64,000 nt of DNA. Source: an uncultured Selenomonadales bacterium (GTDB lineage Bacteria > Bacillota > Negativicutes > Selenomonadales > Selenomonadaceae). The stretch lies in assembly GCA_900321035.1 (NCBI GenBank), contig ONUH01000011.1, forward strand, positions 15,050 through 79,049, given 5' to 3'. The notes under the pieces were generated by a model. That model saw only the letters and a list, made by a program, of their open reading frames with translations, ran no database searches and had not been told where the DNA came from. Below are positions 1 to 64,000 of this stretch, one piece after another (positions within the stretch are counted from its first letter, which is position 1; each line of letters begins with the position of its first letter). Made by a program: the position numbers and the translations under genes.

Positions 1-8971: not shown

Positions 8972-9452
8972 CGCAAGAACCTCCCCGTGCATTGCTGAAA
9001 TCCAGCGCCTCCGCAAGGATGCCCATGTCGAAGCCGAAAAGCCGGTAGGCGTTTGCAAGCACCCCGTAATACGAGTGGCTCGGAAGCCCCAGCGTGCGCT
9101 CCTCATGCATGATATAGGCCATTCCCTTGCACTTGCCGTTTTTCGGCGACCACGAGGCGTTTACGGCGGCGACATCGGCAACCGTGACCATCTTCTTGTA
9201 ATAGAAAATCGGGAAGCCTTCGTACCTGTCGAGCCGAAGCTCGTCCGCCGCGCTGATTCTCCACAAAAGAACCGGAACCGCCAGCCCCTTTTCCTTCTCG
9301 ATGGTGGCATAGCTCCCGCTTTTCGAGCCCTTGAACATCAGCCGCCAGTTCTGCAGCATGCCCGCGCCGAGGAACTCCGCGTCCGGGCAGCGCCCCTCCA
9401 TCTGCGGGAAATCCATGTTGCTCCCGTATGCAATGTAAATCTTTCCTTTCAT
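8958..9452 (-). CDS. Gamma-glutamyl cyclotransferase-like (AIG2/GGCT family) protein
   Basis: KIYIAYGSNMDFPQMEGRCP...LDRYEG...Y matches the YGSN(L/M) and LD.xEG signatures of GGCT/AIG2 proteins. ATG 9452 with AAAGGGGA 9 nt upstream. Confidence 0.75.
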   Translation of the reverse strand: MKGKIYIAYGSNMDFPQMEGRCPDAEFLGAGMLQNWRLMFKGSKSGSYATIEKEKGLAVPVLLWRISAADELRLDRYEGFPIFYYKKMVTVADVAAVNASWSPKNGKCKGMAYIMHEERTLGLPSHSYYGVLANAYRLFGFDMGILAEALDFSNARGGSCDEKA

Positions 9453-9539
9453 CGCTGCCAATCCCCTTTCTGATTCCGAAGGAACATCCCTTCTACCACC
9501 CCAAGCCCGCCTTCCGGCGGGTTCGTGGTGTCTTCCGGC

Positions 9540-10496
<957 letters not shown>

Positions 10497-10606
10497 CTTG
10501 AAATCCTCCTTCTTTCGCGCCTCGGTAGGCGCTGTGTTCTTTGGGTAGTGTATTAATCACTCTTTTGAGAAGGATTATCAAGTTATTTTTGTGTATACAC
10601 GCCATT

Positions 10607-10792
10607 TCAAGGCCCATTTTCCCGCTGCAAACGCTCTGCTTCATTCCACCTCCTGTCCATTTCAAGCATGAGGTCGCGGTTTTGCTTGACAAGCCGCTGC
10701 TGCGTTTCCGAATCCTTTGTTTCGTGAAGCGCACGCCTGTTTTCCGTCAGCTTTGTTTCCAGCTCTTTGTAGGTCATCGCCTTGATATTCAA
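10607..10792 (-). CDS. Small coiled-coil hypothetical protein
   Basis: 61-aa charged helical sequence in an otherwise uncovered gap on the coding strand. Confidence 0.45.
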   Translation of the reverse strand: MNIKAMTYKELETKLTENRRALHETKDSETQQRLVKQNRDLMLEMDRRWNEAERLQRENGP

Positions 10793-10846
10793 AGTCCCCG
10801 CCTCCGTTCATCGGAATATGCTCTCCACCATCTGTATGGATTTTCA

Positions 10847-11026
10847 TCACTCTTCTTGCCCCGTCAGGATGAATTTCACATACTCCGCTTTGTGGTCCTC
10901 GATGTACAGGACAAGGTCGAAATAGTCGCGCTCGTTGGCGAGCCGCTGAACCGTGTTGAGATCGAACATGTTTGTGAGCCCGCTGTCGCGGATGGCCATG
11001 ATCTGTTCGCGAATCTCGTCCGTCAT
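10847..11026 (-). CDS. DUF5049-like small protein
   Basis: 59-aa ORF below the track cut-off, translated by hand: MTDEIREQIMAIRDSGLTNMFDLNTVQRLANERDYFDLVLYIEDHKAEYVKFILTGQEE. Start overlaps the stop of the upstream DUF4314-like gene. Confidence 0.5.
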   Translation of the reverse strand: MTDEIREQIMAIRDSGLTNMFDLNTVQRLANERDYFDLVLYIEDHKAEYVKFILTGQEE

Positions 11027-11253
11027 TTCGTCTCACCGACCTTCCGAAAGAAATCCACGCCGGGGATAAGGTTCAGGCCGCTGCCGTTCTGCCATTTCAT
11101 CACCAGCTGGCCGATATCGTCCACGGCAATGACCTCGCCAATCGTGCCGACAGGCGGCGCCTGCTTATCGTCCATCGCGAGAAGCTCGACCTTTGTTCCC
11201 GCCGGATACTCCTTTCGGAGCATCTCGATCTGCTCCTTATTCGGAAACCGCAT
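11023..11253 (-). CDS. DUF4314-like protein
   Basis: 76 aa from ATG 11253 (GGAGG 9 nt upstream): MRFPNKEQIEMLRKEYPAGTKVELLAMDD...IGEVIAVDDIGQLVMKWQNGSGLNL. The longer track ORF has an Arg-rich shadow N-terminus. Confidence 0.6.
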   Translation of the reverse strand: MRFPNKEQIEMLRKEYPAGTKVELLAMDDKQAPPVGTIGEVIAVDDIGQLVMKWQNGSGLNLIPGVDFFRKVGETK

Positions 11254-12061
11254 CGCCCGCCGCCTCCTTCTTCTTGCCGTCCCGGAACGCCCCGTTCCCC
11301 GAAAGGTTCCGAAGGAGCGTCTTCCGCGTTTCCTTGTACTCCGCGCCGATGAAGCCGAGGCGCAGGAGGAAGCAGCGGAACGCGTATTTCTCGTTTGCGA
11401 CCTCGCGCTCTTTCGCCGTGACGCGCTTTTGTGTTTTCGCCGTCCGGCAGAGCGCGGCGATGAGTTCCGTCGCGGCCTTGGCGACATCCGCGTCCGGCTG
11501 TGTTTCGAACCAGGGGAAGGAAATCTTCTCCGGCGTGAACATCATGGGCAGCGCGTCGATGCCGAGCGCCTTCTTGATCAGCCCCTCTTTGCTGGTTACG
11601 AGGTTCTTGAGGTTCTGCCATGCCGCATCGTCGAATCCCTCCCAGGGCATCGAGATTGTCAGCCCCAAGGCATCGTCCTCCGCCATTTGGGGGCTGTTAC
11701 CCTCTGCCTCGGACTCGGCGGTCTGCTGTTCTTCCTCGGTTTTCTGTCGGGAAGCGGCTGCCTCTTCATCATCTTCCTCGGCTTCCCGCCGGGGAGCGGC
11801 TGCCTCTTCCTCTTGGCTTTGCACTATTGTGATGTGTGCATCAAAGCCGCGCTCCGCGAGTCCCGAAATGAGCTCCCCGATTTTCCCCTCGTCCGTGCGG
11901 TCGTCGCAAATGAGCGTCCCCTCGCGGTCGATGATGAAGTAATCGAAGGCGTACGCGAAGGTCGGCACTCCGAGGTAACGATAATCCTCGCCAAGGATCT
12001 CGGCGACGGCTTTGGCGAGCGCTTTTCTCTTCGCCCCTGTAACGTTGAATCGAATCTTCAT
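11237..12061 (-). CDS. Hypothetical protein with acidic linker and a C-terminal module shared with the amidoligase
   Basis: 274 aa. The C-terminal KYAFRCFLLRLGFIGAEYKETRKTLLRNLSGNGAFR aligns with the amidoligase C-terminus KFAMRTWLMRMGFIGDEFATARSILTKNLAGDAAFR. Confidence 0.6.
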   Translation of the reverse strand: MKIRFNVTGAKRKALAKAVAEILGEDYRYLGVPTFAYAFDYFIIDREGTLICDDRTDEGKIGELISGLAERGFDAHITIVQSQEEEAAAPRREAEEDDEEAAASRQKTEEEQQTAESEAEGNSPQMAEDDALGLTISMPWEGFDDAAWQNLKNLVTSKEGLIKKALGIDALPMMFTPEKISFPWFETQPDADVAKAATELIAALCRTAKTQKRVTAKEREVANEKYAFRCFLLRLGFIGAEYKETRKTLLRNLSGNGAFRDGKKKEAAGDAVSE

Positions 12062-12162
12062 GGTTGGTATCCCCCTTTGTTTTAGTGTGCGCCCGGTTGG
12101 GCATGTCTATACATCACTCTAAAACGCAGGAATAGCAAGCGTTTTCTGATGTTTTTCCCGGA

Positions 12163-13923
12163 TTATTTTTCAGCGGCAAAAAAGGCGATACCCGCGAGGA
12201 CGAACCACACGCAGGGAAGCGCGACGCCGTTGCCCCACATCCGGTATTCGGCGCTGTCCTTATAAGGATTCTCCAGCCACTTCCGTATCTGCCTGTCGGT
12301 CTTCGATTTTTTTGCGGGTCCCGTAGCTCTCCGGTGCGTCTCGAACACATCCCGCCAGAAAGCCATCTCCTCCTCGGTCGGATTATCCGTACCGAGCCCC
12401 CTGCACCAGTCCGGCGGAAACCCCTGCAGAAGCGCGCACTCGGCAGGCATGAGCCGTCGAACGGAAAAAGCGGTCTGGTTCACGCTTATGGGGTCTTTGT
12501 AATCCCTTGCCATCAAGGTCGGGGCTGCTTCCTCTATGGTCTCGGTGTAACCGCCAGCGGTCACGGCGTAGACCGGCTGGCGACCGGTTTTCTCATCTCT
12601 TTCCGCTGCAACAATGGCAACGCCGCCCTGGTTCGAGTCCGGCATGTTGCCGCCCGTATCCAGACTGCGCGAGAGATCCGTCTCGTACACGTTCTGCCTC
12701 GCGTTCCTCGTCCCCTCCGAGGTCAGCCGCACATCCACTGTGCTGACGATGGCAATCCCGCCCTGCCCGCAGTCCGGGTTCCCGCCGTTCGCGTCGAGCG
12801 TCCTTGCCGTCCCCGCCTCATAGATACCGGCCTTGGGGTTCTTCGAGAGCATGGCCTTGGATTTGTACGAGGAAATGCCATATGGCTGCACGACGCACTG
12901 GAAGTTTTCCTTGTCCGGCATCCGCTGTTGCCCTCCTGCGTTGCTGGCCGTCAGCGTTCCCGCAACATTGCCTCCATCCCAGTACTTGGAATCCCCGAGC
13001 ACCAACGGCTGGTTGTTGCCGCCCGACCCGTAAGTATGCGAAACCGTGGGCGCAACGGAAAGCGGCCCACTATAACGGGAATCCTGGCTGTGGTTCTCGA
13101 AAACAATCGGCGGATGCTCTGCCTGGGCGCGGAGAGTGTTCGTCCTCTCCTCCGTCACATCCATCCGTCTGCCGCCTTGGTCGTTGAGGCAGTCCTTCAG
13201 ATATCCGCCTGCCGCTCCAGCGCAATCCGAAGCGGCTCGGGCAGCGTCTTGCCACGCGCGGAAGCGCGCCGCAGAATACCCCGACAAGCCCTCTGACTCA
13301 AATAGTACTTTTCCGGCACATCCGCCATCAAAGTCCGCGACAAGGTATATACGGCGGCGTCGCTGAGCGACTCCGAAATATTGCGCGTCAAGAACGCGGT
13401 AAGCAACGCTCCATCCGTCTCCCAGCAGAACGTCTGCGAGCGGCCAGCCCGTTTCAGGCATAGGCACCTCGAGCGCTTCCGGCTCCGCGATGCGTACGAT
13501 TTCCGTGAGGACGCTCTGGAAATCCCGCCCGTTTGCAGACGAGAATGCTCCGACCACATTTTCCCAAACAATGAACCTTGGACACTTTCCATCGGTGGCA
13601 CACCTCATTTCCTTGATGACCCTGATCGCCTCGAAGAAGAGCGAGGACTGCTCCCCGTGGAGCCCCGTGCGCTTTCCGGCAATGCTCAGATTGGTGCACG
13701 GGCTGCCGAAAGTGACGATGTCCACCGGCTCAATCCCCGCCCCGTCGATGACCTTGATGTCGCCCAGATGTTTCACCTGCGGCAGGCGCTTCGTAGTAAC
13801 GCGGATCGGAAACGGCTCAATTTCCGAAGCCCACCTCGGCTCAATCCCGGCGAGGATGCCAGCCAACGGGAACCCCCCGCTGCCGTCGAAAAGGCTGCCC
13901 AGGGTCAGTTTCCTATTCTCCAT
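12163..13923 (-). CDS. DNA (cytosine-5)-methyltransferase with oversized variable region
   Basis: Motifs in order from ATG 13923: I (LFDGSGG), IV (GSPCTNLS), VI (WENV), VIII (QRRRRIYLV), IX (RRLMPAECALLQGFP), X (WGNGVALP). About 290 aa lie between VIII and IX. Confidence 0.9.
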   Translation of the reverse strand: MENRKLTLGSLFDGSGGFPLAGILAGIEPRWASEIEPFPIRVTTKRLPQVKHLGDIKVIDGAGIEPVDIVTFGSPCTNLSIAGKRTGLHGEQSSLFFEAIRVIKEMRCATDGKCPRFIVWENVVGAFSSANGRDFQSVLTEIVRIAEPEALEVPMPETGWPLADVLLGDGWSVAYRVLDAQYFGVAQRRRRIYLVADFDGGCAGKVLFESEGLSGYSAARFRAWQDAARAASDCAGAAGGYLKDCLNDQGGRRMDVTEERTNTLRAQAEHPPIVFENHSQDSRYSGPLSVAPTVSHTYGSGGNNQPLVLGDSKYWDGGNVAGTLTASNAGGQQRMPDKENFQCVVQPYGISSYKSKAMLSKNPKAGIYEAGTARTLDANGGNPDCGQGGIAIVSTVDVRLTSEGTRNARQNVYETDLSRSLDTGGNMPDSNQGGVAIVAAERDEKTGRQPVYAVTAGGYTETIEEAAPTLMARDYKDPISVNQTAFSVRRLMPAECALLQGFPPDWCRGLGTDNPTEEEMAFWRDVFETHRRATGPAKKSKTDRQIRKWLENPYKDSAEYRMWGNGVALPCVWFVLAGIAFFAAEK

Positions 13924-15175
13924 CCGCTTTCCCCTCCGGCTTCGGCACATCCGCATAAGGGATTTTCTCGCCGTCCCGCTCCACATACACCTCGGCGCTC
14001 GGATTCGTGGCGCGGAAACGCTCCACCGCCACATCCACGAACTTCGGCTCGATCTCCACGCCGTAACAGACACGCCCCAGCTGCTCGCAGGCAATCAGTG
14101 TCGACGCCGAGCCGAGGAAACCGTCAAGGACGAGACCGTTCGTCTGCGTGCATTGTTTTATAAGGTACGCCAGCATGGGGACAGGCTTGCTGCTGGGATG
14201 GCCGCAGCCGTCCTTCCTGGAATCCTTGATCCTGTCGAACTCAAACACACTGGTCTGCTTCTGATCGCCGTACCATTTGTGCTTTCCGTCCTTGCGCCAG
14301 CCCCAGATGATCGGCTCATGGTTGTACTTCCAGTCCGTGCGGGTCAGCACCAGCCGGTTCTTTTTCCAGACCAGCCCCGCGCCGACCTTGAATCCCGCAT
14401 CCTCGTAAGCGTCGTGGAAAAGCCGGGCCTTTGCCGTGGCGTAGAACATATAGATGGATGCGTCCTTCGCCATGCTCTCGCGGAAACAGGACAGCGCCCT
14501 GAATATGAAATCGTAGGCCTCCATGTCGGAAAGGTCGTCGTTCTTGATTTTCCCCGATGTGCTTTCGAGATTGACCATGTACGGTGGATCGGTGCAGACA
14601 AGGTTGACCTTCGTTTTGCCGAGCAGGAGCGTGTATGTCTCCGACATTGTCGAATCTCCGCAGATAACGCGGTGATTGCCGAGATGCCAGACGTCGCCGA
14701 ATTTCGAGAAGCACGGCTTCTCCAGTTCCCCGTCCACGTCGAAATCGTCTTCCTCGGCCTCGGAGTCGCCGTCCAGCAGCTTGTTCATTTCGGCGTCCGT
14801 GAACCCGAGGAGAGACACATCGAAGTCAGCGCCCTGCAAATCGGCAATCTCGACCGCCAGCATTTCCTCGTCCCAACCCGCGTTCATCGCGAGGCGGTTG
14901 TCCGCGAGGATATACGCTTTCTTCTGCGCCTCAGTCAGGTTCTCCGCGAATACACACGGAATCTCGGTGATGCCCTCATCCTTCGCCGCCATGATCCTGC
15001 CATGACCCGCTATGACGCTATATTTTTCGTCTATAATTACGGGCGTCACGAACCCGAACTCCCGCAGTGACGCGCGAATCTGAAGAATCTGCTCCTTGCT
15101 GTGTGTACGCGCATTGCGGATATATGGGACGAGTTTCTCGATGGGAACTTTCTCGAACCTCTCCGTGTTTGCCAA
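13913..15175 (-). CDS. ParB-like nuclease domain fused to N6/N4 DNA methyltransferase
   Basis: TTG start at 15175 with GGAGGTG 6 nt upstream. N-terminal ParB-like part (VPIEKLVPYIRNARTHS...IAGHGR), then DPPY (CTDPPYMV) and a C-terminal FxGxG (DGFLGSAST), i.e. beta-class motif order. Confidence 0.85.
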   Translation of the reverse strand: MANTERFEKVPIEKLVPYIRNARTHSKEQILQIRASLREFGFVTPVIIDEKYSVIAGHGRIMAAKDEGITEIPCVFAENLTEAQKKAYILADNRLAMNAGWDEEMLAVEIADLQGADFDVSLLGFTDAEMNKLLDGDSEAEEDDFDVDGELEKPCFSKFGDVWHLGNHRVICGDSTMSETYTLLLGKTKVNLVCTDPPYMVNLESTSGKIKNDDLSDMEAYDFIFRALSCFRESMAKDASIYMFYATAKARLFHDAYEDAGFKVGAGLVWKKNRLVLTRTDWKYNHEPIIWGWRKDGKHKWYGDQKQTSVFEFDRIKDSRKDGCGHPSSKPVPMLAYLIKQCTQTNGLVLDGFLGSASTLIACEQLGRVCYGVEIEPKFVDVAVERFRATNPSAEVYVERDGEKIPYADVPKPEGKADGE

Positions 15176-15273
15176 GATATACACCTCCACATAGTTTTCA
15201 TGCAAAAACACATTTTCTGTAGTACACTTGAGACAGTTGATTAACGGACAGTTCACGAAAGGCGGTGGAAACA

Positions 15274-15459
15274 ATGTTGATGGCTCTCGTCGGTGTTCCC
15301 CTCGTACTCCTTTTCGGGTGTTACTTCCTGTTCGCTCTGCTCGAAATCTTCGGCCCCATGGTGTTGGCAATGGGCCTCCTCCTAAAATGGACGTTCAGTG
15401 CCGTGTGCGCGTTGCTTTTCTACCCATTCCGCCTCAAAGAAACCTCAAGCCCCGCATGA
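15274..15459 (+). CDS. Small two-TM hydrophobic protein encoded opposite to all phage genes
   Basis: 61 aa (MLMALVGVPLVLLFGCYFLFALLEIFGPMVLAMGLLLKWTFSAVCALLFYPF...) in the terS/methylase gap. GGTGGA 5 nt upstream. Its stop codon lies in the loop of a plus-strand intrinsic terminator. Confidence 0.45.
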   Translation: MLMALVGVPLVLLFGCYFLFALLEIFGPMVLAMGLLLKWTFSAVCALLFYPFRLKETSSPA

Positions 15460-15476
15460 GCGGGGCTTTTCTTTTT
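15448..15476 (+). terminator. Rho-independent terminator
   Basis: AGCCCCGC-ATGA-GCGGGGCT followed by TTTCTTTTT on the plus strand. The minus-strand reading has only a poor U-tract. Confidence 0.6.
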
Positions 15477-15479
15477 CCC

Positions 15480-16019
15480 TCAAACACCCCGCCGCGCCCG
15501 AAGCAGACGTTCCATCACATCGTCCTGTGGGCTTTCGCCCTGGTAGTCCACGGAGCAGTTTTCCTTCACGATTTGGTAAATCTGGTACCAAATCTGGTTC
15601 ACCTGTTTCATATATTGCTGGCTCATGGCGACATAGGGCGAAGCAATCGCCGCGCCCGTGGTCGGGTGCTTTGCAAGGAAGCCGAACTCGGAGATGGTCT
15701 CCTCGCATTGAATCCAGCGGGAAACGCTCATGGCATACTGCTGCAGGAGCGTAGGATTGACGAGCGCAGCACAGCCCTTCTCGTTCAGCCATTTCCACAC
15801 ATTCTCATAAACAGCAACAGCGCAGAGGTCTTTTCCTCCGCGCTGTTTTGCTTTCATGAATTCATGGATGGGCGGCATGACCTCGCCATTGAGATCGGCG
15901 GGCGTCGGCAGGACTTTGAGATTGTCCGTGCGGCCTTCCGCGACCTTGTCCACCAGCGCCTTTTTCTTGCGTCCGGCACCCGCCCGTGCGCCGCCCCGGT
16001 TCGTTCCGTCCTTCGCCAT
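15480..16019 (-). CDS. terS: Terminase small subunit, P27 family-like
   Basis: N-terminal GGARAGAGRKKK followed by a helical body, as in P27-type TerS. Lies downstream of the HNH gene. ATG 16019 is 8 nt after GGAGG. Confidence 0.75.
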   Translation of the reverse strand: MAKDGTNRGGARAGAGRKKKALVDKVAEGRTDNLKVLPTPADLNGEVMPPIHEFMKAKQRGGKDLCAVAVYENVWKWLNEKGCAALVNPTLLQQYAMSVSRWIQCEETISEFGFLAKHPTTGAAIASPYVAMSQQYMKQVNQIWYQIYQIVKENCSVDYQGESPQDDVMERLLRARRGV

Positions 16020-16288
16020 CGCCATCACCTCCCGTTTTTCAAAGATAAATCAAAGAAAACGCCCGGAATCCGAGCGTTTTTTTCAAAGATATTCAATTCC
16101 ACGGCTGGTTCCCGCGCGTAAAACAAGCCGCGTCCCGTGCGGAACACGGCGCGAATACGCCGGGTTGGGGTTAATACCCCGTTTGAAATCCGTTTTTTGT
16201 GCGTGAGGGTGGGCGCCGCTCTTACTCCTGCAAGGGCTGTGGATTTTAGCCCCCCTCCGTCCCCAATCGGGGCGCGGATTGGAAATAA

Positions 16289-16636
16289 TCAGGCGTTGTG
16301 CCCCCGCCGATGCATCTTTTCATGGCATGAGGCGCAAAGGCTCATCAGATTTTCCGCGTCGTTTGTCCCGCCGTCCGCGATTGGTTTCACATGATGCACC
16401 ATTACGGCCTTGACGAACCGCCCGGCCTCCGCGCATTTTTCGCAAAGAGGATGCGCCGCGAGGTATCTGTCGCGGATTTTCTGCCACGCCCGACCGTACC
16501 GCTTATGGGTATCGTACCCACGCGCGAACCGCTCGTAATGCTGCCGCGCGACGCGCCCGTGCTCCTCACAGTAGGTCCCGTCCGTCAGCTTCGGGCAGCC
16601 TGGATATTTGCACGGCTTCTTCGCTTTTCTCGGCAT
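16289..16636 (-). CDS. HNH endonuclease (packaging-associated)
   Basis: CxxC...HHVKPIADGGTNDAENLMSLCASCH is a canonical HNH motif. ATG 16636 follows GGAGGGGG. The HNH-TerS arrangement is typical of HK97-like cos phages. Confidence 0.85.
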   Translation of the reverse strand: MPRKAKKPCKYPGCPKLTDGTYCEEHGRVARQHYERFARGYDTHKRYGRAWQKIRDRYLAAHPLCEKCAEAGRFVKAVMVHHVKPIADGGTNDAENLMSLCASCHEKMHRRGHNA

Positions 16637-16654
16637 CGCGCCGCCCCCTCCAAT

Positions 16655-16684
16655 GAAAAAGCCCCGCGTGTTCATGCGCGGGGC
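16655..16684 (-). terminator. Intrinsic terminator immediately upstream of the HNH/terS late operon
   Basis: Minus strand reads GCCCCGCG-CATGAACA-CGCGGGGC followed by TTTTT. It lies between a candidate extended -10 (TGATATAGT, 16709-16717) and the HNH RBS. Confidence 0.6.
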
Positions 16685-16768
16685 CTTCCTGCCTTTTCTG
16701 CCGAGAATACTATATCACAAACGGCGGGTGGGCGTCATAGGGCAAAGCTGGACATTTTAGGGCAGATT

Positions 16769-17194
16769 TCAAATTTTTACAGGATTTTTTGGCATGACCA
16801 CGTGAAGAAGGGCTGATCCGTGCCACCGCCGGACTGTCCGCGCGTTTGCCTTCATCTTGCTTCCGATTTCCTCCCAAGTCATGTTGTGGATGTACCGGCA
16901 GCGGAGAACCATCTGCTCGTCAGTGTCTGCGACCGCTGCAATAACCCCCCGTATCTGCTCCTTGAGGTCCACGAGGACGTCGATCTCCGCATTTATTTTA
17001 TCTTCCAGCAGGAGTATCTTCTCTACACATCTGGCGAAAGGCGCGTCTGAGGGGAGGCTCGCCTGCACCTTTTCCCCGGAGACGGGAGCCGAGATGCTTA
17101 CGGACATCGCCCGAAGCCGCGTCACTTCCTCGATATCGCTCTGGATTTTCTGGTCAAGCCGATAGGCCTGCCGCAGATATTCTTTGCTCGTCAC
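16769..17194 (-). CDS. Phage late transcriptional regulator (DUF1492/ArpU/RinA-like, sigma-70 region-4-type HTH)
   Basis: C-terminal QMVLRCRYIHNMTWEEIGSKMKANARTVRRWHGSAL is a region-4-like HTH. Positioned just upstream of the packaging genes. Confidence 0.6.
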   Translation of the reverse strand: MTSKEYLRQAYRLDQKIQSDIEEVTRLRAMSVSISAPVSGEKVQASLPSDAPFARCVEKILLLEDKINAEIDVLVDLKEQIRGVIAAVADTDEQMVLRCRYIHNMTWEEIGSKMKANARTVRRWHGSALLHVVMPKNPVKI

Positions 17195-17411
17195 GGCTCT
17201 GTGCCTCCTTTTCCAGACTCTCTAAAAGCATGATCCCGTCTACACGGGTGAGTTGTGTGAACCATTTAGACCGGAAGAACCTCACGCATTCCCGCTTTAT
17301 CTGCCACGCCCAGGCGTTGTCCGGGTTCCTTTTCAGCGTTTTCACCGCGCTCCGCCAGTCCTGCACCGCCAGAAGGATGATAGCGTTCGCCAGTTCCTCA
17401 TACGGTTCCAT
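17154..17411 (-). CDS. Hypothetical phage protein
   Basis: 85-aa ORF on the coding strand, start overlapping the end of the SNF2 gene. No family recognised. Confidence 0.45.
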   Translation of the reverse strand: MEPYEELANAIILLAVQDWRSAVKTLKRNPDNAWAWQIKRECVRFFRSKWFTQLTRVDGIMLLESLEKEAQSRDEQRISAAGLSA

Positions 17412-18762
17412 AGTTTTCGCCCCCTAATTCCGCTTTGACCGCCTCGATCAGCGCAGCCTGCGTCTTGTCTTTCTTCGCCAGTGTAGCGAGAACCCTCTCG
17501 TCGATAGTGTCTTTGGCGATTATATGCTGGATCACCACGGTGCTTTTCTGCCCCTGCCGCCAAAGCCGCGCGTTGGTCTGCTGATAAAGTTCAAGACTCC
17601 AGGTCAATCCGAACCACACCAGCGCCGAACCGCCCTCCTGAAGGTTGAGTCCGTGCCCCGCCGAAGCCGGATGGATCAGCGCCACGGGGATTTTCCCGGC
17701 GTTCCAGTCGCTGATGTCCGCGCTCGTCTTGATGTCCCTCGCGTCAAACCGCGCCATGATGCGCTCCCGGTCGTGCTTGTACCAGTACGCCACGAGGAGC
17801 GGCTTCCCGTTCGCCGCCTCGATGATATCTTCCAGAGCGTCCAGCTTCCGAGAGTGTAGCGTGTTAGAGTTCCCGTCTTCATCATAGACAGCGCCATTGG
17901 CCATCTGTAAGAGTTTGTTGGAGAGAGCCGCCGCGCTCACGGCGTCGATTTCCGTGCCGCCAAGCTCCAGGACCATCTCCGTTTTCATGCGCTCATACCG
18001 CGCCCGCTCCTTTTCGGAAAGGACAACGATGACCTCGCTTTCGATGCGCTCCGGCATTTCAAGGAAATCCCCCGCCTTCATTGAGATCGTGATGTCCGAT
18101 ATCTGACGATAGATTTCTTCCTCTGCGCCAGCCTTTGGCGTGTAGCTGAAAATCATATGCTGGTTCCTCTTGTCCGGGTTGAAATAAGTCTCGCGATACT
18201 GCCCGATGAACCGCCCCAGCCGCTTTCCCATGTCCAGCAGGCGGAACTCCGCCCAGAGGTCCATCAGCCCGTTGCTCGACGGCGTCCCCGTCAGTCCGAC
18301 GATGCGCTTCAGCTTTGGGCGCACTTTCATCAGCGCCCTGAACCTCTTTGTCTGGTGGGACTTGAAGCTCGAAAGCTCATCGATGACCACCATGTCGTAA
18401 TCGAAGGGGATGCCGCTTTTATTAACAAGCCAATCCACATTCTCCCTGTTGATGATGTGGATAACCGCCCGTTCCCGGAGAGCGGCCCTCCGTTCCTCCT
18501 CCGTCCCGACGGCGACGGAATACGTCAGCCCCTTCAGATGCTCCCATTTCCGAAGCTCCGCAGGCCATGTGTCCCTCGCCACGCGTAGGGGGGCGATTAC
18601 CAACACCCGACTGACGTCGAAGAGGTCGCGAACAAGGGCGTCGATAGCGGTCAGCGTGATGATCGTTTTCCCAACACCCATATCAAGCAGAACCGCGGCC
18701 TCTCTGTGATCCTCTATGAAGTGTGTAGCGTATATCTGGTAATTATGAGGCTTGTATCTCAT
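17398..18762 (-). CDS. SNF2-family DEAD/DEAH helicase
   Basis: Motif I (LLDMGVGKT) and motif II (VVIDELSSFK), plus a C-terminal helicase domain (LIHPASAGHGLNLQ...RLWRQGQ). Start taken at ATG 18762 (MRYKPHNYQ...). Confidence 0.85.
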   Translation of the reverse strand: MRYKPHNYQIYATHFIEDHREAAVLLDMGVGKTIITLTAIDALVRDLFDVSRVLVIAPLRVARDTWPAELRKWEHLKGLTYSVAVGTEEERRAALRERAVIHIINRENVDWLVNKSGIPFDYDMVVIDELSSFKSHQTKRFRALMKVRPKLKRIVGLTGTPSSNGLMDLWAEFRLLDMGKRLGRFIGQYRETYFNPDKRNQHMIFSYTPKAGAEEEIYRQISDITISMKAGDFLEMPERIESEVIVVLSEKERARYERMKTEMVLELGGTEIDAVSAAALSNKLLQMANGAVYDEDGNSNTLHSRKLDALEDIIEAANGKPLLVAYWYKHDRERIMARFDARDIKTSADISDWNAGKIPVALIHPASAGHGLNLQEGGSALVWFGLTWSLELYQQTNARLWRQGQKSTVVIQHIIAKDTIDERVLATLAKKDKTQAALIEAVKAELGGENYGTV

Positions 18763-19024
18763 CAAGCACACCCCCGATCTGCTCCGCCCCGTCAATGACG
18801 GCAGCGTAGAAGCCAAGTCGCCGCAACTGCCGCATCCGAAGTTCCTGCACCAGCCGCGGCTTCTTCCCCGGAGCCTTCAGTTCTACGAATCCCATCCTGC
18901 CGCCAGGAAGAAGCACAATGCGGTCAGGCATCCCGTTCGTGCCGGGAGAGGTGAATTTCACCGCCATACCGCCGCGCCTTTTCGCTGCCATCACAAGTTT
19001 CTTTTCAATTGCTTTTTCTCTCAT
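18743..19024 (-). CDS. VRR-NUC domain nuclease
   Basis: KFTSPGTNGMPDRIVLLPGGRMGFVELKAPGKKP matches the PD-(D/E)xK VRR-NUC core. Typically paired with an SNF2 helicase in phages. Confidence 0.8.
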   Translation of the reverse strand: MREKAIEKKLVMAAKRRGGMAVKFTSPGTNGMPDRIVLLPGGRMGFVELKAPGKKPRLVQELRMRQLRRLGFYAAVIDGAEQIGGVLDEIQAS

Positions 19025-19064
19025 ATCGCTCAATCCCCCGTCAATTCTGGCATTTCTTGCATTT

Positions 19065-19171
19065 TGTGGAGGTCGGTGGAGGTCTATACATAAACCTCTC
19101 TATAGGCGTTTTTTCTGCTAAAAAACAGCCCTAAAGGGGAGTTATAGGAGAGACCTCCACCGACCTCCACA
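19065..19171. repeat. Nested concentric palindrome with iteron-like 10-mers (candidate phage replication origin)
   Basis: Perfect 21-bp inverted repeat TGTGGAGGTCGGTGGAGGTCT (19065-19085 / 19151-19171). Each arm is a tandem GGTGGAGGTC-like 10-mer. The centre holds an A/T palindrome GTTTTTT-CTGCT-AAAAAAC (19108-19126). Confidence 0.8.
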
Positions 19172-19212
19172 CATTCCGCTCAATCCCTTGTCCCACATAG
19201 CTTTTGGAACGT

Positions 19213-21429
19213 TCAGCAAAAATCCGCATCTGACGGCTTCAGTCTGATCCCCACGATGTAGTTACCATCCCGTCGTTTCAGCCGTTTGAATCCTCGCTGC
19301 TCAAGTGCGTTGTAAAACTCGGTCGTGCTTCGGGTAAACTCTCCCGTTCTCGCACAATAGACGCGGTAGGTGCTATAAACGTCTCCGGACTTCTCGTGAC
19401 AATCGTCGCCAGTTTCGCAGCACTCCTCCATGAAATGCGACAGCCAGTCGCTGTCACGCCTGTATTTATTGATGGCATCCTCGACACATCGCGGCAGACA
19501 GAAGCTGAAATTGTCCCTGATAGCCTTTTGCGCTCCCACAATGATCCACCTGAGTATGTAGGGAGCCGCCTTCTTTTGAAGATACCCAGCATAATTCTTG
19601 ATATCGTTTTTCCCAGTAATGGTGGCGTTGAAAGGAATCACTATCAGACGTCGCCAGATGCCCGTATCCATCGCGCCGACACGCGGTAGATGGTTTGTAT
19701 AAAGGACCAATGTGTGGCTGGGCGTGAAATCGAAGGGTGCCTTGTACTTCTTTTCGCCCTTGATCTTGTCTGTGGAACACAACTGCTTGACGGTAGATGT
19801 AGAGAGCCGCATTCCCTCTTCAAGCTCGGCAGCGATCAGGAGACGCTTGCCTTTGACCTCGGCGATTTCCGGCTTCACGTTCCTCCTACAGCCCACTGTC
19901 AGTGCGTCTGCCGAAATACCGCCCGCGTAACTGCCAAGCACCCACGCGATAGTGTTCCAAAAAGTGGACTTCCCGTTCGCGCCCTCGCCGTAACTGATGA
20001 TGATAGCCTCCATGTACACCGCGCCCACGGCGGCAAGGCCGCAGATTTTCTGGACATAATCGACAAGCTCTATATCGCCCTCAAAGATTGTGTAAAGAAA
20101 GTCCTTCCAGACCTCCTCCCCTTCATCGCCGGGAGCCGCGTTGCAGATTTTCGTGATCAGATCGTCGGGGGAAAAGTCGCGCCGTCCCGCCATTCCTGCC
20201 TTCAAATCGTATGTCCCATCATGGCAATTCAGCAGAAACGCGTCCTTGTCGAGGTCCTCCGGACGCTCAAGGAGAAGTGGTTTTGCTGCCTGCAGCGCCG
20301 ACACAATATATTTCATGTCTCTCCGCTTCATCACGAAAGTCTTGTAAGAGATCGCGGAGATGTAGGCAAGATACGCCTCTCGCTGATCGCTGCCGACCTG
20401 TTTTTCGAGTGTCTTGCCGCCAGCGCCGATGACATTTTCCGCCACGCCGAACTCCGAGAGCGCCTTGTGTGTGCGTTCCACCTCGTCATTGGCGTCGGCG
20501 AGCTGAAGATCGAGGAATTCCTCCGCCGCGCCGATGGCGAGTTCCCGCGATTCTTCCCAATACTTCCCATTAAAGCGAAGATAATCCGTCGCCGTCGTGA
20601 ACCGGAGCTCGTTCTCGTACTCCCTCGCCAGTATCCGCGCCTGCCCGATGTCGGAGTAATCGGCGGGCTTCAAACTCTTACCGTACTCTTCCGGGGAGAT
20701 GTAGCCCGGCTCGCTCTGCACCTTTCTGGCGAAACGGCAGGCGCTGTTCCATATCTTACTGAGCTCCTCGTCCGGGAGCGGCGGGTCGCACTTTGCCGCT
20801 TCCTCGAGGAAGATTGCATGCGCCTTTTCGCCAATTCCGTAGCGTTTCAGCACACGTCCGGCGAAACGGGAAAGCGTCGTGTTTCGCGATCCTTCCGGGA
20901 TACTTCGGCGGGAGAACCAAAAGTCAATGGTCACATCGCCCTCGTGCCATATAACGCGCTCGGCTGGATTCCCGTAGATAAACCGTGCAGCGTCCATCGC
21001 TCCCTTATCGAAGAAGGGGAATTCCCGAAACACAGCTTCTTTCAGCCGCCTCACTTCCTCGTGGGCGGTGATTTTCTTGTGGGGAAAATAGACATGAAAA
21101 CGCGGACGCGCAGACTTGCCGCCCTTCTCTTTACCGTCATGACGGCTCGGCGCGATAGTGTAGCAGACACCCTCCAGCAGCGTCTCTAACGACTCCTGTG
21201 TGATCCAGTCGTCGGGATTGTCAGTGTGATCATTGTCACAATCCATCACAAGGCAGTCCGCCTCGATGAAGTTGTCCTTGCTGCGGCGATTCCCCCGAAA
21301 CACGCCGCAGACGTGGTCATTTTCGATGGCGGCCTTGAACTCCGCCGCGTTTGTAACGACGTGCCGATTCGGATAGAGGCTGTTTGCCTCCCGCCCCCGG
21401 CAATTCGCCGAACAGATAGTCAGTCGCAT
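19213..21429 (-). CDS. Primase-polymerase / P4-D5-type helicase (replicative primase-helicase)
   Basis: N-terminal primase-like region (CLVMDCDNDH...RPRFHVYFP), a central D5_N-like part, and a C-terminal P-loop NTPase (SYGEGANGKST). ATG 21429 lies 7 nt after GGAGG. Confidence 0.8.
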   Translation of the reverse strand: MRLTICSANCRGREANSLYPNRHVVTNAAEFKAAIENDHVCGVFRGNRRSKDNFIEADCLVMDCDNDHTDNPDDWITQESLETLLEGVCYTIAPSRHDGKEKGGKSARPRFHVYFPHKKITAHEEVRRLKEAVFREFPFFDKGAMDAARFIYGNPAERVIWHEGDVTIDFWFSRRSIPEGSRNTTLSRFAGRVLKRYGIGEKAHAIFLEEAAKCDPPLPDEELSKIWNSACRFARKVQSEPGYISPEEYGKSLKPADYSDIGQARILAREYENELRFTTATDYLRFNGKYWEESRELAIGAAEEFLDLQLADANDEVERTHKALSEFGVAENVIGAGGKTLEKQVGSDQREAYLAYISAISYKTFVMKRRDMKYIVSALQAAKPLLLERPEDLDKDAFLLNCHDGTYDLKAGMAGRRDFSPDDLITKICNAAPGDEGEEVWKDFLYTIFEGDIELVDYVQKICGLAAVGAVYMEAIIISYGEGANGKSTFWNTIAWVLGSYAGGISADALTVGCRRNVKPEIAEVKGKRLLIAAELEEGMRLSTSTVKQLCSTDKIKGEKKYKAPFDFTPSHTLVLYTNHLPRVGAMDTGIWRRLIVIPFNATITGKNDIKNYAGYLQKKAAPYILRWIIVGAQKAIRDNFSFCLPRCVEDAINKYRRDSDWLSHFMEECCETGDDCHEKSGDVYSTYRVYCARTGEFTRSTTEFYNALEQRGFKRLKRRDGNYIVGIRLKPSDADFC

Positions 21430-21824
21430 GACGTAACCTCCTCGCATGATGCAGTGAAATACCGGATTGTCTTGCATAGTGTCTTGGCGCGAGACAATTC
21501 CAACACCATACCCTCCGAAAGATCGTCCCCAAACACCCAAATTTCTTCGCACAGCTTCAACAGCTCGAAATTCATGCGGAACGCCGTCTCCCGCTCCGAG
21601 CTCTCCGACAAAAACTGCGGAAAATAAAGGTGCGGCGCAAAGGGAATGCGCCCCTCGGCAACTGCAAAGCGGCAATACCGCCGCGCCCGTATCACATTTG
21701 TTCCCGGATCATCACGATAAGGTGAGCATATGTAGACGAAAGGATTCTCTTTCAAGATATGAGAGAGTGCAGCATAAGCCGTCGGGTCAGGATAGCCCTC
21801 GTGGTTCGTTCGTGAAATGCACAT
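21420..21824 (-). CDS. DUF4406-like (nucleoside 2-deoxyribosyltransferase-fold) protein
   Basis: FVYICSPYRDDP...RIPFAPHLYFPQFL...IWVFGD resembles DUF4406 proteins. The assignment is from memory only. Confidence 0.5.
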   Translation of the reverse strand: MCISRTNHEGYPDPTAYAALSHILKENPFVYICSPYRDDPGTNVIRARRYCRFAVAEGRIPFAPHLYFPQFLSESSERETAFRMNFELLKLCEEIWVFGDDLSEGMVLELSRAKTLCKTIRYFTASCEEVTSCD

Positions 21825-21873
21825 AATGCCTCCAATCTGCGGGAAGCCATGCGACTTCCCGCATGTCTTATTC

Positions 21874-22647
21874 TTATCTTTCTACCAGCGGAAGATTCCC
21901 GTCCGCCCGCATCAGGTCATAGATGAAAAGCCGTCCCGCCTGCGTCCAGTAAGTATGTACCGTACTGTGGAGCGCCCCATCGTTCCCTGGATAGATATGC
22001 GTCTTCGTGCTGGTGTAGCCGCGTTCAGAATATCTCTGGTACAGGAGCCAAATCCCCCCCTGCTTGAACTGGATTCCGTTATCCGCGAGGTAGCGGTTCA
22101 TGCGTTTCGCACTCCACCCATAATCCTTGGCAATTACTGAAATCGGCACGAGATCGGGGCTGTTCAGCACGATGTCATAATAAGAAGCCTTCGGCTGGAG
22201 CTCGGCGATTTGCTGCCGCTGCACGGCGTTTTCGTCGGCAAGGGCAAGCCGCTTTTCGCGTTCCTCCTTGTACGCCATGAGAGCGCAAATCATCGCGTCG
22301 GGATTTGCCAGCATTTCGTCGACGGCGTAAACGCCGTGTTTTCGGATGGCGGGAAGCACCTCCGACGTGACCCAGCGCTTGAATGTTTTTGCCCTCGGCA
22401 GCTTGCTGGAAAGAATCAGGCTGTAGAGGCCGCTTTCGTTGATAATCGCAAGCTCCTGCTCGCCGCCAAGGGTGTCACATTTCGTTACCCCCTTGTCCTC
22501 GTCGTCCACATGGTCGCCGATGGCCTTGCGGGAGTTGGCGTAGCCGAGAATGGCGGCGACGTCCTTGCCGACAAACCAAGATTCGCCATCGATTTCCAAG
22601 ACCCGAACGGAACCGAGCTCGTTGTGCGTGAATACCTGTAGATTCAT
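21874..22647 (-). CDS. Phage antirepressor (Bro-N + KilAC-type C-terminal domain)
   Basis: From ATG 22647 (AAGGAGG upstream): MNLQVFTHNELGSVRVLEIDGESWFVGKDVAAILGY...FKRWVTSEVLPAIRKHG, a classical Bro-N sequence. Confidence 0.8.
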   Translation of the reverse strand: MNLQVFTHNELGSVRVLEIDGESWFVGKDVAAILGYANSRKAIGDHVDDEDKGVTKCDTLGGEQELAIINESGLYSLILSSKLPRAKTFKRWVTSEVLPAIRKHGVYAVDEMLANPDAMICALMAYKEEREKRLALADENAVQRQQIAELQPKASYYDIVLNSPDLVPISVIAKDYGWSAKRMNRYLADNGIQFKQGGIWLLYQRYSERGYTSTKTHIYPGNDGALHSTVHTYWTQAGRLFIYDLMRADGNLPLVER

Positions 22648-22690
22648 AATCAGTCCTCCTTGTGAGATATAGGGAAAAGCTCCCTTTGCT

Positions 22691-22725
22691 ATCCCACTGG
22701 ACAGAACCGAGCGATTTGGTCCAAA
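22691..22725 (-). promoter_or_regulatory. Conserved 35-nt motif, copy 2 (candidate phage promoter/operator)
   Basis: Minus strand TTTGGACCAAATCGCTCGGTTCTGTCCAGTGGGAT matches 26912-26946 at 31/35 positions. It ends 44 nt before the antirepressor ATG, right after the PolA terminator. Confidence 0.5.
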
Positions 22726-22732
22726 CTTTTGC

Positions 22733-22768
22733 AAAAAAATTTTCCTCCCGTCATCCGGCGGGAGGAAA
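22733..22768 (-). terminator. Rho-independent terminator after PolA
   Basis: Minus strand CCTCCCG-CCGGATGA-CGGGAGG, flanked by A/T extensions and followed by a T-run (TTTTTTTG). Confidence 0.65.
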
Positions 22769-22771
22769 AAG

Positions 22772-24724
22772 TCAGTCCTTGCGATAAAACCGGCACTCGA
22801 AGCCGTCGGCGCGAAGCGACAGCCCCTTGGCCCAAGCCGGGGTTCTCGCCATCTGCTCGCAGACGGCAGGGAGAGACACTGCCTTGTCGCACTCGATGAC
22901 AAGCTCGTCATGGATATGGGCAACAATATCCATGAACCCTAGCGACCGCATAGAATGGCATAGAAGGTCGCGGCTTATGGCTTGGGTGATATTTTCCACC
23001 AGCTTGGGCCCGTATGACTCAATTCGTGCCCATTTCCTTGCGGTGTTCAGCCCCATATAAGTGACGGACTCGCCGCCGAATCGGTTCTCCCCGATGCGCG
23101 GCTTCGCATAGGCAAGCCTCCTGCCGCTTGGAAGCTCGATGAACATCATGCCGCCCATGTAGATAAACTTGATGCCATGCGTCTCTGTGGCTGTGCGTTC
23201 TTTGATGCACCTCTTGGCGGCAGCGTCGACTGCCCACCAAAACTCCACGATATGAGGGTTCGCCTCACGCCAAGCGTCCACCAGCGGCTTTAGCTCCGCT
23301 TCATCCACGCCGGATTCCAGCGCCCCGAAAGCCTTTAAGGCACCCACGGAGCCGCCGTAGCCGCAGGCCAGTTCCGCTTGCTTCCCTTTCTGCCTGAGAT
23401 GCCCGTTCTCGCCGTGCTTTTCCACTTTGCAATGGAACATCCTCGATGCCGTGGCGCAGTATATGTCGCCGCCGTCCTTGAACACGTCCATGCGCCATTT
23501 TTCCCCGGCCAGCCATGACAGCACCCGTGCCTCAATTGCCGAGAAATCGGCGACGATAAATTTCCGTCCTTCTTTTGGAATAAACGCCGTGCGGATGAGC
23601 TGGGAGAGTACATCGGGAACGGAGTCATAGAGGGATTCCAATGCGGCAAAGTCTCTTTGCCGCATAAGGTCGCGGGCCTGTTCGAGATCGGCGAGGTGGT
23701 TTTGGGGCAGATTTTGCAGCTGCACGATGCGCCCGGCGAACCGCCCGGTGCGATTGGCCCCGTAGAATTGAAACATTCCGCGGGCGCGGCTGTCCGCGCA
23801 GACGGCATTTTGCATGGCCTGATATTTCTTTACGGAGGATTTTGCCAACTGCTGTCGAAGTGATAACACATCTGAAATAGGCGGTTCTGCAGTCTTCAGA
23901 AGAGTCGCCACAGACTTCTTGTCGAGGGAATCTACATCAATCCCGCGGGCAGAGAGCCACTCCTTCATCTGCGCCACGCTGTTGGGATTATCCAGCCCGG
24001 TCAGAGCCTTCAGCTTGGCGGACAGCTTGCCTTTGGTTATTTCGTCAATCTTGAGGGCGTTTTCCACCAAAGGCATATCCAGCTTTATCCCACGGTCGTT
24101 AATCTCTTGGTCGATCACATATTCATCCCATACGAAATCCGGCACGGGGTACTTCGCCAAGCGTCGCTGGATTGCCATCTCAACCTCCACATCCCGGCGG
24201 TTGTAGGTTTTGAAGGTTTCCCACTTGTCCCCGTTTGGCTCGTGGAACGGTGGCGTGGAGAAATAGCGGATGAGGGCTTTGCCTTCGGCCATTTTCTGTT
24301 CCTCAAGGCCGAGGACGCTGCCGACAGCGGCGAGCGAAAGCGGCAAGCCCATATAGGCAGACCAGACCATCGTGCATCGCCAGCCCATAGGGTTGAGGAA
24401 ACGGGCGCACTCCGTGGAGAGCGGGTGCCGGTCATGGAACGGGTCAAGGCTCAAGCCGAAATCGGAAAGATATCGCGAAAGGCATATCCGCTCGAAGTTG
24501 GCGTTGAAAGCCCATTTTGTGACGCTGCTGTCGGTCAGGGCGGAGAGTATATCCTGCGGAATCGTCTCGCCGTTGGCAAGGTCGATGACGCGGACGTCGC
24601 CGCCGTCTGCGGAATATCCGAAGAGCAATATCTCGAAATCCGGCGACTCGGCATAGCGGTACACGCCGCTTTTCGTGATGTCCACGCTGCTCCGGGTTTC
24701 TATATCAATGCTGAGTGTAGTCAT
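22772..24724 (-). CDS. Family A DNA polymerase with 3'-5' exonuclease domain
   Basis: Exo I (LSIDIETRS), pol motif A (VADFSAIEARVL), motif B (RQKGKQAELACGYGG), motif C (AHIHDELV). ATG 24724 follows AAAGGA. Confidence 0.9.
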   Translation of the reverse strand: MTTLSIDIETRSSVDITKSGVYRYAESPDFEILLFGYSADGGDVRVIDLANGETIPQDILSALTDSSVTKWAFNANFERICLSRYLSDFGLSLDPFHDRHPLSTECARFLNPMGWRCTMVWSAYMGLPLSLAAVGSVLGLEEQKMAEGKALIRYFSTPPFHEPNGDKWETFKTYNRRDVEVEMAIQRRLAKYPVPDFVWDEYVIDQEINDRGIKLDMPLVENALKIDEITKGKLSAKLKALTGLDNPNSVAQMKEWLSARGIDVDSLDKKSVATLLKTAEPPISDVLSLRQQLAKSSVKKYQAMQNAVCADSRARGMFQFYGANRTGRFAGRIVQLQNLPQNHLADLEQARDLMRQRDFAALESLYDSVPDVLSQLIRTAFIPKEGRKFIVADFSAIEARVLSWLAGEKWRMDVFKDGGDIYCATASRMFHCKVEKHGENGHLRQKGKQAELACGYGGSVGALKAFGALESGVDEAELKPLVDAWREANPHIVEFWWAVDAAAKRCIKERTATETHGIKFIYMGGMMFIELPSGRRLAYAKPRIGENRFGGESVTYMGLNTARKWARIESYGPKLVENITQAISRDLLCHSMRSLGFMDIVAHIHDELVIECDKAVSLPAVCEQMARTPAWAKGLSLRADGFECRFYRKD

Positions 24725-24741
24725 GTTTTGTCCTTTCTGAT

Positions 24742-24770
24742 ACAAAAGCAGCGGGGAATATCCCCGCTGC
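24742..24770 (-). terminator. Rho-independent terminator after the DUF2815 gene
   Basis: Minus strand GCAGCGGGG-ATATT-CCCCGCTGC followed by TTTTGT. Confidence 0.65.
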
Positions 24771-24796
24771 CCATGCCGACTGTCATTTGCATCCGA

Positions 24797-25357
24797 TTAT
24801 CCGAGAAAATCCTCGTCCTCGTCGGCGAAATCATCCTCGGCGCGCGTCTTGCCGCCCAGCGGCTCCCCGTCGGAAATCTTCTGGAGATTGTTGAGGCCGC
24901 AAGCGATGCCGCGGTTGCCGTTGCTGTTGAAAGCGTAGAAATTGATGCTGGCACGTCCGTAAACGCCGGAATACACCTCGGAGTGGTCGAGAATGGGATT
25001 GCGGGCGGCATCCACGATTCCGGGGGCCGTGGCACTGTTGGCGTTGACAAAGTAGCTGTCCTTGTACGCCTCGTCATCGGGACGCTCCACGTCTCCGTCG
25101 CGAAGGGGCGTCTTGATGGCCGAGAGCGCCGGGACGGACTTGCTGTTGCCTTTGAGTTTGCTTTGGCCTTCGTCGTAGGCGGCCTGAACGGCGTTTTTGA
25201 TGGCTTCCACCGTCCTGACGTCGGACTTCGGGATGATGAGCGATACGCTGAACTTGGGCGCGCCGCCGTTGATGGACTTGGCCTGCCATACGTTTGCATA
25301 GCTCCAGCGCGTCTTGGGGCCGGTGATAACTTTGCACGGATTGATAATTTTTTTCAT
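24797..25357 (-). CDS. DUF2815-like protein (phage ssDNA-binding-type)
   Basis: 186 aa with an acidic tail (DDFADEDEDFLG) typical of SSB-like proteins. Sits in the conserved DUF2800-DUF2815-PolA order. Confidence 0.7.
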   Translation of the reverse strand: MKKIINPCKVITGPKTRWSYANVWQAKSINGGAPKFSVSLIIPKSDVRTVEAIKNAVQAAYDEGQSKLKGNSKSVPALSAIKTPLRDGDVERPDDEAYKDSYFVNANSATAPGIVDAARNPILDHSEVYSGVYGRASINFYAFNSNGNRGIACGLNNLQKISDGEPLGGKTRAEDDFADEDEDFLG

Positions 25358-25371
25358 AATTTTGTTCCTCC

Positions 25372-26496
25372 TTAATTGTCCTTGAAATCTTCTGCCGCTG
25401 TGTTCATCACAGGCCGCTTGTCGCTCATGGGGACGAGTGTAGGCTTGCCCTGCGGCTTGACGACGAGACTGCCCAGCAGCTTCTCAAACTTGGTTTTTCC
25501 TAATAACGCGGTCATTGCCGTTACGCCGAGAAGTTTCCTCTCATACGGCTCGAAGCCCGCCTCCGCGACGGCCTTGGCGACCGCCGCCTCGTCGGTGTAT
25601 TTCCGATTGGAGCGGCCTTCGACGAGCTTCCATTCCGTCCATTGCTTGCCTTGGATGGCCTGCTGAAGGGCATACTCCTTGATGTCGCCGACCCAAGCCG
25701 CGAGCGCGTCGGCCTTGGCCAGTATCGCTTCCACCTCGGCATCTTCCAACGTGGGCGGCATCTCGAAGTCATAACGGGCAAGCTCCAAGTTGTATTCTGC
25801 CCGCTTGCGGCATGTCGCCTTGGCTTTGCAGAAACGGCAATGGTCTCCGGCCGAGAATTCTCCCTCGCCCGCGTAGGCGAGCTTGGCTGCGGGAACGAGT
25901 GTAGCCTCCGCCCATGACAAGAGGTCTGTCTTGGACATGGTAAACTCGCTGAGGTTGGATAGACGCGGCTGGACGATGACCATCAACACCTTGTCGATGT
26001 CGTACAGGGCATCGAACATTTGGATGCATCCCAACGCGTAGCACAGCATCTGCGAATTGTGATCAGCAGTGACTTCGATGCCCTTGCCGTATTTGAAATC
26101 GCAAATGCAGACGGTTTTGCCGGAAACGATGAGGGTGTCCGCCGTGCCGAAGCCTTCAGGCACATATTCGGAAAAATCCACTCGCTGCTCCACCGATACC
26201 AGCGTATCCGCGTTTTCCTCGCGGAACTGGCTGACCAGTCCCATAACGAACTGCGCGTAGTCCTCGGCGCACTCTTCCATTTCGCTGTCATAGGAGGCCA
26301 GCTTTTTCGTCGGGTCACGCACCCTTTCGCCGAGAGCCTTGCGGAGCTTGAACTCGCAGAGGGCGTGAGCGTCCGTCCCTTGGGCGGCATATTCACTGGG
26401 GACATCGGCTTTCGCCGCGTTGAGCCTTGCCGATGGCGGGCAGGCGATCCAGCGTCCAGCCGAGGACGCGGAGAGAATTGCGTGCTTATTTGCCAA
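25372..26496 (-). CDS. DUF2800-like PD-(D/E)xK (Cas4-like) nuclease
   Basis: N-terminal ILSASSAGRWIACPPS, a central ICDFKYGKG motif, and a C-terminal Cys cluster (CRFCKAKATC). Confidence 0.75.
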   Translation of the reverse strand: MANKHAILSASSAGRWIACPPSARLNAAKADVPSEYAAQGTDAHALCEFKLRKALGERVRDPTKKLASYDSEMEECAEDYAQFVMGLVSQFREENADTLVSVEQRVDFSEYVPEGFGTADTLIVSGKTVCICDFKYGKGIEVTADHNSQMLCYALGCIQMFDALYDIDKVLMVIVQPRLSNLSEFTMSKTDLLSWAEATLVPAAKLAYAGEGEFSAGDHCRFCKAKATCRKRAEYNLELARYDFEMPPTLEDAEVEAILAKADALAAWVGDIKEYALQQAIQGKQWTEWKLVEGRSNRKYTDEAAVAKAVAEAGFEPYERKLLGVTAMTALLGKTKFEKLLGSLVVKPQGKPTLVPMSDKRPVMNTAAEDFKDN

Positions 26497-26749
26497 GGCT
26501 CTCCGCCTCCTTCAAGATGGCGGGATATTCAGCAGGGGCGACATCCGAGAGCCTGTCCGCGCCGTGCTTTTTGATGATTTCCCGCACTTCGGCGGTAAGC
26601 CCCGCTTGGGAGAGCCGTGCCAGCACCAGCCTGACTTCCTCCAGCGACGGCGCATCGGCCTTTGGCGTTTCTGTTTCCCGCGCCAGCGCATCAGCAATAC
26701 GGCTGAGTGTAGCGGCGCAATCCTTGAGTTCCTTGACGAAGTTGTCCAT
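26486..26749 (-). CDS. Hypothetical phage protein
   Basis: 87-aa helical acidic protein. Its end overlaps the DUF2800 start by 11 nt. Confidence 0.45.
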   Translation of the reverse strand: MDNFVKELKDCAATLSRIADALARETETPKADAPSLEEVRLVLARLSQAGLTAEVREIIKKHGADRLSDVAPAEYPAILKEAESLGK

Positions 26750-26867
26750 TCTGTTTTCCTCCTTTTGCCTTGGTCTGGGTGAGCCGTATCAGCTTGCCGA
26801 CCAGCCGTTTCGATACCACGCTGATTGCCGTGAGCAAGCCAATCATTTCTTCATCCCGATGGTTCAT
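26691..26867 (-). CDS. Possible small ORF (58 aa)
   Basis: Hand-translated MNHRDEEMIGLLTAISVVSKRLVGKLIRLTQTKAKGGKQ... with a strong AAGGAGG 8 nt upstream. It overlaps the next gene by 59 nt out of frame, so its extent is doubtful. Confidence 0.3.
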   Translation of the reverse strand: MNHRDEEMIGLLTAISVVSKRLVGKLIRLTQTKAKGGKQNGQLRQGTQGLRRYTQPYC

Positions 26868-26911
26868 GGGGTTGTCCTCCTTTCCGGGAGCGGTTGTTTG
26901 CCCCCTTCACA

Positions 26912-26946
26912 ATCCCACTGGACAGAAACGGGCGAAGTGGTCCAAA
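26912..26946 (-). promoter_or_regulatory. Conserved 35-nt motif, copy 1 (candidate phage promoter/operator)
   Basis: Minus strand TTTGGACCACTTCGCCCGTTTCTGTCCAGTGGGAT. It ends 45 nt before the ATG at 26867 and directly follows the terminator of the sigma-like gene. Confidence 0.5.
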
Positions 26947-26990
26947 AAAATTGAAAAAGCTCCCCCGCGGCGAATGCCAGCAGGAGAGCC
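26947..26990 (-). terminator. Probable terminator after the sigma-like gene
   Basis: Minus strand GCTCTCC...GGGGAGC (one mismatch) followed by TTTTTCAATTTTTTT. Confidence 0.45.
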
Positions 26991-26997
26991 TTCCCAA

Positions 26998-27519
26998 TCA
27001 ACGATATTTCTTTAGATTTTTCTTGAGTTTCTCCACCAGTTTTGACCACTGATACCGCAGCGATGACTTTGGCGTGTCCAAAAGCGCCGATGCCTCCCGC
27101 TCGGAAACCGCAGGCATCACCGCGCACATCCTGCGGCTGCGGTCGTCCAGCTGTTCCAGTTCGTGAAAGAGCGCATATAAGAGTTCCCTGTCGGCGACAA
27201 TGTCCTCCGGCAAGGGCGTATCGGCGGCAACAGTATCTGCCAATGAGATACTTGAATCATCCGATGCCGGGGCATCGAGGGACAGCGGCTCCTTCGGGGT
27301 GTAATAGCGGCAGTAATCGCAGTTACCGTCGCACTTCCAGAGCATCCTGCGGGGGCAGCGGCACTCGCCGCTCCGTTGCAGACGCTTGCGCTTGCGGCTG
27401 ATTTCCCGATTGAAGTTAAGGTAGAAGTCTTTGCTGACAGGAATGAGCGTCACCTTGTCGGCATCGTTCGCGTCGCGAACTGGGTAGAAGTATTGGCCTT
27501 GATTGACTTTGTTTGACAT
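26998..27519 (-). CDS. Sigma-70 region-4-like / Cys-rich early phage regulator
   Basis: From ATG 27519 (GGAGG upstream): a Cys cluster (CRCPRRMLWKCDGNCDYCRYY) and a C-terminal HTH-like SEREASALLDTPKSSLRYQWSKLVEKL. First gene of the minus-strand early array. Confidence 0.6.
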   Translation of the reverse strand: MSNKVNQGQYFYPVRDANDADKVTLIPVSKDFYLNFNREISRKRKRLQRSGECRCPRRMLWKCDGNCDYCRYYTPKEPLSLDAPASDDSSISLADTVAADTPLPEDIVADRELLYALFHELEQLDDRSRRMCAVMPAVSEREASALLDTPKSSLRYQWSKLVEKLKKNLKKYR

Positions 27520-27802
27520 AAAAACGGACCTCCGTCCAACAACCGCCGAATGGTTGAGGGACGGAGACCCGCTTGAAGTGCCAGCGGTTGTGCGGACGCA
27601 ATAATCCACCTAAGCGGGAGAGCAGACTCCCCGCCCCGGACTGCGCCTGCCGTTCGCTGGCTGGCTTCTCGATATTCAGTTGTGCCATCGCTTCTGCGGC
27701 GAACGGCCCCGATATGCGCGCTGGGGGTGCACTTTCACGATGGCGGGCGGTTTAGCGTCATGCCCGGGACGAGCATTAAAATCCTTTTTGCAAATTTCAA
27801 TT

Positions 27803-27831
27803 TTGACATATGGATATTTCTTTGATACACT
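27803..27831 (+). promoter_or_regulatory. Candidate sigma-A promoter of the island operon
   Basis: TTGACA (27803-27808), 17-nt spacer, TACACT (27826-27831), about 75 nt upstream of the first ORF. Confidence 0.4.
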
Positions 27832-27907
27832 AAAGGCAACTAAAAAGTTGTATTTCGTGATTTTCATCCACAGTATACAAAACGACCTTGGTTGATTTGG
27901 GGACTGT

Positions 27908-29101
27908 TTGGGACATCATGGAACATCGTGGGACAAATTTCGTGAGGAGATGATTTCAACGGTGGACTTCAAGACATTGTTTCGGATTCTGAAAGACCAC
28001 CTCGCCGATGGAGCAGATAGCATCGTCTTCTTTCGTGATTTGATGGCCATTATGACTACCGTTCCTGCTGCTGAATGGGGGACAAAAAAAGACCCTTCAG
28101 TGAAGGGACGATTGACTGATGAAACGATTCGTAGCTATACCAAACGTGGACTGTCGAAAAAATTCGCCCACAATATTGTTTACAGGCTTACCCCGGAGCG
28201 ACTTGCAAAACGGATAAAGAAGATGCAAAAGACACCAAAGCTTTTGCTTGTCAAAGACATCTTGCCGTATGAGCCGTCTGTTAACGAAAACAATGTGGGT
28301 GAAGTGGTTGCCGATATGCTTGTGGGTATAATTCAGGCAGCGGCGGGAATAGTCCAACCCAACAAACTGGAGAGAGAACGACATTTGCTACAAGCCGCAG
28401 AACTCAAAAACAAATACGGCGAGTATTTATTGGAAGAAACAGAAAATTATTGCCATTTCCCCGGATGTGGAAGGCAACTCACCGTTTCGCAAAATGGAAA
28501 AATAGCATCTGCATACGAAGTTTGTCTGATAGACAAAAATAAACCGGCAACCGTAGACAATCTCATCGCTTTATGCCCGAAATGCCATGCCACTTATCTC
28601 CTCGACAATTCCAAACAGGCGGTCAAACCCTTGTCTGAGGTAAAAAAGATATTGGCTACACACAGGAAAAATCTTCAACTGCTGGATGAGGCTTCACTTG
28701 AAAAAGGACTCATTGGCGTTATTAGCTGCATAAAAAAGCTGAAGGAAACTGACTTGGGGGATCCCGCCTATGATCCCAAACAACTGCGTGAAAAAATAAA
28801 TCCGTCGGTTTATGTATCACTCTTCATCGCCGTCAACAATTATGTGACTATGTACTTCCGTCGCTTGAAAGAAATAATGGTAAGTTTGGACAAGCGGGGA
28901 GAAATTGATTTCGAGGAGATACAAAATCAGATGAAGTCCATTTACCGAAGACTGAACAAGGCCAACAAATCTAAAATGGATATATACCGTGAAATCACTG
29001 AGAAAATCCATCGGGTTACATTGCAGGACGACATTTATTGTCAGATCGTGGTTTCTTATTTCATACAAAGCTGTGAGGTATTCGATGCAACTGCCGAATA
29101 A
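27908..29101 (+). CDS. ABC-3C-type effector-like component: HNH-like zinc-finger domain + helical C-terminal domain
   Basis: 397 aa with a central CHFPGCGRQL...YEVCLIDKNKPATVDNLIALCPKCH. This has HNH topology, but the first catalytic His position reads YEVC. Helical C-terminal part ends ...VVSYFIQSCEVFD. Start uncertain (TTG 27908 or ATG 27950). Confidence 0.6.
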   Translation: MGHHGTSWDKFREEMISTVDFKTLFRILKDHLADGADSIVFFRDLMAIMTTVPAAEWGTKKDPSVKGRLTDETIRSYTKRGLSKKFAHNIVYRLTPERLAKRIKKMQKTPKLLLVKDILPYEPSVNENNVGEVVADMLVGIIQAAAGIVQPNKLERERHLLQAAELKNKYGEYLLEETENYCHFPGCGRQLTVSQNGKIASAYEVCLIDKNKPATVDNLIALCPKCHATYLLDNSKQAVKPLSEVKKILATHRKNLQLLDEASLEKGLIGVISCIKKLKETDLGDPAYDPKQLREKINPSVYVSLFIAVNNYVTMYFRRLKEIMVSLDKRGEIDFEEIQNQMKSIYRRLNKANKSKMDIYREITEKIHRVTLQDDIYCQIVVSYFIQSCEVFDATAE

Positions 29102-29315
29102 ACTATATTCTTTTCAGGAAAGTACGCTCTGTCTCATGCCAAAGGTAATGCGAGAGCTCGCCGATGGTTCTGTCTCGGTTAGGGAGCTTTACCAGAGAAT
29201 GGCTCCGTATCTATCAGAGCCAACGGATTTCCTGTCCGTCATGGATGCCTTGTACGCACTTGGGGCGGTGGATATAAATGAGGAAGAGGAGGTCTTTTCG
29301 TGCTTATCGAAATGA
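29085..29315 (+). CDS. ABC-3C-type middle component-like small protein
   Basis: 76 aa: MQLPNKLYSFQESTLCLMPKVMRELADGSVSVRELYQRMAPYLSEPTDFLSVMDALYALGAVDINEEEEVF. Overlaps both neighbours (17 and 16 nt). Confidence 0.55.
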   Translation: MQLPNKLYSFQESTLCLMPKVMRELADGSVSVRELYQRMAPYLSEPTDFLSVMDALYALGAVDINEEEEVFSCLSK

Positions 29316-30937
29316 TGTCTCCCGCATTTGTGGAGAAAGGAAATACCCGCCCGGCAATCAAATTCAAGCCAGGCCTGAATGTGGTACTCGGAAAGGAAGA
29401 CGGCGAAAACTCTATAGGAAAATCCTCGGCGCTTTTGGCTATAGATTTCGTTTTTGGTGGGGACACATACTTGGGGAGTGATGCGGTAAAGTATGTCGAC
29501 CATCATGATATTTTCTTTACTTTTGAATTTGCCGGAGAAAGATTTTATTTTTCCCGCAGCACGGAAGATGCAAACAAAATTCAAGTCTGCGATGAGATTT
29601 ACATCCCAACTGGTACTGTATGGAAAAAACAAGAATACGTGGAGTGGTTGAAAAGGATGTATGGTCTTGATTTTCCTGAACTTGCTTTCCGGAATACGAT
29701 AAGCCGTTTTTTTCGAATATACGGCAAGGATAATCTCGACGAGCGCAGGCCGCTTCGAGGCAATACCGGTGAGAATATGCAAAAATCCATTGGAGTGCTG
29801 GTGCGGCTATTTAACACATATCGAGACATTCAAGATTTTTCGATGCGCCTCGAAGAACAAGAAAAGAAGCTGAAAATATTTCGGGATGCACGACAGGAGC
29901 AATTCATTCCCCATCTTGTAGGCGGCAAAACGCAGTATGAGGACAATGTGGCGGTCATCGACAAGCTGACGGTTGAGCTTTTCAATCTTACGGACAGGCA
30001 AGCTGGCGGGGAAGAAAATATTAAAACGAGCCAAGAAAAAGCGCGCCTGAAATCCGAAAAACTCCAACTTGAAACCGCAATCCAAGCAAATGAGCGGAAA
30101 CTTGAACTTATCAACATGAACCTCAAATACGGATGCCCTCCGAAAGATTCAGAATTAAAGGCACTGCATGAATTTTTCCCAAATGTGAATTTGAAAAAAA
30201 TATACGAGGTTGAGCAGTATCACAAAAAATTGGCCATGATTCTTGACGGACAATTAAAGGGCGAAAAGACCGCCGCGCAGAATGCGATTGCCGATTTGAA
30301 AGCGAGACTCGCCGAAACAAAACAGGCACTTGATGATTTGGGGAGCAGCGGAACTCTATCCAAGGAATTTCTCGACCGACATTCATCCATCAAGAGCAAT
30401 ATCGATGCCCTCAAGCAACAAAACGAGGCCTACCTCACACTCGTCCGATTACAGGACGAGCGGAAGCAGGCCGATGATTTGCTAAAACAGAGGATACGGG
30501 GAATTTTGGATTATATCCAAGGGAGCATCAACAAAAAAATGAAGGGGTATAACGAGACGCTTTACGACGTTCCTCACAAGCCCCCTCATTTATTGCTAAA
30601 CGAATACAACAGTTACCAGTTTGAAACGCCTGCCGACACGGGAACTGGGTCGAACTATAAAGGCTTGGTGCTGTATGATTTAGCAGTCCTCTCTCTAACG
30701 GCGCTCCCTGCTATTGCGCATGATTCTTTGATTCTAAAAAATGTCAGCGACGGCTCTATTGATGGGATTATGAAAATCTACGAGCGCAGCAAAAAACAGA
30801 TTTTTATCGCTTTCGACAAGCAAAACGCCTATATGCCGGAAACCAGACGAATACTCAGGGAAAATATGGTGCTGAAATTGTCGGTTGACGGGAGCGAGCT
30901 TTACGGAAAAGCGTGGAACAAAGAGGAGAATCGCTAA
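29300..30937 (+). CDS. DUF2326-like SMC/Rad50-type ABC ATPase with long coiled coil
   Basis: GTG start 7 nt after GGAGG. Walker A GENSIGKS near the N-terminus, about 200 aa of K/E/L/Q-rich coiled coil, and a C-terminal TGTGSNYKGLVLYDL plus Walker-B-like AIAHDSLILKNV. Confidence 0.7.
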   Translation: MLIEMMSPAFVEKGNTRPAIKFKPGLNVVLGKEDGENSIGKSSALLAIDFVFGGDTYLGSDAVKYVDHHDIFFTFEFAGERFYFSRSTEDANKIQVCDEIYIPTGTVWKKQEYVEWLKRMYGLDFPELAFRNTISRFFRIYGKDNLDERRPLRGNTGENMQKSIGVLVRLFNTYRDIQDFSMRLEEQEKKLKIFRDARQEQFIPHLVGGKTQYEDNVAVIDKLTVELFNLTDRQAGGEENIKTSQEKARLKSEKLQLETAIQANERKLELINMNLKYGCPPKDSELKALHEFFPNVNLKKIYEVEQYHKKLAMILDGQLKGEKTAAQNAIADLKARLAETKQALDDLGSSGTLSKEFLDRHSSIKSNIDALKQQNEAYLTLVRLQDERKQADDLLKQRIRGILDYIQGSINKKMKGYNETLYDVPHKPPHLLLNEYNSYQFETPADTGTGSNYKGLVLYDLAVLSLTALPAIAHDSLILKNVSDGSIDGIMKIYERSKKQIFIAFDKQNAYMPETRRILRENMVLKLSVDGSELYGKAWNKEENR

Positions 30938-31167
30938 TGATGAGAATGAGCTATAACAGATTATGGAAACTGCTGATTGACAGAAACATGAAGAAAACCG
31001 ACTTAAGGAAGGCCGCCGGCATAAGTTCATCGTCTCTCGCCAAACTTGGCAAGAATGAAAATGTCACCACGGATGTGCTTCTAAGAATCTGCGAGTCGCT
31101 TCATGTAGAGCTTTCCGATATTGTGGAGTCGGTTCATGATGAGGAAGATGGCAGCAAGGATTCATAA
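30937..31167 (+). CDS. XRE-family helix-turn-helix protein
   Basis: 76 aa: LWKLLIDRNMKKTDLRKAAGISSSSLAKLGKNENVTTDVLLRICESL. Its ATG overlaps the ATPase stop (TAATG) and the gene ends 5 nt before hsdM. Confidence 0.75.
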   Translation: MMRMSYNRLWKLLIDRNMKKTDLRKAAGISSSSLAKLGKNENVTTDVLLRICESLHVELSDIVESVHDEEDGSKDS

Positions 31168-31172
31168 ACTGA

Positions 31173-32693
31173 ATGGAGGAAAATCAAGTGGCAAACAATA
31201 CGAGTGCCAACATCGGCTTTGAAAAACAAATATGGGATGCGGCCTGCGTCCTTTGGGGGCATATCCCGGCCGCGGACTATCGGAAGGTAATCGTGGGGCT
31301 TATCTTTCTCCGCTATATCGGGAGCGCATTCGAGAAACGCTACAACGAACTCGTTGCCGAGGGCGACGGTTTCGAGGATGACCCCGACGCCTACGAAGAA
31401 GACAACATTTTCTTTGTGCCGGAAGAAGCACGGTGGAAAACCATAGCTGCGGCAGCGCACACGCCGGAAATCGGCACGGTGATCGACGATGCCATGCGGG
31501 CGATTGAGGCTGACAACAAAAAGCTGAAGAATGTGCTGCCGAAGAATTACGCGAGCCCAGACCTCGACAAACGGGTTCTTGGTGATGTAGTGGATCTCTT
31601 CACAAATATGGACATGAGCGACACAGAAGAAAACAAAGACCTCCTCGGCAGGACATATGAATACTGCATCGCCCAGTTTGCGGCCTACGAGGGAGTGAAA
31701 GGCGGCGAGTTTTACACGCCAGCCAGCGTGGTCAAAACTATCGTCGCCGTACTGCGTCCCTTTGAGAATTGCCGGGTATATGACCCCTGCTGTGGAAGCG
31801 GAGGTATGTTCGTACAAAGTGCGAAATTTATTCAGGCGCACAGCGGCAGACGCGGCTCAATTTCCGTTTACGGGCAGGAATCCAATGCGGACACGTGGAA
31901 GATGGCAAAGATGAATCTTGCCATTCGCGGGATTGACGCCGACTTGGGAGCATATCAAGCCGATACCTTTTTCAATGACCTGCATCCTACGCTCAAAGCG
32001 GATTTCATCATGGCGAATCCCCCCTTCAATCTTTCGGGCTGGGGGCAGGACAAGCTCAAGGAGGATAGGCGCTGGAAATACGGTGTGCCTCCGGCGGGAA
32101 ACGCCAACTATGCATGGATTCAGCACATGATCCATCATCTCGCGCCCAACGGGAAGATCGGCCTCGTGCTGGCGAACGGCGCGCTCTCCACCCAATCCAG
32201 CGGCGAGGGAGAAATCCGGAAGCGTATCATTGAGGATGACCTTGTGGAAGGCATCATCGCCATGCCTACACAGCTTTTCTACAGCGTGACCATTCCCGTA
32301 ACGCTCTGGTTCATATCAAAGAACAAGAAGCAGAAGGGAAAGACGCTGTTCATTGACGCCCGCAAAATGGGGTATATGGTGGACAGGAAGCACCGGGACT
32401 TCACGGACGAGGATATTGACAAACTTTCCAATACATTCGCCGAGTTCCAAAACGGCAGTCTCGAAGATGTCAAGGGATTCTACGCCGTAGCCGATCTTGC
32501 GACGATTGCCAAGCAGGATTACATTCTGACGCCGGGGCGTTATGTGGGCATTGAGGAGCAGGAGGACGACGGCGAGCCGTTCGACGAAAAAATGAAACGG
32601 CTCACAGGGGAGCTTTCCGGGCTGTTCGCCAAGTCCCACGAGTTGGAAGACAAGATACGCAAGAATTTAGGGGCGATTGGGTATGAGATTTGA
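31173..32693 (+). CDS. hsdM: Type I restriction-modification system, methyltransferase subunit
   Basis: N-terminal HsdM helical domain (IGFEKQIWDAACVLWG), motif I (VYDPCCGSGGMF) and NPPF (ANPPFNLSGWG). The start may be GTG 31188, which is 8 nt after GGAGG. Confidence 0.92.
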   Translation: MEENQVANNTSANIGFEKQIWDAACVLWGHIPAADYRKVIVGLIFLRYIGSAFEKRYNELVAEGDGFEDDPDAYEEDNIFFVPEEARWKTIAAAAHTPEIGTVIDDAMRAIEADNKKLKNVLPKNYASPDLDKRVLGDVVDLFTNMDMSDTEENKDLLGRTYEYCIAQFAAYEGVKGGEFYTPASVVKTIVAVLRPFENCRVYDPCCGSGGMFVQSAKFIQAHSGRRGSISVYGQESNADTWKMAKMNLAIRGIDADLGAYQADTFFNDLHPTLKADFIMANPPFNLSGWGQDKLKEDRRWKYGVPPAGNANYAWIQHMIHHLAPNGKIGLVLANGALSTQSSGEGEIRKRIIEDDLVEGIIAMPTQLFYSVTIPVTLWFISKNKKQKGKTLFIDARKMGYMVDRKHRDFTDEDIDKLSNTFAEFQNGSLEDVKGFYAVADLATIAKQDYILTPGRYVGIEEQEDDGEPFDEKMKRLTGELSGLFAKSHELEDKIRKNLGAIGYEI

Positions 32694-33876
32694 AGTTAAG
32701 TCGCTAAAAGAACTATCAATTCATCACAAGGGAACATACGGAATTGCTGCATCTGCTGTGCCGTATTCTACAGATTTATACACATATTTACGGATTACCG
32801 ACATAAACGATGATGGAACAATAAATAAAGATGGGCTTATGTCAGTGGCAAATGAGCGAGCCTCTGAATACTTACTTCATCCTAATGACATTGTATTTGC
32901 TCGTACAGGAGCAAGTACAGGTCGAAACTATTTTTATGATGGCACTGACGGAGAATTTGTATATGCAGGATTCTTGATAAAATTCAGTATTGACCCATCG
33001 TTAGTTAATCCCTATTTCGTGAAATATCATTGCCTATCTGATAATTATCATAGTTGGATACAATCATTTAACACGGGCAGTACGAGGGGAAACATTAATG
33101 CACAAACCCTTGGAAATATGCCTATAAAGCTTCCGCCGCGCGAGCAACAAGATAAAATGGTTGAGATACTTTCTTCTCTTGATGAAAAAATTAAAGCCAA
33201 TGTTGCGATAAACAAGAATTTAGAGGAGCAAGCACAGGCAATTTACAACGAGATGTTTGTCAACCAAGATGCTGCCTTACGCAGAATTTGCCGTGCTGAT
33301 GAGTATTTCGATATTGGTATCGGAAAAACTCCACCTCGTAAAGAACATCAATGGTTTTCAAATAATCCATCTGATGTAACTTGGGTATCTATTGCTGATA
33401 TGGGGAACTGTGGCACATATATTAGCAGAAGTTCTGAATATCTGACTCGAAATGCTGTCGATAAATTCAGCATAAAAATTATACCCGACAATACAGTTAT
33501 TTTGAGTTTTAAGCTAACAGTAGGTCGGATTGCCATAACACATGGCGATATGGTCACCAATGAGGCTATTGCGCATTTTAAGACTAACAAACTACAGATA
33601 AATGAATATCTTTACTGTTATTTGAAAGATTTTAACTACCAATCACTGGGGAGTACATCTTCAATAGCAACTGCTGTTAATTCAAAAATAATTAAATCTA
33701 TGCCCTTCGTAGTTCCTGATGACGCTGAACTCTCGCAATTTCATGTCACAGTAAATCCTATGTTCAAACGAATTCTCAATAATCAAATTGAAAATGATAC
33801 GCTATGTGATATTCGCGACACACTTCTCCCTCGCCTCATGTCCGGCGAAATCGATGTGTCGAACATCGAACTCTAA
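32677..33876 (+). CDS. hsdS: Type I restriction-modification system, specificity subunit
   Basis: 399 aa with two target-recognition halves separated by a conserved helix (EQQDKMVEILSSLDEKI; C-terminal LRDTLLPRLMSGEIDV). Overlaps the hsdM end. Very AT-rich. ATG 32683 is an alternative start. Confidence 0.9.
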   Translation: MGMRFEVKSLKELSIHHKGTYGIAASAVPYSTDLYTYLRITDINDDGTINKDGLMSVANERASEYLLHPNDIVFARTGASTGRNYFYDGTDGEFVYAGFLIKFSIDPSLVNPYFVKYHCLSDNYHSWIQSFNTGSTRGNINAQTLGNMPIKLPPREQQDKMVEILSSLDEKIKANVAINKNLEEQAQAIYNEMFVNQDAALRRICRADEYFDIGIGKTPPRKEHQWFSNNPSDVTWVSIADMGNCGTYISRSSEYLTRNAVDKFSIKIIPDNTVILSFKLTVGRIAITHGDMVTNEAIAHFKTNKLQINEYLYCYLKDFNYQSLGSTSSIATAVNSKIIKSMPFVVPDDAELSQFHVTVNPMFKRILNNQIENDTLCDIRDTLLPRLMSGEIDVSNIEL

Positions 33877-33925
33877 GCCGCTAAATTCTTGTTTATCGCC
33901 ATCACATTGAAGGGAGTGAAACCTC

Positions 33926-36900
33926 TTGGCAAACACATATACAGAAGCCGACTATGAGCAATCCGTCATGGAACTCTTTGGCGGCATGGACTATGAAATC
34001 GTCTATGGTCCCGATGTTGAGCGCAACATCAAAAGCCCGCTCTATGATGAGGTGTTGGAAGATTATATTCGCCGCTTGAATCCCGATTTGCCCTCGGAGG
34101 CGATTACCGACGCCCTTTTCAAACTGCGCAACTTTGAGAACGGCGAACTCGTCCAGCGCAACGTGGTATTCATGGACTATCTGCAAAACGGCGTTCCCGT
34201 GCGCTATCACGAAAGGGGGGAGGAACGCTCCTCTATCGCGTATTTGGTGGATTATGCAACCCCTGACAACAACTCCTTCATTGCTGCCAATCAATGGACT
34301 TTTGTGGAGAACAGCCAAAAACGCCCGGACGTGGTTCTGTTTCTGAACGGTCTGCCCATCGTCATTATCGAGCTGAAATCTCCCTCCCGCGAGGAAACCG
34401 ATGCCAGCGAGGCGTTTTTGCAGCTTCGCAACTATATGCAGGAAATCCCCTCCATGTTCATCTATAACGCCATCTGCGTCATGAGCGACATGATGACGTC
34501 CAAGGCGGGAACAATCACCTCCGGCGAGGATCGCTTCATGGAGTGGAAAACGAAGGACGGCAGCTACGAAAATACCCAGTACGCCCAGTTCGATACCTTC
34601 TTTGAGGGAATTTTTACCAAGGAGCGTCTTCTTGACATTATCAAAAACTTTATCTGCTTTTCTAACGAGGGCTTGGCGCAGTACAAAATCCTCGCTGGGT
34701 ATCACCAGTATTTCGCCGTCAAAAAGGCCGTGGTATCCACGGCGCACGCCACGGAAACGGACGGCAAAGGCGGCGTGTTTTGGCATACGCAGGGCAGCGG
34801 CAAATCTCTCTCGATGGTCTTTTATGTCCATGCGCTCCAATCTGCCTTGAACAGCCCCACTATTGTTGTCCTGACGGACAGGAACGACCTCGACGACCAG
34901 CTTTACGGGCAATTCGCCAAATGCAAGGACTTTTTGCGCCAAGAGCCGATCCATGCCGAAAACCGCGATCATCTCAAAAAACTTCTCGATGGGCGCAAAG
35001 CCAATGGCATCATCTTTACCACCATGCAAAAGTTCGAGGAATCGGACGAGCCGCTTTCCGAGCGGCGAAATATCGTTGTCATGGCCGACGAGGCGCATCG
35101 CTCACAGTATGGCTTGACCGAGAAAATCAAGCTGACCCGTAACGAGGCCGGGGAAGAAGTCGCGAAGCGTGTTGTGGGGACGGCGCGCATCATTCGGAAC
35201 AGTCTCCCCAACGCTACATATATCGGTTTCACCGGGACGCCCATATCTTCCAAGGACAGGAGCACCCGCGAAGTTTTCGGCGACTATATCGACATTTACG
35301 ATATGACGCAGGCCGTGGAGGACGGCGCGACGCGCCCCGTGTACTATGAGAGCCGCGTCATCAAGCTGAAATTGGACGAGGCTACGCTGAAACTCATTGA
35401 CGACGAATACGACCTCATGGCGCAAAACGCCGACCCTGCCACCATCGAAAAGAGCAAGAAGGAACTGGGAAAAATGGAGGCGGTGCTCGGGAACGACAAA
35501 ACCATAAATTCCCTTGTGTCCGATATTCTCGACCACTACGAAAACTACCGCGCCAATCTTCTGACGGGCAAGGCAATGATTGTGGCATATTCCCGTGCCA
35601 TCGCCATGAAGATTTATCATCGGATTTTGGAACTGCGCCCCGGCTGGACGGAGAAAGTTGCCGTGGTCATGACCGAGAGCAACAAAGACCCGGAGGAATG
35701 GCGAAAGTATATCGGCAACAAGCATCACCGGGACGAGCTGGCCACGATATTCAAGGACAATGACAGCCCGCTGAAAATTGCCATCGTGGTGGATATGTGG
35801 CTGACGGGCTTTGATGTGCCGTCGATGGCGACCATGTATGTGTACAAGCCCATGAGCGGGCATAACCTCATGCAGGCCATCGCCCGCGTCAATCGTGTCT
35901 GGCGTGATAAGGAAGGCGGCCTCGTGGTCGATTATGTAGGCATCGCCGCCGCCTTGAAGCAAGCCATGAACGATTACACCGTCCGGGACAAGAAAAACTA
36001 CGGCGATACCGACATTGCCAAGGTTGCCTATCCCAAATTCCTCGAAAAGCTGTCGATTTGCCGGGATATGTTCCACGGTTACGATTACGCAAAGTTTGCG
36101 ACGGGCACGGACTTGGAGCGGGCAAAAACCATCACGGGAGCCGTCAACTTCATCGTTGGCCGGGAAAAGGACAAGGAGAAAGACACCTTCATCAAAGAGG
36201 CGCTGCTTCTTCATCAGGCGCTGTCCCTTTGCTCGTCCATTGCGCCGGAAGATGAACGGTTCGAAGCGGCTTTCTTCGAGGCTGTGCGTGTCCTCGTCCT
36301 GCGCCTCACCCACGGCGGCGAAGGACACAAAATTTCCCTGCCGGAGATGAACCAGCGCATTAACGAGCTTTTGAAGCAAAGCGTCAAAAGCGACGGGGTA
36401 ATCAACCTATTCTCCGATGTGGAGCGGGAATTTTCCCTGTTCGATCCGAAGTTCCTCGAGGAAATCTCGAAAATGAAAGAAAAGAACCTTGCCGTGGAGC
36501 TTTTGAAAAAGCTCATCGCCGAGCAGGTGCAGATTTATCGCCGTACCAATGTGGTCAAGTCCGAAAAATTCAGCGAGATAATCCAACGGGCAATGAACGC
36601 TTACCTGAACGGAATGCTCACCAATGAACAGGTTATTGAGGAACTTTTGACTCTCGCAAAACAAATCTCCGAGGCGCAACAGGAAGGAGAGCAGCTCGGG
36701 CTTACGGCGGATGAACTGGCTTTCTATGACGCCTTGACGAAACCGCAAGCTATCAAGGACTTCTACGAGAATGAAGAACTGATTGCCATCACCAAGGAAC
36801 TGGCGGACACGCTCCGTCGCAATCGCACGATAGACTGGCAGAAACGCTCCAGCGCACGGGCAAAAATGCGGATGCTTATAAAAAAGCTCCTCAAAAAGCA

Positions 36901-36985
36901 CAAATACCCGCCGGAAGGCATGGAAGATGCCGTGCAGACCGTTATGACCCAATGCGAGCTGTGGACAGACAATCAAGATATGTAG
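33926..36985 (+). CDS. hsdR: Type I restriction enzyme, endonuclease/translocase subunit
   Basis: 1019 aa with an N-terminal nuclease region (RPDVVLFLNGLPIVIIELK), helicase motif I (HTQGSGKS) and motif II (VMADEAHRSQ), and a C-terminal helical domain. TTG start. Confidence 0.92.
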   Translation: MANTYTEADYEQSVMELFGGMDYEIVYGPDVERNIKSPLYDEVLEDYIRRLNPDLPSEAITDALFKLRNFENGELVQRNVVFMDYLQNGVPVRYHERGEERSSIAYLVDYATPDNNSFIAANQWTFVENSQKRPDVVLFLNGLPIVIIELKSPSREETDASEAFLQLRNYMQEIPSMFIYNAICVMSDMMTSKAGTITSGEDRFMEWKTKDGSYENTQYAQFDTFFEGIFTKERLLDIIKNFICFSNEGLAQYKILAGYHQYFAVKKAVVSTAHATETDGKGGVFWHTQGSGKSLSMVFYVHALQSALNSPTIVVLTDRNDLDDQLYGQFAKCKDFLRQEPIHAENRDHLKKLLDGRKANGIIFTTMQKFEESDEPLSERRNIVVMADEAHRSQYGLTEKIKLTRNEAGEEVAKRVVGTARIIRNSLPNATYIGFTGTPISSKDRSTREVFGDYIDIYDMTQAVEDGATRPVYYESRVIKLKLDEATLKLIDDEYDLMAQNADPATIEKSKKELGKMEAVLGNDKTINSLVSDILDHYENYRANLLTGKAMIVAYSRAIAMKIYHRILELRPGWTEKVAVVMTESNKDPEEWRKYIGNKHHRDELATIFKDNDSPLKIAIVVDMWLTGFDVPSMATMYVYKPMSGHNLMQAIARVNRVWRDKEGGLVVDYVGIAAALKQAMNDYTVRDKKNYGDTDIAKVAYPKFLEKLSICRDMFHGYDYAKFATGTDLERAKTITGAVNFIVGREKDKEKDTFIKEALLLHQALSLCSSIAPEDERFEAAFFEAVRVLVLRLTHGGEGHKISLPEMNQRINELLKQSVKSDGVINLFSDVEREFSLFDPKFLEEISKMKEKNLAVELLKKLIAEQVQIYRRTNVVKSEKFSEIIQRAMNAYLNGMLTNEQVIEELLTLAKQISEAQQEGEQLGLTADELAFYDALTKPQAIKDFYENEELIAITKELADTLRRNRTIDWQKRSSARAKMRMLIKKLLKKHKYPPEGMEDAVQTVMTQCELWTDNQDM

Positions 36986-36998
36986 GGGAAGATTTATA

Positions 36999-37035
36999 AA
37001 CCTTTTAATTATTCCTCGAACCTTTTAATTATTCC
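36999..37035. repeat. Tandem direct repeat, 20-bp period
   Basis: AACCTTTTAATTATTCC occurs at 36999-37015 and 37019-37035, 14 nt after the hsdR stop. Confidence 0.9.
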
Positions 37036-37131
37036 CTGCCTTGGCGAAGGGGAGGCTCGTTTTCTGACAATTTGGAGAGGGATTTTTGATGCTTGCCACT
37101 GCAAAATACGCCAGCCGCAAAAAGCAAAAAT

Positions 37132-37175
37132 GCCTGAAACCGCATGGAACAAACGGTTTCAGGCACAATTTTCCG
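37132..37175. terminator. Probable bidirectional intrinsic terminator at the island end
   Basis: Perfect 11-bp stem GCCTGAAACCG / CGGTTTCAGGC (37132-37142 / 37154-37164). Preceded by an A-rich stretch and followed by ACAATTTTCC. Confidence 0.55.
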
Positions 37176-37218
37176 TTTGGGCATTGTATCAAAAACGGAG
37201 TGAAGATAGAGCCGCATT

Positions 37219-38730
37219 ATGACTACACCATCTTTCATCGCCATCGACCTAAAATCCTTTTACGCTTCGGTGGAGTGCGTGGAACGCGGCCTTGACCCGC
37301 TCACGACGAACCTCGTCGTGGCCGATGAGAGCCGCTCCACGAAGACCATCTGCCTCGCCGCCACCCCTTCTCTCAAAGCCTACGGCATACCGGGCAGGGC
37401 GCGGCTTTTTGAGGTGGTGCAAAAAACGAAGGAAGCAAACCAGCAGCGCAAGGCGAAAGCGCCGAGGCACATTCTGACGGGAGAATCCTGCGACGCCAGG
37501 GAACTCGCAACGAATCCCGCCCTCGCAATCTCCTATATCGTCGCCAAGCCCCGCATGGCGCTCTATTTGAAATACAGCACCCGCATCTACGGCATATACT
37601 TGAAATATATAGCCCCCGAGGACATACACGTCTACTCGATAGACGAGGTGTTCATGGATGTGACGCCATATCTCGCTACATACCATCTATCAGCTCACGA
37701 TCTTGCGATGAAGATGATCCGGGAGGTGCTTCGAGAAACAGGCATCACCGCCACGGCGGGCATCGGCACAAACCTTTATCTCGCGAAAATCGCGATGGAC
37801 ATCGTGGCGAAGAAAATGCCAGCCGACAAGGACGGCGTCCGCATCGCCGAGCTGGACGAGATGAGTTACCGACGGCAGCTTTGGTCGCACAGGCCGCTGA
37901 CGGACTTCTGGCGCGTGGGCAAAGGCTATGTAAAGAAACTCGAAGCTCACGGCCTGCACACGATGGGCGATATTGCCCGCTGCTCCCTCGGCAAACGGGG
38001 CGAATATCACAGCGAGGCCCTGCTCTATAAGCTTTTCGGCGTGAACGCGGAACTGCTCATCGACCATGCCTGGGGCTGGGAGCCATGCCCGATGTCGGCA
38101 ATCAAGAGCTACACGCCGTCATCTAACAGTCTCGGCTCCGGGCAGGTGCTGCAGCAGCCGTATTCCCATGAAAAGGGGCGGCTCATCGTCTGGGAAATGA
38201 CCGACCTCCTCGTCCTCGACCTTGTGGCGAAAGGACTGGTCACCGATCAGATGGTGCTGCGCGTCGGTTACGATATAGAGAATATAGAAAAGGGCTACAC
38301 CGGCGGCGTCCACGTTGATCACTATGGCCGGTCTGTCCCCAAACCCGCACACGGCTCTGTAAATCTCGGGAAATACACCTCGTCCTCGAAGCTGATCCTC
38401 GCGGCGGTGGTCGACCTCTACGAGCGCATCACCGATGCGAATCTCTCCGTCCGCCGCGTCACCGTCACGGCAAACCACGTTGTTGCCGAGAAAAGCCTCC
38501 CGAAGCCGGAGGACAAAGCGGAGCAGCTTGACCTGTTCACAGACTACGAATCTATAGAACAGGAACGGGCGCGGGCTGAGAAAGAAGAAAAGAAGGAGAA
38601 AGCCCTCCAGCATGCCATGATCGCCATCAAGGAGAAATTCGGCAAGAACGCGATCCTCAAAGGGACGAACCTCGAACAGGGCGCAATGACTATCGAGCGC
38701 AACCAGCAAGTCGGAGGCCATCATGAATGA
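37219..38730 (+). CDS. Y-family (DinB/UmuC-type) translesion DNA polymerase, copy 1
   Basis: FIAIDLKSFYASVECVERGLDP...SIDEVFMDVT...ATAGIGTNLYLAKIAMD are the standard Y-family palm/finger motifs. Translationally coupled (ATGA) to the YolD-like gene. Confidence 0.9.
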   Translation: MTTPSFIAIDLKSFYASVECVERGLDPLTTNLVVADESRSTKTICLAATPSLKAYGIPGRARLFEVVQKTKEANQQRKAKAPRHILTGESCDARELATNPALAISYIVAKPRMALYLKYSTRIYGIYLKYIAPEDIHVYSIDEVFMDVTPYLATYHLSAHDLAMKMIREVLRETGITATAGIGTNLYLAKIAMDIVAKKMPADKDGVRIAELDEMSYRRQLWSHRPLTDFWRVGKGYVKKLEAHGLHTMGDIARCSLGKRGEYHSEALLYKLFGVNAELLIDHAWGWEPCPMSAIKSYTPSSNSLGSGQVLQQPYSHEKGRLIVWEMTDLLVLDLVAKGLVTDQMVLRVGYDIENIEKGYTGGVHVDHYGRSVPKPAHGSVNLGKYTSSSKLILAAVVDLYERITDANLSVRRVTVTANHVVAEKSLPKPEDKAEQLDLFTDYESIEQERARAEKEEKKEKALQHAMIAIKEKFGKNAILKGTNLEQGAMTIERNQQVGGHHE

Positions 38731-39157
38731 CACTAACCGCTACGACGATATAATCAACCTCCCCCACCCCGAGCCGACCATTCGACCACGCATGGCAATG
38801 GAGAACCGCGCCGCCCAGTTCTCGCCCTTCGCCGCCTTGACGGGCTATGACGATGCGACGCGGGAAGAAGCGCGGCTGGTGGATATAAAACAAGAATTAA
38901 GCGAGGATATGAAAGATATGCTTGACGCAAAGCTGGCGATCATTGAACAACACATCAAAGAAGTGCCGAGTGTAGCCGTTACGTACTTCCTGCCGGATAC
39001 GAAAAAAGCCGGAGGCCGCTATGTGACAGTCTCCGGCAAAGTGAAGAAGCTGGACGGTGTAGAGAGTGTGATCCATATGACGGACGGGACGAAGATTCCC
39101 ATTGGGGACGTGCGGATGATCGAGGGAGACTTGTTCCATGTGTTTGAACAATATTGA
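38723..39157 (+). CDS. YolD-like protein, copy 1
   Basis: 144 aa: PRMAMENRAAQFSPFAALTGYDD...VTYF...GGRYVTVSGKVKKLD, the typical partner of Firmicutes Y-family polymerases. Confidence 0.8.
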   Translation: MNDTNRYDDIINLPHPEPTIRPRMAMENRAAQFSPFAALTGYDDATREEARLVDIKQELSEDMKDMLDAKLAIIEQHIKEVPSVAVTYFLPDTKKAGGRYVTVSGKVKKLDGVESVIHMTDGTKIPIGDVRMIEGDLFHVFEQY

Positions 39158-39169
39158 GGAGGAATGAAC

Positions 39170-39778
39170 ATGGCTGACATCGAAAAAACCGCCGAGGCAT
39201 TGCGTGGAAAAGGATATGAGGTATCCTGCTTTGAAACGGGCGAGGAAGCGGCGCAATATCTCGACGGCAAGATTGACGGATACACAGTGGGCTTCGGCGA
39301 TTCGGAAACGCTACTCACCTTGGGCATGTTTGACCGTCTTTCCAAACACAACGATGTTCACGATCCAATGCATCGAAGCGAAGGAAAGGGATTCTACTCC
39401 ACCGCACGGGACTGCCTCACCACCGAAATATTCCTTACCTCTGTGAACGGCATCGCGGAAACCGGGGAAATGGTGAACATCGACGGCACAGGCAATCGTG
39501 TCGCCGGTTCCCTTTATGGCCATCGGAAGGTGTATTTTGTCGTCGGACGAAACAAGATTGCTCCGACGCTGCAAGAGGCCGCGCACCGCGCAAGGAACGT
39601 CGCCGCACCCATGAACGCCGCCCGACACAATTACAAAACGCCCTGCGCCGTCACGCAGGATCGTTGCCACCACTGCAAAAGCCCCGACAGGATCTGCAAC
39701 GCGCAGGTCATCTACTGGCGGAAGATGAACCACATGGACATGGAGGTCGTGCTGATTAATGAAGATTTGGGATTCTAA
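39170..39778 (+). CDS. LUD-domain (LutC/YkgG-like) protein
   Basis: GFGDSETL...FLTSVNGIAETGEMVNIDGTGNRVA...GHRKVYFVVGRNKI matches the lactate-utilisation LUD domain. ATG 39170 is 7 nt after GGAGG. Confidence 0.7.
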   Translation: MADIEKTAEALRGKGYEVSCFETGEEAAQYLDGKIDGYTVGFGDSETLLTLGMFDRLSKHNDVHDPMHRSEGKGFYSTARDCLTTEIFLTSVNGIAETGEMVNIDGTGNRVAGSLYGHRKVYFVVGRNKIAPTLQEAAHRARNVAAPMNAARHNYKTPCAVTQDRCHHCKSPDRICNAQVIYWRKMNHMDMEVVLINEDLGF

Positions 39779-39810
39779 CAGGAACTTTTACAGAAATTGA
39801 TGTACGGAGG

Positions 39811-40527
39811 ATGAATAATATAGACATGAACGCGGAATGCTTGATCTGCAAAAAGCCGTTGGTCTACACGGAAACAGACGAATTCATGGAATGCGCTCTT
39901 TGCCATAAAAGAGAACCCAGTAAAACAAAATGCGCTGACGGCCACTATATTTGCAATGACTGCCATACGCAGGGGATGGACGACCTGATCGGCCTTTGTC
40001 TGCAAACGCCATCAAAGAATCCAATTACCATTATACGGCAGATTATGCATCGTCCCTTTTGCCATATGCACGGCCCCGAGCATCATGTCATGGTAGGTGC
40101 AGCTCTTTTGACAGCCTTTAAGAACGCTGGCGGCAATATCGAACTCCATGAGGCGCTGATTGAAATGATGAATCGAGGAAAAAGTGTTCCCGGCGGCGCA
40201 TGCGGATTTTGGGGAGCCTGTGGCGCAGGAATTAGTACCGGGATGTTCATGTCCATCCTCGCAAAATCCACGCCGCTTGCCAACGAGCCATTTTCACTCG
40301 CCCATCGAATGACATCAAAGGCGCTGGACAGAATCGGAAAAATTGGGGGACCCCGGTGCTGCAAGCGGGATTCCTTTCTATCCATTTTGGCAGCTATTGA
40401 TTTCGTGGCAAAACATTTTGACGTGAAAATGGAAACGGAGAACATCGTTTGTGAGTTCTATCCGCAAAACAATCAATGTATCGGTAACAGATGTCCCTTT
40501 TTCAAAACTAAAATAAACCCGCTGTAG
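39811..40527 (+). CDS. Cys-rich protein (DUF5714-like; N-terminal zinc ribbons + GACGxxGACGAG motif)
   Basis: N-terminal CLICKK...CALCHK...CNDCH, then PGGACGFWGACGAGISTG, which is reminiscent of the C_GCAxxG_C_C motif. The family name is from memory. Confidence 0.5.
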   Translation: MNNIDMNAECLICKKPLVYTETDEFMECALCHKREPSKTKCADGHYICNDCHTQGMDDLIGLCLQTPSKNPITIIRQIMHRPFCHMHGPEHHVMVGAALLTAFKNAGGNIELHEALIEMMNRGKSVPGGACGFWGACGAGISTGMFMSILAKSTPLANEPFSLAHRMTSKALDRIGKIGGPRCCKRDSFLSILAAIDFVAKHFDVKMETENIVCEFYPQNNQCIGNRCPFFKTKINPL

Positions 40528-40532
40528 AACGT

Positions 40533-40560
40533 TTTACATCGCGCTCTTCTATGCTATAAT
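40533..40560 (+). promoter_or_regulatory. Candidate promoter of the HU gene
   Basis: TTTACA, 16-nt spacer, then an extended -10 TGCTATAAT ending at 40560. Confidence 0.55.
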
Positions 40561-40609
40561 ACCCGTGAAGCGCGGAAACACGCGCAATAAACGAAAGAGG
40601 GGATTCTTT

Positions 40610-40900
40610 TTGAAGAAAGCAGATTTCATCAAGGCCGTCGCAAAACAGGCTGGCACGTCACAGAAAGAGGCGGATGCATTCCTCACGGCAGCTCTCGGAG
40701 CAATCAAAGATGCTCTGAAGAAGGACGATTCGGTAGCGTTCCTCAAGTTCGGCACCTTCAAGATCTCGAAGCGCTCCGCTCGCAAGGGCCGCAACCCGCA
40801 GACGGGCAAACCGATCCAGATTCCCGCCGCGAAGGTCCCGGTCTTCAAGGCAAGTGCTGCATTCAAAGAACTCGTCAACGGAAAGAAAAAGAAGAAATAA
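40610..40900 (+). CDS. hup: HU-family DNA-binding protein
   Basis: From TTG 40610 (AGAGGGG upstream): KKADFIKAVAKQAGTSQKEADAFL...FGTFKISKRSARKGRNPQTGKPIQIPAAKVPVFKAS is canonical HU/IHF. Unusual Lys-rich tail. Confidence 0.85.
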   Translation: MKKADFIKAVAKQAGTSQKEADAFLTAALGAIKDALKKDDSVAFLKFGTFKISKRSARKGRNPQTGKPIQIPAAKVPVFKASAAFKELVNGKKKKK

Positions 40901-40983
40901 GCGGAATGAAACAGGCGCCTACCTGACGGTGGGCGCTTTTCTTATGCATAGGCACTCATGCGTATTGCTTTGGAGGTTTCCCC

Positions 40984-41012
40984 TTGACATTTTAGAACAT
41001 ATAATCTATTAT
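40984..41012 (+). promoter_or_regulatory. Candidate promoter of Y-family polymerase copy 2
   Basis: TTGACA (40984-40989), 17-nt spacer, TATTAT (41007-41012), 42 nt upstream of ATG 41055. Confidence 0.5.
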
Positions 41013-41054
41013 TCTATACAAACACATTTTCGGTTATGCAGGGGGGTGTCAGCG

Positions 41055-42560
41055 ATGGCCGAAGCTAAACGTGCCTGTATTGCAATCGACCTCAAGTCGT
41101 ACTATGCCTCCGTAGAGTGTGTGGAACGCGGCCTTGATCCGCTGGATACGAACCTTGTTGTTGCTGACGAAAGCCGTTCCACGGGCACGATCTGTCTCGC
41201 CGTCTCTCCCCCGCTCAAAGCGCAGGGCGTTCCCGGACGTCCCCGACTCTTCGAGGTCATCCAAAAGGTACGGGAAATCAACAGCGCGCGGAAATACCAC
41301 GTACCAGGAAGAAAACTCGTCGGAGAGTCTATAAGCGACGCCAAGTTGAAAGCCAACCCTGCGCTGGCGCTCTCTTACATCACCGCCATGCCACGCATGG
41401 GACTCTATATCAAGTACAGCAGCCGCATCTACCAGATATATCTCCGTTTCGTGGCCCCGGAGGACATCGTCGTGTACAGTATCGACGAGGTTTTCATCGA
41501 AGCGACGCCTTATCTCAAGACCTACCGCATGACAGCGCATGAACTGGCGATGGAAATGGTACGAGCGGTATTGCGCGAAACAGGCATCACGGCCACCGCA
41601 GGGATCGGCACGAACCTCTACCTCGCCAAGGTTGCGATGGATATCGTGGCGAAGAAGATGCCTGCCGACAAGGACGGCGTTCGCATCGCCGAGCTTGATG
41701 AATCCGCTTACCAGCAAAAGCTATGGAGCCATGTCCCGCTGACTGACTTCTGGCGTATCGGTCCCGGTACGGCAGCAAGGCTCGAAAAGCACAACATGTT
41801 CACGATGGGCGACATAGCCCGCTGCTCGATAGGGAAATCCTCTGACTACTGGAACGAGAATCTTCTCTATAAGCTCTTCGGCGTAAATGCCGAGCTTCTG
41901 ATAGACCATGCGTGGGGCTGGGAGCCTTGCACGATTGCGGACATCAAAGCATATAAGCCGCAATCAAAAAGTCTTTCTTCCGGGCAAGTCCTCCCGAAAC
42001 CTTATCCCTTCGCCAAAGCGCGGCTCATTGTTTGGGAAATGACCGACCTCTTGGCACTTGACCTTGTGGCAAAAGAACTTCTGACGGATCAGATGGTGCT
42101 GTATATAGGTTATGATCGTGAACTCCCGAAAGGCGGGGCTCCCTACTATACAGGACTGTTATCGGTCGATCGCCACGGACGCGTGAGGCTAACACCCGCG
42201 CACGGTTCTATCAACCTTGGGCAGCCGACTTCCTCTGCGAAGAAAATCCAATCGGCTGTGCTCGAACTCTTTGACCGCATTGTCAATCCCCATCTCCTTG
42301 TCCGCCGCGTCAACATCTGTGCGAACCATGTGACCACGGAGGCCCAAGAACGGGAACGGCCACAATCTTTCGACCTGTTCGCGGACATGGATGAGCAGGC
42401 ACAGGCTATGGAGCAGGAGCGACGGGAACGTTCCATCCAAAGAGCCATCCTGGATATCCGCCATAAGTATGGAAAGAACGCTTTGCTCAAAGGCAGTAAT
42501 TTTGAAGAAGACGCGATGACGCGGGAACGCAACCAGCAGATCGGAGGTCATCGAGCATGA
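41055..42560 (+). CDS. Y-family translesion DNA polymerase, copy 2
   Basis: Paralogue of 37219-38730 with long identical blocks, e.g. LRETGITATAGIGTNLYLAK and DIVAKKMPADKDGVRIAELDE. Start at MAEAKRACIAIDLKSYYASVECV. Confidence 0.9.
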   Translation: MAEAKRACIAIDLKSYYASVECVERGLDPLDTNLVVADESRSTGTICLAVSPPLKAQGVPGRPRLFEVIQKVREINSARKYHVPGRKLVGESISDAKLKANPALALSYITAMPRMGLYIKYSSRIYQIYLRFVAPEDIVVYSIDEVFIEATPYLKTYRMTAHELAMEMVRAVLRETGITATAGIGTNLYLAKVAMDIVAKKMPADKDGVRIAELDESAYQQKLWSHVPLTDFWRIGPGTAARLEKHNMFTMGDIARCSIGKSSDYWNENLLYKLFGVNAELLIDHAWGWEPCTIADIKAYKPQSKSLSSGQVLPKPYPFAKARLIVWEMTDLLALDLVAKELLTDQMVLYIGYDRELPKGGAPYYTGLLSVDRHGRVRLTPAHGSINLGQPTSSAKKIQSAVLELFDRIVNPHLLVRRVNICANHVTTEAQERERPQSFDLFADMDEQAQAMEQERRERSIQRAILDIRHKYGKNALLKGSNFEEDAMTRERNQQIGGHRA

Positions 42561-42997
42561 ACGCGCCAACGAATAATCCCCACTGCTATGACGATATGAT
42601 CGGCCATGGGCACCCTATATCAAGGACGCACCCACCGATGGCAAGGAGCAAGCGTGCCGCACAGTTCGCTTCCTTCGACGCCCTGACAGGTTTCGGGGAT
42701 GCCATCTGTGAGGCGGGACGTGAGACCGAAGCCAAACAAGAACTAAGCGAGGATATGATTGATATGATTGACGCCAGACTGGCTGTTATCGAGCAGCACA
42801 TCAAGGAGCAACCGCGCATCGCCGTTACATATTTCCTGCTGGACACGAAAAAAGCCGGAGGCCGTTATGTGACGGTCTCCGGCAATGTGAAAAAGCTGGA
42901 CGGGATAGAACGTGCTATAATCATGGCAGACAGAACAAAGATTCCCATTGAGGATGTCAGATATATCGAAGGGGATTTGTTCCGGCTGTTTGAGTAA
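42557..42997 (+). CDS. YolD-like protein, copy 2
   Basis: Paralogue of 38723-39157 (KKAGGRYVTVSGNVKKLDG...). ATGA overlap with the polymerase gene. Confidence 0.8.
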   Translation: MNAPTNNPHCYDDMIGHGHPISRTHPPMARSKRAAQFASFDALTGFGDAICEAGRETEAKQELSEDMIDMIDARLAVIEQHIKEQPRIAVTYFLLDTKKAGGRYVTVSGNVKKLDGIERAIIMADRTKIPIEDVRYIEGDLFRLFE

Positions 42998-43051
42998 TGA
43001 GGCCTCTCATTTCTTCTTCAGGGTTTCTCTGTAAAATACTACAAAATATAA

Positions 43052-43148
43052 ATTTGTCGCCGCCATTTCAAGGGGCATATCCGAGTAGTAGCACACGCCA
43101 CTTTTTACTACGTTTTTACTACGAATGACGGCCTCAATATGCCGCGAT
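43052..43148. repeat. Direct repeat, copy A (partner at 50532-50628)
   Basis: Ungapped alignment at a constant offset of 7480 bp. I count 66/80 identical over 43071-43150. Contains GTAGTA/TACTAC half-sites and TTTTTACTACG twice with an 11-bp period. Confidence 0.85.
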
Positions 43149-43259
43149 TTGCCCCCATTTGCCCTTTTGTAATATTCAGACGAAGTTTTGTTCTTTTTTC
43201 AAAACGCGCATAATGCGGCATACGACGGCGTATTGCGGCATTTCGGAAAGGAGAATCCA

Positions 43260-43396
43260 ATGACGAAAATACTTTTTGTTTGCCAAGCAAGAAATTCTTT
43301 TGGGCCGTCCAGTGGCATCCAGAGTTTGATTTTCATATAACTCTTGGAATGCAAAAAGACTTTGCAGCGTTTCCGATATGGTACTCTGGGCGTTGA
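43260..43396 (+). pseudogene. Remnant of a class I glutamine amidotransferase-like gene
   Basis: A strong RBS plus ATG gives only MTKILFVCQARNSFGPSSGIQSLIFI*. The +1 frame reads FWAVQWHPEFDFHITLG, carrying the GATase1 (V/L)QWHPE hallmark. This fits an internally deleted or frameshifted gene. Confidence 0.35.
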
Positions 43397-43449
43397 ATGG
43401 GGCATCAACAATGAAACCGTTTTTTACAGCAAATTTTTCTTGACCCGGG

Positions 43450-43513
43450 AAGCCTCCCGCATTATAATTAAAACGTGTTTTAGAACGTGTTTTAATTATA
43501 ATGCGGGAGGCTT
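43450..43513. promoter_or_regulatory. 64-bp palindrome overlapping the tetR RBS (operator / hairpin)
   Basis: Perfect 24-bp arms AAGCCTCCCGCATTATAATTAAAA (43450-43473) and TTTTAATTATAATGCGGGAGGCTT (43490-43513), with a 16-nt spacer CGTGTTTTAGAACGTG. Each arm contains TATAAT. The right arm contains the GGAGG of the tetR-family gene. Confidence 0.8.
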
Positions 43514-43517
43514 TTTG

Positions 43518-44153
43518 ATGAAAGAACGGGAACAGACAGAGCGTGTCCGGCGGCGGATTCTGGAGACGGCGAAGAAGCTTTTTGTCGCGCAAGGCTACGA
43601 AAAAACGACCATCCGGCAGATGGTCGAAAAATCCGGCATCGCCTCCGGCAGTATTTACCATTTGTTCAAAAACAAGGAGGAAGTTTTTCAGGCAGAGATT
43701 GAGGAATTGATGGAGCGGTGCGTCGAGGAAATCAACGGACGTTTTCCCCGCGAGGACGGTCTTGCAAAATACATCGCGGTCTGGGCTTTGGAGACGCACG
43801 CCATCGCGACGTCCCCGATACTCCGGGAAATCTTCTACCATGCCTATACCTCGGATACCATGTTTGAAAAACTGCTGGACCGGCACGTATTGCTTTTGGC
43901 GCGTTTCGATGTGCGGCTTCCGCCGGAAAAAGACGCCCGCATCCGCGTCACGCTGCTTGGCGGCGCCATGCGCGGCTATATCGCGTCGTTCGCTTTCGCG
44001 AAGCCTTTCGACGAATCCGCGTTCCGCTCCGAGCTTTTGGCGATGGTCATGAACGCGTTGGGAGCGTCGCCAAAAACGCAGGCGGCAATATGGCGCACGC
44101 TGGAAAACAGGGATGGGGAATGGAAGGAAATCGCCGCCGTTCTTTTGCGGTGA
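43518..44153 (+). CDS. TetR/AcrR-family transcriptional regulator
   Basis: N-terminal RILETAKKLFVAQGYEKTTIRQMVEKSGIASGSIYHLFKNKEE is the TetR HTH signature. Confidence 0.88.
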   Translation: MKEREQTERVRRRILETAKKLFVAQGYEKTTIRQMVEKSGIASGSIYHLFKNKEEVFQAEIEELMERCVEEINGRFPREDGLAKYIAVWALETHAIATSPILREIFYHAYTSDTMFEKLLDRHVLLLARFDVRLPPEKDARIRVTLLGGAMRGYIASFAFAKPFDESAFRSELLAMVMNALGASPKTQAAIWRTLENRDGEWKEIAAVLLR

Positions 44154-44167
44154 AAGGGGGAGACAAC

Positions 44168-45151
44168 ATGCGGACGTATCGGAAAAAGATGGTTTTGGCG
44201 GCTGTTTCGGGGCTGCTGTCGGCTGCTTTGCTGGCAGGCTGCGGCACGCAAACAGGCGAACGGGCGGAGGATCAAGTTTGGGGGCGCGCCGACGCGAAAG
44301 AGATTGACGTGAACTCGAAAATTTCCGGGCGCGTCGTGGAGCTCTTGGTCAAGGAAGGCGACGAGGTGCACCAGGGCGATTTGCTCGCCCGCATCGACGA
44401 CCGCGACCTCAACACCCAAAGACTCCAGCAGGAGGCGGCGATTCGTGCCATCGAGGCGCAAATCCTGCAAGCGGCGGCGACCACCGAAATGCAGAAAGGG
44501 ACAACGGCGGCGGCTTTGGCGCAGGCAGAAACGAACCTCGCGCTTTGCTCGGCGGACCATGAGCGGTATGCGGAGCTTTTGGCGGCGGATGCTGTTTCGC
44601 GGCAATCCTACGACACCTACCGCGCACGTTACGAGGCCGCGCAGGCGGCTTACGAATCCGCAAAAGCCGCCACGATGCAGACCGACGTGAACCGGGCGAA
44701 CGAAGCGGCGCTGGAGAAAAAATTGGAACAGGCGCAGGCGGCGCGGGCGCAAATCATGGTTTCGCTGGATGAGACTGAGATCCGCGCGCCTTTCGACGGC
44801 ATCGTGACGGAAAAATACATCGAGGCCGGCTCCATGATTTCCCAGGGGACGCCGCTGGTCGCGGTGCAAGACCCGACGGACAACTGGGTGGACATCAAGG
44901 TGCCGGAGACAAAGCTCGGCGGCTATCGGCTGCACCAATCCGTGCGCCTGAGGGGCCGAGACGGGACGACGGAGGTGGACGGCGTCATCACGGACATCAG
45001 CCGGAAATCCGAGTTCGCGACCCAGCGGGCGACCAGCGAGCGCGGCAGCGACGCCGACATCATCAGCTTCAATGTGAAGATACAGGTCAATTCTCCCGCG
45101 CTTCGCCCGGGAATGCGGTTTCGGCTGTTGGGGGAGGGCGTCGCGTCATGA
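44168..45151 (+). CDS. HlyD-family membrane-fusion / efflux adaptor lipoprotein
   Basis: Lipobox LLAGC, a biotinyl-lipoyl-like segment (ISGRVVELLVKEGDEVHQGDLLARID), a coiled coil and a beta-barrel (IRAPFDGIV). Confidence 0.85.
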   Translation: MRTYRKKMVLAAVSGLLSAALLAGCGTQTGERAEDQVWGRADAKEIDVNSKISGRVVELLVKEGDEVHQGDLLARIDDRDLNTQRLQQEAAIRAIEAQILQAAATTEMQKGTTAAALAQAETNLALCSADHERYAELLAADAVSRQSYDTYRARYEAAQAAYESAKAATMQTDVNRANEAALEKKLEQAQAARAQIMVSLDETEIRAPFDGIVTEKYIEAGSMISQGTPLVAVQDPTDNWVDIKVPETKLGGYRLHQSVRLRGRDGTTEVDGVITDISRKSEFATQRATSERGSDADIISFNVKIQVNSPALRPGMRFRLLGEGVAS

Positions 45152-46326
45152 CCGTTTGGGGGATTGCCCGGGAAGAATTTCGCCAAATGCGCCGGGGGAA
45201 ACTGCCGAAGCTCGCGATTCTCCTGTTCTTGCCGCTTTTCTTCACCCTCGTTTTCGGGACGGCTTATCGAAACCAGTTCGTCCGCCATATTCCGCTGACG
45301 GTTTTCGACCAAGATCAAAGCAAGGTGTCCCGAACCCTCGTCCAAGGCTACGCGGATTCGGAAAAATTCACGATTGTTTCCCATGCGGATACGCAGGAGA
45401 AGATGGACGCGGAGCTTGAAAGCGGCAGGGCGTTGGCGGCGCTGGCGATTCCTGCGGGCTTCTCCAAGGACATCAAGCGCGGCGACGGCGGGAAAACCGT
45501 GCTGATTGTCAACTCCGCCAACAATACCATCGGCAACGCGGCTATCACGGAGGCGTGGAAAATCAACCGCACGCTGACCATCGGCGGCGCCCAGCGCATC
45601 GTCGAGCGGCTGGGGCAGATGCCGGACGAGGCGATGAATGCCGTTTATCCCGTGCACCTCGCCGTCCGCCTTCTGAACAATCCGCTGGCGGGCTTTTCCT
45701 CTTTTATGCTGAGCGGTCTCGGATTGCAGGGCGTCCAGATTGCGCTGCTCATCGCGGCGGCACCCGCGCTCTCGGAGGAGTACCGCCGCAGGTGGTATGA
45801 CGGAAACGTCCCGGCGGCGCGCGTGCTGGCGGGGAAAATGATTCCCTATTGGCTTTCGTCGGTTGCCTCGTATTTCGTCTATCTTGCGGCCGCCGTCTTC
45901 CTTTTCGGTACGCCCGCAAAATGCGGCTTGCCGGAGCTTTTCCTCCTAGGCGGCATTTTTTCGTTCAGCGTCATCGGAGTGCTGTTTTTCTTTTCCGCGC
46001 TTTGCCCGAAGCCGATTCTCGCTATGCAGCTCCCGATGCTCTATGTCATGCCGGGAACGCTGTTCAGCGGACTGTCATGGCCTTTGTTCAGCATGAATCT
46101 TCCCGCTTCGCTTTACGCGGCTGTCATGCCCATCCGCTATGCGGCGGACAATCTGCGCGACCTCTTGCTGGCGGGGTACGCGCCGTCGCTCGCGGCGGAT
46201 TGCCGCGCCCTGCTCGTCTGCGGCAGCATCGGTTTTCTCGCGGCATGGGCGGTATTTTCCCGTCGGCGGAAACGGCTCTTGCAAGCGGAAGGGAGGGCGT
46301 CCCATGCGTCCCTATATTGCGCGTGA
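45148..46326 (+). CDS. ABC-2-type transporter permease
   Basis: One N-terminal TM, a large extracytoplasmic domain and five C-terminal TMs (YhhJ/YbhS-like topology). ATGA-coupled to the HlyD gene. Confidence 0.8.
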   Translation: MTVWGIAREEFRQMRRGKLPKLAILLFLPLFFTLVFGTAYRNQFVRHIPLTVFDQDQSKVSRTLVQGYADSEKFTIVSHADTQEKMDAELESGRALAALAIPAGFSKDIKRGDGGKTVLIVNSANNTIGNAAITEAWKINRTLTIGGAQRIVERLGQMPDEAMNAVYPVHLAVRLLNNPLAGFSSFMLSGLGLQGVQIALLIAAAPALSEEYRRRWYDGNVPAARVLAGKMIPYWLSSVASYFVYLAAAVFLFGTPAKCGLPELFLLGGIFSFSVIGVLFFFSALCPKPILAMQLPMLYVMPGTLFSGLSWPLFSMNLPASLYAAVMPIRYAADNLRDLLLAGYAPSLAADCRALLVCGSIGFLAAWAVFSRRRKRLLQAEGRASHASLYCA

Positions 46327-47443
46327 ATGGCGGCGTTGCTGCGCCGACCCGCGCCGCTTCGCGTTCCTGTTCGGCGCGGCGCTCGTCTATCTCGTCCTGT
46401 TTGCCGTGCTGTTCGCGCCGAATATCATCACGGAAGTGCCCTGCGTTATTTATGACGAGGACCAGTCCGCGCTGAGCCGGAAGCTCGCCCAAAAATTTGA
46501 GGACAACGAACGTTTCGGCATCATCGCCTACGCCGCGACGCAGGAGGAAACGCTGGCCTTGCTGCGGGAGAAGGAAGCGCTGGCGGCCATCGTGATCCCG
46601 AAGGGCTTTGCAAAAAGCATACAGACGGGCAGCTATACGACGCTTCTTTGCGTCGCCAACGGCGCGAATCTGATGCCTATCGGCGCCGCCACCGGCGACG
46701 GGGAAAATATCGCCGCGGAATTTTCCGACGAGATAGCCCTGCGCCGGGAAGAGCTTCGGACGGGACGGAACGAAGCCGCGCTGGGAAACCGCGTCGTCCC
46801 GGTTCGCCACGAGCTGCGTGTGCTGAACAATCCGACGCAAGGCTATCGGTACTTTTACCTCTTGGGGCTGCTCGTCGCCGCGCTCCAGCAGGGAATTTTT
46901 TTCGCGACGGGCGCGGCGGTCTGCTCCGAATCCACTTCCCAAGAGGAAACGAGGCCCACCGTGCGCCTTTTTTTGGCCAAGGCCGTCTTTTACTGGCTGC
47001 TTTCGATGGCCGCGTTTTCCATGCTCCTGCTTTGCATTGTTTATGCCCTCGATATTCCCCTGAAGGCGCACACCGGAGAGATGTTTCTTGCCGGCGGGGC
47101 TTTCGTCTTCGCCACGGTCTCGCTCGGTCTCGCTTTCGCGTCCTTCTTTTCCGACGAGGAAACTTTCGCCCGCGCTTCCATCATGTACCCGCTGCTCGGC
47201 TTCATCGTCTCCGGCTACACCTATCCGCTGATGGCGATGCCGCCTGCCCTGCAAAATGCGGCAAGGCTTTTGCCGCAGACTTGGTTCGCCAATATTTTCC
47301 GCGAGCTTTTCCTCGCCGGGCATTCGCCGCAAGCGGGGGAAGGCATGGCGGCCATGGCCGCCGTCGGCGTCTTTTGTCTCCTCGTCGGCTGCGCACGATT
47401 TTCCGCAAAGGGACGCGGGAGCGAGATGGGGCACGCATCGTGA
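46304..47443 (+). CDS. ABC-2-type transporter permease (second)
   Basis: Paralogous architecture. Start ATG 46304 follows GGGAGGG. Overlaps the previous gene. Confidence 0.8.
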   Translation: MRPYIAREWRRCCADPRRFAFLFGAALVYLVLFAVLFAPNIITEVPCVIYDEDQSALSRKLAQKFEDNERFGIIAYAATQEETLALLREKEALAAIVIPKGFAKSIQTGSYTTLLCVANGANLMPIGAATGDGENIAAEFSDEIALRREELRTGRNEAALGNRVVPVRHELRVLNNPTQGYRYFYLLGLLVAALQQGIFFATGAAVCSESTSQEETRPTVRLFLAKAVFYWLLSMAAFSMLLLCIVYALDIPLKAHTGEMFLAGGAFVFATVSLGLAFASFFSDEETFARASIMYPLLGFIVSGYTYPLMAMPPALQNAARLLPQTWFANIFRELFLAGHSPQAGEGMAAMAAVGVFCLLVGCARFSAKGRGSEMGHAS

Positions 47444-47578
47444 TGAAACGGGAGAACGCGGCCTTGTCTGCGCCTCCCAAGGAATCGGCATCGGAAACTG
47501 CACGGCAGGATTCACGACGCATTTGCAGGGCTGCCCGCCGACCGCAAAAACAATGGCAGATTTCCTGTCAGGAATGTC

Positions 47579-48718
47579 ATGAGAAAAATCATCATCATCC
47601 CCGACTCCTTCAAGGGAACACTCTCTTCAAAAGATGCTTGCTGCATCATGGCCGACGCGGCAAGGAAAATCTTTCCCCATGCGGATGTCATCCAAGTCCC
47701 GATAGCGGACGGCGGCGAGGGAACTGTGGATGCGGCTTTGTCCGCCATCGGAGGGAAGAAAGTCCGTCTTCGCGTTACGGGGCCGCTTTTCAACGAAGTG
47801 GATTCCTTTTACGGCCTTCTTCCGGACGGAACGGCAGTCATCGAGATGGCGGCGGCAGCCGGGCTCCCTCTCATGGGTGATTCCAGAGATGTAGGCACGG
47901 CAACGACATACGGCGTAGGCGAACTAATGCGGCACGCGCTTGCGCATGGCGCACGCAGAATTGTTCTGGGCTTGGGCGGAAGCGCCACGAACGAAGGAGG
48001 CTGCGGTGCGGCGGCAGCATTGGGGGCCGTGTTCAGGGACTCCATCGGAAACAAATTCATACCAACAGGGGAATCCCTTCGCAGCATTGTCTCCGTGGAG
48101 ACCGAAAAAATACGTGCAGCCATGCAGGGCATCCGTGTGGAGGCGATGTGCGACGTTCACAATCCGCTGTGCGGCGAGAGCGGGGCTGCGGCAGTCTTTG
48201 CACCGCAGAAGGGCGCAGACGAGCGCACAGTTCATGAACTTGATGACGGTCTCCGGCATTTGGCGGATGTCATCGCTCACGACATCGGCAAAGCTGTCGA
48301 TGGTCCCGGCGCAGGAGCCGCAGGAGGCATGGGCGCGGGCGTTATCGCCTTTTTCAATGGTCGCTTGGTTCGCGGCATTGACGCCTTGCTCGGCTTGGCA
48401 AATTTCGACAAGATGCTGCTGGGCGCGGACATCGTGCTTACCGGCGAAGGCCGTTTTGACCGCCAGTCGCTGATGGGAAAAGCTGTCGGAGGCATCGCAA
48501 AACGCGCACAGAAAGCAGGGGTTCCCGTAGTCTGCGCGGCAGGAGCAATAGAGGATGACATAGCTGAGGCATACCGCGCGGGCATTGCCGCCGTTTTCAG
48601 CATCAACCGAGCACCGATGCCCTTCGAGGAAGCCGTGTGCCATACCCGCGAGAATTTGGCTGACACAACGGAAAATTTCCTCCGTCTGCTGAAAGCAAAA
48701 CAATCTGGCTATAGATAA
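47579..48718 (+). CDS. Glycerate kinase
   Basis: MRKIIIIPDSFKGTLSS...PIADGGEGTVDA...GLGGSATNEGGCG...LTGEGRFDRQSLMGK are the glycerate kinase family signatures. Confidence 0.88.
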   Translation: MRKIIIIPDSFKGTLSSKDACCIMADAARKIFPHADVIQVPIADGGEGTVDAALSAIGGKKVRLRVTGPLFNEVDSFYGLLPDGTAVIEMAAAAGLPLMGDSRDVGTATTYGVGELMRHALAHGARRIVLGLGGSATNEGGCGAAAALGAVFRDSIGNKFIPTGESLRSIVSVETEKIRAAMQGIRVEAMCDVHNPLCGESGAAAVFAPQKGADERTVHELDDGLRHLADVIAHDIGKAVDGPGAGAAGGMGAGVIAFFNGRLVRGIDALLGLANFDKMLLGADIVLTGEGRFDRQSLMGKAVGGIAKRAQKAGVPVVCAAGAIEDDIAEAYRAGIAAVFSINRAPMPFEEAVCHTRENLADTTENFLRLLKAKQSGYR

Positions 48719-48750
48719 TGGCTACACCATAGGGGCTACTGCGGGATGAG

Positions 48751-49038
48751 GTGATACGTGAGATGGAACCGAACCGATACTGGCTTTTGTATTTCGGCTT
48801 GCTGTTTGTTTTCTTGGGCAGTAAGGTCGGGCAAGCGCTCTGCTTGTGGACATACAACATTTTGCGCGCCTGTTTTTATGCCACGTTGGCGCTGGCTGCT
48901 GCAGCGCTCGCCAAACTTTTGTGGGAAGTAAGTTTCTTGCTCTTAAAATTCGCAAACGCGCTCATAAAGGAACAAGAGAACCATACTTCGGCCAGAGCTG
49001 GGGAAACAACTGAAAACGCCCCGAGAGAAAGCGACTAA
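48751..49038 (+). CDS. Small membrane protein, hypothetical
   Basis: Two hydrophobic helices. GTG or ATG (48763) start. Followed by a strong hairpin. Confidence 0.4.
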   Translation: MIREMEPNRYWLLYFGLLFVFLGSKVGQALCLWTYNILRACFYATLALAAAALAKLLWEVSFLLLKFANALIKEQENHTSARAGETTENAPRESD

Positions 49039-49046
49039 AACAAGAC

Positions 49047-49097
49047 AAAGAAACTCCCCCATGACGGCATGTAAACGCCCCATGGGGGAGTTTCTTT
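49047..49097. terminator. Bidirectional terminator hairpin
   Basis: Perfect 17-bp stem AAAGAAACTCCCCCATG / CATGGGGGAGTTTCTTT, with A/T runs built into both ends, between convergent genes. Confidence 0.65.
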
Positions 49098-49317
49098 GTG
49101 AGCGGACTCCCAGCTACCGAGCCAGGAAAGCATCCAATAATATGCTCGATTCGTTATATTATCACTGTTCTCGAATCGAACCAATTCGTAGTGTGCTCCA
49201 TCGTGAGAATAATCTTGTTTTACTATTCTCTTTCTTATGGCATATAGCGCACTCCCAGCTTTTCATCTTTTCCCAGATACTCAAGAAGAGCTTTGCAGAT
49301 AACACATTCATCTTTCA

Positions 49318-49767
49318 TTATTTCTGTTCTCTTATCATTTCATCAAGAAGCTCTACTGCACTGCGGATCATATTCGGGCAAACTGTACGAAACAGATTCT
49401 TTTCAAGTATAACAGCCTTTTCCTCCGGTTTTGAAAGATCATACCCCAGCAGTTCTCTGCAAACAACACTCCCGTTCTTTTTGATAAATCTGTTCATGTA
49501 CTCCTCTGCTATAGCATACGCTTTGTTTTTTGTATCAAGATCATCAATCTCAGAATGCCCATATAAAAGCCCTAACACCATAAGAGCACCTGATACTGCT
49601 CCGCACATCTCACCCTTCCTTGCTCCGCCGCCAAAATTGGTGGCCAGCTTAAGTGCAAGCTTTTCATCGATTCCTTGCTCTAAGGCATAAGCGGTGAATA
49701 CACCTTGGGAACAGTTGAAATTGTGACTATAATACTCTACGGCTATTTCTGCGTGCTTGTTTTCCAT
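49318..49767 (-). CDS. C_GCAxxG_C_C-family redox protein
   Basis: YSHNFNCSQGV...GGGARKGEMCGAVSGA...CRELL...CPNMI matches the C-GCAxxG-C-C cysteine pattern. AT-rich gene. Confidence 0.75.
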   Translation of the reverse strand: MENKHAEIAVEYYSHNFNCSQGVFTAYALEQGIDEKLALKLATNFGGGARKGEMCGAVSGALMVLGLLYGHSEIDDLDTKNKAYAIAEEYMNRFIKKNGSVVCRELLGYDLSKPEEKAVILEKNLFRTVCPNMIRSAVELLDEMIREQK

Positions 49768-49803
49768 AACTATTTACTCCTTGTTTTAACCTGGATTCCC
49801 AGA

Positions 49804-50157
49804 TTAACATGACGAGGTTGGCAATGCCACTCCGAGAGTCTCATAAATCTCAGCCTGCTTGTTAAGAAGCTCACCTATCCTGAGTTTGTGGTTTTCATCT
49901 TCGAAACACTCAAGGACATCGAGCTTATCAAGCAGCTGCTGCATACTATAAGTTTTATACAGATCTGTCTCCTTCATCTTGTGATCAAGATAGGGAACCA
50001 ATATAAGTGCTACAAATTCAGTGAATATCTTGCCATCGAGATTCTTCTCTGATTTCGCAAGAAGGCGTCTCATGTTGAATCGGTCCTTGATGTTGCTGAA
50101 AGCCTTTTCAACGATGTCCTTCATGCGATACAGATGCGGTGCCGTAAACTCTTTGAA
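49804..50157 (-). pseudogene. IS1634/IS4-type transposase, C-terminal fragment
   Basis: ...LYRMKDIVEKAFSNIKDRFNMRRLLAKSEKNLDGKIFTEFVALIL...LDKLDVLECFEDENHKLRIGELLNKQAEIY resembles the C-terminus of DDE transposases. The frame is closed by a stop about 10 codons upstream of the listed Met, and no N-terminal part is present. Confidence 0.6.
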
Positions 50158-50333
50158 GCATACGCCATCTATTTACAGAATAAGCATAGGAACATTAATT
50201 GTCAAGAATGTCTCTTTTCGACACTATACAACGATAACCCCGCTATCGTTACATTGTTTGCACACCCCCTACTTCCTTTATGCCATTTCGATGACATTTT
50301 CACTCTGTTTTTCTTCTCCCCTAAATAAAAATG

Positions 50334-50358
50334 ACCGCCAGAGATGGCGGTTTTTCTT
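50334..50358. terminator. Orphan terminator hairpin in a decayed AT-rich segment
   Basis: ACCGCCA-GAGA-TGGCGGT followed by TTTTCTTT and preceded by AAAAA. No intact gene ends here. Confidence 0.45.
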
Positions 50359-50520
50359 TGCTTTCGCGGTATCGTTACCTTGTATCATAGTTGAGCTTCC
50401 GTTGTTCCCATGTCCTTGCGGCTGCAAGCAGTTCCGCAGAAGCTGAAATCTCTTCTATTGCCCGTTCTCATTTCTTCTTCATGATTGTCCGCTACCATAA
50501 AAATGACGAAAAAAGTGTTT

Positions 50521-50542
50521 GTTTGTCATCGGTTTGTCATCG
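50521..50542. repeat. Tandem 11-bp duplication
   Basis: GTTTGTCATCG occurs twice back to back, immediately at the left edge of repeat copy B. Confidence 0.9.
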
Positions 50543-50628
50543 GTTTTTCAAGGGCCTTATCTGAGTAGTAACACACGCCCCCTTTTACTACGATTTTACT
50601 ACTTTTGCCTGCCTCAATATGCCGCGTT
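50532..50628. repeat. Direct repeat, copy B (partner at 43052-43148)
   Basis: Same orientation as copy A. It extends through GCCTCAATATGCCGCG, which includes the annotated ATG (50619) of the phosphatase gene. Confidence 0.85.
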
Positions 50629-51104
50629 ATGGCCTTATTCCGTCCAAATTGATTGTTTGCCACGGCAATATCTGCCGCTCGCCGATGGCCGAGTTCGTGA
50701 TGAAGGATATGGTGCGGCGCGCGGGGCTGGAGAACGAGATTTTCGTGGCCTCCGCCGCCTGCCGTCGGGACGAGATCGGCGCGGACACCTACCTCGGCAC
50801 GCGGGAGAAGCTGGACGAGATGGGGATCCCTTACGAAAAGCGGCACGCGCGGCAGATTACCATGGACGATTATAAGCAGTATGATTTCATCGTCGCCATG
50901 GACGAGGAGAACATGCGCGACCTCGACCGCATGACGCAGGGCGATCCCGCGAAAAAGACGCGGCTTTTGATGGAAATCGCGGGAGAACGTCGGGGCGTGG
51001 CCGATCCGTGGTACACGGGGGATTTCGATGCGACGTTTCGCGACGTGCAGCGCGGCTGCAGCGCGATATTGGATGAACTGCAAAAAAGGAGGCGGCAAAC
51101 ATGA
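50619..51104 (+). CDS. Low-molecular-weight protein-tyrosine phosphatase
   Basis: Active site CHGNICRSPMAE (CxGNxCRS) and a C-terminal DPWY...D motif. No obvious RBS, and the N-terminus is atypical (MPRYGLIPSKLIVC), so the start is uncertain. Confidence 0.85.
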   Translation: MPRYGLIPSKLIVCHGNICRSPMAEFVMKDMVRRAGLENEIFVASAACRRDEIGADTYLGTREKLDEMGIPYEKRHARQITMDDYKQYDFIVAMDEENMRDLDRMTQGDPAKKTRLLMEIAGERRGVADPWYTGDFDATFRDVQRGCSAILDELQKRRRQT

Positions 51105-51529
51105 AACGATACGCCATGCTTTTCGCGGCGGTGTTCGTCTTTTTGCTTTTGAGCGGCGTCGCCGTTTCGGAGGCGGCGACGGCCCGGCTTTCGGTGCAGA
51201 TCACGCTTTACGACTTGGAACAGGACGCCGGGCAGCCCGTTGCGGTCGGCAAAGCGGTGTTGACAGGTATAGAGCAAAAGGCCCAGTTATTTTCCGTTTC
51301 GTCGGAGCTGGGGCAATCCGGGCAGACGTATGACCGCGACGTCTTTTATGTGACGCGCACAGGGCGGGATATCCAAACGGGCGCGACGCGGTTCCGCGTC
51401 CGTCACGAGCAGATTATTGAAAACCGATGCACGGCAATGGAGATTCGCGAGTATACGCTGCAAATCGGCGGAAGCTGCGAGCTGTATTCGGATCGCGGAC
51501 AAATCCGCGCGGTGATGAAATTCGTGTAA
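51101..51529 (+). CDS. Secreted hypothetical protein
   Basis: Signal peptide MKRYAMLFAAVFVFLLLSGVAVSEA. ATGA-coupled to the phosphatase gene. Confidence 0.55.
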   Translation: MKRYAMLFAAVFVFLLLSGVAVSEAATARLSVQITLYDLEQDAGQPVAVGKAVLTGIEQKAQLFSVSSELGQSGQTYDRDVFYVTRTGRDIQTGATRFRVRHEQIIENRCTAMEIREYTLQIGGSCELYSDRGQIRAVMKFV

Positions 51530-51544
51530 TGATTGCAGGAAGGC

Positions 51545-51581
51545 TGCCGCAGGAAGAAATCTTCCTGCGGCAATATTTTTT
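51545..51581 (+). terminator. Rho-independent terminator
   Basis: TGCCGCAGGAAG-AAAT-CTTCCTGCGGCA followed by ATATTTTTT. Confidence 0.75.
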
Positions 51582-51899
51582 CTGCAATCCGAAACTTTTC
51601 AGCCAAAGCCAAGATGCCTTGTGCTGCAAGCGATGGAACGCTGTCCATTTTTTACGAAAATCCATTTCGCTTCGTGAAGATTTCCGCCAGTGAGACGTTC
51701 CCACTTTCCGGCCGTCCGCGAAACGTGTGTGGGGCCTTTGTCTCATGGTAAAAGTGACTATTCTCCACTATAATTCATATAAAAGAGTGGCTTAGCGTTC
51801 GCCGACAAGCCGCAGGAAAAGGCTTGGGCAAGGTCTCTTTCCTGCGGCTTATTTTTATCTGTGACAAAATTCCTTCTTCATCGGGAAAGGAGGTGCACC

Positions 51900-53858
51900 G
51901 TGCAATTCATGTCTACGCTTCATTATTCCGCTTTCTATATCTGCGCAATCCTCCTCTGCGCTTCCTGCATTTGCTATACGCTGCTCCAAGGCCGCGTCAT
52001 TCGCCAGCAGAACAAGATCTATATCATGCTCCTTGCCAATATGCTGTTCTGCGCAGTCAGCATGATTTGCGTCATTTTTTTCGAGAGACAGTACGGCGCG
52101 GAGTCTCATTTCATCGCGGATATGTCCCGATTCGTTTCCTATGTTTTTCACGATGCGATGGCGCCGATATTCGCCTACTATGTGTTCCTGGTCTGCGGCA
52201 ACGCCTGGAAGCTCACCCGGCGCACGCTCGTCTTGTATTCTCTCCCGTTCCTCTTCACGGAGTTCGTGATCCTGATGAATCCGCTGACAGACTGGGTATA
52301 TCATTATGACAGCGCGTTCCAGTATCACCGGAATTGGGGCGCGTATTCCATTTATGTCGCGGCATTCTTCTATATGATGATGGGGCTGCAGAACCTGCTC
52401 CGGTATTGGCGCGCGCTGACTTCCGCCAAGCGAAACGCACTGGTATTTTTCATCTCCCTGGTTTCCATCGGAATCCTCATACAGGTCATCTGGCAGGACA
52501 TCCTGATCGAGCTTTATACGGACGCGCTGGCGGCACTGGGGCTGATGCTCTCCATCGAGGACGAGGACGCCCGCATCAACACGATGACGGGCGCATACAA
52601 CCGACAAGCGCTGCAGCTGGATCTCGACACGTATTTCGTCATGAAGCTTCCCTTTCAGGTCATCGGCGTGCAGATAACGGATATGGACATGCTGCACCGT
52701 ACGATGGGCGCCGCCGCTTCCGATACGTTCCTCCGTATCGTGGCGGATTATCTTCGGACGCTGGCGCCTCCCTACCGTATTTATTACGCGAATCTTTCCA
52801 CATATATCATCCTTCTCCCGAAAAATGACGCGGAGCAGGCCGCGGACGTCGCGGCCCAGATCCTTGCGCGATTCGGCAGGACATGGAAAAGCGACAAGTT
52901 GGAGACGCTTTTGCACGCGGCGGTCATCCACGGCGTGGCGCCCGACAACTTCCCGTCATCGGAAGACGTGCTGTTCATGGCGGACAACCCGGTCCCTTCC
53001 CATGCGGAACAAAAGGTACTGTCGGGGCGCGACCTCAGCTATCTCCTGCGCCGTCTCGAAGTGGAGCGCGCGCTTCACCGCGGGATGGAGGAGCACACCT
53101 TCGAGGTCTATTACCAGCCGATCTACGCTCTGCCTTCGCTGCGCCTGAAAGGCGCGGAAGCCATCCTCCGGCTTCGCGACCGGGTGCTGGGAAATATTCC
53201 GCCCGCCGAATTCATTCCGGCGGCGGAGCGGGCCGGCCTCATCGAAAAAATCGGGGAATTCGTGCTGGAAGAAGTTTGCATATTCATGGCCAGCGGCGTT
53301 CCAGACGAACTGGGACTCAGCTATATCAGCGCAAATCTTTCCATGCTCCAGTGCGTACAGCCGGGATTCACGGACCGCATGAAGGCCATCGTGTCCCGTT
53401 TCGGCGTCGAACCGGCGAAAATCAATTTCGAGATTACCGAATCGGTGGCGGCAAACGATTACAGCGTGCTGGACGGCGTAATCCGCGTGCTGAAGGAAGG
53501 CGGCTTCACGTTTGCGATGGATGATTACGGCACCGGCTTCTCGAACATGCAGGCGGCGTTTTCCCTCGATTTCGACATCGTGAAAATCGACAAGGGCATT
53601 CTCTGGAACGCGGAGAAGAACCGCATCGGCCGCGCAATCCTCGAAAACAGCGTGCGCATGATCCGGGATATGCAGCGAAAGATCCTGGTCGAAGGCGTGG
53701 AAACGGAAGCGCAGCTCCAGTTGGTGAAGGAGTTGTCCGTCGACTATTTGCAGGGGTTTTATTTCTCGAAGCCCGTGCCGAAAGATAAGTTTATCGAGCT
53801 GGTCCGCTCAGGGCAGGCGCCGAACGGTCCGAGCGCCGAACGGGAGGCGTCGTCATGA
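51900..53858 (+). CDS. Membrane sensor with degenerate GGDEF and intact EAL domain (c-di-GMP phosphodiesterase type)
   Basis: About seven N-terminal TMs. The GGDEF position reads YANLSTY. EAL landmarks are present (EAILR, EITES, DDYGTGFS, KIDKG, EGVET, QGFYFSKP). GTG 51900 is 6 nt after GGAGG; ATG 51909 is the alternative. Confidence 0.8.
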   Translation: MQFMSTLHYSAFYICAILLCASCICYTLLQGRVIRQQNKIYIMLLANMLFCAVSMICVIFFERQYGAESHFIADMSRFVSYVFHDAMAPIFAYYVFLVCGNAWKLTRRTLVLYSLPFLFTEFVILMNPLTDWVYHYDSAFQYHRNWGAYSIYVAAFFYMMMGLQNLLRYWRALTSAKRNALVFFISLVSIGILIQVIWQDILIELYTDALAALGLMLSIEDEDARINTMTGAYNRQALQLDLDTYFVMKLPFQVIGVQITDMDMLHRTMGAAASDTFLRIVADYLRTLAPPYRIYYANLSTYIILLPKNDAEQAADVAAQILARFGRTWKSDKLETLLHAAVIHGVAPDNFPSSEDVLFMADNPVPSHAEQKVLSGRDLSYLLRRLEVERALHRGMEEHTFEVYYQPIYALPSLRLKGAEAILRLRDRVLGNIPPAEFIPAAERAGLIEKIGEFVLEEVCIFMASGVPDELGLSYISANLSMLQCVQPGFTDRMKAIVSRFGVEPAKINFEITESVAANDYSVLDGVIRVLKEGGFTFAMDDYGTGFSNMQAAFSLDFDIVKIDKGILWNAEKNRIGRAILENSVRMIRDMQRKILVEGVETEAQLQLVKELSVDYLQGFYFSKPVPKDKFIELVRSGQAPNGPSAEREASS

Positions 53859-54964
53859 TGAAATATCTCCGGGCGATTCCCGACTGGGGCCGCTGGCTGA
53901 TTGCATTCCTCCTCTTCCTGTTGGCGATAGGAATATTCGGCGTCTTCGCCTTTGCGCCGACGCAGACGCCGCGGACAGTAAAGGTCGGATTGGTCCTGCC
54001 TTACAGCATGGACGCCTCCGAGCAGTGCGGCGTGCATTACGAGGGCATGAAACAAGCCTGCGAAGACTTCGACGTGGAGCTGCTCGTGCGGGAAAGCAAG
54101 AACGCCCAGGAATACCGCCAGGCAGCGCATGACTTGGCCAAAGAAGGCGTGGGCTTGATCTTCCTGTGCGGAAACCCGCGTCCCTCCACTGTGGACGACG
54201 CCATCTCCGAGAATCCGAAAGTCACTTTTGCCACGATGACCAGCGGTATCAACGCCGCCAACGTGACGACCTGCCTCGTTCGCATGTATCAGGGCCGTTA
54301 TTTGGCCGGGGCTTTGGCGGCTATGCAGACAAAAACCGACGTCATCGGTTATGTGGCGGCTATGCAGAATCCCGAGGTCACTCGCGAGATCAACGCATTC
54401 GCCCTCGGCGCGCGCCGTCTGAACCCGAAAGTGCGCGTAATCGTCGCATGGACGAATGCCTGGAAAAACGAGGAAAAAGAAACAGAGAACGTCCGCCGTC
54501 TCGTCAAGGAGGCCGGTGCGGACATCGTGACGTATCATCAGGACGATCAGTCCGTCCACCGAGCCGCATCCGCTTTGGGCGTGGATTATATCGGTTATCA
54601 GGTCCGGCAGGCAGATATGCCCGAGCATTCTCTCGGTTCCGTGGTCTGCCGCTGGGACATTTATTATCGGGCCATCATCGATCACTATCTGAAGGGAGAC
54701 CTGAACAAGATCAAAACCCGCTGGATCGGCATCGAGGATGGCGCGGTCTGGCTTTCCGACGTACCGGACCGCATCGAATATCTGACAGGCTATTTCGTCG
54801 TTCGCCTGCGCCGCGAGTTGGATCACGGCCGCCCGATTTTCAAAGGGCCGATCCGCGACACGGCGGGCAATTTGCGCATCGCCGACGGAGAAGTGCTCCG
54901 GGACACTGCACTGACAACGCGCATGGATTGGTTTGCGGAAGGGGTGGAATTCCTTGGAAAATGA
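53855..54964 (+). CDS. Membrane-anchored BMP/PnrA-family ligand-binding protein
   Basis: N-terminal TM, then VKVGLVLP...GYVAAMQNPEVTREINAFALGARRLNPKVRVIVAWTNAW, typical of Bmp/Med/PnrA periplasmic-binding folds. Confidence 0.7.
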   Translation: MMKYLRAIPDWGRWLIAFLLFLLAIGIFGVFAFAPTQTPRTVKVGLVLPYSMDASEQCGVHYEGMKQACEDFDVELLVRESKNAQEYRQAAHDLAKEGVGLIFLCGNPRPSTVDDAISENPKVTFATMTSGINAANVTTCLVRMYQGRYLAGALAAMQTKTDVIGYVAAMQNPEVTREINAFALGARRLNPKVRVIVAWTNAWKNEEKETENVRRLVKEAGADIVTYHQDDQSVHRAASALGVDYIGYQVRQADMPEHSLGSVVCRWDIYYRAIIDHYLKGDLNKIKTRWIGIEDGAVWLSDVPDRIEYLTGYFVVRLRRELDHGRPIFKGPIRDTAGNLRIADGEVLRDTALTTRMDWFAEGVEFLGK

Positions 54965-57536
54965 AACGAACCACCCGTATTCCTCGATTCTGAAGGTCGC
55001 CGTCGAATTCCTCGTCCTTGTGGTCGGACTGGGCGTCTGCGCGATCTTCATGCAGCACAAGATCACGCATCTTCTGAATATGACGATGGAGCAGATTGTC
55101 GCACGTCAGACGGAAGATATGGCGCATCTCGCCGAAAACCAGTTCCGGAGGGAACTGGTCGTCCTGCATTATGCGGCGGAATATATGCAGGCAAATCCGG
55201 ACCGCAGCGAAGATATTCTGAAATCGATCAACTCGCCTGCAGCCCACAGCGGCTCCGCAGGCGTCCTCTCCGTCGAAGGCAAATATGTGCTCGGCGCAAA
55301 ACTCCCTGTGCATGTTTTTCCGCGTCTCCCCTCTGCCATCCGAGGCGAGGACGTGGTGGATTTCGCTTATGGGCAGGGACTCCTCATCGCGGTGCCGATT
55401 CTTTCCGGGGATAACGTGCGCGGCATCCTCTGGCGGCTCTATGACGACAAACTGGTCCAGCAGCATTTCGGCCTTTCCGATTACAATTCCAGTTTCCACT
55501 TTGTCCTGATGGCGCGCGAAGGGCAGGCCATCGTTCCCTACAAAAAGAACCCGAGCGAAAAGGACCTCGTCTTCTCCGATCCCTCGGTGCAAAGAGGGTT
55601 CGCTGAAATCCGCTCCCGTCTCGACAGAGCCCTCTCGACAGCGATTTACACGGAAAGCGCTCAAGGCCGGTTTTTCCTGTTCGGCGCCGATCTTCCCGAA
55701 TCGAACTGCTCCCTTCGCGGCTTCGTCCCATGGGAAGCGGTGGCGGGCGACATTTCCCGTATCTATATCTGGATCCTGCGCGCGGGAAGTTTCCTTCTCT
55801 TTTTGCTGGCCGTCATCAGCGTCCATCTCTTTACCGTGCAGCTGAAAGCCGAAGAAAGTGACGCCCTGCGCCGCGAGAAGGAAGTTTCCGACCGGGCGAG
55901 CCAGGCGAAGAGCGCGTTCCTCGCCAACATGAGCCACGAGATTCGCACGCCGATCAACTCGATCCTCGGCATGAATGAGATGATCCTGCGCGAGGTGGAA
56001 AAGCCTTCCATCCGCGAGTACGCACAGAGCATTTCCCGGGCGGGCGAAGCGCTTTTATCCATCATCAACGATATTCTCGACTTCTCGAAAATCGAATCGG
56101 GCAAATTCGAAATCGTCGAAAGCGAGTATCAGCTTTCCCGGCTCCTGAAGAACGTCGTGGCGATGATCCGCCCCCGGGCCGAGGAAAAGGGACTGGACTT
56201 CACGCTCCATATCGACGAGGATCTGCCGAATGTGCTGATGGGCGACATGATGCGCATCCAACAGATCGTCATCAACATCCTGACAAACGCGGTCAAGTAC
56301 ACGCCCGTGGGCGAGATCAATTTCTTTGTGTTCAACGAACGCAAGGAGGAAAACCGCATCTATCTTGCCTTCGTCGTCAACGACACCGGCATCGGCATCA
56401 AGGAGGAAGACCAGAAGAAGCTGTTCCAGGAATTCGAGCGGCTGGATCAGGAGAAGAACCGCAATATCGAAGGAACGGGGCTCGGCCTTGCCATTTCCCA
56501 CATGCTGCTCAACCTGATGGGCGGCCAGATCAGCCTGAAAAGCGTTTACGGCGAGGGCTCGACCTTTACGGTCATGCTGCCGCAGACGATCGTGGAGGAC
56601 TCCCCCATCGGCAATCTGGCGGAACGCATGAACGAGGCCGCGGTCCAAACGGCCCAGTATGTGCCGTCCTTTACCGCGCCCACCGCCGATGTGCTCGTGG
56701 TGGACGATAACGAAATGAATCTCCTGGTCGTCAAAGGGCTGTTGAAGGAAACGAAGCTCCGGATCGATACCTGCCTGAGCGGAACGGAATGCCTCGAACG
56801 CTTGAAAGACAAAACCTATGATTTAGTCCTGCTCGACCACATGATGCCGGGCATGGACGGCGTGGAAACGCTTCACAAGGCAATGACGCTGCCCAACGCG
56901 AAAGGCGTCCCCTTCGTCGTGCTGACCGCCAACGCCATCGCAGGCGCGAAAGAAGCATTCCTGAGCCAGGGCTTCGTCGCGTACCTGTCAAAACCCATCA
57001 ACAGCCGTCTGCTGGAAGAGACGCTGATGACATATCTGCCGCAGGACAAGCTGCAGCCCGGCCCCACCGCCGAAGAAGTCGCCCGGGCCCATCAGGGCGC
57101 GCCGGCCCCCCTCGAGGAAAACGCCGCAGGCGGCGCACAGGCGCCCGACACGGGCGACCTCGACATCGAGCAGGGGATGAAGTATAATGGCGGCATGCTG
57201 GATATGTACAAGACGGTGCTCGGCATGTTCGTCAAGCTGCGACCGGAAAAGCAAAGTCAGATGATGGCGCATCTCGTCGCGGAAAACTGGCCGGATTACG
57301 CCACGATGCTTCACGCGCTGAAGTCTACGGCAATGGTCATCGGCGGGCAGAAGCTTTCCGACGCCGCAAAGGAACTGGAACTGGCAGGCAAATGCTGCTA
57401 TGCGGAAGACTCCAGCAGCGAAGAAAAAGAAGAAGCGGCCTGGTTCATCCGGTCGCAGCACGGGAGAACCATGACGCTCTATAATAAACTGGCAAATGAT
57501 GCAGAGAGGTGGCTGAACGAAAACCATGATACTTGA
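54933..57536 (+). CDS. Hybrid sensor histidine kinase (Cache-like sensor, HisKA, HATPase, REC, HPt)
   Basis: H-box ANMSHEIRTPINSILG; N/G boxes (TNAVKYTP, DTGIGI, GTGLGLAIS); receiver DLVLLDHMMPGMDG; C-terminal HPt-like HALKSTA. Start is TTG 54933 or TTG 54954. Confidence 0.88.
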   Translation: MRKGWNSLENETNHPYSSILKVAVEFLVLVVGLGVCAIFMQHKITHLLNMTMEQIVARQTEDMAHLAENQFRRELVVLHYAAEYMQANPDRSEDILKSINSPAAHSGSAGVLSVEGKYVLGAKLPVHVFPRLPSAIRGEDVVDFAYGQGLLIAVPILSGDNVRGILWRLYDDKLVQQHFGLSDYNSSFHFVLMAREGQAIVPYKKNPSEKDLVFSDPSVQRGFAEIRSRLDRALSTAIYTESAQGRFFLFGADLPESNCSLRGFVPWEAVAGDISRIYIWILRAGSFLLFLLAVISVHLFTVQLKAEESDALRREKEVSDRASQAKSAFLANMSHEIRTPINSILGMNEMILREVEKPSIREYAQSISRAGEALLSIINDILDFSKIESGKFEIVESEYQLSRLLKNVVAMIRPRAEEKGLDFTLHIDEDLPNVLMGDMMRIQQIVINILTNAVKYTPVGEINFFVFNERKEENRIYLAFVVNDTGIGIKEEDQKKLFQEFERLDQEKNRNIEGTGLGLAISHMLLNLMGGQISLKSVYGEGSTFTVMLPQTIVEDSPIGNLAERMNEAAVQTAQYVPSFTAPTADVLVVDDNEMNLLVVKGLLKETKLRIDTCLSGTECLERLKDKTYDLVLLDHMMPGMDGVETLHKAMTLPNAKGVPFVVLTANAIAGAKEAFLSQGFVAYLSKPINSRLLEETLMTYLPQDKLQPGPTAEEVARAHQGAPAPLEENAAGGAQAPDTGDLDIEQGMKYNGGMLDMYKTVLGMFVKLRPEKQSQMMAHLVAENWPDYATMLHALKSTAMVIGGQKLSDAAKELELAGKCCYAEDSSSEEKEEAAWFIRSQHGRTMTLYNKLANDAERWLNENHDT

Positions 57537-57984
57537 AGACAAAAGCATTACGGTATTGATTATCGACGACGACGAAATCAATCGCCAAATGGCGGAAATG
57601 ATCCTGAAAAAGAATTTTGACTACCGAATCCTGACTGCGGAGTCCGGCATGCGCGGATACGAGTTGATGCAGAACCAGACCGTGCACCTCGTGCTTCTCG
57701 ACGTGTCGATGCCCGTCTGGGACGGATTAAAAACGCTTCAGTTCATCCGTTCCAACGAAAAGCTGAAAAATACGCCGGTCATCATGCTGACGGCCGCCGC
57801 CGACCGCGAAACGGTTGTCAAAGCCAGCTCCTACGGCGTGAAAGATTACCTCCGGAAGCCTTTCCTCCCCGATGAGCTTACCGCCCGCGTGGCGAAGGTC
57901 ATTTGGGACAACTGGCTGCAGCAGGATTTCGACTCGCTGGAGTCGGACCTCGACGCCCTGCTGAAATCCGTCGAGATAAAATAG
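57526..57984 (+). CDS. Single-domain CheY-like response regulator
   Basis: VLIIDDDEINR...LVLLDVSMPVWDG...IMLTA...KDYLRKPF receiver motifs with no output domain. Confidence 0.88.
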   Translation: MILEDKSITVLIIDDDEINRQMAEMILKKNFDYRILTAESGMRGYELMQNQTVHLVLLDVSMPVWDGLKTLQFIRSNEKLKNTPVIMLTAAADRETVVKASSYGVKDYLRKPFLPDELTARVAKVIWDNWLQQDFDSLESDLDALLKSVEIK

Positions 57985-58015
57985 CGGATACGATCTTCCA
58001 TTCTACCCGGCAAAC

Positions 58016-58060
58016 AAAGAACGCGTGCGCGGATTTCTCCGCTGCACGCGTTCTTTTTGT
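58016..58060. terminator. Bidirectional terminator between convergent genes
   Basis: AAAGAACGCGTGC ... GCACGCGTTCTTT (13-bp stem) followed by TTGT, with an A-run on the other side. Confidence 0.7.
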
Positions 58061-58086
58061 CGTCTTTTTGTGAAATACTTATTCCA

Positions 58087-59361
58087 TTACCCCTTGTACA
58101 GCGGCACCGTCAGGCTGCCCGTGGGCATCAGCGTCATGGTGTAGTCCTTGCCCACATACTGCTCGGCCAGCTTCAGCGCCTCGTCCACCTCGTCCACCGC
58201 CGCCGTGAACAGCATATCCTTTGCCAGCTGCTTGTCCAGCGCCGTCACGAGGATGAATTTCGCCTTCTTCATCAGCCGCGTGACCGCGTACGCCTTGTTC
58301 GCGCCGATGACAAAGCGCTCGCGAAGCTCCGCTTCGATGGCCTCCGGCGAGCCGAGCCGCTTGCAGGTTTCCTCAAGGACCTTGCTGCCGCTGCCCTCCT
58401 CGCATTCGGCCAGCAGCACCACGACGCCGCCCTCGCGCACCGCGAGAGACGCGTTGTCCATCGTCTTCTGCATCTGATAGACGTTGATGTCCTTCGGATA
58501 GCCGCCGCAGCTCACGATGACCACGTCGGCCTCCTTCTCGATGGGAACGCCGTAGGTCGCGTCCACGAACTTGCAGGCTTCGATATGCGCTTTCACATAA
58601 TCGCCGGCGAACATTTTCAGGAAACGATGCTCGGCGTCGAGCACCGCGTTGAACAGGAACACGCTGCGCCCTTTCGCCCAAAGCGCCGTGCCTTCCAGCT
58701 GATCGTCGTACACGGGATTGCCCGCGGCCTTGCCGAGTCCCGCCCGCGGGTCCATCATGAAGCTGTGGTTGTGGCGCACCGTCTCCATCGCCGCGCAGCC
58801 CGGCAGCACGGCCTTCCTGCCGCCGCCGTAACCGCTGAAATAATGATGGACGATGGTGCCCGTCAGGATCACATGGTCGCTGTGGCAGATGCGCTTGTTG
58901 ATCAGCACCGGCGTGAAACGGCTCGTCGTGCCGAAATACTCGAAATCTCCGGGGATGTTGCAGTCGCTGTTGTACATCTTGAGGCGCGACGCGACTTCCT
59001 CGCCCACGCCTTCCTTCATTTCCTCCTCGGTCATCAGGCGATGCGTGCCGAGGGAGAACACGATCTGCATATTCTCGTCGGGAACGCCGAGGCGGTTCAT
59101 CTCGTTCACCAGCACCGGCATGAAGTCAAAACTGTTCGCGACGCGCGTCGGATCGTTGCAGATGAACGTCACGGTGTCGCCGGGCTTGATGATCTGCGAC
59201 AGCGGCGGCGTCCCGATGGGATGCTCCACCGCGTCCAGCACGGCGCCCTTTATATCCTCCAAAAGCGGCTGCTTCGGCATCTCGATGACTTTCAGCACGC
59301 GGCTCTCATTGACGGAAAACTTCTTCGTCCCCCGCCCGTAATGAAACGTGTACTCTTTCAT
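58087..59361 (-). CDS. LarA-like (DUF2088) nickel-pincer-dependent racemase/epimerase family protein
   Basis: About 424 aa from ATG 59361 (GGAGG 7 nt upstream). GTHRLMTEEE...HHYFSGYGGGRKAVLPG...GYPKDINVYQ pattern as in lactate racemase homologues. Confidence 0.75.
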   Translation of the reverse strand: MKEYTFHYGRGTKKFSVNESRVLKVIEMPKQPLLEDIKGAVLDAVEHPIGTPPLSQIIKPGDTVTFICNDPTRVANSFDFMPVLVNEMNRLGVPDENMQIVFSLGTHRLMTEEEMKEGVGEEVASRLKMYNSDCNIPGDFEYFGTTSRFTPVLINKRICHSDHVILTGTIVHHYFSGYGGGRKAVLPGCAAMETVRHNHSFMMDPRAGLGKAAGNPVYDDQLEGTALWAKGRSVFLFNAVLDAEHRFLKMFAGDYVKAHIEACKFVDATYGVPIEKEADVVIVSCGGYPKDINVYQMQKTMDNASLAVREGGVVVLLAECEEGSGSKVLEETCKRLGSPEAIEAELRERFVIGANKAYAVTRLMKKAKFILVTALDKQLAKDMLFTAAVDEVDEALKLAEQYVGKDYTMTLMPTGSLTVPLYKG

Positions 59362-59445
59362 ATTCCGGCCTCCTTTGCGAAATGAACTTTCTACCTGTAT
59401 TATACAAGATTCCGCACGATTTCCCAAGGGGTATTTATGGAAAAT

Positions 59446-60006
59446 TTATGGAACGCCGTCCCATGATGTACCGTTTTTATAGCTCAGTCCGAACCGCAGG
59501 AAGATCTTTCCTATGATATGGTCGATCTGCTTCTCGATCGTGTCCGCGCCGCCGTAAAACGTCAGCATCGGCGGCACGATGGCGCAGCCGGCCTCCGCCG
59601 CCGCCTTCAGATTGCGAAGGTGCACGAGGGAAAGCGGCGTCTCTCTCGGCACGAGCACCAGCTTCCGACCTTCTTTCAGACAGACGTCCGCCGCCCGCAG
59701 CAAAAGATTGTCCGCGTAGCCGCTCACGATGCCCGCCAGCGTCTTCATGCTGCACGGAACCACGATCATGCCGTCCGCCGCGAAGGAGCCGCTGGCAATG
59801 CGCGCCGCCATATCCCGCGGGTCGTAAAACGCGTCCGCCAGCCCCTTCAAGTCTTCCGCCTTCAGCGACGTCTCGCAGGCCAGCGTCCGCTCCGCCGCCT
59901 CGGTCACGACAAGATGAGTCTCCACCTCCGCCGCCCGAAGGGCCTTCAACAAGGCATATCCCATCACGACGCCGCTGGCGCCGGAAATACCGACAATGAT
60001 GCGCAT
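59446..60006 (-). CDS. ubiX: UbiX-family flavin prenyltransferase
   Basis: MRIIVGISGASG...MIVVPCSMKTLAGI...LVLVPRETPLS are the UbiX/Pad1 signatures. Confidence 0.88.
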   Translation of the reverse strand: MRIIVGISGASGVVMGYALLKALRAAEVETHLVVTEAAERTLACETSLKAEDLKGLADAFYDPRDMAARIASGSFAADGMIVVPCSMKTLAGIVSGYADNLLLRAADVCLKEGRKLVLVPRETPLSLVHLRNLKAAAEAGCAIVPPMLTFYGGADTIEKQIDHIIGKIFLRFGLSYKNGTSWDGVP

Positions 60007-60122
60007 ACTTCTTCCTCCCGCTCTTTTCTTTCCCCATTATACCACGCGCCGCCCGCAAGTTGAAGAATGTTCCGCTTCGTGGTATAGTGGGGAACGGATA
60101 TTTCGCGAAGGAGAGACGCAGC

Positions 60123-60809
60123 ATGTTTTTTTCGGCGGTTGGGCTTGTACTGGTACTCGGCGTTCTGCTTTTGGCGCGGGCGCGGCAGTTGGAGGATATG
60201 ACGGCGGGGTGGCGCATGGCGCTTTACGGCGCGCTGGGATTGTTTTTCGGCGGGTTCTTCGCCGACGGACATGTTTCGGGCATTTTTCATTGGTACGGAA
60301 AAAGCGGCCTCTTGCTTGCCTCAGGCGGCGACGTGGTCCTTTGGGGCGGCGTCGCGCTGATGGTCATCTGGATCGGGCTTCGCGCGGCGACGCGGCTCCG
60401 GTATGAGAACAGTGAAGCGGGCGAGGCAGCCGCGGTGGGACGCGCGGGCTCCCGGCTCGACATTCTCGTGATCGTGATCGCGGGCCTTGCGCTGTCGGAA
60501 ATCGTGCCGAATTTCCTCGGCGGCATCGACGCGATGCGGCTGGACCTTTCCTCGCCGCCCGTCGTGGAAAAAGTCAAGTTCCGCATGATGCACGTCTACG
60601 AGGACAAAAGCCGCCGCTGGGCGTCGGACCGCCGCGACGCGGTCTTCCTCCGGGAGAACGGCGAAGAGCTTACCATCCCGGCGCCCGTCACGAAATCCTT
60701 CGACGAGCAGGAGCCGCTTCGCGCGGCAACGGCGGCGAAGCCGGACGATGCCATGGAGATAACCTACTATCCGAAATGCAAGACCGTCGTTTCCGTACGG
60801 CCTTTATAA
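60123..60809 (+). CDS. Membrane protein, hypothetical
   Basis: Four predicted TMs followed by a soluble C-terminal domain. ATG 60123 follows AAGGAG. Confidence 0.5.
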   Translation: MFFSAVGLVLVLGVLLLARARQLEDMTAGWRMALYGALGLFFGGFFADGHVSGIFHWYGKSGLLLASGGDVVLWGGVALMVIWIGLRAATRLRYENSEAGEAAAVGRAGSRLDILVIVIAGLALSEIVPNFLGGIDAMRLDLSSPPVVEKVKFRMMHVYEDKSRRWASDRRDAVFLRENGEELTIPAPVTKSFDEQEPLRAATAAKPDDAMEITYYPKCKTVVSVRPL

Positions 60810-60879
60810 TAGCCAAAGAAAAGCTCCCTTCCGCGCCAAACCGGCGTCGAAGGGAGCTTTTGTCTGCGTTAGGTCGCTA

Positions 60880-62235
60880 TCAGCCGAAGGTCGGGAATCC
60901 TTCCTCGCCGATTTGCACGGTATGGGTCTTGGATTGGCCATTTGTCGAGAAATGCGGCTCGTCGATATTGAACTCGTAGGGGTCGGTCATGATCCACTGG
61001 CCGATCCACTGCTCGCCCGTCTTTGTCTGGTCGAAGGTGCGCTGGAAGGAATACGGGGAAGTATGCACAAACGTCGCCTTGCCCGAATCAAGCTTGAACA
61101 CGTCCATCTGGCGTCCCACACCCATTTGCGGGCTGGCGAAGCCGTAGTCGATGTAAAGGAAATTCTTGTTGCCTCCCGTGTGCACGAAAACAGGACGAAC
61201 GCGGTTGTTGCCGACAAAATCCTTTTTGCAGACGACCTTGCCGTTCAGCACGATATTCAACCGATTGTTGTCGACAAACGCCATGAGCGTGTCAAGTTTC
61301 CCCGAGCCGTCGTCGTAAAGGCATACGTTGTCCGCAGGAAACGTCGTCAGTTCCTCGCAGTAGGAGGCGGGACCGAGATTGTATTTTGGATTGAACATTC
61401 CCGGCCGCTCATCGAACCCGATGGTCGTCGTAATCGTCCCCGAGGCATAGGCCGCGATTTCGTACTGATTGAAATAGAACGTCACGCCGCGCGGCTCGAT
61501 GACCCAGGAAACCTTGTCGTGAATGACTTGATCCGCGACGGTGGCTTCCATGCTGTCAAAGAACGTCCCCTGCCTGTTTTCCTCGTAGAGCTTTTCGATG
61601 AGAACCTCAACGAGCTGTTCGCCGTCGGGGAACACCTGATTCAGTGACAGCCTCTCGCCCGTCGAAGCGTCGAAATTCACGCCTTGATACATCTGCCCGC
61701 CATGGGCGCCGCCCGTGTAAGTATATGTCGAGTCAAGGAACGACAGGACGAGCGCGTCGGCACGCTTTATGATTAAATCATTTTCATAGACGTAACCGTT
61801 GAATGAATCGCCATAGCCGTTCTTTTTGCGTTCCGCGTAGTCCCGCAGCGCCTCCTCGCGCATCTGTTCCTGCACACGGAGCGCTTCCGCACGTGCGCTG
61901 TTGTTGTAAGATTCCAGCGCCGCCGCCAGCTTCGGGAAATTTTTCGAGCCGAGCATGGATCGTCCGTCGCCGTCGGCAAGATACAGCTCCGGCCATGACT
62001 GGCGGAGTACGACTTTCCCCTCACCCATCGCCTCATACTGCTGGACTTTTTTATAAAGCCCGAAGGAACGCAGCGACGGATCCACCGCCATCGTCCCGAG
62101 GGGCGCGCCCTCCGTCGGCTCGAAATCCTCGGCAACCTCCGCCGGCTCCCCGCCCGCCTGCGCGACGCCGAGCGGCGTAAAAAGTGCAGAACAGGCGAAA
62201 GCTAACGCCACCCCGAACGTTTTCTTATTCTTCAT
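60880..62235 (-). CDS. Secreted DUF3298/DUF4163-like (RsiV/PdaC C-terminal-like) protein
   Basis: Signal peptide and a hallmark YTYTGGAHG motif. ATG 62235 follows GGGAGGAA. Confidence 0.7.
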   Translation of the reverse strand: MKNKKTFGVALAFACSALFTPLGVAQAGGEPAEVAEDFEPTEGAPLGTMAVDPSLRSFGLYKKVQQYEAMGEGKVVLRQSWPELYLADGDGRSMLGSKNFPKLAAALESYNNSARAEALRVQEQMREEALRDYAERKKNGYGDSFNGYVYENDLIIKRADALVLSFLDSTYTYTGGAHGGQMYQGVNFDASTGERLSLNQVFPDGEQLVEVLIEKLYEENRQGTFFDSMEATVADQVIHDKVSWVIEPRGVTFYFNQYEIAAYASGTITTTIGFDERPGMFNPKYNLGPASYCEELTTFPADNVCLYDDGSGKLDTLMAFVDNNRLNIVLNGKVVCKKDFVGNNRVRPVFVHTGGNKNFLYIDYGFASPQMGVGRQMDVFKLDSGKATFVHTSPYSFQRTFDQTKTGEQWIGQWIMTDPYEFNIDEPHFSTNGQSKTHTVQIGEEGFPTFG

Positions 62236-62269
62236 AAACATTCCTCCCAAATCAAAAAAGTGAAGAGTT

Positions 62270-62344
62270 GAGAGTGGAGAGTGAAGATATTACATGGTTT
62301 ATCTTCTTGTTAAATTCCGTTTTTAATCTCCACTCTTCACTCTC
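62270..62344. repeat. Imperfect 19-bp inverted repeat (possible terminator of the TPM gene)
   Basis: GAGAGTGGAGAGTGAAGAT (62270-62288) versus ATCTCCACTCTTCACTCTC (62326-62344), 17/19 complementary. A T-run on the minus strand lies about 10 nt beyond. Confidence 0.5.
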
Positions 62345-62353
62345 TACACTACA

Positions 62354-63127
62354 TTAAAAGCTTCCGCCGCCGCCGCCGTGGTTCTCGTCTCTCGCGCTGC
62401 TGCCGCCGGAGTTCTTCGACTTCTGCGTGCGCGTGACGTTCATGAACAGGAAGCGGTCGTCGCTGTCCGTCAGGTCGAAGCTGCCCTCTTTCAGATATTC
62501 GCTGGCGCGGGCCGCAGGCGTCACGTTGCTCATGCTGGAAATCAACGTCTCACGAACGCCGTAGCCGCCAAGAAGGCCGATAATCAGCGCGGCAATGGCC
62601 GCGAGAGGATGAAAACCCGCCGACGGATCGAAGGGCTTGCCTTCCGCCGCGAAATAATCGAGTTCCTTCTCAATAGCCGACGTGTATGCCATGAAAGCTT
62701 CGCCGTATTTGTTTTCCTTGAGTTTCGGCACCATCTCCTCCTGGATGTATTTGATGCCTTTATCGTCGGTGATTTTCGCCCGCATGGGATTGTCCGTGGA
62801 CATATAGTATTCCCGCTTTTTCGGGTCCACTGAAACCAGGAGCACGATGCCGCCGTTGGACGCGCCCCGGTAGCCCTGATCCAAGAGCGCGTTGGCCACC
62901 TGGCCGATGCTGCGTCCCTGCATGGAAGGCTGGGTCACGATGCCGATACGGACGTTATGCTTTTTCTCGATGCGCTGGATTTCCGCAGTCAGTTTTTGAA
63001 CATCCGCCGAGGAAAGCACTTTCGCGTTGTCGTAAACCGCGCCCGCCGCTTCAGCGCGAAGGCCGAACGCCGCCGCCGCCACGAACAGCGCGAGGAATAT
63101 AGTCAAAACCGATGCAATTCTTTTCAT
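62354..63127 (-). CDS. TPM-domain (YgcG-like) membrane protein
   Basis: Signal/TM, a TPM core (VYDNAKVLS...IGIVT...GIVLLVS), a C-terminal TM and a Gly-rich tail (HGGGGGSF). Confidence 0.8.
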   Translation of the reverse strand: MKRIASVLTIFLALFVAAAAFGLRAEAAGAVYDNAKVLSSADVQKLTAEIQRIEKKHNVRIGIVTQPSMQGRSIGQVANALLDQGYRGASNGGIVLLVSVDPKKREYYMSTDNPMRAKITDDKGIKYIQEEMVPKLKENKYGEAFMAYTSAIEKELDYFAAEGKPFDPSAGFHPLAAIAALIIGLLGGYGVRETLISSMSNVTPAARASEYLKEGSFDLTDSDDRFLFMNVTRTQKSKNSGGSSARDENHGGGGGSF

Positions 63128-63140
63128 TTCGCCGCCCCCC

Positions 63141-64000: not shown

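What the first reader, a model, noticed from the sequence alone, without database searches (positions are those of the whole stretch)
27908..31167. Three-gene HNH-like / small protein / SMC-like ABC ATPase cassette (ABC-three-component type), translationally coupled to an HTH gene and a type I R-M operon
Seen in sequence:
- A 397-aa protein has an HNH-topology zinc finger (CHFPGC...CPKCH). The position of the first catalytic His reads YEVC. A long helical C-terminal domain follows.
- A 76-aa acidic protein overlaps both neighbours, by 17 and 16 nt.
- A 545-aa protein has Walker A GENSIGKS, about 200 aa of coiled coil, and a C-terminal DSLILKNV Walker-B-like segment (DUF2326-like).
- The ATPase stop overlaps the ATG of an XRE HTH gene (TAATG).

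Established knowledge: this effector / middle component / ABC ATPase layout matches the computationally defined ABC-3C conflict systems. I know of no experimental characterisation. The ATPase-plus-HNH logic parallels Septu (PtuA/PtuB).

Inference: this is a phage-defence or abortive-infection module carried at a prophage edge. The non-canonical HNH suggests either a sensor/DNA-binding role or an unusual active site.
Basis: partly seen in the sequence, partly recalled or inferred. Interest (0 to 1): 0.85.

Follow-up and report, generated by a model that had tools for sequence, protein, structure and literature searches.

The report
Prophage Lamassu cassette with dead HNH
This is a real, well-conserved phage-borne member of the known Lamassu (ABC-3C) anti-phage family. 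Its "HNH nuclease" part has lost the catalytic residues, and it always travels with a small regulator gene, so it is a modest twist on a known system rather than a new kind.

Summary
The first gene most likely starts at GTG 27962 (379 aa), not TTG 27908 (397 aa). The supposed extra N-terminus is a conserved non-coding leader.

Pfam places the three proteins in ABC-3C families: CTD11, MC7 and DUF2326. ABC-3C is the same thing as type II ("short") Lamassu, which has been tested experimentally and solved by cryo-EM. The ATPase model matches LmuB structures best. Its Walker A (Gx4GKS) and deviant Walker B (AIAHDS) fit short LmuB.

- **Degenerate HNH.** The domain keeps its four zinc cysteines, but the general-base His and metal-ligand positions are unconserved in 73 family representatives. 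It is probably a pseudo-nuclease.
- **A fourth gene.** The XRE-type HTH_26 gene is present in nearly every locus long enough to show it, among 56 genome loci plus phage records.
- **A conserved leader.** Every locus with upstream sequence has a leader with three heptamers (TGGKDCA) spaced exactly 10 bp apart.

The cassette sits at the edge of a Ca. Heliusvirales-like prophage. It diverges from the replication genes and is followed by a variable restriction-modification slot, type I here.

Verdict: a new variant of a known kind, of moderate interest. Defence function and effector output are inferred, not shown.

The parts
27873..27881 (+). Conserved -10-like box TATACAAAA (family consensus A.TATA.AAAAtgg), about 25-37 nt upstream of the repeats. 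Probable promoter of the cassette.
   Evidence: Consensus of 42 distinct upstream regions. Sequences shown. Also present in phage records. Promoter function is inferred.
27909..27935 (+). Three direct heptamer repeats, TGGGACA / TGGAACA / TGGGACA, at exact 10-bp spacing in the leader. Family consensus TGG(T/G)DCA. Probable operator or leader RNA site; the binding partner is unknown.
   Evidence: 2 overlapping matches in the window against 0.05 expected. Present at -49 to -60 (-91 in one locus, L052) from the start codon in every locus with upstream sequence. Positions 4-5 are identical in all three repeats in 27 of 42 loci, against about 3.6 expected. No other cluster in the loci. No Rfam match.
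27962..29101 (+). LmuA-like effector component. Most likely 379 aa from GTG 27962, with RBS GAGGAG at 27944-27949. The 397-aa reading starts at TTG 27908.
   Evidence: Pfam CTD11. 416 homologues. Start position. PHROG 6948 matched over full length. dN/dS 0.16.
27962..28357 (+). Helical N-terminal domain (aa 19-150) of unknown function. Only hydrophobic positions are conserved across the family.
   Evidence: High-confidence helices in the model. Match to the N-terminal part of PADLOC LmuA model PDLC03857, 9.5e-9. Conservation profile. No structural match in PDB or BFVD.
28358..28627 (+). HNH-fold zinc-ribbon domain (aa 151-240) that lacks the His-Me catalytic residues.
   Evidence: Best fold matches are McrA, CBASS Cap5 and Cas9 HNH. 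McrA alignment. The four Cys are 90-100% conserved. Position 206 is V/T/I/A/C/S among its six commonest residues (68 of 73 sequences), with no His among them. Position 227 is mostly Ala. dN/dS 0.07.
28682..29083 (+). CTD11, the C-terminal docking domain of ABC-3C/Lamassu effector proteins (aa 259-392).
   Evidence: Pfam PF20277, 8.7e-35, covering profile positions 5-138 of 138.
29085..29315 (+). LmuC-like middle component (MC7), 76 aa and acidic. Overlaps both neighbouring genes.
   Evidence: Pfam PF20292, 2e-23. PHROG 6259. Collinear in nearly all loci.
29300..30937 (+). LmuB-like SMC/Rad50-type ABC ATPase (DUF2326), 545 aa. Walker A at 29402-29425 (G35-S42). Deviant Walker B at 30707-30727 (PAIAHDS). 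No CxxC zinc hook. Conserved YGLYPT motif in the middle of the coiled-coil region.
   Evidence: Pfam DUF2326. PADLOC LmuB and PDC-M68B. Invariant motifs. Foldseek top matches are YydD-YydB, LmuAB-DNA 9ux7 and Salmonella LmuACB 9hqu.
30937..31167 (+). XRE-family HTH_26 protein, 76 aa. Its ATG overlaps the ATPase stop codon (TAATG). Conserved fourth gene of the cassette.
   Evidence: Pfam HTH_26, 6.5e-18. Present directly after the ATPase in nearly all loci at 54-92% identity (62-80% in most), and in phage Javan422. Helix SSSSLAKL is almost invariant.
31173..36985 (+). Type I restriction-modification genes hsdM (31173-32693), hsdS (32677-33876) and hsdR (33926-36985). They occupy the variable cargo slot that follows the HTH gene.
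   Evidence: Pfam families on the identical contig. In other loci the slot holds other R-M or defence genes.

Best explanation
This is a prophage-carried short (type II) Lamassu / ABC-3C system of the CTD11-MC7-DUF2326 subfamily. It is extended by a conserved XRE-type regulator and is probably transcribed from one regulated promoter together with a swappable restriction-modification cargo.

**Inferred mechanism, by analogy with solved Lamassu complexes.** A dimer of the SMC-like ATPase, together with the small middle protein, holds one copy of the effector protein inactive through its CTD11 domain. DNA ends or abnormal replication intermediates of an invading phage or plasmid are sensed by the ATPase head and the middle protein. 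Slow ATP turnover (Walker B is D-S, not D-E) releases the effector, which then self-associates and acts.

**Where this subfamily differs.** The effector head is an HNH-fold zinc domain with no general-base histidine and no conserved metal ligands, joined to a helical domain with no conserved polar residues. The output is therefore more likely DNA binding or blocking than classic HNH cleavage. The three 10-bp-spaced heptamers in the leader probably let a DNA-binding component of the element control expression of the cassette.

**Status of each step.** Domain identities, motifs, synteny and selection are shown. Complex formation, the trigger, the output and the regulation are inferred.
For: - **Family assignment.** Pfam CTD11, MC7 and DUF2326 all score above their curated cut-offs. 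PADLOC gives LmuA, LmuB and PDC-M68 matches.
- **ATPase fold.** The ATPase model's best PDB matches are YydD-YydB (7e-14), LmuAB-DNA 9ux7 (1.3e-9) and Salmonella LmuACB 9hqu (4.6e-8).
- **ATPase motifs.** Walker A Gx4GKS and Walker B hhhhDS are invariant. They match the short-Lamassu motifs described in bioRxiv 10.1101/2025.04.02.646746.
- **ABC-3C equals type II Lamassu.** Stated.
- **Known Lamassu mechanism.** Effector sequestration, DNA-end sensing and effector tetramerisation are described.
- **Synteny.** The four genes are collinear in nearly all of 56 genome loci and in phage records.
- **Selection.** All four genes, and the HNH-like domain on its own, are under purifying selection.
- **HNH state.** The fold matches HNH nucleases, but the catalytic positions are unconserved.
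- **Context.** Prophage-edge position and variable R-M cargo.
- **Leader.** Conserved leader repeats.
Against: - No functional test exists for this subfamily. I found no report of one in the library searches I ran.
- Profile searches against PDB sequences did not reach LmuB, so the link to it is structural only.
- The CTD11 part of the effector model is low confidence and gave no match to solved LmuA C-terminal domains.
- The middle protein is only 76 aa, about half the size of the Vibrio LmuC.
- A family-wide loss of catalytic residues is unexpected for an abortive-infection effector. An unrecognised active site cannot be excluded.
- The fixed position next to the phage early region would also fit a role in the phage's own regulation.
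Confidence: 0.6

Rival explanations
1. It is a conventional Lamassu-HNH abortive-infection system. Once released, the effector degrades DNA using an unorthodox active site built from residues other than the classic His and metal ligands, for example the conserved E177, D209, N218, Y203 and Y230.
For: HNH is listed among the effector types of short Lamassu. The fold matches active HNH nucleases. The zinc site and the structural Asn are conserved, and the domain is under strong purifying selection, dN/dS 0.07. In this window copy the last His (H227, in CPKCH) is retained.
Against: In 73 representatives, none of the six commonest residues at the general-base position (68 of the 73 sequences) is His. 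The residue after the second CxxC is Ala in 33, and His in only 12. In the McrA alignment D209 lines up with McrA's Pro in VIPLS, not with its His-His pair. From my own knowledge, that is not a catalytic position. I also know of no His-Me finger nuclease that works without the general-base histidine.
Confidence: 0.22
2. The cassette is mainly a sensor-regulator of the phage element rather than a killer. The SMC-like complex senses DNA ends or replication stress and releases a DNA-binding, catalytically dead effector. Alone or with the HTH protein, this acts on the leader repeats or the divergent early promoter region. That would control the R-M cargo, superinfection immunity or prophage induction.
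For: The cassette lies on the opposite strand from the early/replication genes in about half the loci, and next to a sigma-region-4-like gene in several. No separate repressor gene is seen in the 350-bp intergenic region. The cassette is the constant part of the region and the downstream cargo is the variable part. The effector lacks catalytic residues. The leader carries regularly spaced repeats whose variable positions change together within a locus. A clade of short Lamassu that seemingly lost its effector domain is already described.
Against: I found no protein whose sequence tracks the repeat variant. The HTH recognition helix is almost invariant across repeat types. The repeats occur only in the cassette's own leader. 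Every characterised relative is a defence system. The neighbours are mostly defence genes, which fits a defence hotspot.
Confidence: 0.13
3. It is a Septu-like two-component system (PtuA ATPase plus PtuB HNH nuclease), and the small ORF between the two genes is incidental.
Against: PADLOC gave no PtuA or PtuB match at E up to 1, but did give LmuA, LmuB and PDC-M68 matches. The small ORF is a significant MC7 match and is conserved in nearly all loci. The HNH-fold protein carries an ABC-3C CTD11 domain. The ATPase has a long coiled-coil insert and matches LmuB structures best.
Confidence: 0.02
4. It is an inactive relic carried passively by the prophage.
For: The catalytic residues of the HNH domain are missing. 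In close relatives the downstream R-M is decayed to an HsdM_N fragment next to a transposase HTH gene.
Against: All four ORFs are intact in dozens of species. Walker motifs and zinc ligands are invariant. dN/dS is 0.09-0.21.
Confidence: 0.03

Closest known systems
Short (type II) Lamassu / DdmABC of Vibrio cholerae and LmuACB of Salmonella enterica (ABC-3C systems)
   Same: Gene order is effector, small middle gene, then SMC-like ATPase, with overlapping ORFs. The effector has a C-terminal ABC-3C docking domain. The ATPase has Walker A Gx4GKS, a deviant Walker B hhhhD[QSTE] and a coiled-coil insert. The ATPase model matches LmuB structures.
   Different: These systems use a Cap4 nuclease head with CTD7 and MC3 domains. 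Here the domains are CTD11 and MC7, and the head is an HNH fold without catalytic residues. The middle protein is 76 aa, about half the size of the Vibrio LmuC. A conserved HTH_26 gene and a repeat-bearing leader are added. No function has been tested for this subfamily.
Bacillus subtilis YydD-YydB (DUF2326 ATPase with its partner protein)
   Same: This is the best structural match of the ATPase, Foldseek E 7e-14 over about 610 aligned columns. From my own knowledge, YydD also belongs to DUF2326; I did not check this here.
   Different: From my own knowledge, YydB is a phosphoesterase-type protein, not an HNH-fold protein. The PDB entry is an integrative model, not an experimental structure.
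'Clade O' short Lamassu that seemingly lost the LmuA effector domain (bioRxiv 10.1101/2025.04.02.646746)
   Same: A short Lamassu with intact LmuB and LmuC but no evident enzymatic effector.
   Different: Here the head domains are kept and are under purifying selection. They simply lack catalytic residues. I could not test whether this family is clade O, the paper's 'HNH' clade, or neither.
PADLOC candidate system PDC-M68 (untested)
   Same: Component A matches effector residues 173-393 (E 1.4e-4). Component B matches the ATPase (E 1.4e-13).
   Different: The matches are weak. LmuA and LmuB models match about as well or better: the LmuA model scores better than PDC-M68A on the effector, and the LmuB model only slightly worse than PDC-M68B on the ATPase. 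The PDC entries are predicted candidates that have not been validated.
HNH / His-Me finger nucleases (EcoKMcrA, CBASS Cap5, Cas9 HNH domain)
   Same: Beta-beta-alpha fold with a four-cysteine zinc site and the structural Asn.
   Different: The general-base His and the metal-ligand positions are not conserved in the family.
Septu (PtuA/PtuB)
   Same: An ABC ATPase paired with an HNH-fold protein.
   Different: No profile match to either component. Septu has no middle component, CTD domain or long coiled coil.

Membership tests
Lamassu type II / ABC-3C | SMC/Rad50-like ABC ATPase (LmuB) with Walker A Gx4GK[ST] | tested here: met
   G35-x4-G40-K41-S42. K41 and S42 are invariant, and G35 and G40 are invariant or nearly so, in two alignments. 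Motif definition taken.
Lamassu type II / ABC-3C | Short-type Walker B hhhhD[Q/S/T/E] | tested here: met
   A471-I-A-H-D475-S476, with H474, D475 and S476 invariant. Motif definition taken.
Lamassu type II / ABC-3C | ATPase head split by a coiled-coil insert; overall fold like solved LmuB | tested here: met
   Model shows N- and C-terminal head halves separated by helices at about 178-421. Foldseek hits include LmuAB-DNA 9ux7_A at 1.3e-9 and LmuACB 9hqu_A at 4.6e-8, with YydD first at 7e-14. Caveats: mean pLDDT is 67, and sequence profiles did not reach LmuB.
Lamassu type II / ABC-3C | Small middle component (LmuC/MC) encoded between the effector and the ATPase | tested here: met
   Pfam MC7, 2e-23, covering 68 of 69 profile positions. 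Conserved position in nearly all loci.
Lamassu type II / ABC-3C | Effector protein with a C-terminal ABC-3C CTD docking domain | tested here: met
   Pfam CTD11, 8.7e-35. Also found in distant homologues.
Lamassu type II / ABC-3C | N-terminal enzymatic effector domain on LmuA | tested here: inconclusive
   The HNH fold is present, but the catalytic His and metal ligands are absent across the family. The N-terminal domain has no conserved polar residues. Effector-less clades are accepted within Lamassu.
Lamassu type II / ABC-3C | The three proteins form a complex (LmuA1:LmuB2:LmuC1) | not testable with these tools
Lamassu type II / ABC-3C | Protection against phage or plasmids that depends on the ATPase Walker A | not testable with these tools
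   Needs experiments. Only the genomic context supports it: prophage location with R-M and defence neighbours.
HNH / His-Me finger nuclease | Beta-beta-alpha-metal fold | tested here: met
   Model has strands at 192-222 and a helix at 224-232. Foldseek matches McrA, Cap5 (probability 0.99, rmsd 3.4 over 105 columns) and Cas9 HNH, but all with E above 0.1. Pfam HNH scores 0.0015, below its cut-off.
HNH / His-Me finger nuclease | General-base histidine at the end of strand 1 | tested here: not met
   The McrA His-His pair aligns with V205-C206. Position 206 is V/T/I/A/C/S among its six commonest residues (68 of 73 representatives), with no His among them.
HNH / His-Me finger nuclease | Metal-binding residues (Asp/His before the base; His/Asn in the helix) | tested here: not met
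   Position 205 is V or I. Position 227 is A in 33, H in 12, F in 10, Y in 6 and S in 6. The window copy itself has H227.
Septu (PtuA/PtuB) | Profile similarity to PtuA and PtuB | tested here: not met
   No PtuA or PtuB model appears in the PADLOC results at E up to 1.
R-M controller (C) protein, considered for the HTH gene | A small HTH gene tied to one particular R-M system | tested here: not met
   The HTH gene stays with the ATPase while the downstream genes change: type I, C5 methylase plus Eco29kI, type III-like helicases, DruA and others. C-box operator sites were not searched for.

The most novel reading that the evidence does not exclude
A Lamassu-derived SMC-like sensor whose released 'effector' is a catalytically dead, DNA-binding HNH-fold protein. 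In this reading the system works by binding or regulating DNA rather than destroying it. For example, it could couple detection of DNA ends or foreign replication to control of the prophage's early region, its R-M cargo or superinfection immunity, acting through the 10-bp-spaced leader repeats together with the conserved HTH protein.
Probability: 0.2. Interest if true: 0.75.

Novelty: new variant of a known kind. Interest (0 to 1): 0.45.

Why it matters
Lamassu systems are found in roughly a tenth to a seventh of prokaryotic genomes. In every characterised case their output is an enzyme that destroys a cellular target.

A widespread subfamily carried by gut prophages looks different. Its effector keeps the HNH fold and zinc site under strong selection but lacks every catalytic residue. 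If that holds, an SMC-like sensor would be shown to drive a non-destructive output, or a new active-site solution would be revealed.

The subfamily also offers a compact and easily cloned test case of about 3.3 kb. It has a built-in regulator and a defined cis element. It also marks a conserved slot where gut Clostridia phages swap restriction-modification cargo.

Tried and rejected
- **Binder of the leader repeats.** I looked for the protein that reads the repeats in three ways: mutual information between the repeat variant and every column of the four proteins, inspection of the HTH protein and the effector N-domain sorted by repeat type, and the same for the divergently encoded upstream proteins. 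No column stood out, and the HTH recognition helix is almost invariant. The binder remains unknown.
- **Extra copies of the heptamers.** Searched elsewhere in each locus; none were clustered.
- **Rfam search of the leader.** No match.
- **PDB sequence searches.** The single ATPase and effector sequences, and an ATPase profile, reached neither LmuB nor LmuA. Only fold comparison made the LmuB link.
- **Fold search of the effector.** Only weak HNH matches, and nothing for the N-terminal domain or CTD11.
- **Unusual architectures among remote hits.** These included NRPS and DUF2326 fusions. They look like chimeric or truncated predictions, not real variants.
- **Source paper for ABC-3C.** The paper that defined ABC-3C (Krishnan et al. 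2020) could not be read here. A broad term search was uninformative. The Lamassu paper had no supplementary files available as text.
- **Septu and relic readings.** Both rejected; see the rival explanations.

Full report
**1. Observation**

- The effector ORF is at 27908..29101.
- A 76-aa ORF at 29085..29315 overlaps its neighbours by 17 and 16 nt.
- A 545-aa ORF lies at 29300..30937.
- A 76-aa ORF has its ATG inside the TAATG at 30935-30939.
- hsdM, hsdS and hsdR follow at 31173..36985.

Each internal start has a GGAG-type ribosome-binding site 6-8 nt upstream. hsdM has a weaker AAGGA 12 nt upstream. No terminator-like site lies on the + strand between 27.5 and 31.4 kb. The cassette has 43-45% G+C, against 55-60% in the phage genes to its left.

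One correction is needed. The first gene most likely starts at GTG 27962, giving 379 aa, with GAGGAG at 27944-27949.
- Most homologues start at the equivalent residue.
- Gene callers on three of the four contigs that carry the identical ATPase called 379 aa.
- The upstream 'extension' falls in different frames and contains stop codons in other loci.

**2. Identity of the three proteins**

Pfam gives CTD11 of ABC-3C systems for residues 259-392 of the first protein (8.7e-35). It gives MC7 for the small protein (2e-23) and DUF2326 for the C-terminus of the ATPase (1.7e-15). The HNH match is only sub-threshold, at 0.0015.

PADLOC matches the N-terminal 140 residues of the first protein to an LmuA model (9.5e-9). 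It matches the ATPase to LmuB models and to the untested candidate PDC-M68B. No Septu model matched.

Published work states that ABC-3C is the same as type II Lamassu, and that the Vibrio effector and middle protein carry CTD7 and MC3. A verified lactococcal Lamassu is annotated with sister Pfam families. The family is no longer uncharacterised: cryo-EM structures and a mechanism exist, covering effector sequestration, DNA-end sensing and effector tetramerisation.

**3. The ATPase**

Two alignments show invariant Walker A residues within G35-x4-G40-K41-S42. They also show an invariant Walker B, A-I-A-H-D475-S476. These fit the motifs given for short Lamassu, Gx4GK[ST] and hhhhD[Q/S/T/E].

There is no CxxC hook. 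A conserved YGLYPT motif sits in the middle of the coiled-coil region.

Sequence and profile searches against PDB chains did not reach LmuB. An AlphaFold model (mean pLDDT 67) did. Its best Foldseek matches are the B. subtilis YydD-YydB model (7e-14), LmuAB-DNA 9ux7 (1.3e-9) and Salmonella LmuACB 9hqu (4.6e-8). SMC and Rad50 heads are interleaved with these and make up the rest of the list.

**4. The effector**

The model has mean pLDDT 71. It has four parts:
- a confident helical N-domain (21-145);
- a long helix (153-177);
- a beta-beta-alpha unit (192-232);
- a less confident helical C-terminal domain.

The only fold matches are weak ones to HNH nucleases: McrA, CBASS Cap5 (probability 0.99) and Cas9 HNH. 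BFVD gave the same picture.

In the alignment to McrA, its catalytic His-His pair falls on V205-C206. Its structural Asn falls on N218, and its CPNCH falls on CPKCH.

In 73 family representatives drawn from a search of 1.84 billion proteins:
- the four cysteines are 90-100% conserved, and N218 is 88% conserved;
- position 206 is V/T/I/A/C/S among its six commonest residues (68 of the 73), with no His among them;
- position 227 is Ala in 33 and His in only 12.

The N-domain conserves only hydrophobic positions. Against a 92%-identical relative, dN/dS is 0.07 for the HNH-like domain and 0.16 for the whole gene.

The domain is therefore maintained, but not as a classic His-Me nuclease. The head-plus-CTD11 architecture is constant. 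Apparent exceptions look like chimeric or truncated predictions.

**5. Conservation and context**

The effector has 416 detectable homologues. A scan of one genome per species returned 56 loci, almost all from Clostridia and other Bacillota.

In nearly all of them the effector, MC7, ATPase and an HTH_26 gene are collinear and tightly packed. In most loci the HTH protein is the best conserved of the four, at 62-80% identity against roughly 46-66% for the others. The same four genes occur in Streptococcus phage Javan422 at 38% effector identity. The small MC7 gene is not annotated in that record.

About half of the loci have the same divergent neighbours as the window: a sigma-region-4-like gene, a DUF2800 nuclease, an Enc34-type ssDNA-binding protein, DNA polymerase A and a primase.

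In the window, positions 1 to 27.6 kb encode capsid, portal, terminase, methyltransferases, an SNF2 helicase, a D5-type primase and PolA, all on the minus strand. From about 44 kb the genes are ordinary host genes. The cassette therefore lies at the edge of a prophage.

The prophage's marker genes match those of Ca. Heliusvirales gut phages. One such phage, NatCom_28274, carries the cassette at its genome end. All three core proteins have their own PHROG families of unknown function.

**6. The cargo slot**

The genes after the HTH gene differ from locus to locus. They include C5 methylases (13 of 72 ORFs scanned), Eco29kI, NgoBV, LlaJI, type I systems, type III-like helicases, Z1 with an HATPase domain, and DruA (example). 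The type I system in the window is thus one cargo among many. The HTH gene belongs to the constant cassette, not to the R-M system.

**7. The leader**

Every locus with upstream sequence carries a -10-like box (A.TATA.AAAA) followed by a TGGGGAT.GTT block. Three heptamers then follow at exact 10-bp spacing, 49-60 nt before the start codon in all loci but one. L050 has four heptamers.

In the window the heptamers are TGGGACA, TGGAACA and TGGGACA at 27909-27935. That gives two overlapping pattern matches, against 0.05 expected.

Positions 4-5 of the heptamer vary between loci (TA, TT, TG, GA, GT). They are identical in all three repeats in 27 of 42 distinct loci. About 3.6 would be expected if the repeats varied independently. 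The spacers between repeats are not homogenised in the same way.

The element is also present in Javan422 and, in looser form, in NatCom_28274. It occurs nowhere else in the loci and matches no Rfam family.

I could not identify what binds it. That it regulates the cassette is an inference.

**8. Interpretation**

Membership in the Lamassu/ABC-3C family is well supported, at about 0.9. A defence role is likely from family and context but is untested.

The mechanism I favour follows the solved Lamassu complexes. The ATPase dimer and middle protein sequester the effector through CTD11. DNA ends or replication intermediates trigger its release.

The difference is that the released head probably binds or blocks DNA rather than cutting it. 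The main rival is an unorthodox nuclease site. A smaller possibility is that the module acts as a sensor-regulator for the phage itself.

A short-Lamassu clade without an effector domain, and an 'HNH' effector class, are both already in the literature. I could not determine which of these, if either, corresponds to this family.

**9. Verdict**

This is a catalogued family with a known general mechanism. Three subfamily features appear not to have been described, to my knowledge: a family-wide pseudo-HNH head, an obligatory HTH_26 fourth gene, and a conserved repeat-bearing leader. A fixed prophage position in front of a swappable R-M slot adds to these. I score interest at 0.45.

Noticed in passing
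window 27873-27935 (and the same position in L001-L069): Conserved leader with a -10-like box and three heptamers at exact 10-bp spacing. The variable positions of the heptamer change together within a locus. The binding partner is unknown.
   Followed up: partly
window 31173-36985; L005 11252-13052; L010, L029, L040 and others downstream of the HTH gene: The region after the HTH gene is a swap site for different R-M and defence genes: type I, C5 methylase plus Eco29kI, NgoBV, LlaJI, type III-like helicases, Z1/HATPase and DruA. The four-gene cassette in front of it stays constant.
   Followed up: partly
window 1-27609: The left part of the window is a siphovirus-type prophage with the marker set of Ca. 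Heliusvirales: TerL, portal, capsid, PolA, Enc34 ssDNA-binding protein, DUF2800 nuclease and helicase. No integrase or tRNA gene was found in the window; only part of it was scanned for protein families.
   Followed up: partly
window 12163-15370 (minus strand): The phage carries two DNA methyltransferase genes of its own: a 643-aa C5 cytosine methylase and a 485-aa ParB_N-N6_N4 methylase. They probably protect it against host restriction.
   Followed up: no
window 37219-38730 and 40854-42560: Two Y-family (ImpB/MucB/DinB-type) polymerase genes lie just right of hsdR. Between them are a LUD-domain gene, a DUF5714 gene and an HU-like gene. It is unclear whether they belong to the prophage or the host, so the right prophage boundary is undefined.
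   Followed up: no
window 26998-27609 (minus strand): The 203-aa protein encoded divergently from the cassette has no Pfam match here but matches PHROG 13787. Proteins at the same position in other loci carry sigma-70 region 4 (ECF-like) domains. It may be an early phage regulator.
   Followed up: partly
L068 (Streptococcus phage Javan422) 7125-7349: The MC7 middle-component gene is present but is not annotated in the GenBank record. The predicted prophage record ends right at the HTH gene.
   Followed up: yes
L001-L004 13287-13965: In the 92%-identical relatives (one from a Schwartzia MAG), the type I R-M is reduced to a 100-aa HsdM_N fragment followed by a transposase HTH gene. The cargo has decayed while the cassette remains intact.
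   Followed up: no
window 33001-34000 and 49001-50000: Two local G+C minima, 0.38 over hsdS and 0.43 near 49-50 kb, stand out from the 0.55-0.60 background. The second lies among host genes and was not examined.
   Followed up: no
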